DNA of 50,820 nucleotides from NCBI RefSeq assembly GCF_000275825.1, contig NZ_JH719942.1, positions 1,124,988 through 1,175,807 on the forward strand. The letters are read 5' to 3'. Numbering within the stretch: the first letter of the stretch is position 1; the number at the start of each line of letters is the position of its first letter. The notes beneath the pieces were generated by a model, which was not told the origin of the DNA, did no database searches, and was given only the letters and a program-made list of their open reading frames with translations. Below, in pieces: positions 1 through 50,820 of the stretch. Origin of the DNA: Saprospira grandis DSM 2844. Its GTDB lineage: Bacteria > Bacteroidota > Bacteroidia > Chitinophagales > Saprospiraceae. The translations under genes were made by a program, and so were the position numbers.

Positions 1-124
1 GGCTGAGGGATGGATAGCAGTGGCCCAAAGGGCCAGACCCAGCCGCCTTCGGCGGCGCAGGGCCGAGCAGACCTGCGAGCTGCGACACAGCCCGACCCGC
101 CCGAAGGGCGGGGCAGCCCCAAAA
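1..124 (-). repeat. GC-rich modular intergenic repeat (family A), copy 1, truncated at the window edge, reverse orientation, CATCCCTCAGCC subtype
   Basis: Shares cores gctgagggatgg...ggccgagcagacctgcgagc...cccgacccgcccgaagggcggggcagccccaaaa with the other copies. Confidence 0.8.
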
Positions 125-160
125 TAAAATGCTAAATAAGTCGCTAATTTTCAGTTTATT

Positions 161-1972
161 ATGAACAAAGAGGATTATAAAAAGCTTTTGCCCAGCCTGC
201 CGACTGATCCGGGGGTTTATCGATTTATTGGGGCCGATGAGGAGATTTTGTACATTGGAAAAGCCAAAAATCTCAAGAAGCGGATTGCCTCCTATTTTAC
301 GAGCCGCAAGGATATGCGCCTTAAGACGAAGCGGATGGTTATGTCCGCCAAAAAGCTAAATTATACGCTGGTAGAGACGGAGCAGGATGCCCTTTTGCTA
401 GAGGCTACGCTGATTAAAAAGCATCAGCCGCGTTATAATGTGGCCCTAAAACACAGTCGGCCCTACCCTTATATTTGCATTAAAAAAGAGCGTTTTCCGA
501 GGATTATGATTAGCCGAAAAGTGGTGCAGGATGGCTCTAAATATTATGGTCCTTATGTATCTAAAAAGCGGATGTATACGCTCTTAGAGCTAATTAAAGA
601 GTTGTTTCAGCTGCGTAGTTGTGCCCTCAATTTATCGGAGGAAAGCATTGCGGCGGGCAAGCATAAAGTTTGTCTTGAGTACCATATTAAAAATTGCAAG
701 GCGCCCTGTGTGGGTTTTGAGTTGGAGGCCAATTATATGGATAAAATTGAGCAGGTTCAAAATATGCTAAAAGGCCAATTGGGAGCGGTGCGCAAATACC
801 TCAAATCGGAAATGGGCCGCTATGCCGAGGAGCTCAATTTTGAGCAGGCGCAGCGCACGAAGGTCCAGTTGGCTTTGCTTGAAAACTATCAGGGAAAATC
901 GACGGTGGTGAATGCCAATATCCGTGATTTGGATGTTTTTACTTTGGCCCAAGATGAAAAAGGAGAGATGGCCTATATTAACTACCTTAAAGTGGTAGAA
1001 GGGGCGATTATTAACACCTTTATGCTAGAGCTCAAGCAGAATTTGGATACTGAAGGGGAGGATTTGTTGCTTTTTGGGATTCGAGAATTGCGGGAGAAAT
1101 TCCAGAGTATTGCGCCTGAAATTGTTGTCCCCTTCGAGCTTCAGCTGCCTTGGTCCGAGATCCAACTGACGGTCCCAAAAATTGGCGATAAGAAAAAGCT
1201 GCTAGAGCTTTCTGAGAAAAATGCCAAGTATTTCATCCTTCAAAAGCAAAAACAAGCCTTGGCCAAGGCCAACAAAATGGGCAAGGCCGAGCAGCTGTTG
1301 GAGATCATGAAAAAAGACCTACAAATTGATGATTTGCCTATTCATATTGAGTGTTTTGACAACTCCAATTTGCAGGGAAACCAGCCTGTTTCGGCCATGG
1401 TGGTTTTTAAAAATGGGCGGCCTGCCAAAAAAGAATATCGGCATTATCATGTCAAAACGGTAGTTGGTCCAGATGATTTTGCCTCTATGGAAGAGGTCGT
1501 TTTTCGCCGATACAAGCGCCTTTTGGAAGAGAAAAAGCCCCTCCCCCAGCTAATTGTCATTGATGGGGGCAAGGGACAACTTTCTGCGGCGGTCAAAAGC
1601 CTCAAAGCCCTAGGTATTTTTGAGCGTTTGGCCATTATTGGCATTGCAAAAAGGCTAGAGGAAATCTTTTTTCCCAATGATCCCGTTCCGCTTTTGCTCT
1701 CTAAAAAATCGCCGACGCTCAGGGTTATTCAGCAAGCTCGAGACGAGGCCCACCGCTTTGCTATTAGCTTCCACAGAGATGTTCGTTCTAAGCAATTTTT
1801 GCAAAATGAGCTGCGGCAAATTCCGGGGGTTGGCGAAAAAACCCAGGAGAAATTATTGTTGGCCTTGGGCTCCGTCAAAGAGGTCAAGAAGGCCAATTTA
1901 AGCCAATTGGAGGCCATTGTTGGACCAAATTTGGCTCAAAAAATCCGTACTTACTTCGATGCCAAAAGCTGA
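161..1972 (+). CDS. uvrC: Excinuclease ABC subunit C (UvrC)
   Basis: 603 aa. The N-terminal GIY-YIG motif (VYRFIGADEEILYIGKAKNLKKRIASYF) and the overall length and order are typical of UvrC, including the C-terminal HhH region. Confidence 0.9.
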   Translation: MNKEDYKKLLPSLPTDPGVYRFIGADEEILYIGKAKNLKKRIASYFTSRKDMRLKTKRMVMSAKKLNYTLVETEQDALLLEATLIKKHQPRYNVALKHSRPYPYICIKKERFPRIMISRKVVQDGSKYYGPYVSKKRMYTLLELIKELFQLRSCALNLSEESIAAGKHKVCLEYHIKNCKAPCVGFELEANYMDKIEQVQNMLKGQLGAVRKYLKSEMGRYAEELNFEQAQRTKVQLALLENYQGKSTVVNANIRDLDVFTLAQDEKGEMAYINYLKVVEGAIINTFMLELKQNLDTEGEDLLLFGIRELREKFQSIAPEIVVPFELQLPWSEIQLTVPKIGDKKKLLELSEKNAKYFILQKQKQALAKANKMGKAEQLLEIMKKDLQIDDLPIHIECFDNSNLQGNQPVSAMVVFKNGRPAKKEYRHYHVKTVVGPDDFASMEEVVFRRYKRLLEEKKPLPQLIVIDGGKGQLSAAVKSLKALGIFERLAIIGIAKRLEEIFFPNDPVPLLLSKKSPTLRVIQQARDEAHRFAISFHRDVRSKQFLQNELRQIPGVGEKTQEKLLLALGSVKEVKKANLSQLEAIVGPNLAQKIRTYFDAKS

Positions 1973-2451
1973 GTACTGGCCGTCTGCATCAAAATGCCAA
2001 AACTGACAGCTACGTTCAGACAAGAGGTTTGTCCATGCCCTTGAATATAAATTTTCTGATCGATCAAGGGCGCAATTTTTTCGGGCAAGCCCGTTTTTTC
2101 ATTGCCCACAATTAGCAAATCTTGGGCTTCAAACTGGACCTCATGCAGCATTTTGGCGCTAGGGTCCACCCAAGTGGCCATTTTTCGGCCTGGATAATTG
2201 GCCAGAAAATCGGCTACATCTAGAACGGGAATCACTTCAATGTGCTCAATGGCGCCAGCCGTCCAAACCCTGGCCATTTTCTCCATTTCGGCTCTGGCAA
2301 ATTTGCTTTTGCCTGGCGGTAGCAACAAGTCGTTTTGGTCGTAGATATAGATTTTCTTCAAGCCATAAAACTCTGCGGTCCGAATCATCGAGGATAAGTT
2401 CGGGCGATATTGAGGCGCATGTAATAAGGCGGCAAGTTGAGGTACTGACAT
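1951..2451 (-). CDS. TrmH/SpoU-family RNA 2'-O-methyltransferase
   Basis: SpoU-type motifs are present (LIVGNEKTGL; SCLNVAVSFGIL). The track ORF extends to 2562 but that N-terminal extension runs through a GC-rich repeat element. I place the start at the internal ATG (MSVPQ...) at 2451. Confidence 0.7.
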   Translation of the reverse strand: MSVPQLAALLHAPQYRPNLSSMIRTAEFYGLKKIYIYDQNDLLLPPGKSKFARAEMEKMARVWTAGAIEHIEVIPVLDVADFLANYPGRKMATWVDPSAKMLHEVQFEAQDLLIVGNEKTGLPEKIAPLIDQKIYIQGHGQTSCLNVAVSFGILMQTASTQLLASK

Positions 2452-2463
2452 ATTTATTTTTGT

Positions 2464-2583
2464 TTTTTGGGGCCTCCCGCCTTTGGCGGGCGCTACGTTT
2501 CGGGGCTCGCTGTTCGCTCGGCCCTGCGCGGGCTGCGCCCGCTTGGTCTGGCCTTCGGCCACCCCTGCACATCGCTAGGCCAA
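2464..2583 (+). repeat. Family A repeat, copy 2 (forward, CATCGCTAGGCC subtype)
   Basis: ttttggggcc...cgctacgtttcggggctcgctgttcgctcggccc...ggtctggccttcggccacc...catcgctaggcc. Confidence 0.8.
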
Positions 2584-2584
2584 A

Positions 2585-2623
2585 AAAGAGAGCCCCCAGC
2601 TAGCTGCGCTGGCTGGGGGCTCT
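2585..2623 (-). terminator. Rho-independent terminator downstream of the PfkB kinase gene
   Basis: Minus-strand hairpin gagcccccagccagcgcagctagctgggggctc followed by tcttttttt. It lies immediately 3' of the stop at 2642. Confidence 0.6.
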
Positions 2624-2641
2624 TGTGTAATAGAGCAAAGT

Positions 2642-3556
2642 CTAGAGCTTCACTTCCATCAAGTTTTGGAAAGCTTTCTTACGAGCGTCCAAAGCAGCCT
2701 CATCAATTTCTTTGAGGCGGTTAGGACCAAAAGCTTCTACACAGAAAGAAGCGACTACAGAACCGTAGACCAAAGCACGCTTCATGCTCTCCAAAGAGTG
2801 GTCGTCTTCTTGGGCCAAGTAGCCCATAAAGCCACCGGCAAAGCTATCACCAGCTCCAGTAGGATCAAATACTTCTTCCAAAGGCAAAGCAGGAACAAAG
2901 AAAGTAGATTCGCCATGGAACAACAAAGCGCCATGCTCCCCCTTCTTAATTACCAAATATTTTGGGCCCATCTCACGGATTACACGAGCCGCCTTTACTA
3001 GAGAGTACTCCCCAGACAACTGACGAGCTTCCTCATCATTGATAATTAGAATATCTACCTGCTTCAATACCACCTTGAGCTCCTGCATGGCAATATCCAT
3101 CCAGAAGTTCATGGTATCCATAGCAACCAATTTAGGGCGCTTTTCTAGTTGCTCCAACACCTGCATTTGTACAGCAGGAGCAAAGTTCCCCAACAAAAGG
3201 TATTCAGGGTTTTTATAGCCTTCGGGCAATTTGGGGCTATAGTTCTCCAATACATTGAGCTCTGTGGCCAAAGTATCCCGAGCATTCATATTCATGTGAT
3301 AGCGACCGGCCCAAAAGAAAGACTTTTCGCCTTCGCGCTTCTCCAATCCATCCAAATTAACGCCTCTGGCTTCCAAAGCAGCCAACTCCTCTGCAGGAAA
3401 ATCCTCGCCAATTACAGATAGCAATTGCAAGTCTTTGTGAAAATGAGAAGCCGCCCAAGCAATATAAGTACCAGCACCACCAATGATGCGGTCTGCCTTG
3501 CCAAAAGGAGTTTCAATGGTATCAAAGGCAACAGTGCCCAATGTCAATAAGCTCAT
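2642..3556 (-). CDS. PfkB-family carbohydrate/nucleoside kinase (ribokinase-like)
   Basis: Ribokinase-fold signatures are present (GGAGTYIAWAAS; the C-terminal DPTGAGDSFAGGF motif). The start is chosen as MSLLTLG; the alternative upstream ATG at 3583 adds 9 aa. Confidence 0.8.
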   Translation of the reverse strand: MSLLTLGTVAFDTIETPFGKADRIIGGAGTYIAWAASHFHKDLQLLSVIGEDFPAEELAALEARGVNLDGLEKREGEKSFFWAGRYHMNMNARDTLATELNVLENYSPKLPEGYKNPEYLLLGNFAPAVQMQVLEQLEKRPKLVAMDTMNFWMDIAMQELKVVLKQVDILIINDEEARQLSGEYSLVKAARVIREMGPKYLVIKKGEHGALLFHGESTFFVPALPLEEVFDPTGAGDSFAGGFMGYLAQEDDHSLESMKRALVYGSVVASFCVEAFGPNRLKEIDEAALDARKKAFQNLMEVKL

Positions 3557-3753
3557 AGTAAAATTGATTTTTTTTCTGGGCACAAAAAAACAGAAAAAGG
3601 CCGAAAAAACGGCAGCCTAGCCCCCTTTTTTGTCTAGCCCAAAAGAAACTCCATTTTTTTTATGTCTTTTTTTGCAAAAAGTTTGGCAAAACCAAAAAGG
3701 GCTCCTATATTTGCATACGCAAAGAGGGAACAGCCCTCTAAAAGCAAACACAC

Positions 3754-3827
3754 GCTTCCATAGCTCAGTTGGTTAGAGCATCTGACTGTTAATCAGAGGG
3801 TCCCTGGTTCGAGCCCAGGTGGGAGCG
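3754..3827 (+). tRNA. tRNA-Asn (GTT)
   Basis: Cloverleaf read by eye: acceptor gcttcca/tgggagc, D-arm gctc-agttggtta-gagc, anticodon loop ctGTTaa, T-arm cctgg-ttcgagc-ccagg. CCA is not encoded. Confidence 0.85.
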
Positions 3828-3852
3828 CTACTCATACACAACAATATATTTT

Positions 3853-3926
3853 GCTTCCATAGCTCAGTTGGTTAGAGCATCTGACTGTTAATCAGAGGGT
3901 CCCTGGTTCGAGCCCAGGTGGGAGCG
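3853..3926 (+). tRNA. tRNA-Asn (GTT), identical second copy
   Basis: Exact duplicate of the 3754-3827 sequence, 25 nt downstream. Confidence 0.85.
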
Positions 3927-3930
3927 CAAA

Positions 3931-3963
3931 AGCCCGACTTCATTTGAAGTTGGGCTTTTTTTA
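3931..3963 (+). terminator. Rho-independent terminator after the tRNA-Asn pair
   Basis: Hairpin agcccgacttca/tgaagttgggct followed by ttttttt. It can serve as a bidirectional terminator with the convergent minus-strand gene that ends at 3961. Confidence 0.7.
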
Positions 3964-4809
3964 TTCCTGCAAGCGCTTTAAGGCCTTAGGCCGCAAGCGC
4001 CACAGCTTGGCCCCCGATAAAATCGAGCGCTCTGTGGTTAAATACAACTGTGCATCTGGCCCAAAACAAAGGGCCTCTTGCTGCCGCAAAGGTAAACCTA
4101 TGCGCTGCTCTAATGGTCCAAAACGGCCTCCCTCAAAAGAAAAGCGGTACAAATGCCGCATACTTAATAAATAAAGGCTTTGCTCTTCTTCTCGATAAGC
4201 CGCAGCCGTAACCGATTGCCATAAACCGCCTCTTTTTAGCTCTACGCTATCGCAGAGGCGGGCCGCCTGCGGCCCCGCCTCTTTGCCCAAGGCATAGAGA
4301 TAATGCCAGCCATCATGCGGACGATGCCTATTTTTAGTCACTATATACAAGCTATCGCCTTGGGCAAAAAGGGCCTCGGCATCAAAGTGGCGCTGCCAAG
4401 AGGCGGCGGGAAAAGCAATTTGCTCTGGATAATAAAAGCTAATTTTTTGAGGCTGAATTTCTTTTTGGTCCAAAGCCGTTTTGGGAAAAAAATAGATGCA
4501 AAGATCTTGGCGCTGATTTAAATTATTGCCCATATCGGCCAAATAGATATATGCGCTATCAGTACAAAGTGCCTCCCAGTCTATATTGGGCGCTAAAATG
4601 TTGATGCTGCGCTGCAAACGCCCCCTTTGGTCCAACTCATAGAGCAAAGGAGAATTTCCACCATCATTATGGGTATAAAAACTGCCGCTGCGGTCTGCCC
4701 AAAGTCCAGAACTTTCCGAAATAGGCAGGCGGCCCAAAGAGCTCAAGCGACAAGCCGATAAACTTAGGCAAAGGAGCAAAATACCAATACAGCTTTTCAT
4801 GGACAGCAA
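3961..4809 (-). CDS. Hypothetical lipoprotein/secreted protein (possible beta-propeller, SdiA-regulated/YjiK-like)
   Basis: 282 aa. The N-terminal signal peptide carries a lipobox-like Cys (LLLCLSLSAC). There is no catalytic motif. The family assignment is a weak impression based only on an ESSGL motif. Confidence 0.55.
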   Translation of the reverse strand: MLSMKSCIGILLLCLSLSACRLSSLGRLPISESSGLWADRSGSFYTHNDGGNSPLLYELDQRGRLQRSINILAPNIDWEALCTDSAYIYLADMGNNLNQRQDLCIYFFPKTALDQKEIQPQKISFYYPEQIAFPAASWQRHFDAEALFAQGDSLYIVTKNRHRPHDGWHYLYALGKEAGPQAARLCDSVELKRGGLWQSVTAAAYREEEQSLYLLSMRHLYRFSFEGGRFGPLEQRIGLPLRQQEALCFGPDAQLYLTTERSILSGAKLWRLRPKALKRLQE

Positions 4810-4817
4810 TTTTTGCG

Positions 4818-5060
4818 GTGGACAGGCGGCGAAGCCGCCGCAGGCCTAGCGATGCGGAGGGGTGGCCGAAGGCCAGACCGAGCCGCTCTAAGCGGCGAAG
4901 GGCCGAGCAGACCTGCGAGCCCCATAGCGTAGCGCCTGCCGAAGGCAGGAGGCCCCAAAACAGCAGCGAGCCCCATAGCGACAACAAGCCCTTTAGGGCG
5001 CAGTTCGACGACCGCAGGGAGTAACCGCCGACGAGCGAAGCGAGGCAGGAGGCCCCAAAT
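4818..5060 (-). repeat. Family A repeat, copy 3 (reverse; composite/dimeric with optional module X)
   Basis: There are two ggaggccccaaa ends, at 4950-4964 and 5047-5060. It contains gacaacaagccctttagggcgcagttcgacgaccgcagggagtaacc (module X). Confidence 0.8.
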
Positions 5061-5097
5061 AAAAAGGCATCTAGCCGAAGCCAAATGCCTTTATCTC

Positions 5098-6240
5098 TTA
5101 ATCGACAATCATGGTATTTTTATCCAATTCTTGTTGACGAATATTTTCGGGAAGTTCTAAATACTCATATTCTTGATTGCGCAATTGCGGGCGGAAACCG
5201 GCCTCACGGATGGCGTCTTGAATCCCTTGGGCTGTAAATCGGAAGGCCGCACCGGCGGCAGAAACCACATTTTCCTCAATCATGATGCTTCCAAAATCGT
5301 TGGCGCCGGCATGTAGGCAAGCCTGGGCCACCTCCTTCCCAACGGTCAGCCAAGAAGCCTGAATATTGGTCACATTGGGCAACATAATGCGGCTGAGGGC
5401 AATCATGCGGATATATTCATCGCCGCTCACATCTCGGCGTTTGATTTTCAGGCGAGACAAAATCGTGTCTTCATCCATAAACGGCCAGGGAATAAAGGCC
5501 AAAAAGCCCTTAGCCTCCTTGGGTTTTTCGTTTTGCACCTCTCGGAGCCAGACCAAATGCTCCATGCGTTCATAATTGGTTTCGATATGGCCAAACATCA
5601 TGGTTCCGCTGGTGGTCAGATGCAATTGATGGGCGGCCCGCATCACGTCTAGCCACTCTTGGCCCCCGCATTTTCCGCGAGAAATACGGCGACGCACCCG
5701 ATCGTTGAGAATTTCGGCACCTGCCCCAGGCAAAGAATCTAGGCCTGCTTCTTTGAGGCGGCTGAGCACCTCGGTATGAGAAAGCTGATCAATTTTGGCG
5801 ATATGCGCAATTTCGGGTGGCCCCAAAGCGTGTAATTTGAGGTTAGGGTAAAGCGATTTGAGCTCCTTAAACAGATCACAATAGTAATCGATGCCCAAAT
5901 CGGGATGGTGTCCGCCTTGCAAAAGCAACTGCTGGCCGCCATACTCCATCAGCTCGTCAATTTTGCGCTTGTAGGTATCAATAGAGGTAATATAAGACTC
6001 CTCATGGCCGGGGCGGCGGAAGAAATTACAGAACTTACAGTTGGCAATACAGACATTGGTGGTATTCGAGTTGCGGTCGATAATCCAAGTCACCACATCA
6101 TTAGGGACATGATGTTGGCGCAGGCGGTTGCCCACATACATCAACTCGGCGGTGCTTGCCTCTTCGAGCAAAAAAACACCCTCCTCAATACTGAGCTCTT
6201 CTAGTTGCAGGGCTCTATGCAATAAATCGCTTACATTCAT
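5098..6240 (-). CDS. Radical SAM enzyme, MqnC/MqnE/CofH family (futalosine-pathway-type)
   Basis: The CxxxCxxC motif (CIANCKFC) and overall similarity are consistent with cyclic dehypoxanthine-futalosine / aminofutalosine synthases. The start is set at MNVSDLL (6240) rather than the upstream ATG at 6306. Confidence 0.7.
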   Translation of the reverse strand: MNVSDLLHRALQLEELSIEEGVFLLEEASTAELMYVGNRLRQHHVPNDVVTWIIDRNSNTTNVCIANCKFCNFFRRPGHEESYITSIDTYKRKIDELMEYGGQQLLLQGGHHPDLGIDYYCDLFKELKSLYPNLKLHALGPPEIAHIAKIDQLSHTEVLSRLKEAGLDSLPGAGAEILNDRVRRRISRGKCGGQEWLDVMRAAHQLHLTTSGTMMFGHIETNYERMEHLVWLREVQNEKPKEAKGFLAFIPWPFMDEDTILSRLKIKRRDVSGDEYIRMIALSRIMLPNVTNIQASWLTVGKEVAQACLHAGANDFGSIMIEENVVSAAGAAFRFTAQGIQDAIREAGFRPQLRNQEYEYLELPENIRQQELDKNTMIVD

Positions 6241-6336
6241 AGCTTTTTGTTTCCAGATTCTCTCATTTAACAGCCCTTTGGGGCTATGGTTGCCGCAAAG
6301 GTACAACTTTTTTCATCTGTTATTGAAAGTAGGAAT

Positions 6337-6485
6337 CTTTTGGGGCTTCCCCTGCGGCCTTCGGCCTTGGGTCGGGCTCTGTCGCAGCTCGCAAGTTTGC
6401 TCGGCCCTGCAGCGCTTTCAGCGCTTTGGTCTGGCCCTTCGGGCCCCTGCTATCCATCCCTAAGCCGAGTCGCTTCGCTCCTTTT
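6337..6485 (+). repeat. Family A repeat, copy 4 (forward, CATCCCTAAGCC subtype)
   Basis: ttttggggcttcccc...gggtcgggctctgtcgcagctcgcaagtttgctcggccc...ggtctggccc. Confidence 0.8.
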
Positions 6486-6510
6486 TATCGCTTGGACCAA
6501 AGCGGTAGGG

Positions 6511-6552
6511 GCAAAAAAAAGTGAGCAGCTACTTTCCCCAAAGTAGCTGCTC
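6511..6552 (-). terminator. Rho-independent terminator downstream of the 1056-aa gene
   Basis: Minus strand: gagcagctactttggggaaagtagctgctc followed by acttttttttg. Confidence 0.6.
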
Positions 6553-6692
6553 TGTAATCCCCATGATTTACCCCAAACTTAATTGAAGTTAGAGCAAGAA
6601 TTTCCTTTTGCTCTATTGCAAATTTAAGGGGGCAAACAATTAGTTTTCTAGGCCATTTAGGCAAAAGAAAAAATTAGGTATTTTACTTAGGC

Positions 6693-9600
6693 TTAATTTT
6701 GCTCTAATTTTTGGAGTTCGGCCACTACTTCCATGGCCATATTGTCTAGTTCGGGTTGCTGTGCCTCTACGGCATTGCGTTCTTCTAGCCAAGCAAAGTA
6801 TTTCTCCTCAAAAGCCTTCATCTCGTTAATATCCAAATAATAGAAATTGATATTGATATGCGCTGGGGCATTGATAGTAAAGACGGCATGCATAAGATCT
6901 TGGAAATCTTCATTTTGAAAACGAGAGGGCCAAGCGGGTAAAATGATGCTCATATCAAGGGAGTAGAAATCATGGCGAACGTCTAGGTTGGGGCGTTCCT
7001 CCAAAAAGAACTGAATATTGCTTTGCAAGGGAATAGCTCCTGATTTAAAGCTATAGACATAGGCCACAATATCGTCGATTTGTTCTTTGGCTCCTTCTTG
7101 GGTATAAAAGATTTCTGGGCAGCGGGCAATTTTGCGGTTATACTCCTGCAAAACGACCTGATAGCTTTCGCCATCCTCTAGGGTTTCAATAATGAAATTA
7201 TCTTTTTTACTGGCCAACAAATCTAGTTGGTTACTGAGGTTGCGTTGCTCATCAAAAGCGCCAAATTCATAGCTTTCGAGCAAGGGACGATCTTGGTCAT
7301 TCACGAGGCGGAAAGCGTGGCGGTCTTGGGCCTGTGGGCGAAGCAAAATGTGCTCTACCACATGCATTCCCTCTGTTTGGTGGTTAATGCGGGCAAAAAA
7401 CTTAATCAGCTTTTCGAGCTCCACCTGAGCGGCCAAAATACTGCTGTACTCTCTAATTTTCACGCAGCCCAAATCGAGATTCCCCTTATAGTAAACACTA
7501 TAGATTTCCTCCCCATCACGCTCTTCCAAAAGGGCCAGATAGTTATAGCTAAAAATACCGTTGGCCAAAAGGTCTTGTATGAGCTCGTCCATATCCTGCG
7601 CTCTAAAGATAAACTTAGAGCGGTAGTCTAGGGTTTCGGGCAGACGCTCAGGAGCGGGACCAGGATCCTCTCCCTTCTCAATTTTCTCCAAACGCTCCAA
7701 TTCTACATCTAGGTCTATGTAGCCCTCGGGCAACATAGGCGACTCTAGCTGAATCAGGTCATGGAAATTATCTACCTCTTCCAAATGAGTTTCTTCATCA
7801 AAAATACGGACCAAAGATTCATTGCCTCCTTGGTTGAGGTTAAGCAACAAACACACCCGACGTTCTAGGCCAGCAACCTCCGTTTCTAAGAGCTCCAACA
7901 TCTTTTTGGTAAACTTGAGGTTGGTTTCTGCTATCGCTTCGGTCAAGGTTTCGGGCAAATCTAGATCTTTGAGCATCTTTTTGGTCTGCTCCTTGGCCAC
8001 ATCCGCCGGATCACGGTAATTGAGGGCCATAGAAAAGGCATCTCGCTGATGCTGACGAAGCGGGTAGTTCTCCCGCAGCTGCTTATACTGCTGGCGAATC
8101 AAATCTCTTTCTGCCTCTTCTTTATATTGCTTAATGAGCGGCTCAAAGAGCTCGGCCCATTCTAGCTCTTGCTCATAAATGACATTATAGAGAGCCATGT
8201 AGTTAAATCCACGGCTACGGTTTCGACTAATGTCGACATAGTTGCGCAAAAACTCCAATTTGGCATTGACCAATTCGTGCTCTGGGCTTTTGGCCTCTCC
8301 TTCCGACATATCATAGCCCACATACTGGCTTACCTTCAACAAAAAGTCAGTGGTAAAACGCTCGCCAAAACGAGCCAGTAAATGGTCCAATAAACGGTTG
8401 CGACGCTCCACAAAAGGATCAAATTCCGCTACCGTTTCTTCTAGCTTTTTCAAACGAGCCTCATTGTCCTTGCCCTTCAAGATGTATTGCATCTCTGGCA
8501 TGTTCTCTGGCAACTGAGAAAAATAACTGCGGTCCAAATCACTATCCAATGAAAAGAATTTCTTCACATTGCCCAATTGGGCCAAGTAGTTGGCCATCAT
8601 CTGCTCAAAAAAGGACAAATACCCTCTGAGCTGCTTTATCATGCCCAAACGCTCCCGAGTCGGACGCACACTATTGGGCAATCCAAAAGGACTCAACCCA
8701 TAGGTCACCGGAAAGGTATTCTGTACCGAATAATAACGCTTGATGTCATCCTCCTTCAATACCGAGGGATAATCCTTCTCATTATAGAGCATCTTCATCT
8801 GATAGCCCTTCTTATAACGAGCATAAAGCGAATACAACAACTGACTAGCCGTATTGAGGTCCAAATCATAGTTCAAACTCCCCCGCTGAAAACGAATCGG
8901 ATAAGCATCGGTTTTCCAACGCGCATCAATAGTGTCCATATCCAAAACAGGATAGGTCTTTTCCGCAATCCGAATCACATCGCCCTCTACAGGAAACCCA
9001 TCTTTCTCTACCCGAAAATAATTGATGCGGCGAACCCCCTCAATATCCGAGATGATTTCAATAATCTTAGAAATATAAACCTCCCGCTTCATCGCCTTGA
9101 GGTCCTCTTTCTTGATGATGCCATGCACCGGCACCGGCCCATCAAAAATCTCTTCAATGGCATAGCCCTCTTCCAAAAGTTCATCTATAGTATGGTACTG
9201 AATAGATGGCGTGAGATGCTCCTCCAACTTAAAGAGAATTTCAGCCAATACTTCCTCCGCCACCACATCCGAACTAATGTCCAAATCAGTATAAATAATA
9301 ATCTTGTCTACATCCAAGACCTCAATAGCCTCCAAATCCTCACAAAGATTTCGATGCGCAGCAAATAAAGCATACACCTCTCGCTTAATCGCCTGCAAAC
9401 GCTGCGGCTGACGAGCACTATCACTCACCTGCAACAAAATCCGATACAAGCCCTTAATGCCTTGCAAATGGTCCCGCACCGGCTCCACCCAAGCATTCTT
9501 CACCCCATTCACCCGATCAATAATCAAGCGGCGATAATCCTCAATGGTTACCGGATTCGTCGGCAAAATCTCCGAAGCATCATAAAAGGTGTTGTTCAAA

Positions 9601-9851
9601 GCCTGCCGACGGCCCTTCCCTCTAGCATTCAATAAATCCTGTATGCTAAAATCCGTGCGAAAGCCCAAATCGGCCAAAGCATAACAAAGTTGCTCCAATA
9701 TCGTCACCCCAGGATCATGGGTGTTGTAATCGGTCCAAACTTTACCCGATAGTTCTTGCACCATCTGCAAGCCCTCTTCCTTCAAAAAGAAGAAGTCCAT
9801 ACTCTTGTGCGGCGGGGTTTCGCGGAAAATCTGAATTGGTTTCTGCGCCAT
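6693..9851 (-). CDS. Large conserved hypothetical protein (about 1050 aa), function unknown
   Basis: Long uninterrupted ORF with coding-like composition. It has no P-loop, no signal peptide and no catalytic motif I can recognise. The start is taken at MAQKPIQ (9851). Confidence 0.7.
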   Translation of the reverse strand: MAQKPIQIFRETPPHKSMDFFFLKEEGLQMVQELSGKVWTDYNTHDPGVTILEQLCYALADLGFRTDFSIQDLLNARGKGRRQALNNTFYDASEILPTNPVTIEDYRRLIIDRVNGVKNAWVEPVRDHLQGIKGLYRILLQVSDSARQPQRLQAIKREVYALFAAHRNLCEDLEAIEVLDVDKIIIYTDLDISSDVVAEEVLAEILFKLEEHLTPSIQYHTIDELLEEGYAIEEIFDGPVPVHGIIKKEDLKAMKREVYISKIIEIISDIEGVRRINYFRVEKDGFPVEGDVIRIAEKTYPVLDMDTIDARWKTDAYPIRFQRGSLNYDLDLNTASQLLYSLYARYKKGYQMKMLYNEKDYPSVLKEDDIKRYYSVQNTFPVTYGLSPFGLPNSVRPTRERLGMIKQLRGYLSFFEQMMANYLAQLGNVKKFFSLDSDLDRSYFSQLPENMPEMQYILKGKDNEARLKKLEETVAEFDPFVERRNRLLDHLLARFGERFTTDFLLKVSQYVGYDMSEGEAKSPEHELVNAKLEFLRNYVDISRNRSRGFNYMALYNVIYEQELEWAELFEPLIKQYKEEAERDLIRQQYKQLRENYPLRQHQRDAFSMALNYRDPADVAKEQTKKMLKDLDLPETLTEAIAETNLKFTKKMLELLETEVAGLERRVCLLLNLNQGGNESLVRIFDEETHLEEVDNFHDLIQLESPMLPEGYIDLDVELERLEKIEKGEDPGPAPERLPETLDYRSKFIFRAQDMDELIQDLLANGIFSYNYLALLEERDGEEIYSVYYKGNLDLGCVKIREYSSILAAQVELEKLIKFFARINHQTEGMHVVEHILLRPQAQDRHAFRLVNDQDRPLLESYEFGAFDEQRNLSNQLDLLASKKDNFIIETLEDGESYQVVLQEYNRKIARCPEIFYTQEGAKEQIDDIVAYVYSFKSGAIPLQSNIQFFLEERPNLDVRHDFYSLDMSIILPAWPSRFQNEDFQDLMHAVFTINAPAHININFYYLDINEMKAFEEKYFAWLEERNAVEAQQPELDNMAMEVVAELQKLEQN

Positions 9852-9933
9852 AGGTCTTATCAATCTAAACAGGGCTCTGCCCTTGGGGTTCTGTTCCGTT
9901 CTAAAATATCTTGCGGTAGTGTGTGCTTGTCTC

Positions 9934-10116
9934 CTATTTGTCTAGCTGCTGGGGAGGGGGCTCTGCATGCATCTGGGCATTGGCCTGCTCATGAATCTTT
10001 CCAATCAACTCATAAACCTCATTAAATGGCCGCTGGCCCAAGGCCTGCAATATCTTATTGATTTCTTGCATGTCTAGCTGCAATAGCAGGGGTTTCTCTT
10101 CTTTTGTCTTGCCCAT
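9934..10116 (-). CDS. Small hypothetical protein (about 60-82 aa) directly upstream of the 1056-aa gene
   Basis: Small ORF on the same strand, 70 nt upstream of the large gene, so possibly co-transcribed. The start is ambiguous (10116 or 10182). There are no recognisable motifs. Confidence 0.35.
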   Translation of the reverse strand: MGKTKEEKPLLLQLDMQEINKILQALGQRPFNEVYELIGKIHEQANAQMHAEPPPQQLDK

Positions 10117-10220
10117 CAGTCTCTTTTTTTGTAAAAGCCTAGCGAATTTAAGAAAAAAAGCGCTTTGTGCCAATTTATACAAATTTGATTACAGATATAC
10201 GGATTCTTTTCACCTTTTTA

Positions 10221-10390
10221 TTTTTTTGGGGCTGCCCCGCCCTGCAGGCGGGTCGGGCTGTCTCAGGGCTCGCAAGCCTGCTCGGCCCTTCGCAAAAAAG
10301 CTGCGCTTTTTTGCTCGGTCTGGCCCTGCGGGCCACCCTTGCCCATCCCTCAGCCATTAAAAGCTGGCTGCGCCAGCCCCGCCCCAACAA
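10221..10390 (+). repeat. Family A repeat, copy 5 (forward, CATCCCTCAGCC subtype)
   Basis: tttttttggggctgccccgccctgcaggcgggtcgggctg...ctcgcaagcctgctcggccc...ggtctggccctgcgggccacc. Confidence 0.8.
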
Positions 10391-10391
10391 A

Positions 10392-10430
10392 AAAAAGCCG
10401 CAGTTGAATACTCAACTGCGGCTTTTTGCG
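10392..10430. terminator. Bidirectional rho-independent terminator
   Basis: Hairpin gccgcagttga-atact-caactgcggc flanked by an A-run on one side and a T-run on the other. It lies 3' of the minus-strand Fe-S protein gene, whose stop is at 10445. Confidence 0.65.
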
Positions 10431-10444
10431 CCAATCCACTCCGC

Positions 10445-11818
10445 TTATTCTGCATTGTTGATCTCCATGGCCCATTTGTCCCGGTCATCCGGAGAAAAGG
10501 CCCAAGGCGCTCCATTGTTTTCTATGGTGTTAAACATACCGTTCCACTCTTCCGGAGAATCAGATTGCTCCAAAATGAGGTTGCGACGCAACTCAACAAT
10601 GATATCTAAAGGGTTAATCAAAACCGGACAAGCCTCTACACAAGCATTACAAGAGGTGCAAGCCCGCAATTCTTCTGTACTGATGTAGTCAAATAGGCTT
10701 TTACCATCGTCATAGTTCTCTACCGTCAATTTAGAGGTCTCCGATTTCTGCTCCTCATTGATGAACTCGGTCTTGTTGAGGTCCAAATTATGCCCCACCT
10801 CATCAGCACGATCCCGAACATCCATCATGATTTTACGTGGCGATAGTTTCTTGCCCGTCAAGTTGGCCGGACACATAGAAGTACAACGACCACATTCCGT
10901 ACAAGTATATGCACTCATGATCTGCTGACGATTAAGGTCAAAAACATCACTTACGCCAAATTTGGGAATCTCCTCCGATACAGGCGCATCAAAGGCAGCA
11001 TTGGGGTCCATCATAGAAGCTACTTCTTCCTGAACCTCTTTCATGTTGGCCATCTCCCCCTTTTTGTTCAATCTGGCCCAAAAAGTATTCGGAAAGGCAA
11101 AAATGATGTGCAAATGCTTGGAATAAGGCAAATAACCTAAAAAGGCAAAGACGATCAAAATGTGGCCCCACCAACCAATGCGCTCCAAAACATGTAGGGT
11201 TTCATTGCTTGCCCCCATTTCTTCCCAAAATGGAGAAATTAACCCACTGACCAAAAAGCCATATTCATTGCGATGAATGGCCATGTCTGTACTGTTCATC
11301 AAAAAGATGCAGAAAACCAAGATGATCTCCGCAAAGAGAATGAGGTTTGCATCCAATTTGGGCCAACCGTTCATCTCGGACTTAACAAAACGGGGCAGCT
11401 TGAGCAAGTTACGTCTGGCCAAAAAGGCAAAGGTTGCCACCAAAGCCATTACCGACAAGACCTCAATGAAGCTCACCAAGAAAGTATAAAAGCCACGGAG
11501 AAAGTCGCTGCCTTCCCACCAAGCCCAAAATAAACGATGCTGGCCCGTCAAGCCATCAATGACAATCTCAATGAGCTCGATTTGCGTAACTAAGAAAGCA
11601 AGGTATACACAAAGGTGCAGACCCGCCGCCAAAGGCCGCTTAAACATTTTTTGCTGGCCCAAGGCAACCATAATGGTATTGCGCCAACGCTCTGGACTAG
11701 GCTTGGCTTCCTCATCTACTTTACCCAGCTGTATATTGCGAACCACAAAGCTGTATTTTTTGTAGGAAAAGGCCGCCGTCCCTAGCAGTACTAAGGCAAA
11801 AAGGATAGGTCCTATCAT
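10445..11818 (-). CDS. Membrane-anchored (Fe-S)-binding protein (N-terminal polytopic membrane domain plus 2x[4Fe-4S] ferredoxin-like domain)
   Basis: There are several predicted TM helices in the first 240 aa or so. Two CxxCxxCxxxCP motifs are present (CTECGRCTSMCP; CTSCNACVEACP). Confidence 0.7.
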   Translation of the reverse strand: MIGPILFALVLLGTAAFSYKKYSFVVRNIQLGKVDEEAKPSPERWRNTIMVALGQQKMFKRPLAAGLHLCVYLAFLVTQIELIEIVIDGLTGQHRLFWAWWEGSDFLRGFYTFLVSFIEVLSVMALVATFAFLARRNLLKLPRFVKSEMNGWPKLDANLILFAEIILVFCIFLMNSTDMAIHRNEYGFLVSGLISPFWEEMGASNETLHVLERIGWWGHILIVFAFLGYLPYSKHLHIIFAFPNTFWARLNKKGEMANMKEVQEEVASMMDPNAAFDAPVSEEIPKFGVSDVFDLNRQQIMSAYTCTECGRCTSMCPANLTGKKLSPRKIMMDVRDRADEVGHNLDLNKTEFINEEQKSETSKLTVENYDDGKSLFDYISTEELRACTSCNACVEACPVLINPLDIIVELRRNLILEQSDSPEEWNGMFNTIENNGAPWAFSPDDRDKWAMEINNAE

Positions 11819-12019
11819 CTTAAACTATTATTTTAATTGATTAATGGTGTCAGTGATTTAGAGACTGCAGCTAAAACCAAATCTTGACTTTAGACAGTTT
11901 GCTCCAAAGACAAAATTAAATTTTTTATACTAATTTTATAATTCCCCTCTCAGAACTTTCTTCCGATTTGCTTATTTCTCTCCTCTAGCTTAACCAAAAG
12001 CGCCCTTTCTCCCCCCCTT

Positions 12020-12215
12020 GTGGCCCCGCCGTATTGGCCCAGCGCTGCGAAGGGGTGGCGCAAAGCGCCAGACCCAGGCGCTGAAAGCGCCGCAGGGCCG
12101 AGCAGACCTGCGAGCCCCGACAACAAGGACTTTAGTCCGCAGTTCGACGACCGAAGGGAGTAACCATAGCGGCGGCCGACCTAGGCAAAGCCTAGCCGGC
12201 CGCGGGCCCCAAAAC
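12020..12215 (-). repeat. Family A repeat, copy 6 (reverse; with module X)
   Basis: ggccgagcagacctgcgagccccgacaacaaggactttagtccgcagttcgacgaccgaagggagtaacc...gggccccaaaacc. It ends 10 nt before the protease start codon. Confidence 0.8.
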
Positions 12216-12224
12216 CATCTAATT

Positions 12225-14411
12225 ATGAAAGCGATTTATTTCCTTATTTTTCTGCTGCCTAGCGGCCTCTATGCTCAAAATACGAAGCTAAATATTGACC
12301 TTTTTCGCCTTTGGCAAGAGGGCGGAACCCAAAATGTGGAGCTGATCGTCCAGGGCGAGCCGCAAGCGATAAAAGAACTGGCCCAACAAACCGATAGCCA
12401 GTATAAATATGGCCTAAATGATTTGGCCGCCCTCTCTATTCCCTTGCAAAAACTGCCCATTTGGTGGGAACATCCCGCTATTCTGGGCCTGCAAGCCCAG
12501 CGCCTTAGCCCCCAGTATTTTTTTGAACAAGATAGCCTGATGCTGGCCAATAATAACGCCCGAGCCGCTCATGAAGGCTGGGGATTACCCCAATCTTTTA
12601 AGGGCCAAGGCGTGCTTGTCGGCATTATTGACGACGGCTACGAATGGCAGCATCCCGATTTCTGGCAGCCCAATGATAGCAGCAGCCGATTTCTCAGTAT
12701 TTGGGACCAAGATTATTTTTCGCCCAACTTTTTTATGGGCCAATATGGCTATGGCAGCTACTGGAATAAAGCCCAAATTGATTCGGGCCTGATCGCTCAC
12801 CCCCCAGGCGAACATGGCTCGCATGTGCTAGGTACCGCCGCCGGCAATGGCCTAGCCGCCCAAAAATATAAGGGCATTGCCCCCAAAGCCGAGCTGTTGG
12901 CCGTGGCCCTGAGCGAAGATGGACAGTTTTTGCCCCGCTTTGTGGATGCCGTCCACCATATTTTTCAAGAAGCTAAGCGATTGGGAAAAGCCTGCGCCAT
13001 TAACTCTAGTGTGGGGGCCTATTATGGCTCCCATGATGGTCAAGACTTGTATACGGCTATGATTGAAGCGATGCTAGAGGAGGAAAACGGTCGGGCTTTG
13101 ATTCAAGCAGGCGGCAATGCGCGGCAGGCAAAAATGCACTGGCAAAAGGCCCAAGCAGATAGCGGCTGTCTGGCCTTTTTGCCCCTCAATGGCCAACTAT
13201 TTCGCAGCTCGGCCTTTATTGATAGCAGCGACTGGCCACAGCTGCATTGGCAATTTGAGCTCAAGGGGAGTCAGGGACAAAGGCTGGTTCTTAGTCGCCC
13301 TTTTTCCCCTGCCGATCTGCCGCCGCATAGCCCCCTACCTGCCCAAAGAATAGACACTATATATATAGGTCCACAAGGGGCCCTGATTTTAGTACAATAT
13401 TTGGCCGAATGGCAGGGCTGCCTAGAGTGGTCCTTTCAGCTGCAGGGAAACAATTTGCAAAATCAGCAGCTTTTTTTGCATTGGAGCGGGGCGGGCAAGG
13501 TGGATATTTGGAGCCATGAGCGCAATATGGGCCTTTCGGATATTATTCTGCAGGCCAATGTTCCTCATTACATTGCGCCCGACAACCAACAAACCCTAGC
13601 CGCTTATTGGACCTGCTCGCCCAAGGTCATCACGGTGGCGGCCTACCAAAACCGAGACCAACTGCAGAATTATGCTGGCGATACGGTTTCTTTGGCCTAT
13701 GCGGGCTTTCCGATCTTTGGCATTGCCGATTTTTCTAGCCTCGGCCCTAGTCGAACGGGTCTACAAAAGCCCGATTTAACAGCCCCCGGGGGGCAGGTCC
13801 TTTCGGCAGGCAGCCTGGCCGCCCTACAAAACGCCAGAGCCAACAACTCCCCTTATTTGGACCAAGGCGGTTGGCATGTTTCGGCTAAAGGGACCTCTAT
13901 GGCGGCGCCTATGGTTACGGGGGCCGCTGCCCTCTATTTTCAATGCCAACCGCAGGCCAATTGGGCCGAACTCAAGGCCGCCCTGCTACAATCGGCCCGC
14001 AAAGATGCTTGGGTATATAGTGCTGGCGCTCCGCCCAATATAGATTGGGGAGCGGGTAAGTTAGATGTGCAGGCGCTTTTGCAAAACTGCCTAAAGCCTG
14101 GCTGTCTAGACAGCAACGCCCTCAACTTTATGCCCAACGCTTGGGTAGAAGACGGCTCTTGCTACTACCCTAGTTCCACAAATTATCTGGCCGAGCAAGG
14201 GCCAACGCTCTGGCCCAATCCCTTTAATGGCCAACTACAAATAGAATTGCCTCAGGCGGGCCAGCTTTGCTTTTATAATGTTTTGGGCCAAGAAATGGCT
14301 CGCTATATTTTGCCTGCTGGTCCAAAAACAATTTCTACCGAAGATTGGCCCAAGGGTAGCTACATCTGGAGATGGGAAGATGGACCAAGCGGAAAGCTCA
14401 TTAAGCAGTAA
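12225..14411 (+). CDS. Subtilisin-like S8 serine peptidase with T9SS C-terminal sorting domain
   Basis: Asp/His/Ser catalytic motifs are present (GIIDDGYEW; HGSHVLGTAAG; GTSMAAPMVTGAAAL). The signal peptide is MKAIYFLIFLLPSGLYAQ. The C-terminal region (about 70 aa) is of Por_Secre_tail type. The track ORF start at 12018 runs through a repeat element, so the start is set at 12225. Confidence 0.85.
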   Translation: MKAIYFLIFLLPSGLYAQNTKLNIDLFRLWQEGGTQNVELIVQGEPQAIKELAQQTDSQYKYGLNDLAALSIPLQKLPIWWEHPAILGLQAQRLSPQYFFEQDSLMLANNNARAAHEGWGLPQSFKGQGVLVGIIDDGYEWQHPDFWQPNDSSSRFLSIWDQDYFSPNFFMGQYGYGSYWNKAQIDSGLIAHPPGEHGSHVLGTAAGNGLAAQKYKGIAPKAELLAVALSEDGQFLPRFVDAVHHIFQEAKRLGKACAINSSVGAYYGSHDGQDLYTAMIEAMLEEENGRALIQAGGNARQAKMHWQKAQADSGCLAFLPLNGQLFRSSAFIDSSDWPQLHWQFELKGSQGQRLVLSRPFSPADLPPHSPLPAQRIDTIYIGPQGALILVQYLAEWQGCLEWSFQLQGNNLQNQQLFLHWSGAGKVDIWSHERNMGLSDIILQANVPHYIAPDNQQTLAAYWTCSPKVITVAAYQNRDQLQNYAGDTVSLAYAGFPIFGIADFSSLGPSRTGLQKPDLTAPGGQVLSAGSLAALQNARANNSPYLDQGGWHVSAKGTSMAAPMVTGAAALYFQCQPQANWAELKAALLQSARKDAWVYSAGAPPNIDWGAGKLDVQALLQNCLKPGCLDSNALNFMPNAWVEDGSCYYPSSTNYLAEQGPTLWPNPFNGQLQIELPQAGQLCFYNVLGQEMARYILPAGPKTISTEDWPKGSYIWRWEDGPSGKLIKQ

Positions 14412-14486
14412 ACAACGCTCAAAAAGGGGCATAAAAAAGGCCGCAGTTCCTTTTTAGGAACTGCGGCCAAGGTCTTGGCCAAGGAT

Positions 14487-15563
14487 TTAGGCGGGGGCCA
14501 AGCGTTTTTCGATATATTTAGAATTCATGATGCGGAGGATCGCCATATAATCGAGTTTAAACTCGATCAGGTCGCCAACGCCCAGTCCTTCCTCATTGCT
14601 TCCTAGGTCGATGACCACCATATCGGAGGAGGCGCCCAGCATTTTCTGTTTGGGGTCGGCCAATTGCAGATGGGCTTCATCTACATCTAGCAGGCCGAGG
14701 TCGATAATGGCGCGGACCGCTGTTTTTTGTCGAAGTTCATCTTTAAAGGTTACGGCTTCGCCCTTGAGATTAAGGCCCATCTTGCCATCGGGCACCAGGG
14801 GTTTTTCGTTCAGCTCGATAATTTGTGCATAAAGCTTAAACACATCTTGGTGCATCCGTTCGTAGGTCTGATTATTATAGACATCAGTTCCTAAATAAAG
14901 GGTTTCACCTACTCTAAAGTGGTTGATTCCTGCGGGCAGTAGATTCTGAAAAATGAGGGGGATCGTCACAGAGGAGCCGCCAGACACTAGGGGAATTTCT
15001 CGGTTAAACTTGGCCTCTACTAGTTGTTCATAGAGGCAAAGTTGGATCAATTTATCTTGGCTGGGCAAAACGCCATACATACAAGTGAGGTTGGTCCCAA
15101 TGCCCACCACTTGGATATTGGGCAATTTGAAGACCTGCTCATAAAAGTCCATAAATTCCTCTCGCATCACGCCCTCTCTAAGTTCGCCCATTTCGATCAT
15201 GATGATCACTTTATGCAATTTATTTTGGCGGGCGGCCTCTTCGGAGAGCAGGCGAATGCTTTCGATCTCCGTATTAAAGGAGATATCGGCATATTGGACA
15301 ATTTCGGGAATAATTTCTTGGGGGGGTGGCTTAATATAGATCGTCTCCACCTCTTCCGAGATAGATTTGATCATTTTGAGGTTGCTCAGGCGGGAGTCGC
15401 AGAGTTGTTTGGCGCCCAATTTAATGAGTTCCTCTAGGTAGAGGCGGTGGCCACAAAGCATTTTGGAGACCACGGCCCATTGGATATTTTTTTCTTGAAA
15501 AAGCTCCTCTAAGCGTTGGTAATTTTCGGCTAATTTTTGACTATCTAAGGTGATAAATGCCAT
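14487..15563 (-). CDS. Alanine-racemase-domain PLP enzyme (YhfX-like putative amino-acid racemase)
   Basis: An N-terminal alanine-racemase TIM-barrel-like region contains a candidate PLP lysine (AVVSKMLCGH). The family call is approximate. Confidence 0.6.
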   Translation of the reverse strand: MAFITLDSQKLAENYQRLEELFQEKNIQWAVVSKMLCGHRLYLEELIKLGAKQLCDSRLSNLKMIKSISEEVETIYIKPPPQEIIPEIVQYADISFNTEIESIRLLSEEAARQNKLHKVIIMIEMGELREGVMREEFMDFYEQVFKLPNIQVVGIGTNLTCMYGVLPSQDKLIQLCLYEQLVEAKFNREIPLVSGGSSVTIPLIFQNLLPAGINHFRVGETLYLGTDVYNNQTYERMHQDVFKLYAQIIELNEKPLVPDGKMGLNLKGEAVTFKDELRQKTAVRAIIDLGLLDVDEAHLQLADPKQKMLGASSDMVVIDLGSNEEGLGVGDLIEFKLDYMAILRIMNSKYIEKRLAPA

Positions 15564-15610
15564 TACAAATGGTTTACTGAAAAAATAGGTATGTATTTAT
15601 CTAGGAGGGT

Positions 15611-15765
15611 TTTGGGGCTGCCCCTGCGGCCTTCGGCCTGGGGTCGGGCTGTGTCGCAGCTCGCAGGTCTGCTCGGCCCTGCGGCGGCTTTGCCGCCTGG
15701 GTCTGGCCTGCGGCCACTGCTGTCCATCCCTCAGCCTGCGGCCCTTTGGGCCTGTAGGAGGCCGA
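15611..15765 (+). repeat. Family A repeat, copy 7 (forward, CATCCCTCAGCC subtype)
   Basis: Near-consensus copy: ttttggggctgcccctgcggccttcggcctggggtcgggctgtgtcgcagctcgcaggtctgctcggccctgcggcggctttgccgcctgggtctggcctgcggccac. Confidence 0.85.
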
Positions 15766-15770
15766 GAGGT

Positions 15771-16214
15771 TTATTTTTTCAGTCGCATTTCGAGATAAGG
15801 ATTAGTAAATCCTAATTTTTCATAAAGATGTTTGGCGGGATTATCTTTTTCTACATGCAGAGCGATATCTCCGGGGGTTTGCTCAATTGCTGCCTGCATT
15901 AGTTGTTTTCCTAGGCCTTTTCCTCTAAATTGCGCATCTACGGCAATATAGACCAGGATATTTTCGGGGATATAGCCCGTCATACCTGTGCGATTTAGCA
16001 CTGTAGCGCCGGCCAATTGTCCTTGATGATAGATGCTAAAAATCTGGCCCCCAGCGGCTTGTTTTGTCTGGCCTAGGGAATAATCCATAGCGGCAAGAAT
16101 TTGCTCTTTGGGGTCTCCGTATTGTTCTAGATGTTTAAATAAAAAGTTGGCTATTTCTTCTTTCTCCGTTTCAGTTGGTTGATTATCAGGAGAGTAAGAT
16201 TTGATCGTTGCCAT
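15771..16214 (-). CDS. GNAT family N-acetyltransferase
   Basis: Acetyl-CoA-binding motif A (VDAQFRGKGLGKQLMQAA); 147 aa. Confidence 0.8.
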   Translation of the reverse strand: MATIKSYSPDNQPTETEKEEIANFLFKHLEQYGDPKEQILAAMDYSLGQTKQAAGGQIFSIYHQGQLAGATVLNRTGMTGYIPENILVYIAVDAQFRGKGLGKQLMQAAIEQTPGDIALHVEKDNPAKHLYEKLGFTNPYLEMRLKK

Positions 16215-16250
16215 TTTGAAAATAAGTATTTGAAGATTAGAAAATTCAAA

Positions 16251-16275
16251 AACAATAACTGTATAGGTTATTGTT
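16251..16275. promoter_or_regulatory. Perfect 9-bp inverted repeat (aacaataac-N7-gttattgtt) in the divergent GNAT/Smr intergenic region
   Basis: Seen directly in the sequence. It lies in an AT-rich 250-bp region between the divergent starts at 16214 and 16634, and is a candidate operator. Confidence 0.3.
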
Positions 16276-16462
16276 TGTTTTCTACAAAGGTACGCTTTTC
16301 TGTCTGCAAAGCCAGTGAGCTAAAATACAGGGGCAGAAAAACAGTTGCCTTTAGGGGAGTTGAACTAAATTATTGTTCAATAAACAACTAATTGTCAAAC
16401 AGACAATTAAGCAAACAAGCAAAAGCTTAAAATATAATTTGGGTTAAATTTTCTTGAGTTTT

Positions 16463-16617
16463 GCAGGGCCGAAGGCCCGCAAAGGAGCGCAGCGACGCGG
16501 CTGAGGGATGGACAAGGGGGGCCGCAGGCCAGACCAAGGCGGCAAAGCCGCCGCAGGGCCGAGCAGACCTGCGAGCCCTGAAACAGCCCGACCCGCCTGA
16601 AAGGCGGGGCAGCCCCA
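16463..16617 (-). repeat. Family A repeat, copy 8 (reverse, CATCCCTCAGCC subtype)
   Basis: Reverse complement of the consensus. It ends gggcggggcagccccaacaaaaaaa, 17 nt before the Smr gene start. Confidence 0.85.
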
Positions 16618-16633
16618 ACAAAAAAATAAAAAG

Positions 16634-17731
16634 ATGAAAGCAGGAGAAATTATACGATTTATCTATTCGGGTCAGCGGGCCGAGATTTTGGAAGATTATT
16701 TAGATGGCAGCTACCGGGTGTGGTTGTTGGAGGAAGATGAGGAGAGTGTTGCCTTTGGGGATGATGTGGTGCCGGAGGCCCATTATACGGGTCCGCAGAT
16801 TTCTGATATTCAGCGGGAGTTTGGCAAAAAGAGGCCAAAAAAAGCACCCAAGGGCTTATCTACGGAAGAATTATTTTATACCAAGGAAGAGATTGACCTA
16901 CGAAAATCGGGGCGGCCATTGCCAAAAAAAGAGGCCCCTATTCCGGTTTATCAGGCCCCAAAAATTGAGGGCAAGGCGGCAGAAAACAAAGGGATTTACC
17001 TCGCGTTTTATCCTTATGCGCAGGGGCAGTACAGCATTTATTTGGTCAATGATACGCCTTATGGATTTAACTTTGAGTTTGAGTTGCGGATTTTGCAGGA
17101 GCGGGCGCAGGCGCTCAAGCAGCATATTGGGCCACATGATTACTTTCCGATTGCAGAATTTGCGCATGCCAACTTGAATGATTCGCCTCAGCTTATTTTG
17201 CGTTTGCCTATATTTGAGTTGGAGCACAGCTTTAAGCTCAAGTACAAGAAGTGGATCAAATTGCAGCAGCCTATACCTTTGTTGGGTTTGGAGCTAGAGG
17301 GTTATCCTTGCTTTAGTTTGGCGGAATTGGAAGCTCGCAGAGAGCAGCCCAAAACCAATTTAAAAAAGTACACCTTAGAACAGCGCAAAACGCAGATGCA
17401 CAAGGAAATACACCGTCGGTATTACAACAAGCAGGATGCGCAGCGACTGGCTCATTTTGATTCTCGTTTAGATTTGCACATTGAGCTAATTTTCCCAGAA
17501 GACTACAAAGACCTACAGCCCTTTGAGTGTTTAGAATTTCAGGTAGAGGCCTTAGAAGACTACCTTAACCAGGCCTTAGAGATTGGGTTTTCGGGGCAGT
17601 TAGAGATTATACATGGGGTGGGCAAGGGTCGTTTGATGAAAGAGACTCATCGGCGTTTGGACCTTTTGAAGCGCAAAAAGATGATTCGGGGCTATCAGTG
17701 TGAGGGCGGCAACACCTTTGTAAAATTCTAG
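16634..17731 (+). CDS. Smr-domain protein
   Basis: C-terminal Smr motif (LEIIHGVGKGRLMKETHRRL). The N-terminal 280 aa or so are unassigned. Confidence 0.65.
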   Translation: MKAGEIIRFIYSGQRAEILEDYLDGSYRVWLLEEDEESVAFGDDVVPEAHYTGPQISDIQREFGKKRPKKAPKGLSTEELFYTKEEIDLRKSGRPLPKKEAPIPVYQAPKIEGKAAENKGIYLAFYPYAQGQYSIYLVNDTPYGFNFEFELRILQERAQALKQHIGPHDYFPIAEFAHANLNDSPQLILRLPIFELEHSFKLKYKKWIKLQQPIPLLGLELEGYPCFSLAELEARREQPKTNLKKYTLEQRKTQMHKEIHRRYYNKQDAQRLAHFDSRLDLHIELIFPEDYKDLQPFECLEFQVEALEDYLNQALEIGFSGQLEIIHGVGKGRLMKETHRRLDLLKRKKMIRGYQCEGGNTFVKF

Positions 17732-17788
17732 GCAATTTAGAATCAGGAAATTGGGGCAGAAAAGTTTTTGAAATTAGAAAAATAAGCT

Positions 17789-17796
17789 TAAGTTTG
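17789..17796 (+). promoter_or_regulatory. Candidate Bacteroidota -7 promoter element (TAAGTTTG) upstream of rpmI
   Basis: It matches the TAnnTTTG consensus about 40 nt upstream of the rpmI ATG. A TTTG lies about 20 bp further upstream as a possible -33 element. Confidence 0.3.
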
Positions 17797-17836
17797 CAGT
17801 CGATTTTCAAAAATCTGTTTAAAAAAACGTATTACC

Positions 17837-18031
17837 ATGCCTAAAGTAAAAACGCATTCAGGTGCTAAAAAACGCTTTTCGGTGACGGGTAGCGGCAAGA
17901 TCAAGCGTCGTCGTAGTGGAAAGAGCCACATTTTGACAAAAATGTCAAAGAAGCGTAAGCTTCGTCTACGTCACGCAGGTCTTTGTGCTCCTGGCGATGC
18001 CAAGCGCGTGAAGAAGATGCTTAACATCTAG
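17837..18031 (+). CDS. rpmI: 50S ribosomal protein L35
   Basis: [14 protein letters not shown]... is the classic L35 N-terminus. Confidence 0.9.
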
Positions 18032-18140
18032 TATTAGCATCTCGGAACAATCAAGAGGCGCCTTAGTGGACAAGTTGTGGGTCCCTTCTCACCTGCACCC
18101 CAGGCCCTTATTTTATCTATCTATTTTAAACTATTAAGCT

Positions 18141-18488
18141 ATGCCACGTTCGGTAAATTCTGTAGCTTCAAGAAGAAGAAAGAAGAAAATTTTGAAGCAG
18201 GCCCGCGGTTACTTTGGAGCAAGATCTAAAGTATATACCGTTGCCAAAAATGCGGTAGAAAAAGGTATGCAGTATGCATACATTGGCCGTAAATTGAAAA
18301 AGCGCAGCTATCGTGCTCTTTGGATTCAGCGTATCAACGCTGCTGTTCGTCAAGAGGGCCTCAGCTACTCTCGCTTTATGCACCTTTTGTCTCAGAGCGG
18401 TATCGAGCTCAACCGTAAAGTGTTGGCCGATCTAGCGATGAACGAGCCTGCTGCTTTTAAAGCTATCGTGAATGCGGTAAAGAAATAG
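18141..18488 (+). CDS. rplT: 50S ribosomal protein L20
   Basis: The sequence is typical of L20 ([12 protein letters not shown]...; 115 aa). Confidence 0.9.
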
Positions 18489-18527
18489 GCAATATTTCTT
18501 TGAGATGAATACCTTGAGTATTCTGCA

Positions 18528-18568
18528 GAAAAAAAGACCTCTATGCTTGGCGTAGAGGTCTTTTTTTT
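18528..18568. terminator. Bidirectional rho-independent terminator between rplT and the convergent GHMP kinase gene
   Basis: An A-run, then the hairpin gacctctatgcttggcgtagaggtc, then ttttttttg. Confidence 0.7.
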
Positions 18569-18587
18569 GTGTTTTGAACTTGAGTGT

Positions 18588-19520
18588 TTAGCTCAGCACC
18601 ATATCCTCATAGCGGATAAACTGCTCAAAGCCTTTTTTGGCAAAATAGGCTTTGGTTTCGGCTTCGCTACGTTGGCTACTGATGAGGACGAAATCGCCGC
18701 CCCAAGCGCCTAGGGGTTTAACGGTTCCCCAGAAATCCTCAAAGAACTGGGCCTTTGGTCCTTCTTGGCCCAAAATGGGTTGCAAAAGGGCCTGATGTTC
18801 TTCGAGCAGCTCTTCAAAATCTTCCAGATCCTTACAATATTGGGCTACATTATGCGTAATCTGGCTAATTCTGGGAATGGGCGCTTCTCTTTCTTCTGCG
18901 GGCTTCACTTTATAGTGGACCAAGGCTTCGCGGCTGCTCTGCTTCTTATTGAGGTGCACAAAATAAAGCTGATCTTTAAACTTAGGGGCAAAGGGGGCGG
19001 GATAAGCCTGCGGTTGCCCATTAAACAAACGATAAAGAATAGGGCCTTTGGCTTTGGCTGCGGCCAAATCATAGCCTGAGCCGCCAAAGCTTTCGGCTAG
19101 AAGTTGGTGGGCATCTACCTCTGCCCAATCGGCTAGCAGACTAACTAAGGTAGAAGAAGACCCTAGTCCCCAATCTCTAGGAAACTCTAGTTTTGTGGTT
19201 ACTTCTAGTCCTTGGCCATCCGCTAAAAAGTTGGCATTATGTTCTTGGGCAATTTGGAGCAAGATGAGCAGACGCTCGGCCTCTTCGGCCTCGCCTTCAA
19301 ACTTAATCAGTTCCAAATTGGGCAGGCTAACCCAAATCTCTAGCCAGCAATGGCCATTTTCTTCTAGGCTGCGCCAGTGCAATTGTCCGGCTTTCTCGCC
19401 TTTTTCAACCTGCATACTTTGGCCCTTTTGTGTGGGCAATGCCAGAGCGGTAGCGCCCTCGGTCACAAAATACTCGGCCGTGAGCAAGAGCTTGCCTTTG
19501 GCATGTTGTGAAAAAATCAT
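18588..19520 (-). CDS. GHMP-family kinase (GYDIA-type)
   Basis: GHMP ATP-binding motif (WGLGSSSTLVSLLADW) and a GYDLA motif that resembles the GYDIA signature. Confidence 0.65.
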   Translation of the reverse strand: MIFSQHAKGKLLLTAEYFVTEGATALALPTQKGQSMQVEKGEKAGQLHWRSLEENGHCWLEIWVSLPNLELIKFEGEAEEAERLLILLQIAQEHNANFLADGQGLEVTTKLEFPRDWGLGSSSTLVSLLADWAEVDAHQLLAESFGGSGYDLAAAKAKGPILYRLFNGQPQAYPAPFAPKFKDQLYFVHLNKKQSSREALVHYKVKPAEEREAPIPRISQITHNVAQYCKDLEDFEELLEEHQALLQPILGQEGPKAQFFEDFWGTVKPLGAWGGDFVLISSQRSEAETKAYFAKKGFEQFIRYEDMVLS

Positions 19521-19542
19521 AGAGTTTAATTTATTTAGTGTA

Positions 19543-20352
19543 CTATTTTTCTTTCTTCAATTTGGCCTTGCTATAATAGCTTTGGCCTCTACTATAATAC
19601 TGCTCTTCCCAAGAGCGGATAGGATGCGGGAATTTGGTTTCAAACTGAATTTTTAGGCTGCCCTTTCCCTGCGCATAAGTCAGCTGATAACTGGCCAACT
19701 CCCCTTCTTCGCTGAGGCTTGCCTCTGCTGTTTTAGGGACCAAAAGGCTGTGGTACAATTGCGACAACAAGCTAGAAGGCAAAAACTCAAAGCGGCCCAA
19801 AGGCAGCTTTTCTGGAGAAATTCGAATGAGCGCAAACAACTCATCTTGCAAAAGCACTTTAGGCAAATCTCGTTGCTGATCGCCCTCCTTACTAGCATAA
19901 GAAAACTGCTGCTGCCGATAATTATAGGCCCTGAGGTTAATCTGATCAAAACGATGTCCCTCCCAGTTTTGTAAGCTATTGCTCACTTTATAACAAAAAG
20001 GCTCCGCCACCAAATCAATAGGGCGAAAAACGGACTGCATCAAACGATATTCCCCCTCCTTAAAACTCCGCAATTGATTGAGCTCCAAAACGGGTATAGC
20101 CCCTTCATCCTCGGCCTGTACTTCATGTTGTTTGGAGCGAGAAAAATACTCTGCCTTGAAAATAAGCTGGGCTTGGCCCTCATATTTTTGCCCATCCAGC
20201 TCCTGGACCAAATCATAATGATTGACCTCCCGCTTGCCCGTTAACCAATAGGCTTTAAATTCTTTAGACGGCTGCCAATTAGGCCCAGCCAAAAAGGCAA
20301 AACCCAAGCAACTAGATAGTAAGAAAACGGCTAAAACGGAAAACTGTCTCAT
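19543..20352 (-). CDS. Hypothetical secreted protein
   Basis: N-terminal signal peptide (MRQFSVLAVFLLSSCLGFAFLA). There is no catalytic motif. Confidence 0.55.
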   Translation of the reverse strand: MRQFSVLAVFLLSSCLGFAFLAGPNWQPSKEFKAYWLTGKREVNHYDLVQELDGQKYEGQAQLIFKAEYFSRSKQHEVQAEDEGAIPVLELNQLRSFKEGEYRLMQSVFRPIDLVAEPFCYKVSNSLQNWEGHRFDQINLRAYNYRQQQFSYASKEGDQQRDLPKVLLQDELFALIRISPEKLPLGRFEFLPSSLLSQLYHSLLVPKTAEASLSEEGELASYQLTYAQGKGSLKIQFETKFPHPIRSWEEQYYSRGQSYYSKAKLKKEK

Positions 20353-20470
20353 ATTTTGTGCTTGAAAAAGGATGAGCGAGCAAAAAAAGCAGAATATCTC
20401 TTATCTTCCCTTTAGTATGAAGTAGATTAGGGTGTTAAGACTCTCTAAATATAGCAAAAAATCAAAACTT

Positions 20471-21001
20471 ATGGCGAATTTCTCTTGGCTTCTTCTCTTG
20501 GGCTTTCTGACTTTTTCTCTATCCTATGCCAGTGCTCAAGAACTCATTAGCGACCCGGTCAGCTATGATGTTTTAGTTTTTGAACATTTCGAAAAAGGCA
20601 AAACTTACTTTATCCGAAAAGGCGGACGCATTAAGTACCGCCTCTACAACAACCCCAAAACCACCTATAAAGGAGAGCTCCAAAAGGTCAATCGAGAAAG
20701 CATGATTGTAGATGGCCGAGAAATCCCCTTTAAAGACTGTAGCCTCATTGCAGGCCGAGTACGCAGCCCCAAAGAGTTTCAAGGCGCTATTCTCCTAGGT
20801 ATGGGCGCTGGAATCATCCCCCTATCCGCTGCCCTTTTGGGCGTCAATACTATTGCCGGACCTATTGTTATTGTGGGCGGCATAGTCGTGCTTAGCGTAG
20901 GAATCATCCGGTCTATGTCGGCCCGAAAGTTTAAAATGAGCAAGGGCTGGGCTGCTTATGGTGGCCAACTACAATTTGACAGAAGCTATCAAAAACAATA
21001 A
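20471..21001 (+). CDS. Small membrane protein (signal peptide plus C-terminal glycine-rich TM segment)
   Basis: The start is taken at MANFSWLLLLGFL. The C-terminal stretch GMGAGIIPLSAALLGVNTIAGPIVIVGGIVVLSVGII is hydrophobic. Confidence 0.5.
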   Translation: MANFSWLLLLGFLTFSLSYASAQELISDPVSYDVLVFEHFEKGKTYFIRKGGRIKYRLYNNPKTTYKGELQKVNRESMIVDGREIPFKDCSLIAGRVRSPKEFQGAILLGMGAGIIPLSAALLGVNTIAGPIVIVGGIVVLSVGIIRSMSARKFKMSKGWAAYGGQLQFDRSYQKQ

Positions 21002-21002
21002 A

Positions 21003-21818
21003 ATGCTAAAATCCTGGACCTATAAAGAGCAAGGCCTCGATGCCAAAGTAGAACTCTTTTACGATCATGTTCTCTGGACCAAAACGACCGAACAACTTTA
21101 TTTTTCGCTAGAAGAGGCCCTTTGCCGACCGCTTCCCATTGGGCCAAACTGGATTGATGCCGAGCTGATCGACTACCTTCAACAACTACTAAGCGAAAAG
21201 GAACTATCAGAAACAGGCCAACTTATTTTTGCCTTCTATAAGGGCTTGCAAAGCCATAAACTAATAGAACAAAGCTTCTTTTGGCCCAAGGTAGAGGAAA
21301 AACAACTACAGGCCCATTTTTCGGCCCAAGGGCTACTGCTCCTAGAAGAAACCCCCTACCAAATTCTGCCCCTGCAAGCACAAAGACTCTGGCATTTTTA
21401 TCTGCATGGAAGCAATATTCCCGGCCTGCCCTTTAAGGAAAGAAGACTTTGGAGCGACCAAATTAAACAACAGCTCCGCTGGCCCCAACTGGCCGCCCCT
21501 TTTGCCTTGCTCGACTATAGCCGCCTGCCCAAAAAACGCTACGAGGCCCAAGACGAAAATAATGAGCTCCATTTCCTTTGGCTAGAAGATGATTTTGCCC
21601 GAATTGGACAAGGACGAGGCAGCCAAAGCCGTAGCCAAAAACGAAGCTACGAACAGTTGCTCCGAGAAGGCACAAATGGCCTGCCCAACTGCCTAGCCGC
21701 CTATTGGCCCATGCTCTACAAACTGCTCCAAAGGATGTATATTCGAGGCCAAATGCCTAGCTATAAAGAATCAACTCCCTATGAAGGTCCCGCCCCCGGA
21801 CAAGCCCCTCCTGCCTGA
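21003..21818 (+). CDS. Hypothetical protein
   Basis: This ORF begins right after the previous stop, at MLKSWTYKEQ. It has no recognisable domain. Confidence 0.5.
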   Translation: MLKSWTYKEQGLDAKVELFYDHVLWTKTTEQLYFSLEEALCRPLPIGPNWIDAELIDYLQQLLSEKELSETGQLIFAFYKGLQSHKLIEQSFFWPKVEEKQLQAHFSAQGLLLLEETPYQILPLQAQRLWHFYLHGSNIPGLPFKERRLWSDQIKQQLRWPQLAAPFALLDYSRLPKKRYEAQDENNELHFLWLEDDFARIGQGRGSQSRSQKRSYEQLLREGTNGLPNCLAAYWPMLYKLLQRMYIRGQMPSYKESTPYEGPAPGQAPPA

Positions 21819-21832
21819 TTTTTTCTAGGCGT

Positions 21833-21990
21833 TTTTTTGGGGCTGCCCCTTCGCTTCGCTGCGGGTCGGGCCATTTCGCAGCTCGCAGGTCTGCTCGGCC
21901 CTTCGGCGCTTGCAGCGCCTCGGTCTGCCGCCTGCGGCGGCCCTGCTACAGCCCCTCAGCCGATAGGCTGGGGCTCCGCCCCAGCCCCAT
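21833..21990 (+). repeat. Family A repeat, copy 9 (forward)
   Basis: tttttttggggctgcccc...gggtcgggccatttcgcagctcgcaggtctgctcggccc...ggtctgccgcctgcggcggccc. Confidence 0.8.
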
Positions 21991-22069
21991 AAGGTATATG
22001 GCTGCGCCATATCGCTATAAAATAATTTGTAGCCCCCAATTGCCCCCCCAATCAAATTTATTTGCCAAC

Positions 22070-23137
22070 ATGAAATGGTTCCAACGTATCCGAAAAGCCT
22101 TTGAGGCCCTCCTTGAAGAAGATATCGAAAATGATTATGCAGATGATGGCCACCCTTTCCGAATCTTAAGCCAAGAACGCTCCTTTCTGCCCAATTCGGC
22201 AAAAGGAGACTTTAGACTCTACCGCCTCCACCAAAGCTTTTGCGCCTGCTGGTACGAACTACTGCTCGTCCGCTCCGATGATGGCAACCTCCGCTATGAA
22301 TTGCCCGGCTGGGGCCGTGCCGTAGCCATTAGCCCCGATAAAAGCAAACTCCTAGCCGCCCGAAATAAACAATTGGCCATCTTTAATGCCGCTACAGGCC
22401 AAATGATTGGCCAAGAAAAAACCCTAGACGCCTTTATTGATTTTCTGCTCTGGCTCCCCAATGAACAAATTGCCGCCACCGATGGAGAAAAAATCTACCT
22501 GCTCGACCAAGAGCTAGAACTTAAGGCCATTATTCATGACCCCATAGAAAAAGGAGGATTTATTGCCGGTATGCAACTGGGCCAACATCCCCATGAAATT
22601 ATTATCCTTGATTTTAATCAGCAAAAATTAAGATGCATAGACCTGCGCTCAGGCGCCCTAATTAAAGAAACCGAGGCCCAATATGCCGAACAACTGTTTC
22701 GGCAAAATAACCGCCTCTGGACCGCCGTGGTCAATGGGACCCAACTCCAAGAAATTCGCTTTTATGGCTTAGAAAAATTAGAAGAAAAATATGCCCTGCC
22801 CTTTAGAGGCAAAAAAGGCATCCGCTTCGCCAACCAGCCCCCTTCCGATATTAGTTATCATCATTGGACCTCTTTGCCGGCCCTCTCTCCAGAAGAACAA
22901 TTTCTACTAGTTAATGATAATGCAGGCCTGCTCTGGCTGCTCGATGCCCATACCGGAGACCACCGCCGGACCTTCTCGCCAAAATTATTGCCCTATGTCT
23001 ATGCCTGCCTCTGGCTCAATGAAGAAGAATTTGTGGCCCTTTTAGAAGACGGATTTCTGGCCAAGATGAATATCCGATCTAAATCCCTTATGTTTAAACA
23101 ACAAGATTTTGACCCGCAGCAAAATCGCTTCTTCTAA
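22070..23137 (+). CDS. Hypothetical protein (possibly beta-propeller-like)
   Basis: The start is taken at MKWFQRIRKAF. There are repetitive hydrophobic/Gly patterns and no catalytic motif. Confidence 0.55.
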   Translation: MKWFQRIRKAFEALLEEDIENDYADDGHPFRILSQERSFLPNSAKGDFRLYRLHQSFCACWYELLLVRSDDGNLRYELPGWGRAVAISPDKSKLLAARNKQLAIFNAATGQMIGQEKTLDAFIDFLLWLPNEQIAATDGEKIYLLDQELELKAIIHDPIEKGGFIAGMQLGQHPHEIIILDFNQQKLRCIDLRSGALIKETEAQYAEQLFRQNNRLWTAVVNGTQLQEIRFYGLEKLEEKYALPFRGKKGIRFANQPPSDISYHHWTSLPALSPEEQFLLVNDNAGLLWLLDAHTGDHRRTFSPKLLPYVYACLWLNEEEFVALLEDGFLAKMNIRSKSLMFKQQDFDPQQNRFF

Positions 23138-23280
23138 AGGCGCGAAGCGCCTGGCCTAGCGATGCGGCGGGGTGGCCCGAAGGGCCAGACCAAGCAGGCT
23201 TTGCCTGCGAAGGGCCGAGCAGACCTGCGAGCCCCAAAGCGTAGCGCAGCAAGGCGAAGCCGCAGCTGAGGCCCCAAAAC
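23138..23280 (-). repeat. Family A repeat, copy 10 (reverse, CATCGCTAGGCC subtype)
   Basis: ggcctagcgatgcggcggggtggcccgaagggccagacc...gggccgagcagacctgcgagcccc...gaggccccaaaac. Confidence 0.8.
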
Positions 23281-23318
23281 AGACAGACAAAAAAACCTAA
23301 CCCAACAATTATATTTTT

Positions 23319-26300
23319 ATGCAAAAAAAAGCAACAGAAGCGCAGTTCTTCTTTTCTCAACTGCTCAAGCTACAGCAAGTAGACCAACCTTTGGGGGCCA
23401 AATATCAGGCATTAGATGCCCTTTTGGTCCAGTTATTTTTACAATTGACCGAAAAAGAGCGCCTACATTTTAGTGATCGCTCGGCTCGAATTGCCTTTTT
23501 GTCTCATAAAGAAGACCTCAGCCGATCGGTCCAATGGCGCATTTACCAAATTATTAAGCGGGCCAAATGGATCCGCAGAAAAGAGCTAGAGCCTACGACT
23601 GGCCAATACGCCTCGGCCCTAAAAACCGTGACCTTTGCCATTGCGGCCCTTTGTCATGTTCCTTTACCCGAAGAATTGCGGGCCTTTTTGCCCAGCGATG
23701 AGGAAGAAGAGCAAGAAGATCGCAACCCCTTCCCCATCAAAGAAGGCATTATTGAGCAGCTAAAAGTGGTGGTTTTGCAAATTGATGCCGAGCAAGAACT
23801 CATCATCTGCCAACCTTATGGAGAGGGCTATACCGACCAGCTCAGGCTGCGTTATAATGTGCCCGAAATCAATGCGCAGTTTAACAGTACTATTGAGCTG
23901 ATGCAAGATCATTTCCCTGCTGGGGCCATTTTGCAATTGCTGCATGTCTTGGTAGAAGAATCGGGAATTTTGCTGCCCAAGCGCATCATCTTAGAGCCCG
24001 ACTACTTAGTAGATGTGACCAGCATTGCCGAATGTTTTCAGCCACAGGGCGCCTCGCCCTATCTCTTCCTACTCAAAAAGTTTTCGGTCTATGAAAATAG
24101 CTTGCCGCTGATGCTAGGAAATATTGCCAACCGCTTTTTGGACCTCTTGAGCAAGAACCCCAAGCTGGGCTTTCAGGAAGAATTTAAGAAGCTGTTTAGC
24201 CTCAATCCATTGGGCTTTGCCGACTTTAAGGACACCGATATTCGCAAGACCTATCATGAGGCCAAAAACCACTTTATCAACCTCCAGCATATTATCCTCA
24301 ATGAGTTTCCCAAACAGGGGATCGAGCGAGAGCGGATTTTGCTAGAGCCCTCTTTTTACTCTGCCCTTTATGGGATTCAGGGACGTTTGGACCTCTGGCA
24401 GCCGCCAGCAGAAGGCGACGATAAGGCCTTGATTGTGGAATTGAAGAGTGGCAAAACCTTTATGCCCAATAAGTACAACCTCAATCATAATCACTATGTG
24501 CAGACCTTGCTCTATGGCTTGCTGACCAAATCGGTTTATCCTAGCTATAAGAGTTTGGCCCATATTCTTTACTCTAAATTGCAAGAAAAACCGCTGCGTC
24601 TAGCCCCTAGCACGCAGTTTAAGGAAGATGAAGCCTTGGCCCTTCGCAACCAGATGGTGATGATGGAGCGACAGCTGGCCCAATTGGACCAAAGCTCCCT
24701 GGAGGAATATGGCCTTTTGCATCAGTTGGGGCCAGCTATTCTGCCCAAAGCTAGCGGCTATACCGCTAGAGGACTGGAAGAATTTGAAGCCTGCTTTTCT
24801 AATTTGAGCGAGCTAGAACGCCGCTACTTTATTGCCTTTTGTAGCTTTATTGCCAAAGAACAAATTTTGGCTAAAACAGGGGTAGAAGGAAATGATCGCG
24901 CCAATGGACAAGCGGGGCTCTGGCTTAGCGAAAGAGCCGATAAAGACGAACATTTTGAGCTTTTGGCCGGCCTAGAACTACTAGAAAACAATAGCGAGCA
25001 AGAACCGCCTATTCTCCGCTTTAAGCGAACGGAAAATACCAACCCCCTGGCCAATTTCAGACAGGGCGATATTGCTATTTTATACCCCGAAATGGGCCAG
25101 GATGACAATGTCTTGAAGCATCAGATTTTTAAGGGCTCTATTTCTCAAATCAATGCCGAAGAGCTTTGCTTCAAGCTCTACTCTCCCCAATGTAGCGGAA
25201 GCGTTTTTGAGGCGGCCAAAAGCTGGAGCTTAGAACACGATATGCTCGATAAGGGCTTTACGGTCCAGTATCAATCGCTCTTCAAATTCATGAATTTCCA
25301 TCCGGCCAAGCGACAGCTTTTATTGGGCCAAAGGGCCCCGCAAAAAAGCAGCGCTCCCCAAAATCGGAGCTTTATGCAGCCCTATTTGGGCGAAGACCAA
25401 AAGAGGATCCTCAACAAGGCCTTGGATGCCCAAGACTACTTTTTGTTGGTGGGCCCTCCAGGTACAGGCAAAACCAAGTTTATGCTGGCCCAAATGGTCG
25501 AATATCTGCACCGAAATAGCCAAGAAAACATCTTGCTTTTGGCCTATACCAACCGAGCTGTAGATGAAATTTGCGAAGCGATTGAGGAAGTGGGTATTGA
25601 TGATTATCTGCGCATGGGCAGCCGCTATTCTTGCGATCCTCGCTTTGAACATCGGATGTTTTCGGTGCAAACAGAAGCCCTAGCTAGCCGCAAAGATCTG
25701 CGAGCGACCATCGAGAAACATCGGGTATTTGTCTCTACGGTTTCTAGCATGCTCAACCGCCCGCTTTTGCTCAAGCTCAAGCAATTTAACACGGTCATTA
25801 TTGATGAGGCATCACAGATTTTGGAGCCCATGTTGCTCGGTTTGCTTCCGCATTTTCAGCGCTTTGTGCTGATTGGCGACCATAAGCAGTTGCCAGCGGT
25901 GGTGTTGCAGGACAAAGAGCAGTCGGCGGTTAAAGATGAGTTACTCCAAAGCATTGGTTTGCGCAATCGCCGCAACTCCCTCTTTGAGCGCTTGTTTGAG
26001 CAGGCCCAAAAAGAAGGCTGGACCCATTGCTACGATCAATTGCAGCATCAGGGGCGGATGCATGCCGAAATTGCCCGCTTTCCCAGCCAATTTTTCTACG
26101 ATAACAAGTTGTTGGAACTGCCCAAAGACAACCCAATTGGAGACTGGCAGCAGCAGCCCCTCCCCTTCCGTCCGATGCCCCAGGCCTCTGCTTTGGAGCA
26201 GCTTTTGGCCCAGCATCGCCTGCTCTTTATTCCCAGTCAATCGGATTATCAGGGGAACAGCAAAACCAATGAGGAAGAAGCCATTCGGGTGGGCGAATTG

Positions 26301-26702
26301 GTCCATGCTTTCAGAAACTTATACGAGCAGCAGGGCGGCGGTTTTGCTCCTGAGGACCTTGGCATCATCACGCCTTTTCGGGCGCAGATTGCCCAGATTC
26401 GCCATGTTTTGGCCCAATATAATATGGGCTATGAGCAGTGCAGCATTGATACGGTGGAGCGTTATCAGGGTGGGGCGCGCAAAATCATTCTCTTATCTTT
26501 GGCCATCAATATGAGTCATCAATTGCCGGCCATTGTCTCGCTTTCCGATGATGAGCAGGTAGACCGCAAGCTCAATGTGGCCCTTACTCGGGCTCGGCAG
26601 CAGTTGGTGGTTTTGGGCAATCCCAAGCTATTGGCCAATGATCCTCGTTATGCGGCCCTAATGGCATGGATTAAGGAGCGGGGCGGCTACTTTACCCCTT
26701 AG
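23319..26702 (+). CDS. PD-(D/E)xK nuclease - SF1B (Upf1/DNA2-like) helicase fusion protein, candidate Nhi-like defense enzyme
   Basis: Central nuclease motifs: GRLDLW, then IVELKSGK (ExK), then QTLLYGLL (QxxxY). C-terminal helicase motifs: I GPPGTGKT; Ia LAYTNRAVDE; II IIDEASQ; III LIGDHKQLPAV; IV QGRMHAEIARFPS; V GIITPFRAQ; VI ERYQGGARKIILLS ... NVALTRARQQLVVLGN. Confidence 0.85.
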   Translation: MQKKATEAQFFFSQLLKLQQVDQPLGAKYQALDALLVQLFLQLTEKERLHFSDRSARIAFLSHKEDLSRSVQWRIYQIIKRAKWIRRKELEPTTGQYASALKTVTFAIAALCHVPLPEELRAFLPSDEEEEQEDRNPFPIKEGIIEQLKVVVLQIDAEQELIICQPYGEGYTDQLRLRYNVPEINAQFNSTIELMQDHFPAGAILQLLHVLVEESGILLPKRIILEPDYLVDVTSIAECFQPQGASPYLFLLKKFSVYENSLPLMLGNIANRFLDLLSKNPKLGFQEEFKKLFSLNPLGFADFKDTDIRKTYHEAKNHFINLQHIILNEFPKQGIERERILLEPSFYSALYGIQGRLDLWQPPAEGDDKALIVELKSGKTFMPNKYNLNHNHYVQTLLYGLLTKSVYPSYKSLAHILYSKLQEKPLRLAPSTQFKEDEALALRNQMVMMERQLAQLDQSSLEEYGLLHQLGPAILPKASGYTARGLEEFEACFSNLSELERRYFIAFCSFIAKEQILAKTGVEGNDRANGQAGLWLSERADKDEHFELLAGLELLENNSEQEPPILRFKRTENTNPLANFRQGDIAILYPEMGQDDNVLKHQIFKGSISQINAEELCFKLYSPQCSGSVFEAAKSWSLEHDMLDKGFTVQYQSLFKFMNFHPAKRQLLLGQRAPQKSSAPQNRSFMQPYLGEDQKRILNKALDAQDYFLLVGPPGTGKTKFMLAQMVEYLHRNSQENILLLAYTNRAVDEICEAIEEVGIDDYLRMGSRYSCDPRFEHRMFSVQTEALASRKDLRATIEKHRVFVSTVSSMLNRPLLLKLKQFNTVIIDEASQILEPMLLGLLPHFQRFVLIGDHKQLPAVVLQDKEQSAVKDELLQSIGLRNRRNSLFERLFEQAQKEGWTHCYDQLQHQGRMHAEIARFPSQFFYDNKLLELPKDNPIGDWQQQPLPFRPMPQASALEQLLAQHRLLFIPSQSDYQGNSKTNEEEAIRVGELVHAFRNLYEQQGGGFAPEDLGIITPFRAQIAQIRHVLAQYNMGYEQCSIDTVERYQGGARKIILLSLAINMSHQLPAIVSLSDDEQVDRKLNVALTRARQQLVVLGNPKLLANDPRYAALMAWIKERGGYFTP

Positions 26703-26726
26703 TTTTCTCCTTTTTGATCTTGATTT

Positions 26727-26762
26727 ATCCCGCTAGTCATCATGACTAGGGGGATATTTTTT
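26727..26762 (+). terminator. Rho-independent terminator of the nuclease-helicase gene
   Basis: The hairpin cccgctagtcat/catgactaggggg is followed by atattttttt, which runs directly into the TTTTTGGGGCC start of a repeat element. Confidence 0.65.
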
Positions 26763-26905
26763 TGGGGCCTGCCGCCTTTGGCGGCCGGGCCCTTACAGGG
26801 CTCGCAGTTCTGCTCGGCCCTGCGTCGCCTTCGGCTCCTTGGTCTGGCCTGCGGCCACCCTTACAGGCCCCTAGGCCGTTTGGCCTTCGGCCATAGGGCG
26901 GCTTA
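26754..26905 (+). repeat. Family A repeat, copy 11 (forward, CATCGCTAGGCC-like subtype)
   Basis: tttttttggggcctgccgcctttggcggcc...ctcgcagttctgctcggccc...ggtctggcctgcggccaccc...ggccgtttggccttcggcc. Confidence 0.8.
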
Positions 26906-26939
26906 GCTATGCTATTCGGTCTTTGTAGAACAATCGAGA

Positions 26940-27088
26940 CTGTTTAAAGTTTTCTGTTTCTCCTTTTTGCTGCCTAGAAACAAGCCCCTAGACTCGCTTT
27001 TTTAGACAGCCCTCTAAAGAGGGCCTTTGGAGAAGGTTCTTCTCTGCGATAACAACTGAACAAGGCCCAGTATATCAACAGTTGAGGC
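26940..27088. repeat. Second repeat family (element B), copy 1
   Basis: About 85% identical to 38858..39008: gtttaaagttttctgtttctcctttttgctgcctagaaacaagcccctagactcgc...cagacagccctctaaagagggcctttgga...aacaactgaacaaggcc...tatatcaacagttgaggc. Confidence 0.7.
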
Positions 27089-27093
27089 TAAGT

Positions 27094-27160
27094 AGTTTAC
27101 TTCCAGACCGAACTAGTTTACCCCCAGACCGAACTAGTTTACCCCCAGACAGAACTTTTG
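27094..27160. repeat. Short tandem repeat (about 22 bp x 3; agtttaccYccagaccgaact)
   Basis: Seen directly: two perfect units and one degenerate unit, immediately after element B copy 1. Confidence 0.7.
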
Positions 27161-27297
27161 CCTTTTTTCATTTTGTTGCGTTATTTTTATTTTTAACAAA
27201 GCTCTAACAATTAGGCATAAAAAAAGGCGCAAAACCTAGGTTTTACGCCTTTTTCGGTGGCCGAAGCGGGAGGTCTAGCTTAGAACTAGCTGTTGAT

Positions 27298-27420
27298 CGG
27301 CCTAGCGATGCGGAAGGGGGCGGCGAAGCCGCAGACCAAGGCCGTCAGGCCGCAGGGCCGAGCAGCCTTGCGAGCCCTGCAGCGTAGCGCCTGCCGCAGG
27401 CAGGAGGCCCCAAAACAAAA
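27298..27420 (-). repeat. Family A repeat, copy 12 (reverse, CATCGCTAGGCC subtype, short)
   Basis: ggcctagcgatgcggaagggggcggcgaagccgcagaccaaggccgtcaggccgcagggccgagcagccttgcgagccc...ggaggccccaaaac. Confidence 0.8.
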
Positions 27421-27472
27421 AAGGCCAGCCCCAGAGGAGCTGACCTTCGTCAGTAGTTAGTTAGCTAAGTCA

Positions 27473-30400
27473 TTAAGGCTTAACGACTTCAAAGTTCAGT
27501 TGGCTTTGCACGGCCTCGATATGAACATTGAGGTAATAAGTACCTGCGGGTAGGTTTTGGATAGCATCTAGGGTAATGAGGTCGCCGGGGCGGACTGTTT
27601 GGCTGCTGCTAAAGACCTGGCGGCCAAGCACATCTAGGAGTTTGAAATTCACTTTACTGCTAGTTTTGAGCTGGCTAAAGCGGATATTCACAAAATCGCT
27701 AGCGGGATTCGGGAAGACTGAAATATCGACACTTTCGGCTTCTGTATTATTTACTGCGCGGACTTCAGAGTACTCAAAGTCTCCGTTGAAATCGACTTGT
27801 CGTAGGCGGTAGTAAGTAGTATTCTCGTAGCTATTGTTATCGGTATAGCTATAGTAATTGGTTGTAGTGCTATTACCTTGACCTTGGACAAAATCGATTT
27901 GGCTAAAGTCGGTTTCATAGTCAAACATGCGTTCTACCTCAAAGCCTTGGTTATCTCTTTCTGTTTCGCTGGCCCAAGAGAGGAGCACTGTAGAAGAAGA
28001 CTGGCGTTCGGCATTGAAGAAGAGCCATTCGATGGGGAAATCGACATAAGTATTGGCATCGCGCCAGTCATTATCGTCGAGTCCGTCATTGTTGGGAGTT
28101 GGAGCGGTAGTACCGAGAGCGCTACCATTCACATTATCGTCGAAGATATCGGCGAGGCCATCATTATCGGCATCGATCCAGAAAGGAGAGTTAGGATCGA
28201 GGAAAGGAGGTGTTTGGTTATTGGTATAGCCATTTCCGTTGAGGTTATCTAGCCAATCGGGTAGGCCATCTCCATCGCTATCGGGATTGGGATAGTGAGC
28301 GGGATTACCGCCGTTGGCGACATAGGCTGCGGCCATTTGGATAATTTCGTCGGCGGCATTGCCATCGCCGGCGGTGGCGGTACCGAAGCCATTATCGAAG
28401 CCTTCGGCCCAGTCATAGCCGCTATCATTATCAGCATCGAGATCTAGATAATCTGCGGGAGCGCTGCCGTCATTATTATCCTCATTGGGCGTAGCGCCGA
28501 TATTTGCGCCTGTAGTTTGGTTAGCGGCATCTAGGCCTTCGTAGATATCGAGTACTCCGTTACCGTTAGCATCGGTGCCAGAAGGCGTCATGCCGAAGGT
28601 GGGGCAAGTAGAGCAAACGGCTTCTAGATAATCTGGAATACCGTCATTATCGGCATCGATATCATAGAGGTCGGCAATACCGTCGGCATCTGTATCCAAG
28701 AGATTGATAGTTCCATTTTGGAGGTCAGACCAGCCGTCGCCATTAGCGTCGGTAATGGGACCATCTTCAATTTGGCCATCGAGGGTACCGTTGCTGGGAG
28801 AATCGGTATTAGCGGCTCCGGTTACTGCGCCTGCTGCGGCTTCGACTACATCTGTAATTCCGTCATTATCGCTATCGAGATCGAGGAAATTGGGAGTAGC
28901 GTCGGCATCTGCGTTAGCATTTGGATAGCTATCGGGAGTGCCATCATTGTTATTGTCGGCGCCAGTCAAGATGAGTACGGCAGCGCTATTATCGGCGGTA
29001 CCATCATTATTGGGGTCACCGTCTAGGGCATCGGCAAAGCCATCGCCATCGGCATCGGTAAATGTATCTACGCGGCCATTGCCATCGGCATCGGTTCCAG
29101 CAGCTTCCAAGATATCTTGGATTCCATCGTTATCGCTATCGAGGTCATAGATATTGAGGAGGCCATCGGCATCGAAATCGCCATTGGGGTAAGTATCGGC
29201 TTGGCCGTCGTTGTTACTATCGGTTCCGGTAAGGATAAGAGCTTGAGCGCTATTCTCGGCGGTACCGTCATTTCCGACATCGCCATCGAGGATATCATGC
29301 AGGCCGTCGTTATCGGTATCGACAAAGTCGTCGGCAAAACCGTCTCCGTTGGTATCGGTTCCGCCAGCTTCTACCACATCGGCGATACCATCATTATCGC
29401 TATCGAGGTCATAGATATTGAGGAGACCGTCGTTATCTGCGTCGCCATTGGGATAATTATCGGGGGCACCGTCATTATTGACATCATTGCCTGTAAGGAT
29501 AAGAGCTTGAGCGCTATTCTCGGTGGTACCGTCGTTTCCGACATCGCCATCGAGGACATCATGCAGGCCGTCATTATCGGTATCGCTGAAATTATCGGCT
29601 AGGCCATCTCCGTTCGTATCGGTTCCGCCGGCTTCTACCAGATCGGTAATACCGTCATTATCGCTATCGAGGTCTAGTTGGTTGGGGATACCGTCACCAT
29701 CGACATCATTGTTAGGATAGCTATCAGCTAGGCCATCATTATTATTATCGGCGCCAGTAAGTTGGAGCGCATTAGCGGTATTTTCGGCGGTACCATCGTT
29801 TCCGACATCGCCATCAACAGCATCATGAAAACCATCGCCATCGGTATCGACAAAGTTATCGATTCGGCCATCGCCATCGGCATCAGTTCCGCCGGCTTCT
29901 ACGGCATCAGGAATACCGTCATTATCGCTATCGAGGTCATAGATATCTAAGATACCGTCAGCGTCAGAATCACCATTAAGATAACTATCGGCTAGGCCAT
30001 CATTATTATTATCGGCGCCAGTAAGTTGGAGCGCATTAGCGGTATTTTCTGCTGTGCCATCATTTCCTACATCCCCATCGACGACATCATGAAAGCCATC
30101 GCCATCGGTATCTGTAAAAGCATCTATTTGGCCATTACCGTCAGTATCTTCACCTCCAATTTCTACTAAATCAGGAATACCATCATTATCAGAATCTAGA
30201 TCTAAGCTATTCGGAATACCATCATTATCAGAATCTAAACCAGTAATTAAATTCCCGGCAGTACCGGTACCAATATAACTAACCTCCATATTAGAGATAC
30301 AAGAGGCCACTCCAGAGCAAAGAGATGGGTCTACATCTGTAGTTGTATTCATAATTATAACAACAACACCGTCGTCATTAGCGGTATTCCAAGAAGCAGT

Positions 30401-32491
30401 AGGAATACTAATAGGATTCATATCCATAGCAGGACTACCACAATTTGCATAAGCAGTATTGCTAGAATTTTGACGATTAAAAGGGCCTAAGATAGTTCCA
30501 TCCTCTAACTCTAGCGTAAAACTAGCGGCATCTGTGCCATAAGCACCCGACAAAGAAAAGGACAAAGAGGGAGCTACTGCTACATCTAAAGTATTGACAC
30601 TAAAACTAAGTGTATGGCTAGGCCCAACAGTATTCCGGCATTCATCTGAATAAGTTGCAGTAGATGCTCCACCAATCTCATCATCATAGATATCAACTAA
30701 ACCATCGCCATCTATATCTAGATCAGAGTCAACTTGGCCATCACCATCAGTATCAACTCCGCCAGCCTCTACAATATCTGGAATACCATCATTATCGGCA
30801 TCTAAGTCTACATGATCGGGAGAACCATCACCATCGGCATCAAAATTAGCACAAACACTATTAGAGATACCAGAGCAATAAGGAAAATCTACATCAGAAT
30901 AATTTGGGACACCATCGCCATCTAAGTCTCCAGAAGGATCTGGCAGACCATCTGCACAGTCCCAACCATTTACTCCCGCAAAAACATCTGCGCAGAAATT
31001 GGGATCAGCATAATCTGGTGTACCATCGCCATCATGATCTCCATTATAGATTTCTACAATATCCAGAACGCCATCATTGTCATCATCAATATCACAGGCA
31101 CTCAAAAGGTTATCTTCATCAATTTCTGTAGTATAGTTGGGGTTCTGAATAGGTACATATAAAGAAACAGATCCACCAGCAGTTCCATCAACTGATCCAT
31201 TTCTAGCACCATTAGTATGTTCACCTCCAGCACCACCATCAGAAATAAAAGTAAGATTGGTAGGTATAGAAGCCAGAGAGTATAACAAGGCTCCGCCACC
31301 GCCGCCACCACCTGGTCCATGCTCATTCGTGGTATTCAAATTTTGACCATCTCCTCCAGATACATTTACACTTAACAAGCCTTCATAAACTTGTGTTTTA
31401 AGAACAACGCTACCTCCAGCGCCTCCTCCGCCACCACCATCTGGGGCACCCACAGGATTTACAGCCACAGGAGTGGTCCCTCGAACATTGATAGTGTAGC
31501 CGTTTCCAACAATCGTATCCGCAAAAACAATTACAATTCCACCACCATCAGCAGCAGAAGAAGGGTTATTTGTAGATACCCAACCAGGTCCACCAGCACC
31601 ACCCAAGAACACTTTATCTTGAGCAAGATAGCTGTTTAAAGCAGCTCCACCTATACCTCCAGCAGGATCAACTTTATTGCACCAACGATTACCTCCATTT
31701 CCACCTTCACCATAGTTACTTCCGCCTCCTCCTCCAGAGTCACCAGAAGCACCAGAACCACCACCATTGGCCCGCTTTCCACGTCCATGGTTGGTAGCTG
31801 GATCATCTACAACAATACCACTCCCTTTTTCCCATGCTTCAATAGCTGTATTTGGTAGCGTATATTGAAGAGTTGGATCAATGGTACAGTTGTCTGGGCT
31901 TCCATTAACCGTCATTTGAATACCTTGATACCCCTTTCCTAAAAGATCAATATCCGCATTCAATACCAATTTATCCGTCACCAAGGCCAAAACCCCACCA
32001 ACACCATTCGTCTCACTCCAATCTTGAGCCGTCAAAGTAGAGTTGACCTCCACTACATTGTTTCCATAATCTGGAATCCGCACAACTTGCACCACTCCAG
32101 TTACATCATAATTCCGAATCAATGAATATTTAGGCGTCAATACATTTCCGGTAATACTCCCAATTTCAAAAAATTCATAGTTACCCGCCTCGTTAATATT
32201 CAAAATATCTCCTGAAGCAGATGTATTCGTCACATCTATATCCGCTCCCTTCATCTGAATAATCAAGGCCTTATCCCCAGCTGCAAAAGCCGAAGGGTCT
32301 TGCACCGTAATAGTATGCGCACAGGCCTGATCACAGGGATCGCATACGGGTAAATTTAACGATGTTACTGCCGTATAGTCATTGATAATCCCCCCAATGC
32401 TCACCTGAGCAATGGCAGAGCCCCCATACAACAAACAGAAAGCAAGGACAAAAACTGCCCTCCTTAAGTAGTTTGTAATTTTCACGTTCAT
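27473..32491 (-). CDS. Giant secreted calcium-binding repeat adhesin (thrombospondin type-3 repeats) with T9SS C-terminal sorting domain
   Basis: 1672 aa. It has a signal peptide, Gly-rich segments, more than 20 DxDxDGxxDxxD/DNDGIPD repeats and a C-terminal Por_Secre_tail (VFPNPASDFVNIRF...). The internal DNA units of about 270 bp are near-identical. Confidence 0.85.
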   Translation of the reverse strand: MNVKITNYLRRAVFVLAFCLLYGGSAIAQVSIGGIINDYTAVTSLNLPVCDPCDQACAHTITVQDPSAFAAGDKALIIQMKGADIDVTNTSASGDILNINEAGNYEFFEIGSITGNVLTPKYSLIRNYDVTGVVQVVRIPDYGNNVVEVNSTLTAQDWSETNGVGGVLALVTDKLVLNADIDLLGKGYQGIQMTVNGSPDNCTIDPTLQYTLPNTAIEAWEKGSGIVVDDPATNHGRGKRANGGGSGASGDSGGGGGSNYGEGGNGGNRWCNKVDPAGGIGGAALNSYLAQDKVFLGGAGGPGWVSTNNPSSAADGGGIVIVFADTIVGNGYTINVRGTTPVAVNPVGAPDGGGGGGAGGSVVLKTQVYEGLLSVNVSGGDGQNLNTTNEHGPGGGGGGGALLYSLASIPTNLTFISDGGAGGEHTNGARNGSVDGTAGGSVSLYVPIQNPNYTTEIDEDNLLSACDIDDDNDGVLDIVEIYNGDHDGDGTPDYADPNFCADVFAGVNGWDCADGLPDPSGDLDGDGVPNYSDVDFPYCSGISNSVCANFDADGDGSPDHVDLDADNDGIPDIVEAGGVDTDGDGQVDSDLDIDGDGLVDIYDDEIGGASTATYSDECRNTVGPSHTLSFSVNTLDVAVAPSLSFSLSGAYGTDAASFTLELEDGTILGPFNRQNSSNTAYANCGSPAMDMNPISIPTASWNTANDDGVVVIIMNTTTDVDPSLCSGVASCISNMEVSYIGTGTAGNLITGLDSDNDGIPNSLDLDSDNDGIPDLVEIGGEDTDGNGQIDAFTDTDGDGFHDVVDGDVGNDGTAENTANALQLTGADNNNDGLADSYLNGDSDADGILDIYDLDSDNDGIPDAVEAGGTDADGDGRIDNFVDTDGDGFHDAVDGDVGNDGTAENTANALQLTGADNNNDGLADSYPNNDVDGDGIPNQLDLDSDNDGITDLVEAGGTDTNGDGLADNFSDTDNDGLHDVLDGDVGNDGTTENSAQALILTGNDVNNDGAPDNYPNGDADNDGLLNIYDLDSDNDGIADVVEAGGTDTNGDGFADDFVDTDNDGLHDILDGDVGNDGTAENSAQALILTGTDSNNDGQADTYPNGDFDADGLLNIYDLDSDNDGIQDILEAAGTDADGNGRVDTFTDADGDGFADALDGDPNNDGTADNSAAVLILTGADNNNDGTPDSYPNANADADATPNFLDLDSDNDGITDVVEAAAGAVTGAANTDSPSNGTLDGQIEDGPITDANGDGWSDLQNGTINLLDTDADGIADLYDIDADNDGIPDYLEAVCSTCPTFGMTPSGTDANGNGVLDIYEGLDAANQTTGANIGATPNEDNNDGSAPADYLDLDADNDSGYDWAEGFDNGFGTATAGDGNAADEIIQMAAAYVANGGNPAHYPNPDSDGDGLPDWLDNLNGNGYTNNQTPPFLDPNSPFWIDADNDGLADIFDDNVNGSALGTTAPTPNNDGLDDNDWRDANTYVDFPIEWLFFNAERQSSSTVLLSWASETERDNQGFEVERMFDYETDFSQIDFVQGQGNSTTTNYYSYTDNNSYENTTYYRLRQVDFNGDFEYSEVRAVNNTEAESVDISVFPNPASDFVNIRFSQLKTSSKVNFKLLDVLGRQVFSSSQTVRPGDLITLDAIQNLPAGTYYLNVHIEAVQSQLNFEVVKP

Positions 32492-32536
32492 CTAAATGCT
32501 GTTAAAATGTGTTTGATAAAATGCTTATGTAATTTA

Positions 32537-32690
32537 TTTTTGGGGCTGCCCCGCCCTGCGGGCGGGTCGGGCTGTGTCGCAGCTCGCTACTCGCTCGGCC
32601 CTGCAGCAGCAAAGCTGCTTGGGTCTGCCGCCTTCGGCGGCCCTGCTTTCCATCCCTCAGCCAGTCGCTTCGCTCCTTAAAGAATAACTC
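32537..32690 (+). repeat. Family A repeat, copy 13 (forward, CATCCCTCAGCC subtype)
   Basis: ttttggggctgccccgccctgcgggcgggtcgggctgtgtcgcagctcgctactcgctcggccc... It lies 46 nt upstream of the adhesin start codon. Confidence 0.85.
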
Positions 32691-33149
32691 CTAGCTTTTT
32701 ACTCCATCCAATCTGTATGCGCCCTAAAAAGAGCACAAATATATACTTCTTTATTAGCTCTAGTCAATATAAAAATTAAACTCATTGCGTAATAAAATTA
32801 TTTTGACGGCAAAAAAAAACCAATATCTCCAAATAAAAAATCAAACAACCTCTATTTTACAGTTTTTTATACTACCTTAAGCTAGAACCTAAATTTATTT
32901 CAGTAATAAATTCAACTCATACAAGAGATCACTTTGCTCTGAAAAGTCACTTTTTTTAGCTCTTATTTTTATATATTTTTTTCTTAAAGCTTAATTCTTG
33001 TCAAGGATAAGTCGCTATACCGTTTATTGCCCATATTTCTACGGTAAAATTACTAGACACTTTGCCTCTTTTATTGCCCTCTCTGCCCTTACGACTATTT
33101 TGTACCTACGGACTTCAAAACAGAAATAAAAACCTGATAATCAAAAAAA

Positions 33150-33195
33150 AAGGGTGGACAGCTATTTAAATAGCTTGCCCCAAGCGGCTTCTTTT
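33150..33195 (-). terminator. Probable terminator downstream of the OmpA-family gene
   Basis: The palindrome agctatttaaatagct is followed on the minus strand by gtccaccctttttttttg. Confidence 0.4.
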
Positions 33196-33200
33196 GGTCC

Positions 33201-35141
33201 CTAACGATTAAGGATAATGATTTCTACCTTTCGCTTTTGGTGTTTGGCCATATTGCTTTCTATTACGCCTCGGCCATCGGTAGTAATTTGGGCGCTTGTA
33301 ATGCCCAGTTCTTTCATAAACTTGGTGACATAACCCGCCCGCTTCTGCGAAAGGGATAAATTGAACTCCTTATCCCCCACATCATCGGCAAAGCCTGTTA
33401 CCTGAATTTTTAGATTTTCAGGATCTTCAAATTGCTCTAGTAGTTTTTGTATTTGCTCCTTTTGCAGCTCGCTCAAATCATATTTTCCCGTCTCAAAGTA
33501 GACCGATAGGTTTTTGCGCAAACGAGGCTTTGGCGGCTCGGCCATTACGGGCTCTTCTTCAGGGAGTTTTCCGTTGGGGCTTAGTTGTACATCTATTCGC
33601 TTGATCGCTTCTCCAGCCGCTCGCTCAAAATAGTCGGCCCCAATAAAGTTATCATAGCCCTCTTTAGAAATAATATAGGAGTAAGAAGCTCCACTAGGCA
33701 AACAAAGAAAAAACCGGCCCGCCTTATCTGTTTCAAAGATGCCAATATTTTCGCCTTCATTTCTCAGGCGAACTCTGGCTCCTGCCAAAGGTTCGGAGCT
33801 GGCTTCATCATAGAGGTAGCCATCCAAAAATACATGTTCTACGGCAGGGGCCATAGCGGCGGGGATATGGCAGCTATAAAGGTCCAAACCGCCTTTTCCT
33901 TCAGGTCGATCAGAAGAAAAGTAGGCATACTCGCCATCAGGAGAGACCACAATGCCCGCTTCTCGGAAGGGAGAGTTGACGCCCTCGCCCATATTTACTG
34001 GTCTAGACCATTCTCCATTTTCTAATAATAAGGTCCGAAAAGCATCGGCTTCGCCCAATCCCGGATGTCCATCAGACACAAAGTAAAGGGTTTGGCCATC
34101 TGGAGCAATAAAAGGGGCTTCTTCATCTCCTTCCGTATTGATTTTTGGTCCAAGATTTTCGGGAACGCCCCAGCGGCCATTGGCCATTAGGTCAGAAACC
34201 CAGATATCGCTACCGCCAAATCCTCCTTCTCTAGTAGAGACAAAGTACATTTTATAGCCATCGCAACTAATAGAGGGTTGAGAGTCCCAGGCTTCGCTAT
34301 TGAGGCCTACTGCTGGCCCCACGCTATCTACAATTTCATTTTCGCTATCATATTCGGCCACATAAATATCGCAGCCACCCTGCACATTTTCCCAGGCACA
34401 GGCGGCAAAGAAAATCCGTCGACCACAAACCGTAAACTTGGCCATACCTTCATTATAAGGCGTATTGATGGCTGGTCCAATAGATTTTGGCGATTTCCAT
34501 TCGCCTTTATCGTTTTTGCGCAGCATCAGAATATCTTCATCTCCCGAGCGGTTAGAGGTATAGAGGAGCATATCGCCATTGGCCCTCAAGGTGGGCAAAA
34601 ACTCATCAAATTTGGAGTTGGCCATGCCGGGCAAAAGCTCGGCCTTGCCCGTAGAGCCGGTATATTCCATTTCTATAGCATATTCGCAGCTCTTAATATT
34701 TCGGTCCAAATACGCATCGTAATTTCGGGCGGCACCTTCTTCCTTGATGCTATAGTTTTTGGGGTCTGCATATTTATAGAGCTCAAAGTACTCTAAGGCT
34801 TTGATATAGTTATAGGCTTTCATCTGTAGTTCGGCGGCCTCAAAATAGGCGGCTCTAGACAAGAGTGGATTTTGCTTAAAGAGCCGTTCATAGGCCATTC
34901 TGGCCGTTTCATAATCGCCTGTTTCTTTGGCCACCACCCCTAGCAAGCGCTGAGCCGCAGCAAAGTTGGGCTTTTGCTTAACCGCCTGTTTTAGACTAGC
35001 TGTTGCTGCCTCATATTTGGCATTATTAAAATAGTATTCGGCATCTTCCATATGTTCTTTGGCCGATTTGCGCAGGGGCTGGCCCCTAAGACTGAGGCTA
35101 CAGAAGAGCAGCAAAAAAAGGAGGTGTATAGCTTTCATCAT
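33201..35141 (-). CDS. OmpA-family protein with TPR repeats and TolB-like beta-propeller region
   Basis: Signal peptide, then N-terminal TPR-like helices, then a C-terminal OmpA/MotB peptidoglycan-binding domain (FADDVGDKEFNLSLSQKRAGYV). Confidence 0.8.
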   Translation of the reverse strand: MMKAIHLLFLLLFCSLSLRGQPLRKSAKEHMEDAEYYFNNAKYEAATASLKQAVKQKPNFAAAQRLLGVVAKETGDYETARMAYERLFKQNPLLSRAAYFEAAELQMKAYNYIKALEYFELYKYADPKNYSIKEEGAARNYDAYLDRNIKSCEYAIEMEYTGSTGKAELLPGMANSKFDEFLPTLRANGDMLLYTSNRSGDEDILMLRKNDKGEWKSPKSIGPAINTPYNEGMAKFTVCGRRIFFAACAWENVQGGCDIYVAEYDSENEIVDSVGPAVGLNSEAWDSQPSISCDGYKMYFVSTREGGFGGSDIWVSDLMANGRWGVPENLGPKINTEGDEEAPFIAPDGQTLYFVSDGHPGLGEADAFRTLLLENGEWSRPVNMGEGVNSPFREAGIVVSPDGEYAYFSSDRPEGKGGLDLYSCHIPAAMAPAVEHVFLDGYLYDEASSEPLAGARVRLRNEGENIGIFETDKAGRFFLCLPSGASYSYIISKEGYDNFIGADYFERAAGEAIKRIDVQLSPNGKLPEEEPVMAEPPKPRLRKNLSVYFETGKYDLSELQKEQIQKLLEQFEDPENLKIQVTGFADDVGDKEFNLSLSQKRAGYVTKFMKELGITSAQITTDGRGVIESNMAKHQKRKVEIIILNR

Positions 35142-35171
35142 GATTATTGTTTGCCTTAGTTTGTTTGGCGG

Positions 35172-35358
35172 TCAGGGCGGGCCGAAGGCCCGCCGGCCTA
35201 GCGATGTGCAGCAGTGCGGCGCAGCCGCAGACCAAGGCCGTCAGGCCGCAGGGCCGAGCGAGTAGCGAGCTGCGAAACGACAACAAGGTCTTTAGACCGC
35301 AGTTCGACGACCGAAGGGAGTAACCGCCGACGACCGAAGGGAGGCGGAGGCCCCAAAT
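35172..35358 (-). repeat. Family A repeat, copy 14 (reverse; with module X)
   Basis: ggcctagcgatgtgcagc...gggccgagcgagtagcgagctgcgaaacgacaacaaggtctttagaccgcagttcgacgaccgaagggagtaaccgcc...ggaggccccaaat. Confidence 0.8.
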
Positions 35359-35431
35359 CTCCTACAGCATTTTATAATAAACGCTTCTGCCATAAAAAAA
35401 AGGGCCAAAAGGCCCTAAAGTTCTCTTAAAA

Positions 35432-35989
35432 TCAGCCTCTTGGCTTCCAAAGTACTTCTTCTGCCTGATGGCAATGGGCGGCAAAGCGGCCAAAAATAAA
35501 GAGATAATCGGATAGGCGATTGAGGTATTGCAAGACCACCGCAGGCAGGGCTTGTTCTTCATTTAGGGCCACGGCTAGGCGCTCGGCACGGCGGCAAACC
35601 GTGCGGGCAATATTGGCCCGAGACACCTGAGGGTGGCCGCCTGGCAAAACAAAATTTTTGAGTGGGGCCAAATGTTCATCCATGGCATCCATCCAGTTTT
35701 CGAGCTGCAAGACATCCTCGGGCAAAACATCGGGTTGCTTGACCTTATCGGCCTTTTCGGGGCTGGTGGCCATGATGGTCCCTAGGCTAAACAAACGCTC
35801 CTGAATCTTCAAAAGCTGCTGCCGCTGTTCTTCCTGCTCGCAAAAATCTCTTAATAGGCCTAAGTTCGCATTTAGCTCATCTAGGCTGCCATAGGCCTCA
35901 ATTCTCAAATGGTATTTGGGTAGGCGCCCCCCGCCCCAAAGTGCGGTAGTTCCCTTATCTCCAGTTTTGGTATAAATCTTAAACGACAT
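35432..35989 (-). CDS. PduO-type ATP:cob(I)alamin adenosyltransferase
   Basis: KIYTKTGDKGTTAL is the N-terminal signature of PduO-type adenosyltransferases; 185 aa. Confidence 0.85.
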   Translation of the reverse strand: MSFKIYTKTGDKGTTALWGGGRLPKYHLRIEAYGSLDELNANLGLLRDFCEQEEQRQQLLKIQERLFSLGTIMATSPEKADKVKQPDVLPEDVLQLENWMDAMDEHLAPLKNFVLPGGHPQVSRANIARTVCRRAERLAVALNEEQALPAVVLQYLNRLSDYLFIFGRFAAHCHQAEEVLWKPRG

Positions 35990-35995
35990 AATTTA

Positions 35996-36562
35996 CTATA
36001 CTTCTCCCTTTTGCTCTCGATAGCGCTTATAGGCCTTAATGCCCATCATCAGGCTTATTCCAAAGGCAATCAAACTCAAAAAGGCAATCAAAAAATCAGT
36101 TCTACTTTTATAAACGGCCAACAAAACAATGGCCAAGAGCAAGAGGGTGGCAATCTCATTGTACATCCGAAATTTGGCCGAACTCATCACAAATTCATTG
36201 CGGGCCAAACGCTGCATAATGCCCTTACTATAATAATGATACCCAACCAAAAGCACAATAAACCCCAGCTTCCAGTGCATCCAAATATTGGCCACAAACC
36301 AATCCCAACCATAATAAAAGAGCATCATACTGCCCCCCAAAAAGGTAATAAACATGGCTGGCGTCATAATAATATGATACAATCGGCGCTGCATAATGGC
36401 GTATTGCTCTGTCAAAATTCCCCGCTCCGCCTCGGGCCGCTCCAAAGCCTCGGTATGATAAATAAATAGACGAGGCAGGTAAAATAGGGCCGCAAACCAG
36501 CTAATGAGCCCAATAAAGTGAATAACTTTACCCAAGTTATAAAGCCATGGCGTATCAAACAT
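35996..36562 (-). CDS. hemJ: Protoporphyrinogen IX oxidase HemJ
   Basis: WFAALFYLPRLFIYH is characteristic of HemJ (UPF0093). The protein is a 188-aa polytopic membrane protein. Confidence 0.75.
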   Translation of the reverse strand: MFDTPWLYNLGKVIHFIGLISWFAALFYLPRLFIYHTEALERPEAERGILTEQYAIMQRRLYHIIMTPAMFITFLGGSMMLFYYGWDWFVANIWMHWKLGFIVLLVGYHYYSKGIMQRLARNEFVMSSAKFRMYNEIATLLLLAIVLLAVYKSRTDFLIAFLSLIAFGISLMMGIKAYKRYREQKGEV

Positions 36563-36629
36563 ATTGCTTAGTTATTTTTTTTTCAAGGGCGAAGATAAGG
36601 ATTATTAACGCTCAAAATTGTGATTTTCT

Positions 36630-37043
36630 ATGTCTATTCAACATCATTCTATTGCTCTTCAGGCCAAAAACCGAGGATTCCACCTCATTACCACAGAGGT
36701 TTTGCAGCAATTGCCCAAACTTCCCCAAAATGGCCTTTTTCAACTCTTTATTCAACATACTTCGGCTGGCCTGACGATCAACGAGAATGCCGACCCCGAT
36801 GTCCGTATGGATTTTGAAACGATTTTCAACCGCCTGGTCCCCGAAAACCAACAAGGCCTCTTGCATACCCTAGAAGGCCCCGACGATATGCCCGCCCACA
36901 TTAAAACCGCTTTCACAGGCACAAGTTTAAGTATTCCCATTATTCAAGGCCAACTCGCCCTAGGAACTTGGCAGGGGCTCTATCTTTGCGAGTTTAGAAA
37001 CTATGGTGGCCGCCGAAAACTGATCGCTACAATTATAGATTAG
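36630..37043 (+). CDS. YjbQ-family protein (UPF0047, secondary thiamine-phosphate synthase-like)
   Basis: 137 aa, typical of YjbQ family members (TSAGLTINENADPDVRMDFE...). Confidence 0.8.
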   Translation: MSIQHHSIALQAKNRGFHLITTEVLQQLPKLPQNGLFQLFIQHTSAGLTINENADPDVRMDFETIFNRLVPENQQGLLHTLEGPDDMPAHIKTAFTGTSLSIPIIQGQLALGTWQGLYLCEFRNYGGRRKLIATIID

Positions 37044-37045
37044 GA

Positions 37046-37190
37046 TTTGGGGCCTCCGCCTCGCTGCGCTCGTCGGCGCTACGCTTTGGGGCTCGCAGGT
37101 CTGCTCGGCCCTTCGCCAGCAAGCTGGCTCGGTCTGGCCTAACGGCCACCCCACCGCATCGCTAGGCCAGGCTGGCCTTCGGCCAGCCTT
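37046..37190 (+). repeat. Family A repeat, copy 15 (forward, CATCGCTAGGCC subtype)
   Basis: ttggggcctccgcc...cgctacgctttggggctcgcaggtctgctcggccc...ggtctggcctaacggccacc...catcgctaggccaggctggccttcggccagcc. Confidence 0.8.
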
Positions 37191-37320
37191 CTAGATCCAA
37201 ACAGATTTGGCCCTTTCTACAGACTTTTGTAATTTTTTAGGCCCTTTGGGCTAACCATCATCCCCTTTGGGGTATTATTCATTGAGCTCACAAGCTTGCC
37301 CCCCCAGAAACCTCTTTTTT

Positions 37321-37893
37321 ATGGATATTTCAATTGCGGCCCTTCGGGCTGGAGACCAAAGCGCCTACAAAGCCCTCTATGAACAGGCCTATTGGTATTG
37401 TGCTAGTTATTTGCTCCAACAGGGCGCCCAAGAAACCGATGCCAAAGCTACTTTTAATCGGGCCCTAGAGATTTTTTGGACCAAAATGCAAACGCCCGAT
37501 TTCGAGCTCAGTTGCCAACCCAAAACTTATCTCTATGCCGTTTGCCGAAACCTCTGGCTCAAACAGCTCCGCAAACGAAAGAAAAACCCCATCCTCCAAG
37601 ATGAGGAACGCCTGCTGCAAGAGCCCCTCCCCCATTTGGTCCAAGAAGAGGTCTATTTTTTAGAGGAAGAAGAGGCCGACCCCCTACTTATGACCGCCAT
37701 GAAAGCCCTAAGTAGCATGAAGAATACCGATTGCCAAAAAGTGCTGGAGCTCTACTATTTTGAGAAGAAGTCGCATCGAGAAATTGAGCAAATTATGGGC
37801 TTTGCCGATAATTACTCTAAGGTCAAGAAAAATAGCTGTATCAAACAGCTCAAAAAACAATTGCTGCGCCTACTGGGCCAGCCCAAAGCTTAA
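37321..37893 (+). CDS. ECF-type RNA polymerase sigma-70 family factor
   Basis: A region-2-like segment (YLYAVCRNLWLKQLRK) and a region-4 HTH (KSHREIEQIMGFADNYSKVKKNSCIKQLK). The start is taken at MDISIAAL. Confidence 0.8.
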   Translation: MDISIAALRAGDQSAYKALYEQAYWYCASYLLQQGAQETDAKATFNRALEIFWTKMQTPDFELSCQPKTYLYAVCRNLWLKQLRKRKKNPILQDEERLLQEPLPHLVQEEVYFLEEEEADPLLMTAMKALSSMKNTDCQKVLELYYFEKKSHREIEQIMGFADNYSKVKKNSCIKQLKKQLLRLLGQPKA

Positions 37894-37897
37894 ACTT

Positions 37898-38788
37898 ATG
37901 GATTTTCATAGCCCCGAATGGCTGGATGCTTTCCAGCAAAACCAACTCTCTGCCGAAGAGCGAGCCGCTACCCTTGCCTTGGCCCAAAAAGATGCCGCCT
38001 ATGCCGCCGAGCTGCAGGCGCATGGCATCGCTATCCAAGCTATTCAGGATTTTAGCCGCCAAAGCGCTGTAGAAAAAATGGCCCAAGAACTAGATGAGGA
38101 AGGCCTTTTTGAACGCCCCATAGAACAAGCCCTACAGACTCAAGCCGCCCAAAAACAAATTGGCCAAATTGCCCAAGAATTAGAAGCAGAAGGCTTTTTT
38201 GCCCAAAAGGAAGAAAAAGAAAAAGAGGTTAAGGTTCGCCCCCTCCCCCGCTGGCGCCCAATTATGGGTATTGCCGCTAGCCTAATTTTATTAGTGAGTC
38301 TGGGCTATTGGTGGCAGAAGTCGCAAAGCCTACCCAGCTGGTCTCAAGAATACGCTATCGCCAGTGCAGAGTCTACCCAAAAGGAGTTACAACTGCTTTT
38401 AGGCGCCCAAGGCTTTGGCCAAAATGAAGAAGCCCTCAGACAGTTGCAGCTCGGCCTCAATGCTTATGAGAAAAAGGATTGGACCAAAGCTAAAACAGAA
38501 TTGCTGGCCTACCAAAAGGCCAATTCTATCTTTGCCCAAGAAGAAACCCAGTTTTATCTGGGCCATATCGCTTTTGAGCAAGGAGAGCTAGGCAGCGCAA
38601 AATCCTACTGGCAAGAGCTGGCCCAATTGCCTAGCCTGCCCCCCCATATTTCCGAAAAACTCCCTTGGTATCAGGCGCTCTTGGCCCTACGCGAAAACCA
38701 AAAAGAACTGGCCAAAAGCTACCTGAAAAAGGTGCCCCAAGGCCCCTATCAAGAAAAAGCAAAAGAGCTCTTGCAAACACTAGAGTAA
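37898..38788 (+). CDS. Putative anti-sigma factor (single-pass membrane protein with TPR-like C-terminus)
   Basis: It sits immediately downstream of the ECF sigma gene (4-nt gap), has one TM helix (IMGIAASLILLVSLGYWW) and a periplasmic TPR-like C-terminal region. The start is taken at MDFHSPEW rather than the overlapping upstream frame. Confidence 0.6.
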   Translation: MDFHSPEWLDAFQQNQLSAEERAATLALAQKDAAYAAELQAHGIAIQAIQDFSRQSAVEKMAQELDEEGLFERPIEQALQTQAAQKQIGQIAQELEAEGFFAQKEEKEKEVKVRPLPRWRPIMGIAASLILLVSLGYWWQKSQSLPSWSQEYAIASAESTQKELQLLLGAQGFGQNEEALRQLQLGLNAYEKKDWTKAKTELLAYQKANSIFAQEETQFYLGHIAFEQGELGSAKSYWQELAQLPSLPPHISEKLPWYQALLALRENQKELAKSYLKKVPQGPYQEKAKELLQTLE

Positions 38789-38857
38789 TATAAGGCCTTG
38801 CTCCTTAGTAGAATATTAGATGATCCCCTCCTCGGAGGGGATTTGAGCCTGTTTAAA

Positions 38858-39050
38858 ATTTTGTGTTTCTCCTTTTTGCTGCCTAGGGACAAGCCCCTAG
38901 GCTAGCTTTTTCAGACAGCCCTCTAAAGAGGGCCTTTGGATGAGGTTTTTCTCTGTGACAACAACTGAACAAGGCCTTGTATATCAATAGTTGAGGCCCT
39001 CGCAGAGGGCTGACTCCATTGGATTAGCCTAGGGGCTTGTCCCTGGGCGA
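38858..39050. repeat. Second repeat family (element B), copy 2, with 21-bp terminal inverted repeats
   Basis: About 85% identical to 26940..27088. The internal inverted repeat is ctgcctagggacaagcccctaggct ... agcctaggggcttgtccctgg. There are internal hairpins (gccctctaaagagggc; gccctcgcagagggc). Confidence 0.7.
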
Positions 39051-39137
39051 CTATTGGCCAAATCCCAACAAGCTAAAGGCCCAAATTTTATTCTAATACA
39101 CAAAATCCTGAACAGTCCCAGGGATTTTTTTTGTGCC

Positions 39138-39484
39138 CTATTCGACAGAGATCAAACAGCTCATCAAAGTCTTGATGCCCTATTCGACAGAGATCTAATA
39201 CCCCATCAAAGGCTTGATGCCCTATTCGACAGAGATCTAATACCCCATCAAAGGCTTGATGCCCTAGTTGACAGAGATCAAACAGCCCATCAAAGGCTTG
39301 ATGCCCTAGTTGACAGAGATCTAATACCCCATAAAAGGCTTGATGCCCTAGTTGACAGAGATCAAATACCCTATAAAAGGCTTGATGCCCTAGTTGACAG
39401 AGATCAAATACCCCATCAAAGGCTTGATGCCCTATTCGACAGAGATCTAACAGCTCATCAAAGGCTTGATGCCCTAGTTGGTCC
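39138..39484. repeat. 42-bp tandem repeat array (8 full units plus a partial unit), frame-preserving
   Basis: The units begin at 39138, 39180, 39222, 39264, 39306, 39348, 39390 and 39432. Consensus: ctaKtYgacagagatcWaaYaSCYcatMaaaGKcttgatgcc. There are no interspersed unique spacers. Confidence 0.9.
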
Positions 39485-39520
39485 AAAAACAAAAGGGGCT
39501 GCTCGATATCGAGCAGCCCC
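39480..39520 (-). terminator. Rho-independent terminator downstream of the outer-membrane protein gene
   Basis: The perfect palindrome ggggctgctcgatatcgagcagcccc is followed on the minus strand by ttttgtttttgg. Confidence 0.7.
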
Positions 39521-39543
39521 TTTGCAGCAGGTCCTAAGTCATC

Positions 39544-41226
39544 TTAGAACTTAGCCATTACACCAATTTTTCCATTGATGCCCAATTGCTGATAGAGGTA
39601 CCAGCGTTGGTATTTATTATTGAGCAAATTATTGCCTTCTACAAAGAAAGCAAAGCGTTGTTGCTCTCCTTTTCCGAGCCAGTAAGTAGCATTGAGGTTA
39701 AGGTCAAACAAGCCGCCAAGAGTTTCGCTTTCGGTGCCCAAGGCAGGGAGATAAGGCACGCCCGCATTGACAAAGAGGTCGGCCCCAACTTCTAGATTGC
39801 CTTTTTTGTATGTCAGGCCAAAGCTAGACTCCAAAACAGGCAGATGATAAGCCACTTCAGCCGTTCCGCCACTATAGTTATTAAAGGCCAAAGCGCCTTT
39901 AAAGTAGAGTTCCTCCATAATTTGGAGTTCTACATCTGCGGCCAGGGTTAGGCGGCTGAGCGTATCATAGGCCAGACCAAATTTCAGATAATTGCTTTCT
40001 GTGGTATTATAGAAAAGGGGTTGTTGGCTCAAATTGGCATAAGAGACATTAAAGTCGTAGCCTAGGCGCTTAATCTTCCCTTTGAGTCCCCCATAAAAGC
40101 GGCTTTCTTGCGTATGTTCCCAATGCAGGCGCTCTGTATCTAAGAAAGGATTATAAGTAGAGAGCTGCATGAGGGTATTTTCACGGATGCTGCCCGACCA
40201 ACCTGCATAGGGAATAAATTGGCCCCCTAAAACGGCATAGCTCAACTCAATATCGGGCAAAACGAAAAACTGTCCGGCATTGCTTCCTAAGCGGGCGCCT
40301 AGACGGCTCTTAAAGTTGCCAAAATTGAGGTCGGCTCCAGCATGCAATTGGGCCAGGCTGCGGCTTTGGCTGCTATCGGTGGTGGTATAGCGGCTATACA
40401 GCAGCTCGGCATTGGCAAAGAGGCGATGTTGAGGGCTGCGGCTATTGCCCAACCATTTTTCAAAAACAAGGCGGGGGCGGATATTGAGCTCGCCAACGCC
40501 ATGATAAGAAGTGGTGTTATAGAGGTCCAGATCGGCTCTATAGTTCATCTCTTGTTTATTACTTTTGGCATTGAAGAGATGAATATTGGCCCCTATTGTA
40601 AGGTAGCGTTGTTTGAGGCTATCTTCGGCTAGGCCAGAGCTATCTTGGGCAAAGGGATAGAGGCTATCGCCTAGGTTTTCGAGGAGTTGGTGGTAGCCAT
40701 AGTAGCGATAATTATTGAGGTCCATATTTAGGGCGCCGCCAATGGCTAGGCCATTAGGCAGAAAATAATCGCCTTGTAGATTTACTGAGGTTTCGCCAAA
40801 AACTTGGTCCTCTAAGTTACCTTGGCTACTATGGTGTTTGGCTGTAGCTCCAAAGCTAAACTTATCGCTATTGCTATTGTGGTAAGAGAGTTCTAGCAAA
40901 GGGGAAAGAGGGAAACCAATGCCCGCCTTTGTATAAAAGTGGAGACTTTTGGGGGGCTTAGGCACCGGCATAGCCAGTGGGCGGATATTAGGTTCTGGAT
41001 AATTGACCGAGACGATCCGTTCGGGGACCAGATAGGTCAATTTTTGGCCAGCGGTGGTATCCAAATCGGCTAAAAGAGGCTGAGCCTCCTGCTTTTTACT
41101 TTCGGCCAATTGGGCCTTAAAGGGTTTGACTAGCTCGGTCCCTACATCATTGATTTGGGCCTTTAGGTTGGGGGCAAAAAGCCCAACAGCCAAAGCTAAA
41201 CAAAGAGATTTACTATATTTTATCAT
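39544..41226 (-). CDS. Outer-membrane beta-barrel protein (hypothetical)
   Basis: Signal peptide (MIKYSKSLCLALAVGLFAPNLKAQ), alternating amphipathic beta-strand pattern and a C-terminal aromatic residue (…GVMAKF). Confidence 0.6.
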   Translation of the reverse strand: MIKYSKSLCLALAVGLFAPNLKAQINDVGTELVKPFKAQLAESKKQEAQPLLADLDTTAGQKLTYLVPERIVSVNYPEPNIRPLAMPVPKPPKSLHFYTKAGIGFPLSPLLELSYHNSNSDKFSFGATAKHHSSQGNLEDQVFGETSVNLQGDYFLPNGLAIGGALNMDLNNYRYYGYHQLLENLGDSLYPFAQDSSGLAEDSLKQRYLTIGANIHLFNAKSNKQEMNYRADLDLYNTTSYHGVGELNIRPRLVFEKWLGNSRSPQHRLFANAELLYSRYTTTDSSQSRSLAQLHAGADLNFGNFKSRLGARLGSNAGQFFVLPDIELSYAVLGGQFIPYAGWSGSIRENTLMQLSTYNPFLDTERLHWEHTQESRFYGGLKGKIKRLGYDFNVSYANLSQQPLFYNTTESNYLKFGLAYDTLSRLTLAADVELQIMEELYFKGALAFNNYSGGTAEVAYHLPVLESSFGLTYKKGNLEVGADLFVNAGVPYLPALGTESETLGGLFDLNLNATYWLGKGEQQRFAFFVEGNNLLNNKYQRWYLYQQLGINGKIGVMAKF

Positions 41227-41258
41227 TTGATTTTTCTTTAGACGATCTATTTTGGAGA

Positions 41259-41420
41259 GGACAGGCGGCGAAGCCGCCGCAAAGGAGCGCAGCGACGCGG
41301 CTGAGGGATGGAGAGGGTGGCCCGCAGGGCCAGACCGAAGCGCTTTAGCGCTGAAGGGCCGAGCAGACCTGCGAGCCCGGAACAGCCCGACCCGCCCGCA
41401 GGGCGGGGCAGCCCCAAAAA
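41259..41420 (-). repeat. Family A repeat, copy 16 (reverse, CATCCCTCAGCC subtype)
   Basis: gacaggcggcgaagccgccgc...gctgagggatgg...gggccgagcagacctgcgagcccgg...gggcggggcagccccaaaaaaa. Confidence 0.85.
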
Positions 41421-41429
41421 AAGAAAGAT

Positions 41430-44400
41430 TTAATCAATCATTTCCAGTTCGCCACTGCCATCATTTCGGCGCAGGCGGCTATTAGAAGAAATAGCTTGCT
41501 TGACTTGGGCCAGTTTATCTTGGGCCTCCTTCACAATTTCGGCTTCGCCGTTGAAGTTGCCCAATAGGCTTTCTAGGGTACCTTTGGCTGCATCTAATTT
41601 GCCTTGTTCGGCATAGATATCGGCGATGAGGATAAAGTTGCGCGCCAACCAATTGAGGTGTTGGCCCAGCAGCTTATTATTTTGGAAAGCCAGTTCTAGG
41701 GCGCCATCCAAATCGCGTTGGATATAAGTAATTTTGGCCAGTTGGTAATGGGCTTCGGAGGCGTTGATATCGTCATCGACTAGTTTGAGGCTCTCCTTAT
41801 AAGACTGCATCGCCTTGGCATTATTGCCAGCGGCTTGTTGGGCCTTAGCGAGGTAAAAATGGGCCTCGGCCTTGTTGGCGGCGCTAGCATTGGGTTCTTT
41901 GAGGAAATTGGTGGCCAGTCCTTTTAGGGCCTGATAATTTTGGCCATAATAGGCCGAGCGCATACCAAACAGGCGGGCTTCTGAGCGGTTTTCGGGGCTA
42001 GAGGCGAATTGTTCTAGGCCTTGAAAATAAGTAAGGGCCTTGGCATAATCCTCGGTAATGTGGTAGCAAATTCGGCCTGCCAAGAGATTGGCTTCCTCGG
42101 CCATAGCGGGGGGAGCTTTGGGGTCTTTGGCCTCGGCCACATAAGAGAAATCGCTAAGGGCCTTGGGGTATTCCTTGAGGTTATAGTAGGCGATTCCTCG
42201 GTTGAGGTGGGCCGACATACTATTGAGTCCCTTGGGAAAGCGATCGAGGTATTTGCTATAATTATCGGCAGCGGCGGGCCAATTTTCCTGATCGAAAGAA
42301 GAGGCGGCCGATTCATAAAGGAGCGAATCTGCGGCCATATCGGAGAAATTATAGCCTTGTAAGGTAGAGGCATAAGCCATAAAGCCATCGGGATCGCCTT
42401 GATCGATATAGATTTTTCGGATAAAGTTGAGGGCGGCTTTAGCTTCCTCTGTTTGGACATTATTGCTCACCACCGTCTTAAAATAGTCGAGGGCTTCGCG
42501 GTTCATATCGCGGCTATAAGAGAGCACGCCTAATTTGTATAGGGCTTTGGCGGTATACTCGCTATCGGGATATTTTACGATCAGTTGGTCAAAGCTTCCT
42601 TTGGCCTGATCGAATTCATTTTGGTTAATCTGGGTACTTCCCATAGCATAAAGCGCATCATCGGCATAGATAGAACTGGGGTGTTGGCCCACCAAATCGG
42701 CTAGGGTACGCAGTTGCTTTTGGGCTTGGTTCGTCAAGCTATAGATCAGGCTTAGCTGATACATCGCATAATCCTCATTGGGGAAATTATTGGCCACAAT
42801 CCGCTCATAATAGCCAGCGGCGGCGGTATAATTATTTGTTCCGCCCAAATAGAGATAGCAATCGCCGGCACGGCCAAGGGCATCGGGATAGACAAAATTA
42901 GAGACATGTCGATCATTGATTTTGCTTAGGCGGGGCTCAATATACTTGACCGCCTTCACAAATTGGCCTACGGCATTATCATAGCTATTTTTGCGAAGAT
43001 AATTGTAGCCTAGGCCATAATGGGCCGTTCCTTTAGAGGAATTGGCGGGCAATTGGGGAGCGGCAGCTGCTACGGTAGTAAAGCGGTTATACTCATCAAT
43101 ACTTTTATCAAATTGGTCCAATTGGAAGAGCGCCTCGGCTTTCCAGAAATGGGCCAGTGCGGTGGTTTCGGTATGTACGGCAGAGCCCAAAGACTCATTA
43201 AAGCGCTCTACGGCCTTGGTAAAATTGCTAGCCTTATAGTGCTGTACGCCACGGAAATAAGCCACTTTTTGGAAAGCTTCTTTGAGAGAGGGCTCGCTAC
43301 GGTCAATTGTTCTCAGGATGCTCAGGGCTTTTTCGTAGTCTCGAGTATTGAGAAAGAGCTGGCTCATCAAGTTTTGCGATTCGTTGCTATATTTGGTATT
43401 GAGTAGCTCCATAAAGGCCGAAATAGCGTCATTGTCAAGGCCCAATTCATAAGACAACTTGGCATAATTCATTTTGGCGTCAATCTGCAGTTCTTTGTCC
43501 TGCTTCATTTCTGCGGCCTGCTTAAAGGAAAGGCGGGCCTCCTCTTTGCGGCCTAATTTGAGTTGGCAATCGGCCAGATTGTAGCGGGCATTTTGGCCCA
43601 ATTTATTATCTAGTCGAGCAATTTGCTCAAAGTTACCGGCGGCATCTTCATATTTTCCAGCTCGATATTGGGTATAGGCCAATTGATAGAAGATATCTTC
43701 TGTCATTTTGGGTGTCTTGCTGGCGTATTCTTCCATAAAAGGAAGCGCTTTTTTATAATTTTTCTTTTCGTAATAGGCTTGGCCCACTGCCTGCACAATG
43801 GTCATACGTTCCCGCACCGTATTGCTTTTGGTGTAGGGTTCTCCGTAGGCAATTGTTTTATCATAATCCTTTTTCATGAAATGGATCTGGGTAATATAGG
43901 TAGGGACCACTTTTTCGTATCGGCTCGACTTATTGGCGACTTCAAAGCTGGCTAGGGCCGCATCAAAGTCTTTGAGGAAGAAAGAGCAGAGTCCGTAGTA
44001 GTAGTTGGCGGGAAAAGTATACTCGCTTTTGGTCCCTTTGATTTGGGCAAAAACGGGTTGGGCTTTCTTAAAGTCTTTAGACACAAAATAGCAATAGGCC
44101 AGTTGGAACTTGGCCTCGATAAGGTCCTCATTGCTTAGGTCATTGAGGTCTTTAAAGTTGATGCTACTGAGGTACTTGATCGCCTTTTTATAATCTCTTT
44201 GGGCATAATAATAACGGCCCACTTCCAATTTGGCCTGAGCGGCCACCGATAGGGGTTCATATTTTTTAATTAGGACCAAAAGTTTGTTTTCGGCATCGGG
44301 ACGTTCCAAGCGCAGGGCGGCCAGAGCGGCATAAAGTTCTGCTTTTTGGCGGTACAATTCGGGCAATTCCCAGTCATTATAAAGGGCCTGATCGGGGGCG

Positions 44401-44579
44401 AGCAATTGGCCCAATTCATCTTCGGCCTTGCCATAAAGGGCTTGTTCATAAAATTCGATAGCGGCATGATATGCGGCCTGGGGGTCTTTATAGACGGCTG
44501 TTTGCTGTGCTTGTATGCCCTGCAAACTTGCAAGACTCAGCAGTCCGCCATAGACCAATTTTTTCAGCTTTGGTTGCAT
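41430..44579 (-). CDS. Large secreted tetratricopeptide-repeat (TPR) protein
   Basis: 1049 aa. Signal peptide, then many TPR-like 34-aa helical repeats (recurring A/Y/L patterns). Confidence 0.8.
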   Translation of the reverse strand: MQPKLKKLVYGGLLSLASLQGIQAQQTAVYKDPQAAYHAAIEFYEQALYGKAEDELGQLLAPDQALYNDWELPELYRQKAELYAALAALRLERPDAENKLLVLIKKYEPLSVAAQAKLEVGRYYYAQRDYKKAIKYLSSINFKDLNDLSNEDLIEAKFQLAYCYFVSKDFKKAQPVFAQIKGTKSEYTFPANYYYGLCSFFLKDFDAALASFEVANKSSRYEKVVPTYITQIHFMKKDYDKTIAYGEPYTKSNTVRERMTIVQAVGQAYYEKKNYKKALPFMEEYASKTPKMTEDIFYQLAYTQYRAGKYEDAAGNFEQIARLDNKLGQNARYNLADCQLKLGRKEEARLSFKQAAEMKQDKELQIDAKMNYAKLSYELGLDNDAISAFMELLNTKYSNESQNLMSQLFLNTRDYEKALSILRTIDRSEPSLKEAFQKVAYFRGVQHYKASNFTKAVERFNESLGSAVHTETTALAHFWKAEALFQLDQFDKSIDEYNRFTTVAAAAPQLPANSSKGTAHYGLGYNYLRKNSYDNAVGQFVKAVKYIEPRLSKINDRHVSNFVYPDALGRAGDCYLYLGGTNNYTAAAGYYERIVANNFPNEDYAMYQLSLIYSLTNQAQKQLRTLADLVGQHPSSIYADDALYAMGSTQINQNEFDQAKGSFDQLIVKYPDSEYTAKALYKLGVLSYSRDMNREALDYFKTVVSNNVQTEEAKAALNFIRKIYIDQGDPDGFMAYASTLQGYNFSDMAADSLLYESAASSFDQENWPAAADNYSKYLDRFPKGLNSMSAHLNRGIAYYNLKEYPKALSDFSYVAEAKDPKAPPAMAEEANLLAGRICYHITEDYAKALTYFQGLEQFASSPENRSEARLFGMRSAYYGQNYQALKGLATNFLKEPNASAANKAEAHFYLAKAQQAAGNNAKAMQSYKESLKLVDDDINASEAHYQLAKITYIQRDLDGALELAFQNNKLLGQHLNWLARNFILIADIYAEQGKLDAAKGTLESLLGNFNGEAEIVKEAQDKLAQVKQAISSNSRLRRNDGSGELEMID

Positions 44580-44669
44580 GAAGTTCTATTTAATTTTAAA
44601 GGAGTCTTTCCTAGAGAATCATTCTAATAAGTTCTTAGCTCAAGATACAGTTTTTTAACTGTTTTATGA

Positions 44670-44832
44670 TTTTGGGGCCTCCGCAGCAAAGCTGCGGCGC
44701 TACGCTTTGGGGCTCGCAAGTCTGCTCGGCCCTTCGTTTTTCGCTACGCTCAAAAACTCGGTCTGGCCTTCGGCCACCCCGCCGCATCGCTAGGCCAGAT
44801 GGCCTACGGCCAAGGCGGCTTTGCCGCCTTCT
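44670..44832 (+). repeat. Family A repeat, copy 17 (forward, CATCGCTAGGCC subtype)
   Basis: ttttggggcctccgcagcaaagctgcggcgctacgctttggggctcgcaagtctgctcggccc...ggtctggccttcggccacc...catcgctaggccagatggcctacggcc. Confidence 0.8.
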
Positions 44833-44884
44833 GCTCCAAGAAAGCAGTTTAGTAATTTAGGCCCAAAAATAATGCCTTGAGCGC

Positions 44885-44918
44885 ATAAAAAAGCGGCCCG
44901 ACGAATAATCGTCGGGCC
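44885..44918 (-). terminator. Rho-independent terminator downstream of tsaB
   Basis: Minus strand: gggcccgacgattattcgtcgggcc followed by gcttttttatg. Confidence 0.65.
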
Positions 44919-45004
44919 CTTTAGTGGATCTGTAATTGTCTTAGCTATTAAAAATTTTTAATGGCAGAGGGGCAAAGCTTTTTGGTGGTCCAGAGAAAGT
45001 CAGG

Positions 45005-45715
45005 CTATTTTTTGCTAAAAAACTTATTCTTTTTTGGCTTAGTCAGCTGAGGGGCCCTTAAATAGAAGGGTTCGGAGTAGGCGAGTTCGGCAAATTCTTG
45101 TTTTTCGTAGGCATTTTGGGCCAATTGTTCAAAAAAGCGGGCGGAGGCGGTTTTTAGGGGCAACAATTCTAATTTACTTTCTGGCATCAGTTCTTGGTAA
45201 CTCCTAGCGGCAGAGCCTAGGAGGTAGAGGCTATACTCTTGTTGATAAATACTCAGGTTTAGATCTTTTAGAGACACAAAAAAGGGCGATTTAATAATTT
45301 CCAGTTGGCAATTATAGATAGCGGCATAGGCATTTCCTCTTCGGGCATCTTCTAGGCAGATCAGCAGGCTATTTTTGGGCAGGCTTTGGTTCCATTTTGC
45401 GCCATAGGCCAAGGCGGCTAGGGTATCGAGGGCCAGGAGGGGGAGTTGCCAGGCAAAGGCTAGGCCTTTGGCGGTAGAATAGGCAATGCGCAGGCCGGTA
45501 TAAGAGCCGGGGCCTTTGCTCAGGGCAATGGCGGCCAGATCTTCTCCTTTGAGTTTGGCTCGCGTTAAGATTTTTTGGACAAAAAGCGTAAGTTCTGCGG
45601 CGGGGTCGCCAGTATCAAGGGTACTTTCTTCTACTAGCCAGCAGAGGCCATTTTTAATGAGTGCGACCGAAGTTTTTCGGCTGCTACTTTCTAAAACGAG
45701 AATTAATTGGTCCAT
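45005..45715 (-). CDS. tsaB: tRNA threonylcarbamoyladenosine biosynthesis protein TsaB (YeaZ)
   Basis: Motifs LVLESSSRKTSVALI and GPGSYTGLRIAYSTAKGLA are typical of TsaB. The start is taken at MDQLILV (45715). Confidence 0.8.
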   Translation of the reverse strand: MDQLILVLESSSRKTSVALIKNGLCWLVEESTLDTGDPAAELTLFVQKILTRAKLKGEDLAAIALSKGPGSYTGLRIAYSTAKGLAFAWQLPLLALDTLAALAYGAKWNQSLPKNSLLICLEDARRGNAYAAIYNCQLEIIKSPFFVSLKDLNLSIYQQEYSLYLLGSAARSYQELMPESKLELLPLKTASARFFEQLAQNAYEKQEFAELAYSEPFYLRAPQLTKPKKNKFFSKK

Positions 45716-45772
45716 AACAAATATAGATTCTAGGGTAGTGGGCAAAAATAAGGGCTGGGCTGGGGAGCAAAT

Positions 45773-45889
45773 GGCCTAGCGATGTGCAAGGGTGGCCGTC
45801 AGGCCAGACCGAGGCGCAAAGCGCCGAAGGGCCGAGCAGGCCTGCGAGCCCTGGAACGTAGCGCCTGCCGAAGGCAGGAGGCCCCAAAA
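45773..45889 (-). repeat. Family A repeat, copy 18 (reverse, short, CATCGCTAGGCC subtype)
   Basis: ggcctagcgatgtgcaagggtggccgtcaggccagacc...gggccgagcaggcctgcgagccc...ggaggccccaaaaa. Confidence 0.8.
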
Positions 45890-45903
45890 ATAACAGCAGT
45901 AAG

Positions 45904-45943
45904 TTAAAAAACAAAATAGCCTCTCAATTTGCATTGAGAGGCT
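45904..45943 (-). terminator. Rho-independent terminator downstream of rpsA
   Basis: Minus strand: agcctctcaatgcaaattgagaggct followed by attttgtttttt. Confidence 0.6.
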
Positions 45944-45980
45944 AAGGGCTTTATTATGAATCGGAATGAGGAGTTAGATC

Positions 45981-47840
45981 TTACTCTTCGTCCTGATTAT
46001 CTTTCTCTTGATTTTCGATTTGCTCGCGCAATTGGGCAAAAACGTTGAGGTCACCCATAGTGCTACGCTCTACTTTATCTTGCTGCTTACGCATTTCATC
46101 TTGAGATTCGCGGTTTTGGCGACGTTTGTCATCGCGTTCTTGGCGGTCTGCATCTTTCTTGCTATCGTTATAATAGCGAGAGTGAGATACGAGGATACGC
46201 TTATCATCGCGGTTAAACTCGATTACTTTGAAGAGCAAAGTTTCCTCTACTTCTGCGAGGCTACCATCTTCTTTCTTCACGTGGCGGAGAGGCGCGAAAG
46301 CTTCTAGGCCGTAAGGAAGTTGAACGATAGCACCACGGTCGTCGCGGCGGAGGACAGTAGCTTCATGCACAGAGCCTACAGGGAAAACGTTCTCGAAAGT
46401 ATCCCAAGGGTTTTCTTCGAGTTGTTTGTGGCCCAAAGAGAGCTTGCGGCTATCTACATCGACATCAAGGATCATGATATCTAGGATTTCGCCTACTTTG
46501 GTAAACTCGGCAGGGTGGCCATAGCGCTTAGTCCAAGAGAGGTCAGAGATATGGATCATACCGCCGATACCTTCTTCGAGCTCCAAGAATACGCCATAAG
46601 GAGTAAGGTTTTTGACCTCGCCTTTGTGCGTACTATTTTTGGGGTAGCGTTCTTCGATAGTTGCCCAAGGATCATCGCTAAGCTGCTTAAGGCTTAGAGA
46701 CATCTTGCGCTCTTCGCGGTCGATAGTCACCACTTTAGCTTCGTGGATAGTCCCTTCTTTGAAGTAATCGCGAGAGTTGATAGGCTGGCTGCTCCAAGAC
46801 ACCTCAGAAACGTGGATAAGACCTTCTACACCGGGAGTGATTTCTAGGAAAGCACCATAATCCTCGATGTTTACGATACGGCCTTTAACGGTAGAACCGG
46901 GCTGCACGTCTTCAGGCAATACGTCCCATGGGTGGGGTTGTAGTTGCTTGAGGCCCAAAGAGATACGTTTTTTGTCATCATTGAAGTCAAGAACAACAAC
47001 GTTAAGTTTCTGGCCATTCTCTAGCACATCGCTGGGGTGCTTAATACGTCCCCAAGAGATATCTGTGATATAAAGAAGACCATCTACGCCACCCAAATCG
47101 AGGAATGCGCCAAAGTCGGTAAGGTTCTTTACAGTACCTTCTAGGACCTGACCGCGTTCCAATTTAGAGATGATTTCTTGACGTTGAGCTTCCAAGTCGC
47201 TTTCGATAAGCGCTTTGTGAGAAACAACAGCGTTTTTGATCGCTTCGTTGATTTTCACTACCTTGAACTCCATAGTTTTACCTACGTATGCATCATAATC
47301 AACGATAGGTTTGATGTCGATTTGAGAACCGGGCAAGAAAGTTTCTAGGCCCTGAACGTCTACGATCATACCACCTTTTGTCTTGCTGATGATATGTCCT
47401 TTAACGACAGTACCTTCGTTGTAAGCGTTAACGATGCTTTCCCAAGCGCGAAGCAATTTTGCTTTGCGGCGAGACAAAACAAGCTGTCCACGCTTATCCT
47501 CTTGAGTTTCTACGTATACCTCAACAACATCGCCTACGGCTAGTTCGGGCATATCGCGGAATTCTGAAGTGGGCACCAATCCGTCAGACTTGTAGTTCAA
47601 GTCGATAACTACATCGCCATCTTGGATAGCGACTACGCGACCACCAACGATTTCGTACTCTTTTACAGAGCTCAAAGTTTCGTCGTACTCGGCAGTTAGT
47701 TTGGCCATTTCTTCAGCAGAGTAAGCTGACTCACCAGATCTGCTAGAGGTCCAATCAAAATCGTCGTGAGCAACTACTACTTGCTCTTGCTCTTGCTCTT
47801 GCTGGTTCTCCAGCTCCTGATTATTAGTTTCGTTTTCCAT
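45981..47840 (-). CDS. rpsA: 30S ribosomal protein S1
   Basis: Six tandem S1 domains (a recurring GxVxGxV...GAFV pattern). The N- and C-terminal acidic/basic extensions are common in Bacteroidota S1. Confidence 0.9.
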   Translation of the reverse strand: MENETNNQELENQQEQEQEQVVVAHDDFDWTSSRSGESAYSAEEMAKLTAEYDETLSSVKEYEIVGGRVVAIQDGDVVIDLNYKSDGLVPTSEFRDMPELAVGDVVEVYVETQEDKRGQLVLSRRKAKLLRAWESIVNAYNEGTVVKGHIISKTKGGMIVDVQGLETFLPGSQIDIKPIVDYDAYVGKTMEFKVVKINEAIKNAVVSHKALIESDLEAQRQEIISKLERGQVLEGTVKNLTDFGAFLDLGGVDGLLYITDISWGRIKHPSDVLENGQKLNVVVLDFNDDKKRISLGLKQLQPHPWDVLPEDVQPGSTVKGRIVNIEDYGAFLEITPGVEGLIHVSEVSWSSQPINSRDYFKEGTIHEAKVVTIDREERKMSLSLKQLSDDPWATIEERYPKNSTHKGEVKNLTPYGVFLELEEGIGGMIHISDLSWTKRYGHPAEFTKVGEILDIMILDVDVDSRKLSLGHKQLEENPWDTFENVFPVGSVHEATVLRRDDRGAIVQLPYGLEAFAPLRHVKKEDGSLAEVEETLLFKVIEFNRDDKRILVSHSRYYNDSKKDADRQERDDKRRQNRESQDEMRKQQDKVERSTMGDLNVFAQLREQIENQEKDNQDEE

Positions 47841-47971
47841 AATTATGGAAGTTTCCCTTCCGGGACGGTTTAAAAATGTGAATAAATTAATGTTTGCATT
47901 TCCTAAAAAAGAAAAATGCTTGCAAAAGTAAGCTTTTGGGGCTTCTTTTACAAGCTATTATAGGTTTATTT

Positions 47972-49912
47972 TTACTCCTCTTCCCAAAAGGCTTCTAGGG
48001 CCAATTCGGCGGCTTCCCATTTTTCCATGGCTTCTTCTGTAGCCGCTTCATTTTCTTGATGTTTGGCTAAGGCTTTTTCATAATTGGGGGTTCCAAATTT
48101 GCTGCTATCGCCCAAGGTTTTTTCCAGTTTATTTTTCTCTTCTTCTAGTCGTTGCAGTTGTCGTTCTGCATTCTGGATATTTCTTTTGAGTTGTTTGAGG
48201 GCTTGCTTGACCGCTGGGTCGTTTTCATCTTTTTTGGGCTTGGCTTTTTTGCTGCTGCCGCTGTTGTTGGCCGTTTTGCCCAAAGAAACATCTCGCAGGC
48301 TGCCGTATTGGCGTTTTTTAAGGAAGTATTCAGAGTCGCCCAAATAGGTTTTGAGCTTCTTTTGGTCAAATTCAATAACTTTATCGGTCAAGCTATCCAA
48401 AAAGTCTCTATCGTGAGAAACCACCACCAAGGTCCCATCATAATGCAAAAGGGCCTCTTTCAAAATGGCCTTAGAAAGCATATCGAGGTGGTTGGTGGGT
48501 TCATCCAGTACCAATAAGTTGATGGGGTGCAAAAGCAAGCAGGCCATAGCTAGGCGGGCCCGTTCTCCTCCCGATAAAACCGATACTTTTTTGTCTACAT
48601 CCTCCCCCTTAAAGAGAAAGGAGCCCAAAATAGCCCGTAGTCGGGGACGCAGCTCGAAGGGGGCATCTTGTTCTATAGTTTCTAAAACGGTCTTTTTGGG
48701 GTCTAGGGCTTCGGCCTGATTCTGTGCATAGTAGCCCAAATGGACATTATGGCCCAATTCGCTTGTTCCGCCGGTGGGCAGCTGTTGGCCCACCATTATT
48801 TTCACTAAGGTCGATTTTCCCTCTCCGTTTTTGCCCATAAAGGCTAGGCGTTCGCCTCGGATGATGGTCAAATCTACCTCATTCAAGATCAAATTATCGC
48901 CATAGCTTTTGCTCAGCCCCTTAACAATGGCTACTCTTTCGCCAGAGCGAGGTGCTGGCGGAAACTCCAAACGCATCCGGCTGCTATCGCCATCTTCTAG
49001 CTCGATCCGCTGCATGCGGTCCAATTCCTTGATGAGCGATTGGGCCATTTTGGCCTTATTGGCCTTGGCTCTAAACTTATCGACTAGGGCTTCTTTGCGG
49101 GCAATTTCTTTTTGCTGCTGCTGAAAAGCCGACTGCATTTGGGCCTGCCGCTCTTCTCGCAATTCTAAATATCGAGAGTAGTTGGCTTTATAATCATGCA
49201 CTTTGCCCAACTCAATCTCAATGGTGCGCTGCGTCACCTTGTCCAAAAAGGCTTTATCGTGAGAAATTACAATCACGGCCCCTTCATAAGGCTGTAAAAA
49301 CTGCTCGAGCCAAATGATAGATTCAATATCCAAATGGTTGGTGGGCTCATCCAAAAGCAAAAGCTGTGGCCGCTGCAAGAGGATTTTGGCCAACTCGATC
49401 CGCATTTGCCAGCCCCCACTAAAAGTAGTGGTTTGTCGATCAAAATCACTGACCGAAAAGCCCAAGCCCATCAAGATTTTCTCGGCTTCGGCTTGCAAGC
49501 TTTGGCCACCAATCAAGGCCAGACGGTCGTTTAATTCCGATAATTCATGAATCAGCTCCATATAGCCATCGCTGCTATAATCGGTCCGCTCCTCCATTTC
49601 TTGCTGAATCTCTTCTAGGCGTTTTTCCATGGCCTGCGCCTTGGCAAAAGCCGTCATGGCCTCTTCCAACACCGTTTTGCCCTTGGGCAAGAGCATATCT
49701 TGATGCAAAAACCCGATGCTGAGGTCTTTAGGAGCGGCAATATTGCCTTGCATGGGCGCAATTTGTCCCGCAATAATCTTAAGCATAGTCGATTTCCCCG
49801 CCCCATTTCGGCCCGTCAGACCAATGCGGTCTTTTTCTCGCACCGTAAAGGAAACCTGGTCCAATAATCGGCGATCGCCATATTGTACATATATATTCTG
49901 AAGGTTCAGCAT
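47972..49912 (-). CDS. ABC-F family ATPase (tandem ABC domains, no TMD; Uup/YheS/EttA-like)
   Basis: Two sets of Walker A (GRNGAGKST; GKNGEGKST), signature (LSGGWQMR; LSGGERAR) and Walker B motifs, separated by a linker. There is a C-terminal coiled-coil. Confidence 0.9.
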   Translation of the reverse strand: MLNLQNIYVQYGDRRLLDQVSFTVREKDRIGLTGRNGAGKSTMLKIIAGQIAPMQGNIAAPKDLSIGFLHQDMLLPKGKTVLEEAMTAFAKAQAMEKRLEEIQQEMEERTDYSSDGYMELIHELSELNDRLALIGGQSLQAEAEKILMGLGFSVSDFDRQTTTFSGGWQMRIELAKILLQRPQLLLLDEPTNHLDIESIIWLEQFLQPYEGAVIVISHDKAFLDKVTQRTIEIELGKVHDYKANYSRYLELREERQAQMQSAFQQQQKEIARKEALVDKFRAKANKAKMAQSLIKELDRMQRIELEDGDSSRMRLEFPPAPRSGERVAIVKGLSKSYGDNLILNEVDLTIIRGERLAFMGKNGEGKSTLVKIMVGQQLPTGGTSELGHNVHLGYYAQNQAEALDPKKTVLETIEQDAPFELRPRLRAILGSFLFKGEDVDKKVSVLSGGERARLAMACLLLHPINLLVLDEPTNHLDMLSKAILKEALLHYDGTLVVVSHDRDFLDSLTDKVIEFDQKKLKTYLGDSEYFLKKRQYGSLRDVSLGKTANNSGSSKKAKPKKDENDPAVKQALKQLKRNIQNAERQLQRLEEEKNKLEKTLGDSSKFGTPNYEKALAKHQENEAATEEAMEKWEAAELALEAFWEEE

Positions 49913-49965
49913 GATTATTTTCTTTTAGTCGCCGCAAAAATAGCCTTTTTCTTTGAAATAATAAT

Positions 49966-50212
49966 TTTTTGGGGCCTCCGCTGCGGCCTGCGGCCTTGCG
50001 GCGGTTACTCCCTTTGGTCGTCGAACTGCGCCCTAAAGGGCTTGTTGTCGCTTTGCAGCTCGCTGAGGTTTTGGGGCCTCCGCTGCGGCCTGCGGCCTTG
50101 CGGCGCTACGTTTCGCAGCTCGCTACTCGCTCGGCCCTGCGGCCTGACGGCCTGGGTCTGCGGCTGCGCCGCACTGCTGCACATCGCTAGGCCGAATGGC
50201 CTTCGGCCATTT
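49966..50212 (+). repeat. Family A repeat, copy 19 (forward dimer; first unit carries module X, second is the CATCGCTAGGCC subtype)
   Basis: Two ttttggggcctccgctgcggcctgcggccttgcggcg heads, at about 49968 and 50079. The first is followed by the complement of module X (ggttactccctttggtcgtcgaactgcgccctaaagggcttgttgtcg). Confidence 0.8.
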
Positions 50213-50288
50213 TTTGATGAAAATTTCAGGCTAATTTTGCGTTTATAAATAAAAGTTACTACTTTTAGATAAACACAAAAACAAAGCA

Positions 50289-50820
50289 ATGAAAGCATTA
50301 GCCATTTTTCTATTTCACAGCTTCTTATTTATTAGCCCATTCAATACTATAAAAATGGATAATCATCAACTTTTTTTGGCAAAGCAGCAGCAGTATCAAG
50401 AAGATACAGCCCTTTATGAAGAAACCTTGGCCCAATATCAAGAGCTCTATGCGCTTTATCAGGAGCTTCCTGCAGAGGATCCCGATCGCCCGAGTCTGAA
50501 GGCGGCTTTACTCAAGACCAAAGCGGGCCTAAAGGCCTTTAAGCCGCAGCTCAAAATGGAAAAGGCCAATTTGGAGCAGCTATTTTTGGCCCTTAAGGAA
50601 GAGGATATACCCAAAACTGACTTTTTGGTACAATTTGCCCAAAACGCTCAAAAAGTTGCGTTAAAAGCACGAAAGCTGCAAGGCAACATTCAAAAGAACC
50701 AGTGGGAGGAAATCTTATACCTAAATGATCTTCACATCAGCTTTTCTGAAGGTAAAAAGCTCAAAGTTTGCCGTCTAATTGCAGCAGATATTAAGGCTTT
50801 AGTAGAGCAGGCAGACAACA
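50289..50820 (+). CDS. Hypothetical protein (5' partial at the window end; secreted or coiled-coil)
   Basis: Open frame from the ATG at 50289 to the window edge with no stop (177 codons). It begins with a hydrophobic N-terminus (MKALAIFLFHSFLFISPF). It is missing from the supplied track because it has no in-window stop. Confidence 0.4.
   Translation, partial: MKALAIFLFHSFLFISPFNTIKMDNHQLFLAKQQQYQEDTALYEETLAQYQELYALYQELPAEDPDRPSLKAALLKTKAGLKAFKPQLKMEKANLEQLFLALKEEDIPKTDFLVQFAQNAQKVALKARKLQGNIQKNQWEEILYLNDLHISFSEGKKLKVCRLIAADIKALVEQADN

What the first reader, a model, noticed from the sequence alone, without database searches (positions are those of the whole stretch)
12020..12227. The T-rich GGGGC end of the repeats often sits 10-60 nt from start codons, and its T-tract can double as a terminator U-tract
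In at least ten cases the TTTTGGGGC end (or GCCCCAAAA on the other strand) lies immediately upstream of a start codon. These are uvrC at 161, the SpoU gene at 2451, the protease at 12225 (10 nt), the Smr gene at 16634 (17 nt), the racemase-like gene at 15563, the nuclease-helicase at 23319, the adhesin at 32491, the radical-SAM gene at 6240, tsaB at 45715 and the ABC-F gene at 49912. The elements therefore occupy promoter and 5'UTR space, and if transcribed they would place stable hairpins near ribosome-binding sites. Elsewhere (26727-26762, and the 21818-21840 junction) a terminator hairpin of the upstream gene is immediately followed by the element's T-run, so the element may supply the U-tract. 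The elements may influence both transcription termination and translation initiation of flanking genes.
Basis: inference. Interest (0 to 1): 0.6.

Follow-up and report, generated by a model that had tools for sequence, protein, structure and literature searches.

The report
Abundant structured intergenic repeat in Saprospira
TTTTGGGGC is one end of a hairpin-rich repeat of about 125-230 bases that fills a third of the intergenic DNA in Saprospira grandis, and it faces start and stop codons equally often, so its closeness to start codons reflects tight gene spacing, not a start-codon-specific design.

Summary
The motif is real: 19 exact copies against about 2 expected, and 17 of them are the 5' end of a GC-rich multi-hairpin repeat. 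The window holds 19 such elements. They make up 5.2% of the window and 33% of its intergenic DNA. The organism is Saprospira grandis DSM 2844.

The tsaB case is wrong: the other end faces tsaB. Across 40 elements (window plus a 50-kb plasmid sample), the T-rich end faces a start codon 21 times and a stop codon 18 times. Between same-direction genes the orientation is 12:12. So there is no start-codon or transcription-direction bias.

One asymmetry is real. The T end sits closer to whichever gene it faces (median 39 vs 102 nt for starts). Paired elements always point their T ends outward (7 of 7).

Four strong terminator hairpins run directly into an element T-run. The 21818-21840 case is weak.

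The elements occupy the same sites in four Saprospira genomes. They keep eight helices through double substitutions. They are predicted to fold on themselves and leave start codons open.

This is a new family of the REP/ERIC/BIME kind. A regulatory role is untested.

The parts
12036..12214 (-). Focal element E6, a long form. The T/A end is at 12214 and the GGCC end at 12036.
   Evidence: nhmmer and covariance model (85 bits). Present at the same site in three other genomes.
12120..12162 (-). Extra internal module of about 43 nt inside E6 (GTTACTCC..GGTCGTCGAACTGCG..CTAAAG..CTTGTTGT). Absent from the orthologous element in CCB-QB6 and CP110854.
   Evidence: Three-way alignment. The same module occurs in E3, E14 and E19.
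12225..14411 (+). S8 protease gene. Its ATG lies 10 nt after the element's AAAA.
   Evidence: 100% identical to EJF52665.1, 728 aa.
1..124 (-). E1. T end is 36 nt from the uvrC start.
2465..2581 (+). E2. T end is 13 nt from the SpoU start; GGCC end is 60 nt from the PfkB stop.
   Evidence: Module content differs in each strain.
4843..5059 (-). E3, a composite (partial unit plus full unit). T end is 38 nt from the radical-SAM stop; GGCC end is 42 nt from the hyp279 start.
6338..6466 (+). E4. T end is 97 nt from the radical-SAM start.
   Evidence: A -7-like box at 6296-6303 lies between the element and the start.
10224..10355 (+). E5. T end is 107 nt from the start of a 60-aa gene.
10356..10391 (-). 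Mini-element (T-run, GGGGC and first hairpin only). It abuts the GGCC end of E5, and its T-run continues the Fer4 terminator tail.
15610..15736 (+). E7. T end is 46 nt from the racemase-like start.
16499..16621 (-). E8. T end is 12 nt from the DUF2027/Smr start.
21835..21959 (+). E9. T end is 16 nt after the hyp271 stop, preceded only by a weak hairpin.
23153..23279 (-). E10. T end is 39 nt from the helicase start.
26728..26755 (+). Helicase terminator hairpin. It is followed by ATATTTTTTT, which runs into the GGGGC of E11.
   Evidence: Fold: centroid -20.6 kcal/mol, z -3.85.
26760..26877 (+). E11. T end faces the helicase stop.
   Evidence: Kept in CP110854, which lacks the adhesin gene.
27299..27415 (-). 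E12. T end faces the adhesin stop. Together E11 and E12 form a pair with T ends outward.
27420..27448 (-). Adhesin terminator hairpin. Its T6GT4 tail runs into E12.
5063..5092 (-). Radical-SAM terminator hairpin. Its T5AT3 tail runs into E3.
   Evidence: z -4.5
32538..32662 (+). E13. T end is 46 nt from the adhesin start.
35195..35357 (-). E14, a long form. T end is 74 nt from the CobAT stop; GGCC end is 53 nt from the OmpA start.
37046..37168 (+). E15. T end is 2 nt after the YjbQ stop. This fusion arose from a DSM 2844-specific deletion between two GATTTGGG repeats.
41299..41419 (-). E16. T end is 10 nt from the TPR-protein stop.
44670..44796 (+). E17. T end is 90 nt from the TPR-protein start.
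45773..45889 (-). E18. The GGCC end faces the tsaB start (57 nt) and the T end faces the rpsA stop (91 nt).
49967..50193 (+). E19, a composite. T end is 54 nt from the ABC-F start.
   Evidence: A -7-like box at 49935-49942 lies between the element and the start.

Best explanation
TTTTGGGGC is the intrinsic 5' terminus of a family of non-coding, GC-rich, multi-hairpin mosaic repeats of the REP/BIME/ERIC kind. Basic units are about 120-135 nt, and composites reach about 230 nt. They sit in most longer intergenic regions of the Saprospira grandis chromosome and plasmid, about one per 2.6 kb.

Shown:
- The unit has eight helices: a terminal helix, two further long-range helices and local hairpins. 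These surround an invariant, mostly unpaired core, GCTCGCAGGTCTGCTCGGCCC.
- The elements are old residents. They occupy the same sites in four Saprospira genomes.
- They change mainly by double substitutions and block replacement of hairpins that keep Watson-Crick pairing.
- They lie in either orientation with respect to flanking genes, with equal frequency.

Inferred:
- Closeness of the T end to start codons follows from compact intergenic regions, where a 125-nt insert leaves only tens of bases on each side.
- The T/A-run end is also tolerated right against gene boundaries, next to stop codons as much as start codons. The GGCC end carries extra trailing hairpins and keeps more distance.
- A preference for settling beside existing T-tracts, in fixed polarity, would explain three things together: terminator tails on one strand, adenine-rich leaders on the other, and pairs with T ends pointing outward.
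- In operons and ahead of very close start codons the element must be co-transcribed. It is predicted to fold as a self-contained domain that leaves the initiation region open.
- Any effect on termination or translation is therefore incidental and specific to each locus, not the purpose of the element.
For: Motif enrichment. Family definition by repeats, nhmmer and covariance model: 19 elements in the window and 21 in 50 kb of plasmid NC_016936.

Structure. 97.9% of cells are paired, with 355 double-change cells against 110 in shuffles (0 of 500). Slid controls give 29-61% paired.

Same sites in CCB-QB6, CP110854 and strain Lewin.

Ortholog-by-ortholog comparison gives 70 and 32 double changes that keep pairing, against 9 and 4 single breaks, with no WC-to-GU change.

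Divergence of the elements is about that of other intergenic DNA and below that of third codon positions.

Orientation and distance statistics: 21:18, 20:18, 12:12; medians 39 vs 102 nt; pairs 7 of 7.

TTTT is kept at the internal junctions of composites, so it belongs to the unit.

Terminator hairpins abut the T-run. Start-region accessibility is unchanged.

No match in Rfam, phages, IMG/VR or E. coli genomes.
Against: - All testable sites are retained in four genomes, although third-codon identity is only 0.75-0.87.
- The non-hairpin parts of the elements are more conserved than other intergenic DNA (0.862 vs 0.812).
- A 21-nt core is invariant across Saprospiraceae and Lewinellaceae.
- These three points suggest selection to keep the elements, meaning some host function this explanation does not name.
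- The T end is significantly the tighter end, and pairs are always T-out. Pure chance placement does not predict this.
- No empty site was found, so mobility, element boundaries and the origin of the T-run are all inferred.
- The sample is 40 elements from about 100 kb, not the whole genome.
- The structure counts were made on an alignment fitted to the model.
Confidence: 0.6

Rival explanations
1. The elements are cis-regulatory modules. The T-rich end is placed near start codons so that stable hairpins modulate translation initiation, and the T-run completes intrinsic terminators of upstream genes.
For: - Eleven of 19 window elements have the T end facing a start codon, eight of them within 10-60 nt.
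- The T end lies within 60 nt of a start far more often than the GGCC end.
- At 26728-26763 the hairpin is followed by ATA and then T7, of which about 4 T belong to the element.
- Known repeats such as ERIC and Correia do alter mRNA stability or processing (PMC2229807).
Against: - No start-versus-stop preference (21:18) and 12:12 orientation in tandem intergenic regions.
- Both orientations alternate inside the pur and paa operons.
- The predicted start-codon region is not less accessible.
- Only about 2% of S. grandis genes use Shine-Dalgarno sequences.
- Most adjoining terminators have their own 5-8 U.
- Some elements lie between a terminator and the next promoter-like box, as E18 does.
Confidence: 0.12
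2. Polar, T-tract-directed insertion. The element proper starts at GGGGC. It was inserted by a single-strand or site-specific mechanism immediately 3' of pre-existing T-runs. This is why it abuts terminator tails and, on the other strand, adenine-rich leaders. This resembles the way IS200/IS605-derived elements insert 3' of a short target.
For: - The T end is the tight end (median 6 nt from stops in tandem regions, 39 nt from starts).
- Pairs are always T-out, 7 of 7.
- Five terminator tails run into elements.
- No classical terminal inverted repeat or duplication is evident.
- Loops are strand-asymmetric (TTC 21, TGC 17 and TTT 10, against GAA 1). They read as GNA triloops closed by C-G on the A-end strand, a very stable single-strand DNA hairpin class (PMC13037366, PMC3201870).
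Against: - T3-4 is kept at the internal junctions of composites and directly after stop codons inside operons, so it travels with the unit.
- There is no strand bias: 10 plus and 9 minus in the window, 11 and 10 on the plasmid. Lagging-strand single-strand transposition would give one.
- No insertion polymorphism was seen in four genomes, and no transposase was found in any locus examined.
- The stop-codon fusion at E15 arose by a local deletion, not by insertion.
Confidence: 0.15
3. Host-maintained structural punctuation. The elements are kept by selection as orientation-independent DNA or RNA structures. They could be binding sites for a conserved protein on the invariant core, or barriers against mRNA decay between cistrons, as proposed for REP/BIME. 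Gene-end proximity would then be part of their role.
For: - Sites are retained in four genomes.
- Linker sequence is more conserved than other intergenic DNA.
- Pairing is preserved by 102 double changes against 13 single breaks.
- The 21-nt core is shared across families of Saprospirales, and the whole architecture is detectable there at 27-81 bits.
- Density is very high: 33% of intergenic DNA.
Against: - No partner protein is known, and there are no expression data.
- Module content at one site can differ greatly between strains. The E2 site holds 119 nt, about 60 nt or about 330 nt.
- Gene conversion among many copies could preserve both sequence and pairing without any function.
Confidence: 0.13

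Closest known systems
ERIC / IRU repeats of enterobacteria
   Same: Size of about 127 nt. Intergenic, in either orientation, and co-transcribed with flanking genes. Folds into a long interrupted stem. Longer forms arise from internal insertions at fixed points. Effects on mRNA depend on orientation (PMC2229807; the insertion variants are from my own knowledge of Wilson and Sharp 2006).
   Different: No sequence similarity. The Saprospira element is a branched multi-hairpin fold with an invariant unpaired core. It is far denser (about 1 per 2.6 kb). No TA termini or target duplication were seen.
REP / BIME (REPIN) elements with RAYT transposases
   Same: GC-rich extragenic palindromes at very high copy number. 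Mosaic, modular arrangement. Pairs in inverted orientation. Often located just after terminators and between operon genes. Compensated stems. One subfamily has GTAG 4-5 nt 5' of a hairpin on the A-end strand.
   Different: A REP is a single palindrome of 20-40 nt, whereas this is a unit of 120-135 nt with eight helices. No RAYT gene was found in about 200 kb examined. Paired elements lie 110-420 nt apart, not adjacent. GTAG is absent from the other subfamily.
Correia / NEMIS elements of Neisseria
   Same: Two size classes that differ by an internal segment of about 50 nt. Sit next to genes, become part of transcripts, and can affect expression (PMC2229807).
   Different: Correia elements have 24-bp terminal inverted repeats, TA duplication and clear presence/absence polymorphism. 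None of these was found here.
BOX elements of Streptococcus pneumoniae (my own knowledge)
   Same: Modular composition, with modules that vary in number between loci. Intergenic and strongly folded.
   Different: Unrelated sequence and host, and different module logic. Not tested here.
Rho-independent terminators
   Same: A GC-rich hairpin next to a T-run. Four strong terminator hairpins share their T tail with an element.
   Different: In the element the T-run comes before the hairpins, not after them. So the element alone is not a terminator in that orientation, and in the other orientation it ends in an A-run.

Membership tests
Bacterial MITE (Correia/ERIC/RUP type) | Terminal inverted repeats | tested here: inconclusive
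   Only a 5-bp terminal complement (GGCYK...MRGCC), plus two further short long-range helices that covary. This is not a contiguous inverted repeat of 7-24 bp.
Bacterial MITE (Correia/ERIC/RUP type) | Target-site duplication, often TA | tested here: inconclusive
   No empty site is available. The flanks show a T-run on one side and often CCTTT after the trailing hairpin on the other, with no consistent direct repeat.
Bacterial MITE (Correia/ERIC/RUP type) | Presence/absence polymorphism between strains (evidence of mobility) | tested here: not met
   E2-E19 are present at the same sites in CCB-QB6. E3-E10 and E16-E19 are also there in strain Lewin. Only E12 and E13 are missing in CP110854, together with the whole adhesin gene.
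Bacterial MITE (Correia/ERIC/RUP type) | A related autonomous insertion sequence with the same ends | not testable with these tools
   The whole genome was not available. No transposase was seen in the loci fetched.
REP/BIME with RAYT | Single imperfect palindrome of 20-40 nt with a conserved GTAG/GTGG at its 5' side | tested here: not met
   The unit is 120-135 nt with eight helices. GTAG occurs next to hairpin 1 in only one subfamily.
REP/BIME with RAYT | An associated RAYT (Y1 transposase) gene flanked by the repeats | not testable with these tools
   Needs a whole-genome protein search. None was found among the annotated genes of the loci seen.
ERIC/IRU | Sequence similarity to the ERIC consensus | tested here: not met
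   No blastn match in 5,426 E. coli genomes.
IS200/IS605-derived elements (PATE) | Insertion 3' of a fixed short target, subterminal hairpins, no inverted repeats or duplication | tested here: inconclusive
   A T-run always precedes GGGGC and there are many hairpins. But the T-run is also kept at internal junctions of composites.
IS200/IS605-derived elements (PATE) | Orientation bias linked to the replication strand | tested here: not met
   10 plus and 9 minus in the window; 11 plus and 10 minus on the plasmid.
Intrinsic terminator | GC-rich hairpin followed by a U-tract on the transcribed strand | tested here: not met
   For the element itself, the T-run is 5' of the hairpins. The feature is met only by separate upstream hairpins at 26728, 5063, 27420 and 10392.
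Any Rfam RNA family | Score at or above the family's gathering threshold | tested here: not met
   Only two tRNA-Asn genes reach threshold. Nothing was found on the elements even at E<=1.
Independent small-RNA gene | Own promoter and terminator in a fixed position | tested here: not met
   The Bacteroidetes -7 box TAnnTTTG fits the T end in only 2-3 of 19 copies, and there is no consistent terminator. The promoter consensus is from my own knowledge.

The most novel reading that the evidence does not exclude
The elements are not decayed mobile DNA. They are a host-maintained structured domain conserved across the order: a branched fold around the invariant 21-nt core GCTCGCAGGTCTGCTCGGCCC. The domain is kept at fixed intergenic positions at about one per 2.6 kb, and each copy carries an almost unique set of perfectly paired GC hairpins. 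The hairpins would be renewed by templated double changes, either hairpin-guided repair or conversion. The domain would act as genome-wide punctuation for a still unknown protein, or for mRNA processing. The adenine run at its end would supply part of the adenine-rich leader that Bacteroidota use in place of Shine-Dalgarno sequences.
Probability: 0.15. Interest if true: 0.7.

Novelty: new member of a known kind. Interest (0 to 1): 0.35.

Why it matters
- **Scale:** about a third of the intergenic DNA in this window, and probably more than a thousand sites in the genome, is one repeat family.
- **Annotation errors:** the family distorts gene calls. In strain Lewin, reading frames are extended into elements (protease 782 vs 728 aa), and many spurious small genes are called over them.
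- **Assembly breaks:** short-read contigs end at these repeats.
- **Transcripts:** the elements must be part of many transcripts.
- **Future tests:** knowing that their orientation is neutral with respect to genes keeps regulatory over-interpretation in check. It also points to the tests that would count.
- **Unusual evolution:** sites are fixed, hairpins are replaced as perfectly paired blocks, G-U intermediates are absent, and the core is shared across Saprospirales. This makes the family a good system for studying concerted evolution or hairpin-templated mutation in bacterial repeats.

Tried and rejected
- **Rfam.** Searched at gathering thresholds and at E<=1 over several elements; nothing found.
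- **Other collections.** Phage records, IMG/VR and E. coli genomes gave no match.
- **Literature.** Searches for Saprospira with REP or MITE returned no papers.
- **Hypervariable hairpins.** My first impression was that the hairpins are hypervariable. I rejected this: stems diverge at about the general intergenic rate and more slowly than third codon positions.
- **Small-RNA genes.** Rejected: there is no consistent promoter box at the T end and orientation is mixed.
- **Adhesin indel by recombination between E11 and E13.** Rejected: CP110854 keeps an intact E11.
- **Empty sites.** I looked in three other genomes to fix the boundaries and the origin of the T-run. None was found.
- **Single-sequence folding.** Z-scores are weak (-0.6 to -2.5) because GC-rich shuffles also fold well. 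Covariation was used instead.
- **Extending the DSM 2844 sequence.** Exact-protein look-ups returned only short contigs that break at the repeats.
- **Sigma-70 promoter scan.** Not informative for this phylum.
Full report
**What is at the coordinates**

Window 12020-12227 reads, on the plus strand, as a GC-rich multi-hairpin sequence that ends ...GGGCCCCAAAA. Then come CCATCTAATT and ATG at 12225. The gene is an S8 protease, 100% identical to EJF52665.1 of Saprospira grandis DSM 2844. Its annotated length of 728 aa fixes that ATG as the start.

**The motif and the family**

TTTTGGGGC occurs 19 times against 1.99 expected, and 0 of 100 shuffles reach 19. Seventeen of these are the 5' end of a repeat unit, read T-first. 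The hits at 16955 (inside a gene) and 47934 are unrelated.

Repeat finding, nhmmer and a covariance model all give the same 19 element loci in the window. The layout of a unit is:
- TTTTGGGGC, then hairpin 1;
- a linker in two variants;
- the core GCTCGCAGGTCTGCTCGGCCC;
- hairpin 2, then GGTCTG, then hairpin 3;
- ...CATCSCTMRGCC, usually followed by a small trailing hairpin.

Basic units are 117-132 nt. Four loci (E3, E6, E14, E19) are longer, 163-227 nt, because they carry an extra module of about 45 nt or a partial tandem unit.

The elements sum to 2,638 nt. That is 5.2% of the window and 33% of its 8,022 intergenic bases. None lies inside a gene.

TTTT belongs to the unit. It is kept at the internal junctions of the composites, as GTTTTGGGGCC.

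**Position relative to genes**

I built a gene map with starts checked against annotated orthologues. In the window the T end faces a start codon in 11 elements and a stop codon in 8.

| T end faces | Gene and gap (nt) |
|---|---|
| Start codon | uvrC 36, SpoU 13, radical-SAM 97, a 60-aa gene 107, protease 10, racemase-like 46, DUF2027/Smr 12, helicase 39, adhesin 46, TPR protein 90, ABC-F 54 |
| Stop codon | radical-SAM 38, hyp271 16, helicase 57, adhesin 57, CobAT 74, YjbQ 2, TPR protein 10, rpsA 91 |

The tsaB case is wrong: the GGCC end faces tsaB.

For an independent sample I used the 54.9-kb plasmid of S. grandis strain Lewin. It carries 21 elements in its first 50 kb, many of them between genes of the pur and paa operons.

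Pooled over both samples:
- The T end faces start:stop 21:18 (p=0.75).
- The GGCC end faces start:stop 20:18.
- In regions between same-direction genes, orientation relative to transcription is 12:12.

So there is no start-codon preference and no preferred transcribed strand. The two orientations alternate inside the operons.

**A real asymmetry**

The T end is closer to whichever gene end it faces:
- Facing starts, the median is 39 vs 102 nt (p=6e-4, or 0.012 after subtracting 25 nt for the trailing hairpin).
- Facing stops in tandem regions, the median is 6 vs 35 nt.

When two elements share a region they are always arranged with GGCC ends inward and T ends outward. This holds in 7 of 7 pairs. 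Three of the plasmid pairs look like copies of one larger composite, so there are about five independent cases.

At least one stop-codon fusion (YjbQ-E15) arose from a DSM 2844-specific deletion between two GATTTGGG repeats, not from an insertion.

**Terminators**

Strong hairpins followed by T-runs that continue straight into GGGGC are present at four places:
- 26728-26755 (helicase);
- 5063-5092 (radical-SAM);
- 27420-27448 (adhesin);
- 10392-10427 (Fer4), which runs into a mini-element at 10356-10391.

The hairpin at 21812-21831 is weak (z -1.6). The rpsA terminator has its own tail, 20 nt before E18. Most of these terminators carry 5-8 U before the element's T3-4. Only at 26756-26763, and at the weak 21832-21838 site, would the element's T's make up most of the tract.

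Read T-first, the element has its T-run before the hairpins, so it is not itself a terminator.

**Is the element in transcripts, and does it mask start codons?**

Gaps of 6-14 nt between the A-run and the start codon cannot hold a promoter. This applies to the protease, SpoU, DUF2027, and the plasmid genes purC, purN and paaB. Those genes must be transcribed through the element. This is an inference from geometry.

In other cases a Bacteroidetes-type -7 box (TAnnTTTG; the consensus is from my own knowledge) lies between the element and the start. This is seen for radical-SAM, ABC-F and tsaB. For the adhesin and the TPR protein, the box lies upstream of the element.

The partition-function unpaired probability of -20..+10 was:

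| Upstream context | Unpaired probability | Genes |
|---|---|---|
| A end upstream | 0.63 | 18 |
| GGCC end upstream | 0.53 | 15 |
| No element | 0.54 | 24 |

The element folds on itself and leaves the start region open.

S. grandis is listed among organisms with about 2% Shine-Dalgarno genes. Bacteroidota rely instead on upstream adenines (PMC10783764). So occlusion of a ribosome-binding site is not the right model. If anything, the A-run is compatible with initiation.

**Structure**

RNAalifold on 17 units predicts eight helices, 17 of 29 pairs showing compensatory changes. I then counted pairs on 68 distinct sequences aligned to the model:
- 97.9% of cells pair.
- 355 cells carry changes on both sides, against 110 in shuffles (0 of 500).
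- Sliding the partner columns drops pairing to 29-61%.

The caveat is that this alignment was fitted to the model.

Three long-range helices covary independently: GGCUG/CAGCC vs GGCCU/AGGCC vs GGCUU/AAGCC; GG/CC vs GC/GC; GCAG/CUGC vs GGGG/CCCC vs AGGG/CCCU.

G-U pairs are almost absent apart from one invariant G-U. GC-to-CG flips are common.

Hairpin loops are strand-specific: TTC 21, TGC 17 and TTT 10, against GAA 1. On the A-end strand they read as GAA/GCA triloops closed by C-G. This is the very stable single-strand DNA mini-hairpin class (PMC13037366, PMC3201870).

Stems are very diverse. Among the 19 window copies there are 16, 16 and 12 distinct versions of hairpins 1, 2 and 3.

**Evolution**

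Syntenic DNA was fetched from Saprospira sp. CCB-QB6, S. grandis CP110854 and strain Lewin.

Every testable element sits at the same site in those genomes. The only exception is E12/E13, which are absent from CP110854 together with the whole adhesin gene. No empty site was found.

Identity to the window:

| Class | CP110854 | CCB-QB6 |
|---|---|---|
| Third codon positions | 0.871 | 0.746 |
| Other intergenic DNA | 0.920 | 0.812 |
| Element stems | 0.928 | 0.810 |
| Element loops | 0.839 | 0.692 |
| Rest of element | 0.902 | 0.862 |

The elements are therefore old and are not hypervariable.

Comparing orthologue with orthologue, 70 (CCB-QB6) and 32 (CP110854) base pairs changed on both sides and stayed Watson-Crick. 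Only 9 and 4 changed on one side and broke, and none became G-U. Whole hairpins and modules are replaced between strains. The E2 site, for example, holds 119 nt, about 60 nt or about 330 nt in the three genomes.

I infer block replacement by conversion among copies, hairpin-templated correction, or both.

**Wider distribution**

The exact 21-nt core occurs in Lewinellaceae and other Saprospiraceae genomes, inside elements of the same architecture (27-81 bits with the Saprospira model). One further hit, in a coding region of a gammaproteobacterial genome, looks like chance. The Lewinellaceae versions lack the T-run.

**Comparison with known systems**

In kind this is closest to ERIC, REP/BIME, Correia and BOX repeats (PMC2229807). 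It shares no sequence with them. It lacks demonstrable inverted-repeat termini, target duplication and insertion polymorphism. It also differs in its branched fold and invariant core.

I found no description of it in the searchable literature.

**Verdict**

Its regulatory reading is a plausible local side effect, not a design.

Noticed in passing
window 39050-39553: A tandem array of a 42-nt unit (about 12 copies) lies in the convergent intergenic region between hyp296 and the TonB-dependent-receptor-like gene. The orthologous gap in the other strains is only about 180-290 nt.
   Followed up: no
window 26936-27088 and 38845-38997: A second, unrelated dispersed repeat of about 153 nt, 90% identical between its two copies. 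Both copies lie in convergent intergenic regions. No Rfam match.
   Followed up: partly
window 12120-12162, 4990-5035, 35280-35327, 50005-50050 (approximate): A module of about 45 nt (GTTACTCC..GGTCGTCGAACTGCG-[variable stem CTAAAG]-CTTGTTGT) sits inside some elements and is polymorphic between strains. In E6 it is present only in DSM 2844. The E2 site has 0, 1 or 3 copies in the three genomes. It behaves like a separately inserted or deleted piece.
   Followed up: partly
L014 and L015, at the position of window 14424; L014 next to the E7 orthologue: CCB-QB6 and CP110854 carry a tandem array with a period of about 44 nt after the protease gene. DSM 2844 lacks it. CCB-QB6 also has an insert of about 190 nt with AGATTTAA...TTAAATCT ends beside E7.
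   Followed up: no
L022 and L024 (strain Lewin), compared with window 12225 and 41226: The original Lewin annotation extends reading frames into the elements (protease 782 vs 728 aa; receptor-like protein 631 vs 560 aa). It also calls many 35-90-aa genes over them. In CCB-QB6 an OmpA-like gene appears extended through an element (726 vs 677 aa).
   Followed up: partly
window 27473-32491: A 1,672-aa adhesin-like gene with internal 264-nt repeats. It is absent from S. grandis CP110854, together with elements E12 and E13, and is much larger (2,451 aa) in CCB-QB6.
   Followed up: partly
window 37041-37053; L016, L017: The fusion of the YjbQ stop codon to element E15 (TAG-GATTTGGGGCC) arose in DSM 2844 by deletion of about 105-135 nt between two GATTTGGG repeats. 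The deleted piece in the other strains belongs to yet another small repeat family (CTGTAGGTTRAAACCTACAG...GAGGGTTWAAACCCTCA), which is also seen after E11 in CP110854.
   Followed up: partly
window 3754-3828 and 3853-3927: Two identical tRNA-Asn(GTT) genes lie in tandem. Strain Lewin has a DUF3800 gene in this neighbourhood.
   Followed up: no
L011-L013, L020, L023: Short-read assemblies of Saprospira break exactly at these elements, giving contigs of 2-4 kb bounded by them. The family therefore limits assembly of this genus.
   Followed up: no

Follow-up and report, generated by a model that had tools for sequence, protein, structure and literature searches.

The 50,820-nucleotide stretch of Saprospira grandis DSM 2844 DNA analysed here (the window) encodes what we read as a stand-alone bacterial homologue of Dna2, the eukaryotic nuclease-helicase, inherited with the chromosome and likely a repair or replication nuclease-translocase that threads ssDNA; we put the probability of this reading at roughly 0.62. 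The complete open reading frame lies on the + strand (23319..26702, 1127 aa plus stop, from the ORF list and translation), with an ATG at 23319 and a stop codon ending at 26702, and its extent is borne out by a counterpart gene called in Saprospira sp. CCB-QB6, whose 1127-aa product is 92% identical. Every motif quoted in the initial annotation is found in the translation, namely the nuclease motifs GRLDLW (D358), IVELKSGK (E374, K376) and QTLLYGLL (Q395, Y399) and the helicase motifs GPPGTGKT, DEASQ, GDHKQLPAV, QGRMHAEIARFPS, ITPFRAQ, YQGGARKIILLS and NVALTRA. This motif set is far above chance, and the accompanying domain call, a PD-(D/E)xK nuclease followed by a Upf1/DNA2-type SF1B helicase, is correct.

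The AlphaFold model of the 1127-aa protein (pLDDT 87, pTM 0.85) resolves a helical domain (aa 1-133), an OB fold (aa 140-225, 23736..23993) that sits where mouse DNA2 has its OB domain, and the start of the nuclease domain within the N-terminal ~330 residues, which had previously been described as lacking any recognisable motif. The nuclease domain itself, of Dna2/RecB-type PD-(D/E)xK character, spans aa 226-455 (23994..24683) and carries the catalytic residues E343 (24345-24347), D358 (24390-24392), E374 and K376 (24438-24446) and Q395 and Y399 (24501-24515). [quoted passage not shown] A partial match to the NCBIfam model PLuB_AAA starts at aa 603. The SF1B (Upf1/DNA2-like) helicase core, with RecA domains 1A and 2A and motifs I-VI, occupies aa 690-1105 (25386..26633; all features on the + strand) and matches AAA_11 (E 5e-29) and AAA_12 (E 8e-33) in Pfam, and Upf1, Sen1, IGHMBP2 and DNA2 in the PDB. 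The core belongs to the Upf1-like branch, which also includes RNA helicases, an observation that counts against a Dna2 reading.

Mouse DNA2 (PDB 5EAN/5EAW; PMC4716839) is the top match for the protein by sequence and by fold. It is the best relative of solved structure (phmmer E 2e-36), and the family profile aligns with it in a single colinear stretch (337-1116 vs DNA2 262-1037, E 2.6e-57) that pairs every nuclease and helicase motif, including GRLD with GKID, ELKSGK with ELKTGK, QtllY with QVVLY and LklRN with LKLRN. Foldseek of the model against mouse DNA2 (5ean) returned an E value of 1.6e-46 over 1152 aligned columns (TM 0.63/0.67), and DNA2 was the sole whole-length match, all others being confined to the helicase half. 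The two proteins share the order of OB fold, RecB-type nuclease, stalk/beta-barrel and SF1B helicase 1A/2A, and the D, ExK, QxxxY and subsequent LxLRN helix align along with helicase motifs I-VI. They differ in that the Saprospira protein is only about 20% identical to mouse DNA2, has ~130 more N-terminal residues, forming the helical domain, where DNA2 has a short RPA-binding alpha1 helix, and belongs to a family with bacterial hosts, which possess SSB instead of RPA.

A phmmer search of the PDB with the N-terminal 694 aa alone found no match; it took the family profile to bring out the nuclease homology. Pfam Dna2 (PF08696) matches 17 of 41 members at E<=0.1 (best E 1.8e-6), including the 216-270 region, and PDDEXK_1 matches ten of the 41; on the Saprospira protein itself PF08696 reaches 11.7 bits (E 0.21), short of its gathering score of 22.4. 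JGI pipelines already annotate homologues as 'DNA replication ATP-dependent helicase Dna2'. The Dna2-like alternative that the initial annotation had itself offered holds, with profile and predicted fold colinear with mouse DNA2 and the best match falling in a replication/repair helicase family rather than Nhi.

Residues E343, R356, D358, E374, K376, Q395, Y399, R443 and N444 are each conserved in 240/240 full-length homologues, and G267, N271 and D275, in the N-terminal part of the nuclease domain (from aa ~226), are likewise invariant in the family. Across 41 aligned members, the helicase is invariant at G712-T719 (Walker A), D829/E830, G853/D854, Q911-H915, T1018-Q1023 and T1090-A1092. Judged from these invariant nuclease and ATPase residues, members of the Dna2-like family would be active enzymes.

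An Fe-S staple closes the nuclease tunnel in DNA2, AddB, Cas4 and Bad, and in DNA2, AddB and Bad the cluster is important for structural integrity. The 'iron staple' of DNA2, an Fe4S4 cluster held by four cysteines (one N-terminal, plus a CxxCx5C after the nuclease core), is absent from the Dna2-like family. The only columns in residues 1-520 with cysteine in at least 25% of the 240 members are 62 (28%), 239 (79%) and 340 (66%), the last being Ile in the Saprospira protein, and no conserved four-cysteine set exists in this region; the CKYCSQIGNC segment of DNA2 aligns to a cysteine-free region of the family. The invariant non-cysteine residues D228, D232, G267, N271, D275 and H318 presumably replace the staple structurally. 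With the cluster absent, tunnel geometry and substrate handling may differ from those of DNA2.

The same feature separates the family from Bad of Geobacillus stearothermophilus, the sole biochemically characterised bacterial DNA2-like enzyme, which has ssDNA endonuclease and 5'-3' translocase/helicase activity (PMC7430649). As published, Bad was found by the signature of the four cysteines holding its Fe-S cluster, is rare and sporadic, and in Geobacillus always lies beside a Type III-like methyltransferase (PMC7430649); it is by this description that we set the Dna2-like family apart, as it lacks the cluster, is broadly distributed in Bacteroidota and allied phyla, and has housekeeping neighbours. 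Neither the neighbours in the window nor those in the annotated or Pfam-scanned loci included a methyltransferase.

Mouse DNA2 and Geobacillus Bad suggest a mechanism by analogy: a free end of ssDNA would be threaded through the tunnel of the RecB-type nuclease domain, while the C-terminal SF1B motor would translocate 5'->3' on the same strand and feed the nuclease. As an outcome, 5' flaps or overhangs would be trimmed endonucleolytically, for instance during end resection at double-strand breaks, at stalled or reversed forks, or on long flaps. Threading of ssDNA ends, 5'-3' translocation and ssDNA endonuclease activity are established for both DNA2 (PMC4716839) and Bad (PMC7430649), and may be extended to the Dna2-like family by homology only. 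Substrate, polarity, cellular role and partner are thus what we infer for the protein, whereas homology, domain order, invariant catalytic residues, lack of conserved cysteines, distribution and gene context are what the analysis shows directly. A literature search for a characterised Bacteroidota Dna2-like protein found nothing and no experimental work. The OB fold and the HEPN-like domain are most likely protein-interaction or regulatory modules; because the OB and helical domains hold the position of DNA2's RPA-binding alpha1-OB module, SSB is an obvious candidate partner.

Elsewhere, a HEPN-like fold at the N-terminus typifies RNA-targeting and conflict systems, which also counts against a Dna2 reading. 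In the Dna2-like family, the N-terminal helical domain may resemble HEPN, a four-helix up-down bundle with an insert between helices 2 and 3, and is probably non-catalytic; neither Foldseek nor sequence recovered the likeness. The HEPN catalytic motif is Rx4-6H at the end of helix 3 (PMC3710099), and no conserved R-x4-6-H occurs at the end of helix 69-86 among the 240 members; an R57-x5-H63 pair sits in an insert helix, with H63 present in only 44% of them, and at the semi-conserved positions H76 (78%) and R79 (94%) the Saprospira protein has Y and I.

RecB-type PD-(D/E)xK nucleases, for their part, act on DNA. These observations bear on the reading that the enzyme acts mainly on RNA or RNA:DNA hybrids in the manner of Sen1/Senataxin or Upf1, with its HEPN-like domain binding RNA, for example in R-loop removal, the resolution of transcription-replication conflicts or RNA surveillance. 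Beyond DNA2, the nearest helicases are indeed Sen1, Upf1, IGHMBP2 and SETX (E 1e-38 to 1e-32), which work on RNA or on RNA and DNA; however, DNA2 ranks first and alone matches over the full length, its ssDNA-binding nuclease tunnel domain included (PMC4716839), and with a DNase-type nuclease, no conserved HEPN RNase motif and a HEPN likeness unrecovered by either search, we regard a mainly RNA-directed role as quite unlikely.

Searching with the N-terminal 690 aa alone retrieved 1,188 clusters at 50% identity, 716 of them at E<1e-30; nearly all of these ~1,200 clusters are ~1,100 aa long with the same layout. Nuclease and helicase are encoded at a minimum of 63 genome loci, and the loci listed come from Saprospiraceae, Lewinellaceae, Chitinophagales, Dysgonomonas, Proteiniphilum, Bacteroides, Prevotella, Muribaculaceae, Ignavibacteria and Cloacimonadota. 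Among the matches listed, Flavobacterium- and Cytophagales-labelled contigs gave partial matches only, and identity falls stepwise with taxonomic distance: it is 92% within the genus, 56-48% for the relatives nearest to Saprospira, Aureispira among them, 40-46% for the remaining Saprospiraceae, 31-37% for Bacteroidales and 29-31% for Cloacimonadota. There was no match in phage or viral collections (50,697 phage records; IMG/VR), and the only three 'plasmid' matches are all non-mobilizable records; in one of them the gene is surrounded by dxs, murF-alr, tatAC and trkA, so that this record is evidently a chromosome fragment. The GC content and codon usage of the Saprospira gene are typical of the window (r 0.86). 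The family therefore appears ancient, largely vertically inherited and non-mobile.

The surroundings of the gene are ordinary. Nearby in the window are rpmI-rplT, a GHMP kinase, alr and T9SS cargo, with uvrC at the far end, about 21 kb away, and annotated or Pfam-scanned neighbours across loci are metabolic, ribosomal and surface-protein genes. Strict syntenic conservation across the family, raised in the initial annotation, was not found because neighbours differ between clades, and the loci examined showed no family-wide conserved neighbour that would point to a pathway. Near the gene, Rfam gave no match, and a sigma-70 promoter and terminator scan, whose model excludes Bacteroidota promoters, stayed at or below shuffle expectation.

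The distribution of the family also weighs on the proposal that the protein is a candidate Nhi-type antiviral enzyme, which proved unsupported by the PADLOC Nhi model, PF09848, size and layout, and distribution. Like the Dna2-like protein, Nhi (SERP2475 of Staphylococcus epidermidis) is a single chain in which an SF1 helicase is joined to an N-terminal PD-(D/E)xK nuclease, and it needs both activities (10.1101/776245). It differs in having 606 aa, an HsdR-like nuclease, a Dda-like DUF2075 helicase and a glyoxalase-like C-terminus, whereas the Dna2-like protein has 1127 aa, a Dna2/RecB-type nuclease preceded by ~225 extra residues, and a Upf1/DNA2-type helicase. The PADLOC Nhi model (PDLC02372) matched aa 689-744 only, around Walker A (profile positions 182-237 of 470; E 3e-5, 20.8 bits), and PF09848 (DUF2075, now SLFN-g3_helicase), which defines the Nhi helicase (10.1101/776245; 10.1101/2022.05.11.491447), reached 14.4 bits (E 0.024), below its gathering score of 24. 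Nhi is present in <1% of genomes, where plasmids or SCC-type cassettes often carry it beside defence genes (10.1101/776245; PMC11470126), and its phylogeny is incongruent with that of its hosts (10.1101/776245); it is sporadic and horizontally spread, in contrast to the chromosomal, largely vertical Dna2-like gene.

More broadly, the protein could act alone as a nuclease-helicase against viruses or plasmids, either functioning like Nhi or representing a new core-encoded defence; its OB and HEPN-like module would then sense phage replication intermediates or phage SSB so that phage DNA is shredded. A nuclease combined with an SF1 helicase recurs in defence (Nhi, Hna, Mokosh; PMC10732053, 10.1101/2022.05.11.491447), HEPN-like folds are frequent in conflict systems (PMC3710099), and Bad, which adjoins a Type III-like methyltransferase, has been suggested to belong to a restriction system (PMC7430649). 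The top partial matches in PADLOC and NCBIfam are also defence helicases, MkoA (208 bits, the best PADLOC match, aa 798-1107 only) and PLuB_AAA (248 bits against a curated cutoff of 999), with weak ProA and Hhe matches. All of these, however, are partial, limited to the generic Upf1-like helicase core and far below cutoffs, the MkoA and MkoC models matching only aa ~798-1110. Mokosh MkoA/MkoC (PADLOC; 10.1101/2022.05.11.491447) share the Upf1-like COG1112 helicase core but lack a RecB-type nuclease, and a Mokosh system requires a PLD nuclease together with, in type I, an STK domain; Pfam found neither PLD nuclease nor kinase in the Dna2-like protein or its neighbours. A literature search on the 'PLuB system' returned nothing. 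None of the seven flanking proteins scanned in the window had a PADLOC match, and no integrase or transposase was present among the window proteins scanned. Given also the absence from viral collections and genuine plasmids, the uniform layout over ~1,200 clusters with identity following taxonomy among the matches listed, unlike Nhi, and the unconserved HEPN motif, an antiviral function is very unlikely, and the locus is not to be counted as an Nhi-type or other defence system.

If the Dna2 homologue performs Dna2-type end or flap processing, Bacteroides would offer a genetically tractable bacterial system for the Dna2 mechanism, and the family a natural test of the purpose of the Fe-S 'staple'. 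Bacterial DNA2-like enzymes have been described as rare, sporadic and Fe-S dependent, on the example of Bad (PMC7430649); the large, uniform Bacteroidota family, with its full Dna2 layout, lack of an Fe-S cluster and extra N-terminal domain, contrasts with that picture. A bolder version, which we consider rather doubtful, is that Bacteroidota and allied FCB-group phyla possess an ancient, vertically inherited, Fe-S-free Dna2 orthologue as a principal enzyme of 5'-strand resection and flap processing, its OB/HEPN-like module coupling it to SSB or to nucleic-acid signals. Bacteria would then have a Dna2 pathway resembling that of eukaryotes, at odds with the published picture of these enzymes as rare and sporadic, and the 'iron staple' would prove dispensable for a Dna2-type tunnel nuclease.

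The three genes directly upstream (20471-21001, 21003-21818 and 22070-23137) lie where the initial annotation placed them and, as called in a close relative, encode 176, 271 and 355 aa, but the suggestion that they are partners is unsupported. As a conserved unit, whether four-gene operon or defence island, the block is absent, its 176-, 271- and 355-aa genes missing from all 76 genome loci examined; in Aureispira none of the three lies beside the helicase gene. The 176- and 271-aa genes stay together as a pair of their own, found at locus L080 9 kb away on the opposite strand. The 355-aa gene, of a 14-cluster family, adjoins the Dna2-like gene only in Saprospira and the sister clade L080/L081/L083; more distant family members are sited elsewhere, with a recurrent upstream WG_beta_rep gene and, in most, an epimerase/DUF1731 gene.

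The Dna2-like gene is an uninterrupted open reading frame on the forward strand, running from the ATG at 23319 to a stop codon ending at 26702 and encoding 1127 residues, and each of the nuclease and helicase motifs quoted in the initial annotation is present in its translation. Saprospira sp. CCB-QB6 carries an annotated homologue of equal length with 92% identity. Both active sites are intact: nuclease residues E343, R356, D358, E374, K376, Q395 and Y399 are each retained in 240 of 240 full-length homologues, and the residues of the helicase motifs do not vary among 41 aligned sequences. Within the protein, Pfam detects only the SF1B helicase (AAA_11 and AAA_12, residues 690–1102). In GC content (0.487) and codon usage (r 0.86 against the remainder of the window) the gene does not stand out from the window as a whole.

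A sequence search of the PDB returned mouse DNA2 as the closest solved structure (E 2e-36); the N-terminal 694 residues alone gave no match to the PDB by phmmer. A profile built from 41 homologues aligned with DNA2 in one colinear stretch (E 2.6e-57; profile 337–1116, DNA2 262–1037), pairing LEPSF...GRLD with IEESI...GKID, ELKSGK with ELKTGK, QtllY with QVVLY and LklRN with LKLRN, along with every helicase motif. The Pfam Dna2 nuclease model, which extends back to residues 216–270, matches 17 of the 41 family members (best E 1.8e-6), and PDDEXK_1 matches 10 of them. An AlphaFold2 model calculated from the alignment was confident (pLDDT 87, pTM 0.85), and Foldseek superposed it on DNA2 over 1152 columns (E 1.6e-46, TM 0.63/0.67). 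With DNA2 the top match by both sequence and fold, the Dna2-like architecture, which had been noted as an alternative to an Nhi-type enzyme, is upheld, and the protein is very probably a Dna2 homologue, not an Nhi. Annotation pipelines already name relatives ‘Dna2’ or ‘DNA2/NAM7 family helicase’, and the family assignment is therefore not new.

The nucleases of DNA2, AddB, Cas4 and Bad, a Geobacillus DNA2-like helicase-nuclease, contain a four-cysteine 4Fe-4S ‘iron staple’ (PMC4716839, PMC7430649), whereas the family described here lacks the Fe-S ligands. Across residues 1–520 of 240 members, only columns 62 (28%), 239 (79%) and 340 (66%) reach 25% cysteine, column 340 is isoleucine in the window protein, and the three columns do not form a conserved four-cysteine set. 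In the profile alignment, the CKYCSQIGNC segment of DNA2 pairs with a cysteine-free stretch. What the helical extension at the N-terminal side of the nuclease domain has instead, in the same 240 sequences, is a set of invariant or nearly invariant residues: D228, D232, G267, N271, D275 and H318.

Foldseek on the N-terminal part of the AlphaFold2 model weakly supported an OB fold and returned no HEPN match; nor did HEPN Pfam families match this region. The N-terminal helical domain does not have the HEPN RNase motif Rx4-6H where it would be expected, in the final part of helix 3 (PMC3710099). An R57-x5-H63 pair lies in an inserted helix, with H63 retained in only 44% of the 240 members, and the semi-conserved H76 (78%) and R79 (94%) are tyrosine and isoleucine in the window protein. 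On these grounds we tentatively regard the domain as HEPN-like in fold only and probably non-catalytic. An enzyme directed at RNA or R-loops is an unlikely reading of a protein whose remaining Foldseek matches (Upf1, IGHMBP2, Sen1, SETX, ZNFX1, Aquarius and nsp13) cover the helicase half only and whose closest solved structure is DNA2.

We favour a housekeeping role in DNA repair or replication, to which we assign a probability of roughly 0.6. By analogy with the biochemistry of DNA2 and Bad (PMC4716839, PMC7430649), the nuclease tunnel would take in a free single-stranded DNA end, the SF1B motor would move 5'→3' on the threaded strand, and the nuclease would cut ahead of the motor, an arrangement that would suit trimming of 5' flaps or overhangs when ends are resected or forks processed. 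In place of the RPA-binding alpha1-OB module of DNA2, the protein has the OB and helical module, a candidate interface for SSB or another partner.

The suggestion in the initial annotation that this is an Nhi-type antiviral enzyme did not survive profile searches. By definition, Nhi is 606 aa long and combines an HsdR-like PD-(D/E)xK domain with a Dda-like helicase of the DUF2075 (PF09848) type and a glyoxalase-like tail; fewer than 1% of genomes have it, and it is often carried by plasmids or SCC-like cassettes close to defence genes (bioRxiv 10.1101/776245; 10.1101/2022.05.11.491447; PMC11470126). The PADLOC Nhi model scored 20.8 bits over residues 689–744, the Walker A loop, and PF09848 scored 14.4 bits against a cutoff of 24, so the protein is not a member of the Nhi family. 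The top PADLOC matches, MkoA (208 bits), MkoC and PDC-S37, cover the helicase core only, from about residue 800, and Mokosh requires a PLD nuclease, which is missing from this protein. The NCBIfam models PLuB_AAA (248 bits; cutoff 999) and IGHMBP2 (186 bits; cutoff 349) remained below threshold, and PADLOC matched none of the seven flanking window proteins scanned.

A search with the N-terminal 690 residues alone brought up 1,188 representative clusters at 50% identity, of which 716 had E<1e-30; almost all are about 1,100 aa long and match at the same position, and the architecture is therefore fixed. A genome scan found at least 63 loci with both nuclease and helicase, the matches listed including Saprospiraceae, Lewinellaceae, Chitinophagales, Dysgonomonas, Proteiniphilum, Bacteroides, Prevotella/Segatella, Muribaculaceae, Ignavibacteria and Cloacimonadota. 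Identity falls with taxonomic distance, from 92% within the genus to 56–48% in the nearest relatives of Saprospira including Aureispira, 40–46% in other Saprospiraceae, 31–37% in Bacteroidales and 29–31% in Cloacimonadota; a few matches with odd bin labels (Hyphomicrobiales, Clostridia and Prochloron MAGs) could reflect mis-binning or transfer. No relatives were found in 50,697 phage records or IMG/VR, and the three ‘plasmid’ matches fall in records that are all non-mobilizable and range from 82 kb to 1.77 Mb. One of these, the 177-kb Bacteroides finegoldii ‘plasmid 23’ (NZ_OY725925.1), carries trkA, dxs, murF-alr and tatA-tatC directly upstream of the Dna2-like gene and is therefore evidently a chromosome fragment despite its plasmid typing. 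There, the Dna2-like reading frame (protein WP_306561234) shares ~25 nt with the end of tatC, an overlap suggestive of joint transcription with tatAC in Bacteroides. The distribution is chromosomal, non-mobile and taxonomically coherent. A core-encoded antiviral nuclease-helicase is improbable. The locus should be dropped as a defence-system candidate. Bacterial DNA2-like enzymes have been described as rare and sporadic (PMC7430649); in the literature searchable for this report we found no description of the breadth of the family in Bacteroidota, the loss of the iron-sulfur staple or the extra N-terminal domain.

The other genes around it in the window are ordinary chromosomal ones: uvrC, two tRNA-Asn, an MqnC-like radical SAM enzyme, a subtilase, alanine racemase, rpmI-rplT, a GYDIA GHMP kinase and T9SS cargo proteins. 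Another DNA-metabolism gene, ~5.5 kb upstream of the Dna2-like gene (16634–17731, forward strand), encodes a 365-aa protein that combines DUF2027 with an Smr domain (MutS2-like nicking endonuclease) at its C terminus. Three genes directly upstream on the forward strand had been proposed as partners: a 176-aa membrane protein and a 271-aa protein without family matches (20471–21001 and 21003–21818), and a 355-aa orphan (22070–23137) with only weak WD40/beta-propeller Pfam hints and 95% identity to a Saprospira grandis protein. Gene order is identical in CCB-QB6 (rpmI-rplT, then the GHMP kinase and 269-aa genes, these two on the reverse strand, followed by the 176-, 271- and 355-aa genes and the Dna2-like gene). 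In a sister clade at 55–56% identity (L080, L081 and L083), a 355-aa homologue abuts the Dna2-like gene with gaps of 0–7 bp, an adjacency broken in the window by a 129-nt dispersed repeat (23153–23281). The 176- and 271-aa genes travel as a pair, which in L080 is found on the other strand (21647–23057, reverse), 9 kb downstream of the helicase gene. None of the three genes was present in 76 genome loci, and all are absent beside the Aureispira helicase. With just 14 clusters among 5.8 billion proteins, the 355-aa family is very small, and its more distant members (L084, L085 and L086) have no adjoining Dna2-like gene; they have a recurrent upstream WG_beta_rep gene and mostly also an epimerase/DUF1731 gene. 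No family-wide conserved neighbour was found, and the partner proposal fails: the adjacency is local synteny, not a functional module. In another Saprospiraceae genome (L001) the Dna2-like gene directly follows rplT (18141–18488 in the window), and in L002 the two are 2.3 kb apart. The 4.8-kb interval that separates them in Saprospira, holding the GHMP kinase and the 269-, 176-, 271- and 355-aa genes, therefore seems to have arisen by later rearrangement or insertion.

Almost every intergenic gap in the window contains a copy of a dispersed GC-rich repeat of ~70–150 nt, in both orientations (1–130, 2463–2581, 4837–5058, 6330–6466, 10215–10293, 12035–12165, 15602–15742, 16497–16629, 21824–21939, 23153–23281, 26757–26877, 27297–27418, 32532–32587, 35180–35357, 37049–37168, 41299–41425, 44670–44796, 45772–45890 and 49965–50208). 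The repeat contains palindromes, has a core resembling GGGCCGAGCAGACCTGCGAGC and terminates in TTTTGGGGCC or GGCCCCAAAA; it has no Rfam match and looks REP- or MITE-like. One copy fills the 182-bp gap immediately upstream of the Dna2-like gene, and inverted copies (26757–26824 and 27351–27418, 76% complementary) flank its 3' intergenic region.

Beyond this lies a reverse-strand gene (27473–32491) whose GC3 is unusually low (0.37). Its 1672-aa product starts with an AgmC-N-like region and finishes with a T9SS sorting tail, and internal 264-nt repeats (28890–30245) are rich in D-x-D-x-D-G calcium-binding-like motifs. In CCB-QB6 its slot is occupied by a 2451-aa T9SS protein; this giant surface protein is therefore variable. 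A perfect-period 42-nt tandem array of ~9–12 copies (39050–39553, forward) makes up nearly the entire 166-aa reading frame at 39054–39554, giving a 14-aa repeat protein. Additionally, 153 nt lying downstream of the helicase gene (26936–27088) are repeated with 90% identity 11.9 kb away, at 38845–38997, and the adjacent 27090–27152 holds a 21-nt unit in three tandem copies.

What the first reader, a model, noticed from the sequence alone, without database searches (positions are those of the whole stretch)
38858..39050. A second dispersed element of about 150 bp (two copies), one with perfect 21-bp terminal inverted repeats (MITE-like or small-RNA gene)
26940-27088 and 38858-39008 are about 85% identical. 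Both follow a gene 3' end and a family A repeat or terminator. Copy 2 continues to 39050, where agcctaggggcttgtccctgg is the exact inverted complement of cctagggacaagcccctaggct at 38879-38902. The TIR would be the first 21 nt of the arm. Copy 1 lacks the distal arm. Both contain the conserved internal hairpin gccctctaaagagggc and the motif aacaactgaacaaggcc. Each copy is followed by a tandem repeat: the 22-bp x 3 repeat after copy 1 and the 42-bp x 8 repeat after copy 2. This could be a non-autonomous transposable element or a structured non-coding RNA locus.
Basis: seen in the sequence. Interest (0 to 1): 0.55.

Follow-up and report, generated by a model that had tools for sequence, protein, structure and literature searches.

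The report
New palindromic MITE family in Saprospira
The two similar ~150-bp stretches are one complete (275 bp) copy and one half copy of a small non-coding mobile element (a MITE) found in Saprospira genomes, present at a given site in some strains and absent in others; it is real and apparently undescribed, but an ordinary kind of element.

Summary
The window is Saprospira grandis DNA. The repeat is real: 26936-27088 and 38845-38997 are 89.5% identical over 153 nt without gaps. Comparison with S. grandis WHT, Saprospira sp. CCB-QB6 and metagenome contigs gives the true element. Copy 2 is 38845-39119 (275 bp). It has imperfect 21-bp TIRs (GAGCCTGTTTAAAATTTTGTG / CACAAAATCCTGAACAGTCCC) and an 8-bp target duplication (GGGGATTT / AGGGATTT). 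It sits in the T-run of a terminator hairpin. WHT and one metagenome contig have the exact empty site. CCB-QB6 has a 129-bp short form about 60 bp away with a perfect 8-bp duplication. WHT has another short copy at rplT that this window lacks. A 93%-identical full-length copy lies at an unrelated locus. Copy 1 is only the left 56% of the element, with a decayed H1. There is no Rfam match, and the shared core has no fold signal (z = +0.09). The whole element folds as a palindrome on both strands (z about -9 and -8). Verdict: a new MITE family with IS5-type termini (GAGACTGTT, as in ISPg4). Unexplained: 21/42-bp tandem arrays with unrelated units repeatedly abut these elements.

The parts
38845..39119 (+). 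Copy 2: complete long-form element, 275 bp. Module order: L (left end) - H1 - H2 - M - H2' - H1' - R (right end).
   Evidence: Exactly this stretch plus one TSD copy is missing from the orthologous site in S. grandis WHT (L029) and in metagenome contig L019. It is 93% identical over 275 nt to a copy at an unrelated locus, L024. It folds as a whole-element palindrome, z = -8.9 on + and -8.0 on -.
38845..38865 (+). Left terminal inverted repeat, GAGCCTGTTTAAAATTTTGTG
   Evidence: It pairs with 39099-39119 at 16 of 21 positions. The same terminus occurs in 8 other family members. The CCB-QB6 copy has 18 of 21.
39099..39119 (+). Right terminal inverted repeat, CACAAAATCCTGAACAGTCCC
   Evidence: It is conserved in L024 and L018 (right-end alignment).
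38837..38844 (.). Target-site duplication, left copy GGGGATTT. This is the end of the T1 terminator stem plus the start of its T-run.
   Evidence: The empty sites read GGAGGGGATTTTTTTTTG. The filled site reads GGAGGGGATTT[element]AGGGATTTTTTTTG.
39120..39127 (.). Target-site duplication, right copy AGGGATTT (7 of 8 identical to the left copy)
38881..38902 (+). H1: internal 22-nt palindrome GCCTAGGGACAAGCCCCTAGGC (8-bp stem).
   Evidence: The consensus scan flags it as terminator-like. It is the most conserved module of the family.
39026..39047 (+). H1': inverted second copy of H1.
   Evidence: 21 of 22 complementary to 38882-38903. It is absent from the short forms, which keep a single H1.
38918..38933 (+). 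H2 hairpin, GCCCTCTAAAGAGGGC
   Evidence: It is also present in copy 1, L024, L026 and L027.
38996..39010 (+). H2': inverted counterpart of H2, GCCCTCGCAGAGGGC
26936..27088 (+). Copy 1: left 153 nt only (L-H1-H2-M), truncated just before H2'. H1 is decayed to GCCTAGAAACAAGCCCCTAGAC. There is no right TIR.
   Evidence: (no right TIR within 1.5 kb). It lies 45 bp inside a 6.3-kb strain-variable segment, 26891-33177, which is absent from WHT.
38823..38842 (+). T1: terminator hairpin of the upstream TPR-like gene. The element split its T-run. It is the target, not part of the element.
39134..39478 (.). 42-bp x 8.2 tandem array, 14 nt after the right TSD. It is adjacent to the element, not part of it.
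   Evidence: Copy number at this site is 1.2 units in WHT, at least 2.4 units on either side of an N gap in L019 (which has no element), and about 0.7 units in CCB-QB6.
27093..27156 (.). 21-bp x 3.0 tandem array, starting 5 nt after the truncation point of copy 1

Best explanation
[quoted passage not shown] The master form is a non-coding palindromic element of about 275 bp: L - H1 - H2 - M - H2' - H1' - R. It has imperfect 21-bp terminal inverted repeats (consensus GAGACTGTTTAAAATTTTGTG ... CACAAAATCCTGAACAGTCTC). Short forms of 105-130 bp keep both ends and a single H1 but lack the middle.

Shown: the element is inserted with an 8-bp target-site duplication into A/T-rich sequence next to hairpins. 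Two sites are the T-run of an intrinsic terminator and one is a stop codon. Its presence differs between strains at the same site. Window copy 2 (38845-39119) is a complete insertion into the T-run of the terminator of the upstream gene. Window copy 1 (26936-27088) is a dead left half.

Inferred: it is mobilised in trans by a DDE transposase encoded elsewhere in the genome, probably of the IS5 family. The terminal 9 nt, GAGACTGTT/AACAGTCTC, equal those of ISPg4 and MITE464 of Porphyromonas gingivalis. Also inferred: short forms arise by deletion between the two H1 palindromes, and the element has no host function beyond possibly supplying hairpins (H1 is terminator-like) where it disrupts a terminator.
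For: (1) Precise presence/absence. Window 38845-39429 is missing from S. grandis WHT. The junction there is exactly one copy of GGGGATTT followed by the T-run. Metagenome contig L019 shows the same.
(2) 8-bp TSDs. They are GAGTAAAG/GAGTAAAG (8/8) around the CCB-QB6 short form, GGGGATTT/AGGGATTT (7/8) around copy 2, TTTTTGTT/TTTTTGTG (7/8) around the WHT rplT copy, and 5/8 at L024.
(3) TIRs of 16-18 of 21 in all three complete copies.
(4) Independent insertions. Within one orthologous intergenic region, CCB-QB6 has the insertion at the stop codon and DSM 2844 has it after T1. WHT has a copy beside the rplT terminator where this window has none.
(5) Dispersal. Family members are found at the window (2), L018, L029, L024, L025/L021, L023/L032, L028/L034, L026, L027 and L033 (2).
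(6) All copies are intergenic. The element has no ORF over 47 aa, and differences between the copies show no codon periodicity.
(7) Palindromic fold on both strands: z = -8.9 and -8.0 for the long form, -5.6 for the short form.
(8) The termini match IS5-family ISPg4 and MITE464 TIRs as listed in PMC4596501, Table 2.
Against: No partner transposase was found. The window has no transposase gene, and there is no long-spaced TIR pair in 275 kb of held Saprospira DNA. Copy number per genome was not measured, because the one genome-collection scan returned only chance hits. More than half of the family members are solo left ends or H1/H2 fragments. H1-like and T1-like hairpins also occur on their own, so part of the pattern could be REP/BIME-like mosaicism rather than transposition. 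The TIRs are imperfect (3-5 mismatches in 21). One TSD is weak (5/8). The empty site for the WHT rplT copy is not clean, since 16 nt in the window replace 112 nt. The 8-bp TSD is not the commonest length for the IS5 family.
Confidence: 0.85

Rival explanations
1. REP/BIME/REPIN-like repeat. H1, H2 and related hairpins would be short palindromic units spread by a RAYT (IS200/IS605-like) transposase, or shuffled by recombination into mosaic intergenic clusters. The 'element' would be just one common arrangement of these units.
For: H1+H2 occur without the left end in L027 and with a degenerate left end in L026. H1 occurs alone at the L034 site where L028 has L+H1. H1-like CCTAGGGCCAAGGCCCTAGG plus T1-like hairpins recur in L018, L033 and L034. 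The H1 loop is flipped in some copies. In the long form, the inverted H1/H2 pair resembles a REPIN doublet.
Against: REPINs leave no target-site duplication and have no TIRs outside the palindromes. Here three insertions carry 7-8 of 8 matching 8-bp duplications. The whole unit L-H1-(...)-R is what is present or absent. No GTAG-type REP head is present. No RAYT gene was seen in the held DNA, though none was searched for specifically.
Confidence: 0.06
2. Functional leader-plus-array unit. The conserved element would act as a leader or promoter, or as the recognition site of a machinery that creates or maintains the adjacent 21/42-bp tandem arrays. This would be loosely like a CRISPR leader, or the leader-minisatellite-tail layout of BrickBuilt.
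For: Arrays of period 21, 42 or 22/44 with unrelated unit sequences lie on the R side of the element at six loci: window copy 1, window copy 2, L024, L032, L025 and L033. In the unbiased window, the only two intergenic arrays with at least 3 units both abut the two copies. BrickBuilt is a precedent in Bacteroidetes (PMC4596501).
Against: The 42-bp array at the copy-2 site exists without the element in L019, and as a single unit in WHT. L031 has an array and no element. The WHT rplT copy, the CCB-QB6 copy, L026 and L027 have no adjacent array. The arrays have no spacers. No promoter-like site was found in the element.
Confidence: 0.05
3. Small structured non-coding RNA gene, present in two paralogous copies.
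For: There are conserved hairpins H1 and H2. Both copies are intergenic and in the same orientation. H1 followed by TTTTT looks like a terminator.
Against: No Rfam family matches at gathering threshold or at E<=10 with any plausible hit. The shared 153-nt core has z = +0.09. The fold of the full element is strand-symmetric. H1 is destroyed in copy 1 by three uncompensated changes, and the stems are otherwise invariant, so there is no covariation. The sequence is absent from the orthologous sites of the type strain. No sigma-70-like promoter was found.
Confidence: 0.03
4. Local segmental duplication of about 150 bp within this region, with no mobility.
For: The window has only two copies, 11.9 kb apart, in direct orientation.
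Against: Copies at unrelated loci exist in other Saprospira genomes and metagenomes. One is 93% identical and full length (L024). TSDs and empty sites are also present.
Confidence: 0.01

Closest known systems
MITE464/MITEPgRS and its partner ISPg4 (IS5 family) of Porphyromonas gingivalis (PMC4596501, Table 2)
   Same: Same phylum (Bacteroidota). Both are small non-coding intergenic elements with TIRs. The outermost 9 nt of the termini are identical: GAGACTGTT / AACAGTCTC.
   Different: Beyond nt 9 the TIRs differ (GCA versus TAAAATTTTGTG), and there is no internal similarity. The TSD here is 8 bp. A Saprospira partner IS has not been identified, so derivation from an IS5-family element is a resemblance, not a tested result.
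BrickBuilt MITE of P. gingivalis (leader - 23-nt minisatellite - tail; PMC4596501)
   Same: It is a Bacteroidota MITE with GAGAC-type termini that is physically associated with a spacer-less minisatellite. Many of its copies are partial (leader only or tail only), always intergenic, and vary between strains.
   Different: In BrickBuilt the minisatellite lies between the TIRs and has the same 23-nt unit in every copy. Here the arrays lie outside the TIRs of complete copies, their units are unrelated in sequence, their period is 21 or 42 nt, and they can exist without the element.
Correia elements (CREE/NEMIS) of Neisseria
   Same: They are palindromic MITEs of about 100-155 bp with long and short forms that differ by an internal deletion. 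They are intergenic, fold into a long hairpin, and can provide or disrupt terminators and promoters (from my own knowledge of the family).
   Different: Correia elements duplicate TA, have 26-bp TIRs of unrelated sequence, occur in hundreds of copies and carry an IHF site. Here the duplication is 8 bp and the copy number is unknown.
REP / BIME / REPIN elements mobilised by RAYT transposases
   Same: They have short GC-rich palindromes downstream of genes, mosaic combinations of hairpin modules, and inverted doublets.
   Different: They have no TIRs outside the palindrome and no target duplication. REPs have a conserved GTAG head and a linked RAYT gene. These features are absent here or were not found.
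ERIC/IRU and pneumococcal BOX/RUP repeats
   Same: They are imperfect palindromes of about 100-130 bp, or modular intergenic repeats, with size variants.
   Different: Their sequences are unrelated and their hosts are different. RUP duplicates TA, and ERIC has no demonstrated TSD or partner transposase.

Membership tests
MITE (non-autonomous class II element) | Small (about 50-1000 bp) and without coding capacity for a transposase | tested here: met
   Sizes are 275 bp (long form) and 105-129 bp (short forms). The longest ORF touching the element is 47 aa, none has an ATG start, and the differences between copies show no codon periodicity.
MITE (non-autonomous class II element) | Terminal inverted repeats | tested here: met
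   The TIRs are 21 bp and imperfect: 16/21 in window copy 2, 18/21 in L018, and about 17/21 in L024.
MITE (non-autonomous class II element) | Target-site duplication of fixed length | tested here: met
   The TSD is 8 bp: 8/8 (L018), 7/8 (window copy 2), 7/8 (L029 rplT copy) and 5/8 (L024).
MITE (non-autonomous class II element) | Insertion polymorphism with an intact empty site in relatives | tested here: met
   WHT (L029) and L019 have the exact empty site for copy 2. DSM 2844, WHT and L019 are empty at the CCB-QB6 site. DSM 2844 lacks the WHT rplT copy, though that site is not perfectly clean.
MITE (non-autonomous class II element) | Multiple dispersed copies per genome | tested here: inconclusive
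   At least 10 loci were found across several genomes and metagenomes: 2 in this 50.8-kb window and 4 or more in about 105 kb of WHT. No whole genome could be scanned (one search returned only chance hits).
MITE (non-autonomous class II element) | A partner autonomous IS with matching TIRs in the same genome | not testable with these tools
   No transposase gene lies in the window, and there is no long-spaced TIR pair in 275 kb. The complete Saprospira genomes could only be read in 20-kb pieces.
IS5-family-derived MITE | Termini of the GAGAC(C/T)nTT type shared with an IS5-family IS | tested here: met
   GAGACTGTT / AACAGTCTC equals the ISPg4 termini in PMC4596501, Table 2. Only 9 nt match, and the comparison is with another genus.
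IS5-family-derived MITE | TSD length as produced by the partner's subgroup | not tested
   The partner is unknown. An 8-bp TSD is found in only some IS5 subgroups (my own knowledge of ISfinder groupings, not checked here).
REP/REPIN (RAYT-mobilised) | No TSD; the mobile unit is the palindrome or doublet itself | tested here: not met
   TSDs are present, and the mobile unit includes the non-palindromic L and R ends.
REP/REPIN (RAYT-mobilised) | A linked RAYT gene and a conserved GTAG head | not tested
   No GTAG head is present in H1 or H2 (direct reading). The genomes were not searched for a RAYT gene.
Known structured RNA family (Rfam) | Covariance-model match at the gathering score | tested here: not met
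   Only two tRNAs match in the whole window. Nothing plausible appears in 38700-39600 even at E<=10.
Structured ncRNA in general | Thermodynamic or covariation support specific to one strand | tested here: not met
   The shared core has z = +0.09. The full element is equally stable on both strands. The stems are either invariant or broken, with no compensatory pairs.
CRISPR array (for the adjacent tandem repeats) | Repeats separated by unique spacers | tested here: not met
   The units are head to tail with no spacers.

The most novel reading that the evidence does not exclude
Saprospira intergenic regions undergo a sequence-independent process that amplifies arbitrary local DNA into tandem arrays with a fixed 42-bp period (or 21 bp, i.e. 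four or two helical turns). This process would be mechanistically linked to the MITE or its transposase. One possibility is repeated staggered cleavage or abortive insertion at the R side of the element. Another is that both target the same CTAG-containing structure. Six arrays at element loci have periods of 21, 42, 42, 42, 42 and 22/44. There are five or more unrelated unit sequences, copy numbers differ between strains (about 0.7 to 8 units at the copy-2 site), and even the unit that is amplified differs at the same locus (L024 versus L031).
Probability: 0.12. Interest if true: 0.6.

Novelty: new member of a known kind. Interest (0 to 1): 0.3.

Why it matters
It adds an undescribed MITE family to a little-studied lineage of Bacteroidota, the predatory gliding Saprospira. 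It fixes the element's true ends, target duplication and variants, so the family can be masked or annotated in Saprospira genomes. It would also help explain spurious small ORFs and contig breaks in metagenome assemblies. The insertions into terminator T-runs and the rapid turnover between strains of one species make these elements useful strain markers, and a possible source of differences in transcription termination. The practical result for the scan is negative for an sRNA and positive for an ordinary selfish element. The one point that may deserve more attention is the recurrent, unexplained association with fixed-period (42-bp) minisatellites of unrelated sequence.

Tried and rejected
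(1) The genome-contig scan with the 18-mer CCCTCTAAAGAGGGCCTT gave 14 hits, all in unrelated phyla, about the number expected by chance.
(2) Exact look-ups of window proteins, and of the 100%-identical P0001, found no contig. The source genome's DNA is not retrievable. Relatives were reached through cluster members instead.
(3) Rfam at the gathering score and at E<=10 gave nothing relevant.
(4) The viral-contig scan and the phage and plasmid BLAST searches gave no match. The element is therefore not phage- or plasmid-borne in those collections.
(5) I looked for a right TIR downstream of copy 1 and of the solo left ends (L025, L021, L023, L026) and found none.
(6) I tested whether array units share sequence. 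No alignment exceeded the shuffled controls.
(7) I considered the element as att sites of an 11.9-kb island between the two copies. I rejected this because the copies are only 89.5% identical, copy 1 is truncated, the genes between are housekeeping genes, and copy 2 is a simple insertion relative to WHT.
(8) I considered peptide coding of the 42-bp array (14-aa repeat, ORF 39054-39554). I rejected this because the ORF starts inside the MITE, has no ATG and no Pfam hit, and unit number ranges from about 0.7 to 8 between strains.
(9) A literature search found nothing on Saprospira repeats or on 42-bp tandem repeats.
(10) Searching the protein database with the 34-aa ORFs inside the element was considered and not run, because such short TTG-start ORFs are unlikely to have been called as genes.

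Full report
SOURCE AND CONTEXT. The 646-aa OmpA/PD40 protein encoded at 33201-35141(-) is 100% identical to a Saprospira grandis protein on a 4,422,561-bp contig, the DSM 2844 assembly. The gene content fits a Bacteroidota member: a T9SS C-terminal sorting domain, TPR proteins and others. Both copies of the flagged repeat lie in convergent intergenic regions. Copy 1 lies between a helicase gene (23319-26702, +) and a 1672-aa T9SS cargo gene (27473-32491, -). Copy 2 lies between a TPR-like gene (37760-38788, +) and a 560-aa gene (39544-41226, -).

CHECK OF THE OBSERVATION. The repeat is real. Positions 26936-27088 and 38845-38997 align without gaps at 89.5% identity over 153 nt. BLAST and profile searches find no third copy in the window. 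Some details need correction:
- Copy 2 of the shared core is 38845-38997, not 38858-39008.
- Identity is about 90%, not about 85%.
- The array after copy 1 has period 21 (x3.0), and the array after copy 2 has period 42 (x8.2).
- The inverted repeat is 38882-38903 versus 39026-39047, 21 of 22 with 19 consecutive exact matches. It is the core of a 55-nt inverted repeat at 78.6%.
- Neither arm is at an end of the conserved sequence.

WHAT RELATIVES SHOW. The source genome could not be fetched. The single genome-collection scan gave only chance hits. Members of the OmpA protein's 90% cluster gave access to the syntenic region in three relatives:
- Saprospira sp. CCB-QB6 (L018).
- S. grandis WHT, CP110854 (L029; genome described in PMC10508125).
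- A metagenome scaffold (L019).

At the copy-2 site, WHT reads ...GGAGGGGATTTTTTTTTGTCCCCTATTCGATAGAGATC..., which is terminator hairpin T1, its T-run and one 42-bp unit. L019 reads the same, with several 42-bp units. The window reads ...GGAGGGGATTT | GAGCCTG...(275 bp)...CAGTCCC | AGGGATTTTTTTTGTGCCCTATTCGACAGAGATC. The element is therefore 38845-39119. It is flanked by GGGGATTT and AGGGATTT and was inserted into the T-run of T1. A megablast of L029 against the window confirms this: homology breaks at 38844 and resumes at 39430, so the extra DNA is the element, one TSD copy and seven more array units.

The ends are inverted repeats: GAGCCTGTTTAAAATTTTGTG and CACAAAATCCTGAACAGTCCC, 16 of 21.

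CCB-QB6 has a 129-bp short form in the same intergenic region but about 60 bp upstream, right at the stop codon of the TPR-like gene. It reads GAGTAAAG | GAGACTGTTTAAAATTTTGTG...H1...CACAAAATCCTGAACAGTCTC | GAGTAAAG. The 8-bp duplication is perfect and the TIRs match at 18 of 21. The short form lacks window positions 38904-39027. The other three strains are empty at that position. These are two independent insertions of one family.

MORE FAMILY MEMBERS. A metagenome scan with the H1 pattern GCCTAGRRACAAGCCCCTAGRC (about 1 chance hit expected) returned 8 loci. Seven are Saprospira-like. Their flanking proteins cluster at 90% or more with proteins of S. grandis or CCB-QB6.
- L024 carries a full-length copy, 272 bp and 93% identical to copy 2, between unrelated flanks.
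- L025/L021 (an orthologous pair), L023 and L028 carry the left end plus H1.
- L026 and L027 carry H1+H2.
- WHT carries a 105-112-bp short form beside the rplT terminator, again in a T-run, flanked by TTTTTGTT/TTTTTGTG. This window has only 16 nt there.
- Further WHT pieces hold a left end at the L023 locus (L032), two or three fragments in L033, and an H1-only remnant at the L028 locus (L034).
- Profile searches over 193 kb, and later 275 kb, of held Saprospira DNA found no additional copy in the window and no pair of TIRs far enough apart to enclose a transposase gene.

ANATOMY. The left-end and right-end alignments give the module order L (36 nt, includes the TIR) - H1 (22-nt palindrome, 8-bp stem) - H2 (GCCCTC-loop-GAGGGC) - M (about 60 nt) - H2' - H1' - R (about 72 nt, includes the TIR).
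- The long form is a near-perfect palindrome. The RNA-parameter MFE is -121 kcal/mol with z = -8.9 on the + strand and z = -8.0 on the - strand.
- The short form has z = -5.6.
- The 153-nt core shared by the two window copies (L-H1-H2-M) has z = +0.09.
- The short forms keep one H1. CCB-QB6 has the H1 loop orientation and the WHT rplT copy has the H1' orientation. This fits independent internal deletions between the two palindromes; that step is inferred.
- Copy 1 stops exactly where H2' would begin and has no right TIR within 1.5 kb.
- H1 in copy 1 carries three uncompensated changes, GCCTAGAA...CCCTAGAC.
- Copy 1 sits 45 bp inside a 6.3-kb segment (26891-33177, including the T9SS cargo gene) that WHT replaces with 136 bp. 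CCB-QB6 has unrelated filler in place of 26900-27473.
- Copy 1 is a decaying fragment.

MECHANISM. Shown: the element has TIRs and 8-bp TSDs, exact empty sites exist, there are independent insertions in sister strains, copies are dispersed, and there is no coding capacity. These are the defining features of a MITE (definition as summarised in PMC4596501).

Inferred: it is mobilised in trans by a DDE transposase. No transposase is encoded in the window. The outermost 9 nt, GAGACTGTT / AACAGTCTC, are identical to those of ISPg4 (IS5 family) and MITE464 of Porphyromonas gingivalis as tabulated by Klein et al. (PMC4596501, Table 2). An IS5-family partner is therefore the best guess, but this rests on resemblance only.

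Target choice appears to favour A/T-rich 8-mers next to hairpins. Two sites are terminator T-runs, one is a stop codon just before a terminator, and one follows a small hairpin in L024. At copy 2 the insertion leaves T1 with only three T residues. The element brings H1 followed by TAGCTTTTT, which the consensus scan scores as terminator-like. The right end plus TSD also recreates a weak hairpin and T-run. Whether termination is affected is untested.

RIVALS. A structured sRNA is not supported. Rfam gives no match. The core has no fold signal, and the full element's fold signal is strand-symmetric. There is no covariation. The sequence is absent from the type strain at both sites. A simple local duplication is refuted by the dispersed copies. 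A REP/BIME/REPIN-type system deserves some weight, because H1, H2 and other conserved hairpins also occur alone and in mosaics (a T1-like ATCCCCTCC...GGAGGGGAT hairpin, an H1-like CCTAGGGCCAAGGCCCTAGG hairpin, and CTGTAGGTTGAAACCTACAG). However, REPINs do not make TSDs and do not carry non-palindromic terminal segments.

THE TANDEM ARRAYS. The arrays are not part of the element. L019 has the 42-bp array without the element, and WHT has a single unit. Even so, arrays with period 21, 42 or 22/44 recur on the R side of family members:
- Window 27093-27156: 21 x 3, starting 5 nt after the truncation point of copy 1.
- Window 39134-39478: 42 x 8.2.
- L024: 42 x 6.5 or more, starting at the element's end.
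- L032: 42 x 9.6, starting 20 nt after a left end truncated within H1. The metagenome ortholog L023 has about 190 nt of unique DNA instead.
- L025: 22/44.
- L033: 42 x 15.6, lying 215 nt from a degenerate left end.

L031 (CCB-QB6), the ortholog of the L024 locus, has a 42 x 6.9 array of yet another unit and no element. L024 keeps one diverged unit of that array on the other side of the element. The units are unrelated in sequence, except that the L031 and L033 units resemble each other although the loci differ. Five of six unit types contain CTAG, which occurs twice in H1.

The shared preference of MITE and arrays for the stretch just after a terminator explains part of the adjacency. The constant 42-bp period across unrelated sequences is not explained. 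BrickBuilt of P. gingivalis is the nearest precedent: a MITE with a leader, an internal 23-nt minisatellite and a tail. There, however, the unit is constant and lies inside the TIRs.

VERDICT. The MITE reading is right in kind but wrong in its TIRs and extent. The sRNA reading is not supported. This is a new family of a well-known kind of element, so interest is modest (0.3). The array association is recorded as an open observation.

Noticed in passing
window 39134-39478 and 27093-27156; L024 1-272; L031 11604-11891; L032 10997-11400; L033 18682-19335; L025 1278-1360: Spacer-less tandem arrays with a fixed period of 42 bp (or 21, 22/44) and unrelated unit sequences. They are highly variable between strains in copy number, and even in which local sequence is amplified. 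They recur next to the MITE. Five of six unit types contain CTAG. The cause of the constant 42-bp period is unexplained.
   Followed up: partly
It is built of short stem-loops with variable loops (e.g. GGCCAGACC...GCCGAGCAGACCTGCGAGC). It is far more abundant than the MITE and also present in WHT and CCB-QB6.
   Followed up: no
window 26891-33177: A 6.3-kb strain-variable segment holding copy 1, the 21-bp array, a GC-rich repeat and the 1672-aa T9SS cargo gene with 264-bp internal repeats. S. grandis WHT replaces it with 136 bp, so that the helicase and OmpA genes are adjacent. CCB-QB6 has a 2451-aa version of the gene.
   Followed up: partly
window 18568-18583 versus L029 20495-20606: Where WHT has a short MITE copy beside the rplT terminator, this window has 16 nt (GTTTTGAACTTGAG...). 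These weakly resemble the element's left terminus in the same position and orientation. This may be a deletion remnant or footprint.
   Followed up: partly
window 38823-38842; L018 20658-20714; L033 11812-11880; L034 11088-11146: The T1 terminator hairpin (ATCCCCTCC-loop-GGAGGGGAT plus T-run) is itself a recurring module. It is often paired with an H1-like palindrome, CCTAGGGCCAAGGCCCTAGG. Another recurring hairpin is CTGTAGGTTGAAACCTACAG. Saprospira intergenic DNA looks like a mosaic of several hairpin families.
   Followed up: no
window 3754-3827 and 3853-3926: Two tandem tRNA genes with identical Rfam scores (70.2 bits), 25 nt apart. They are probably a tandem duplicate.
   Followed up: no
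CCB-QB6 orthologs of L021, L023, L024, L027, L028 (proteins WCL81672-WCL81877, locus tags PPO43_01080-02035): Five of seven metagenome element loci map to a stretch of about 200 genes in the CCB-QB6 genome. This could be regional clustering of the MITE or a sampling effect of metagenome coverage.
   Followed up: no
L031 11604-11891 and L033 18682-19335; L024 left flank (oriented) just before the element: The 42-bp unit CTTTACAA(A/T)TGCCATT.CACAAAT...AATAGC.TCCCC occurs as arrays at two non-orthologous loci in two genomes, and as a single unit next to the L024 MITE. At least one array unit type is therefore itself dispersed.
   Followed up: partly

Follow-up and report, generated by a model that had tools for sequence, protein, structure and literature searches.

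Intergenic VNTR/MLVA loci, such as MIRU-VNTR of Mycobacterium tuberculosis, are built of head-to-tail units of tens of bp. Their copy number varies between strains at one orthologous locus, and their unit variants are shuffled by recombination within the array. MIRUs are dispersed over about 40 loci, mostly inside operons. The sopC site of plasmid F consists of 12 tandem units of 43 bp in direct orientation, each with a 16-bp inverted repeat, and is bound by SopB. Enterobacterial REP/BIME elements lie outside genes at 3′ ends, often between convergent genes, and form mosaic tandems with imperfect dyads; REP sequences have strong stem-loops, are present in hundreds of copies and alternate in orientation. 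CRISPR arrays show regular spacing and partial dyad symmetry of their repeats, which are separated by spacers.

The locus described here is a 42-bp minisatellite of Saprospira grandis DSM 2844, analysed within a window of 50,820 nt (the whole stretch of DNA under study). The tract is a genuine non-coding bacterial VNTR of a known kind, and is neither a gene nor a new system. Very probably, it was born locally in S. grandis from the spacer between two convergent terminators, gains and loses copies through slippage or unequal recombination, and is without function. The array and its surroundings, numbered from the first nucleotide of the window, are as follows.

37267-37893, plus strand: ECF-type sigma factor gene (weak Sigma70_r2/r4 matches)
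37898-38788, plus strand: gene for a 296-aa membrane protein, putative anti-sigma factor (from the ORF list), downstream of the ECF-type sigma gene
38822-38844, plus strand: terminator hairpin GATCCCCTCCTCGGAGGGGATT of the anti-sigma-like gene, split from its T-run by the MITE in DSM 2844
38845-39119, no strand: MITE-like element of 275 bp, with terminal inverted repeats of about 21 bp (GAGCCTGTTTAAAATTTTGTG, CACAAAATCCTGAACAGTCCC)
39054-39554, plus strand: 166-aa ORF, an artefact; begins at a TTG within the MITE, passes through the array and OMP terminator, and overlaps the stop codon of the OMP gene
39088-39492, minus strand: 134-aa ORF, likewise an artefact, reading the array in the other direction
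39106-39133, plus strand: terminator-like hairpin of the MITE right end (39106-39123) with the displaced T8 (39125-39132), abutting unit 1
39134-39481, no strand: 42-bp minisatellite, 8 full units (39134-39469) and a 12-nt partial ninth (39470-39481)
39482-39523, minus strand: intrinsic-terminator-like element of the OMP gene, a 14-bp-stem hairpin (39492-39523) with a T-run (39482-39491); right boundary of the array
39544-41226, minus strand: gene for a 560-aa outer-membrane protein (OMP), 100% identical to SapgrDRAFT_0956, NCBI name 'TonB-dependent receptor'

Tandem Repeats Finder returned a single strong array at 39134-39478, with a period of 42, 8.2 copies, 91% matches, no indels and a score of 522. 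The eight units and the partial ninth (TGCCCTAGTTGG) agree with the original prediction, which had placed the same array at 39138-39484, in a register shifted by 4 nt. The consensus unit is TGCCCTA(G/T)T(T/C)GACAGAGATC(A/T)AA(T/C)A(C/G)C(C/T)CAT(C/A)AAAGGCTTGA, and a degenerate 39-mer of the unit has eight matches in the window compared with none in 100 shuffles. Nine of the 42 unit positions are variable in the DSM 2844 array. The variant blocks (ATTC/AGTT; CAAAC/CTAAT/CAAAT/CTAAC; AGCTC/ACCCC/AGCCC/ACCCT; ATC/ATA; AGT/AGG) had all been read correctly, and in a four-gamete test all four allele combinations were present in 10 of the 36 site pairs, so that the mosaic of units described earlier is real. 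Units 2 and 3 are identical, and among the remaining units 1 and 8 are the closest. The GATC that had been noted in every unit occurs exactly once in each, at a spacing of exactly 42 bp.

No further occurrence of the unit was found in 667 kb of scanned sequence. Saprospira accounts for about 95 kb of this, made up of the 50.8-kb window and some 45 kb of further DNA, and it is to these 95 kb that the term single locus refers. A 25-nt junction pattern with 23 specified bases (CTTGATGCCCTANTNGACAGAGATC) had no matches in the JGI metagenomes and IMG/VR, nor in the GTDB representative genomes, where Saprospira itself seems to be absent. A protein-seeded scan of the GTDB representatives gave relatives at 22–38% identity (best segment) only, so the lack of a match to the junction pattern in that collection is silent on other S. 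grandis loci. A blastn comparison of the unit with 72,556 plasmids and 50,697 phages found nothing.

The orthologous loci of strains Lewin, WH-T and CCB-QB6 and of four metagenome contigs (L003, L054, L055 and L056) were compared, the relatives being reached through the 90% cluster members of the OMP homologue. The genome of WH-T is a hybrid Nanopore and Illumina assembly (PMC10508125); DSM 2844 is presumably strain Sa g1, the second of the older genomes that this paper cites. The alleles found at this site are listed below.

Lewin (CP002831.1, L051): 13 full units and 12 nt; 13.1 copies and 94% matches by Tandem Repeats Finder
DSM 2844: 8 units and 12 nt; 8.2 copies
L055: about 3 diverged units, with 5–10 mismatches to the consensus
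L054, sister scaffold of L055: a 100-N gap inside the array
Type strain WH-T (CP110854.1, L052) and L056: exactly 1 unit and 12 nt (54 nt); 1.3 copies each
Saprospira sp. CCB-QB6 (L053): unrepeated 33-nt spacer TCCCCCTGCTGGACAGAGATCTAAGTGAGTTGG; 0 copies
L003, metagenome relative: unrepeated 32-nt spacer CCCCCTAGTTGACGGATAGCTAAGTAAATTGG; 0 copies

With 0, 1.3, about 3, 8.2 and 13.1 copies at the orthologous site, the comparison across strains called for by the original prediction bears out the hypervariability of the array, and the length of the tract goes from 54 nt in the single-unit alleles to 348–558 nt in the large arrays. In the OMP gene tree, the five unit-bearing genomes form one clade, and CCB-QB6 and L003 lie outside it. 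Divergence of the OMP gene within the unit-bearing clade is 3–5% at the nucleotide level (12–20% at four-fold sites), and for the spacer-only genomes it is 8–10% (28–33% at four-fold sites). Copy number is incongruent with this tree, Lewin (13.1 copies) being the sister of L056 (1.3 copies). The OMP divergence among genomes labelled Saprospira grandis (12–18% at four-fold sites, 3–5% over all nucleotides) also indicates, for this one gene, that the named species is genetically broad.

Variant nucleotides are common to several strains and are shuffled among the units, as would fit the inter-unit recombination suggested previously. Both large arrays (DSM 2844 and Lewin) hold an adjacent pair of CATAAAAGG units, blocks of two units are duplicated in the Lewin array (types A-E-A-E-A at the 3′ end), and the single-unit alleles carry variants of the large arrays (AAACAGCCC in L056, ACCTC in WH-T). 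Read from the sequences, these patterns point to an ancestral polymorphic array that was probably reshaped by unequal exchange, conversion and contraction. Seven of the 13 Lewin units are identical, and for this reason the unit counts taken from the older assemblies (Lewin and DSM 2844) may be wrong by one unit or more. The units of DSM 2844 and Lewin have no fixed difference, although the adjacent gene has diverged by 15.8% at its four-fold sites. With 3 differences in 118 nt, however, the rest of this intergenic region outside the repeats is just as well conserved, and the conservation of the unit is therefore not specific evidence of constraint.

The array occupies part of a 755-bp gap between two convergent genes. 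The OMP terminator hairpin, expected at 39493-39520 beside the array, was found there with slightly wider limits. The tract of every allele sits exactly between the T-runs of these two convergent terminators. In Lewin and WH-T, the anti-sigma hairpin is followed by 8–9 T and then directly by unit 1, and the OMP terminator comes after the last partial unit; the tract is bracketed by both terminator hairpins, with their T-runs facing inward. The left bracket of DSM 2844 differs, and consists of the MITE-end hairpin and the displaced T-run. Since the tract fills the gap from terminator to terminator, it is the DNA least likely to be transcribed, and a search for sigma-70-like promoters around the array (in DSM 2844 and in another allele) found none. 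The neighbours are the sigma/anti-sigma pair, the OMP, TPR, YjbQ, UPF0093, TsaD, S1 and ABC-F genes, on a chromosome of 4.2–4.4 Mb, and there are no partition or replication genes within about 10 kb of the array. The exact 296-aa putative anti-sigma protein is also present on a Logan contig. One homologue of the OMP shows 95% identity and all others 48% or less, and a protein-seeded scan of metagenome contigs gave nothing beyond the 95% relative. The Lewin OMP is annotated with 71 more residues (631 aa) than in the other strains, probably a matter of the start-codon call.

The MITE-like element was inserted in the T-run of the anti-sigma terminator, splitting the hairpin from the T-run, and is flanked by a GGGATTT target duplication (38838-38844 and 39121-39127). 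Lewin, WH-T, L056 and L055 lack the insertion at this site. CCB-QB6 has a shorter copy elsewhere (L053, about 5846-5976, minus strand), with its own duplication (GAGTAAAG); missing from it are about 146 bp of the interior, flanked on both sides by inverted GCCTAGGGACAAGCCCCTAGGC motifs. Across copies, the target duplication is 7–8 bp. A partial copy, the left half only, lies at 26936-27088 of the window. What the original prediction had called element B (38849-38997) is the left part of this separate insertion and does not belong to the array. The idea that the array arrived together with element B was rejected: Lewin, which has no MITE, has the larger array, and the MITE is delimited just upstream of the array by terminal inverted repeats and a target duplication of its own. 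Lewin combines the longest array with the lack of a MITE, and the two are therefore independent. Around the array, contigs from short-read metagenomes and from Logan stop at the terminator hairpins and MITE ends or fold back on themselves there (L057 2195-2280; the ends of L001, L002 and L033), making this intergenic region a systematic assembly breakpoint. L057, which ends in such a fold-back at the terminator, gave no allele for the comparison.

The outgroup spacer of CCB-QB6 and L003 matches roughly the first 21 nt of the unit (CCCTAGTTGACAGAGATCTAA), and because this part is still recognisable there, the unit was born locally. In the single-unit 54-nt alleles, the opening of a 42-nt segment recurs imperfectly in the 12 nt that come directly after the segment (TCCCCTATTCGA ... 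TGCCCTAGTTGG). This 54-nt form, a 42-nt segment flanked by a 12-nt direct repeat, was probably the seed of the array. Misalignment of the direct repeats, by replication slippage or unequal recombination, would then produce a duplication with junctions that are hybrids of both copies, and the internal ATTC/AGTT polymorphism looks like such hybrids. Further unequal exchange, along with gene conversion, could expand, contract and shuffle the units, and turnover of this sort would give rise to the mosaic of variants and to very different copy numbers in close strains. Slippage or recombination is the probable mechanism and, in all likelihood, the tract has no function; it probably persists because the terminator-to-terminator gap is untranscribed and changes in its length are costless. 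The GATC is present in the single-copy precursor of CCB-QB6 (GACAGAGATCTAAG) and missing in L003 (GACGGATAGCTAAG). Inherited from the precursor and missing in the other outgroup, it looks like a passenger.

Several other explanations of the tract can be set against this one. It is hardly credible that the array, or the differences in its length, are artefacts of assembly. Short-read assemblies do break here (the 100-N gap of L054, and Logan and JGI contigs that end at nearby repeats) and many Lewin units are identical, but the same unit is found at the same site in the independent projects of DSM 2844, Lewin and WH-T and in three metagenome contigs, each allele has an ordered and distinct set of variants, and in a hybrid assembly with Nanopore reads the contrast between 54 nt and 348–558 nt cannot have arisen by collapse. 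A protein of 14-residue repeats, encoded on the plus strand (ALFDRDQTAHQRLD) or on the minus strand, is extremely unlikely, even though ORFs of 166 and 134 aa span the array and gene callers also place ORFs on the Lewin array, where both frames are open. The freedom from stop codons on both strands was previously seen as a feature of the array; both ORFs exist, but chance predicts them, with one open frame per strand expected in 79% of random and 91% of window-derived 42-mers repeated eight times, and the frames are open because the period is divisible by 3. Neither ORF has a match in Pfam. A word search with the plus-strand ORF found no homologue among 5.8 billion proteins, and phmmer with the minus-strand ORF over 1.84 billion proteins gave only unrelated repeat proteins with a 14-aa period; an exact look-up of the minus-strand ORF found no record either. 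The TTG start of the plus-strand ORF lies in a MITE that is absent from the other strains, its frame reads through the 14-bp terminator stem, and WH-T and L056 have only 54 nt at the site. Variable sites are spread over codon positions 1, 2 and 3 as 4, 2 and 3, seven of the 14 residues vary, and eight of the nine variable sites are non-synonymous, with radical changes such as A/P, Q/L and H/Y. With open frames at chance level and no real homologues for either ORF, the earlier view of the tract as non-coding is upheld.

That the array is transcribed and works at the RNA level is likewise very unlikely on the sequence evidence, whether it gave a repeat-containing small RNA or lengthened the OMP mRNA at its 3′ end, the hairpins of the units being the functional modules. 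The minus strand of 39100-39530 folds better than its shuffles (z = −5.15; plus strand, z = −2.77) and weak TTTG-type motifs can perhaps be read on it, but a good fold is given by any such array, because mildly dyad units that repeat allow long-range pairing. The hairpins of individual units are weak (−1.2 to −3.8 kcal/mol, z of about 0 to −3; −3.8 kcal/mol as DNA). The array is also downstream of both convergent terminators, has no promoter-like site and no significant Rfam match (best E = 2.5 at a permissive threshold, a chance-level value), and is absent from close relatives. It is unlikely that the units are phased sites recognised by a dimeric DNA-binding protein, whether as a centromere-like array (as F sopC), an iteron-like one, or an element of the nucleoid or of topology. 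In favour of this reading, the unit is mildly dyad-symmetric, its 16-nt arms pairing at 12 of 16 positions, as in 1.6% of random 42-mers (p of about 0.016), and it contains a perfect 6-4-6 palindrome CATCAAAGGCTTGATG (CATCAA-AGGC-TTGATG); a perfect 6-bp stem occurs in 10% of random 42-mers. The period of 42 equals 4 × 10.5, or four helical turns, each unit has one GATC, DSM 2844 and Lewin share their consensus, and the arrangement resembles the sopC array with its inverted repeat in each unit. Against this, the array is absent or in single copy in WH-T, L056, CCB-QB6 and L003, and is therefore dispensable, and it has housekeeping neighbours, no partition or replication genes nearby, no plasmid or phage match, and conservation that does not exceed that of the flanking intergenic DNA. 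The palindrome is destroyed in the L055 allele (CATCAATGTCTTTTTG), where the best stem is 3 bp and the arms pair at 10 of 16, and no pattern of compensatory covariation between the dyad arms was seen by hand among the unit variants. Since the dyad is lost in one allele, a protein-binding array is only a minor possibility. It is quite unlikely, too, that the tract is non-neutral in a broader sense, its phased dyad and GATC sites being bound by a chromosomal DNA-binding or methylation-reading protein, so as to act as a length-variable buffer of topology or transcription collision or as a centromere-like loading site; changes in copy number would then be heritable, strain-to-strain variation in the buffering or loading activity.

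In practice, the array is a ready and highly discriminating VNTR marker for S. grandis strains and metagenome populations. It also offers a natural series of minisatellite birth, from a unique spacer of 33 nt, through the 54-nt form with its 12-nt direct repeat, to arrays of 3–13 units. The 'hypothetical proteins' called on the tract are artefacts and short-read assemblies break at the array, both of them a warning to annotators. The importance of the array would rise only if it binds a protein, or affects the sigma/anti-sigma or OMP genes.

The window carries other repeats. A 21-bp sequence (TAGTTTACCCCCAGACCGAAC), repeated three times in tandem at 27093-27156, directly follows the truncated MITE copy; it sits between the convergent genes 23319-26702 (plus strand) and 27473-32491 (minus strand), and may be a second small VNTR. 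Within the latter, a 1672-aa ORF, there is a 264-bp tandem repeat of 4.8 copies (75% matches) at 28837-30112, which encodes an 88-residue repeat of this very large protein. About 20 intergenic GC-rich islands (at least 64% GC, 100–200 bp) are present in this 47%-GC window, for example at 26751-26900, 27276-27450, 16451-16625, 15601-15775, 2476-2625, 11976-12175, 37051-37200, 41251-41425 and 45751-45900. Their core is repeated in both orientations, with 82–90% identity between 26796-26862 and 16514-16580, 15659-15717, 45788-45853, 12067-12117 and 2463-2564. The islands are a REP-like dispersed family, and are both more REP-like and more unusual than the 42-bp array.

The array itself shares features with each of the described systems. 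It is similar to CRISPR in its regular spacing and in the partial dyad symmetry of its repeats but, unlike CRISPR, its units abut without spacers and the examined window region holds no cas genes, so the earlier exclusion of a CRISPR array, made for want of unique spacers, was correct. Like REP/BIME elements, it lies outside genes at 3′ ends, between convergent genes, and is a mosaic tandem with imperfect dyads; unlike REP, its hairpins are weak, all of its units are in direct orientation, and one locus is known. The resemblance to sopC lies in the direct tandem arrangement, the unit length (42 versus 43 bp) and the single short dyad-symmetric motif per unit. Unlike sopC, it has a chromosomal housekeeping context, without parA/parB-type (sopAB) genes nearby or a match to plasmids or phages, and is dispensable, with the dyad lost in L055. 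With intergenic VNTR/MLVA loci such as MIRU-VNTR it shares an intergenic position, units of tens of bp that follow one another head to tail, a copy number that varies between strains at one orthologous locus, and unit variants that are shuffled by recombination within the array. It differs from MIRUs in that the unit was seen at one locus in the approximately 95 kb of Saprospira sequence scanned, that the array lies in the gap between convergent terminators, and that its single-copy precursor is still visible in the outgroups.
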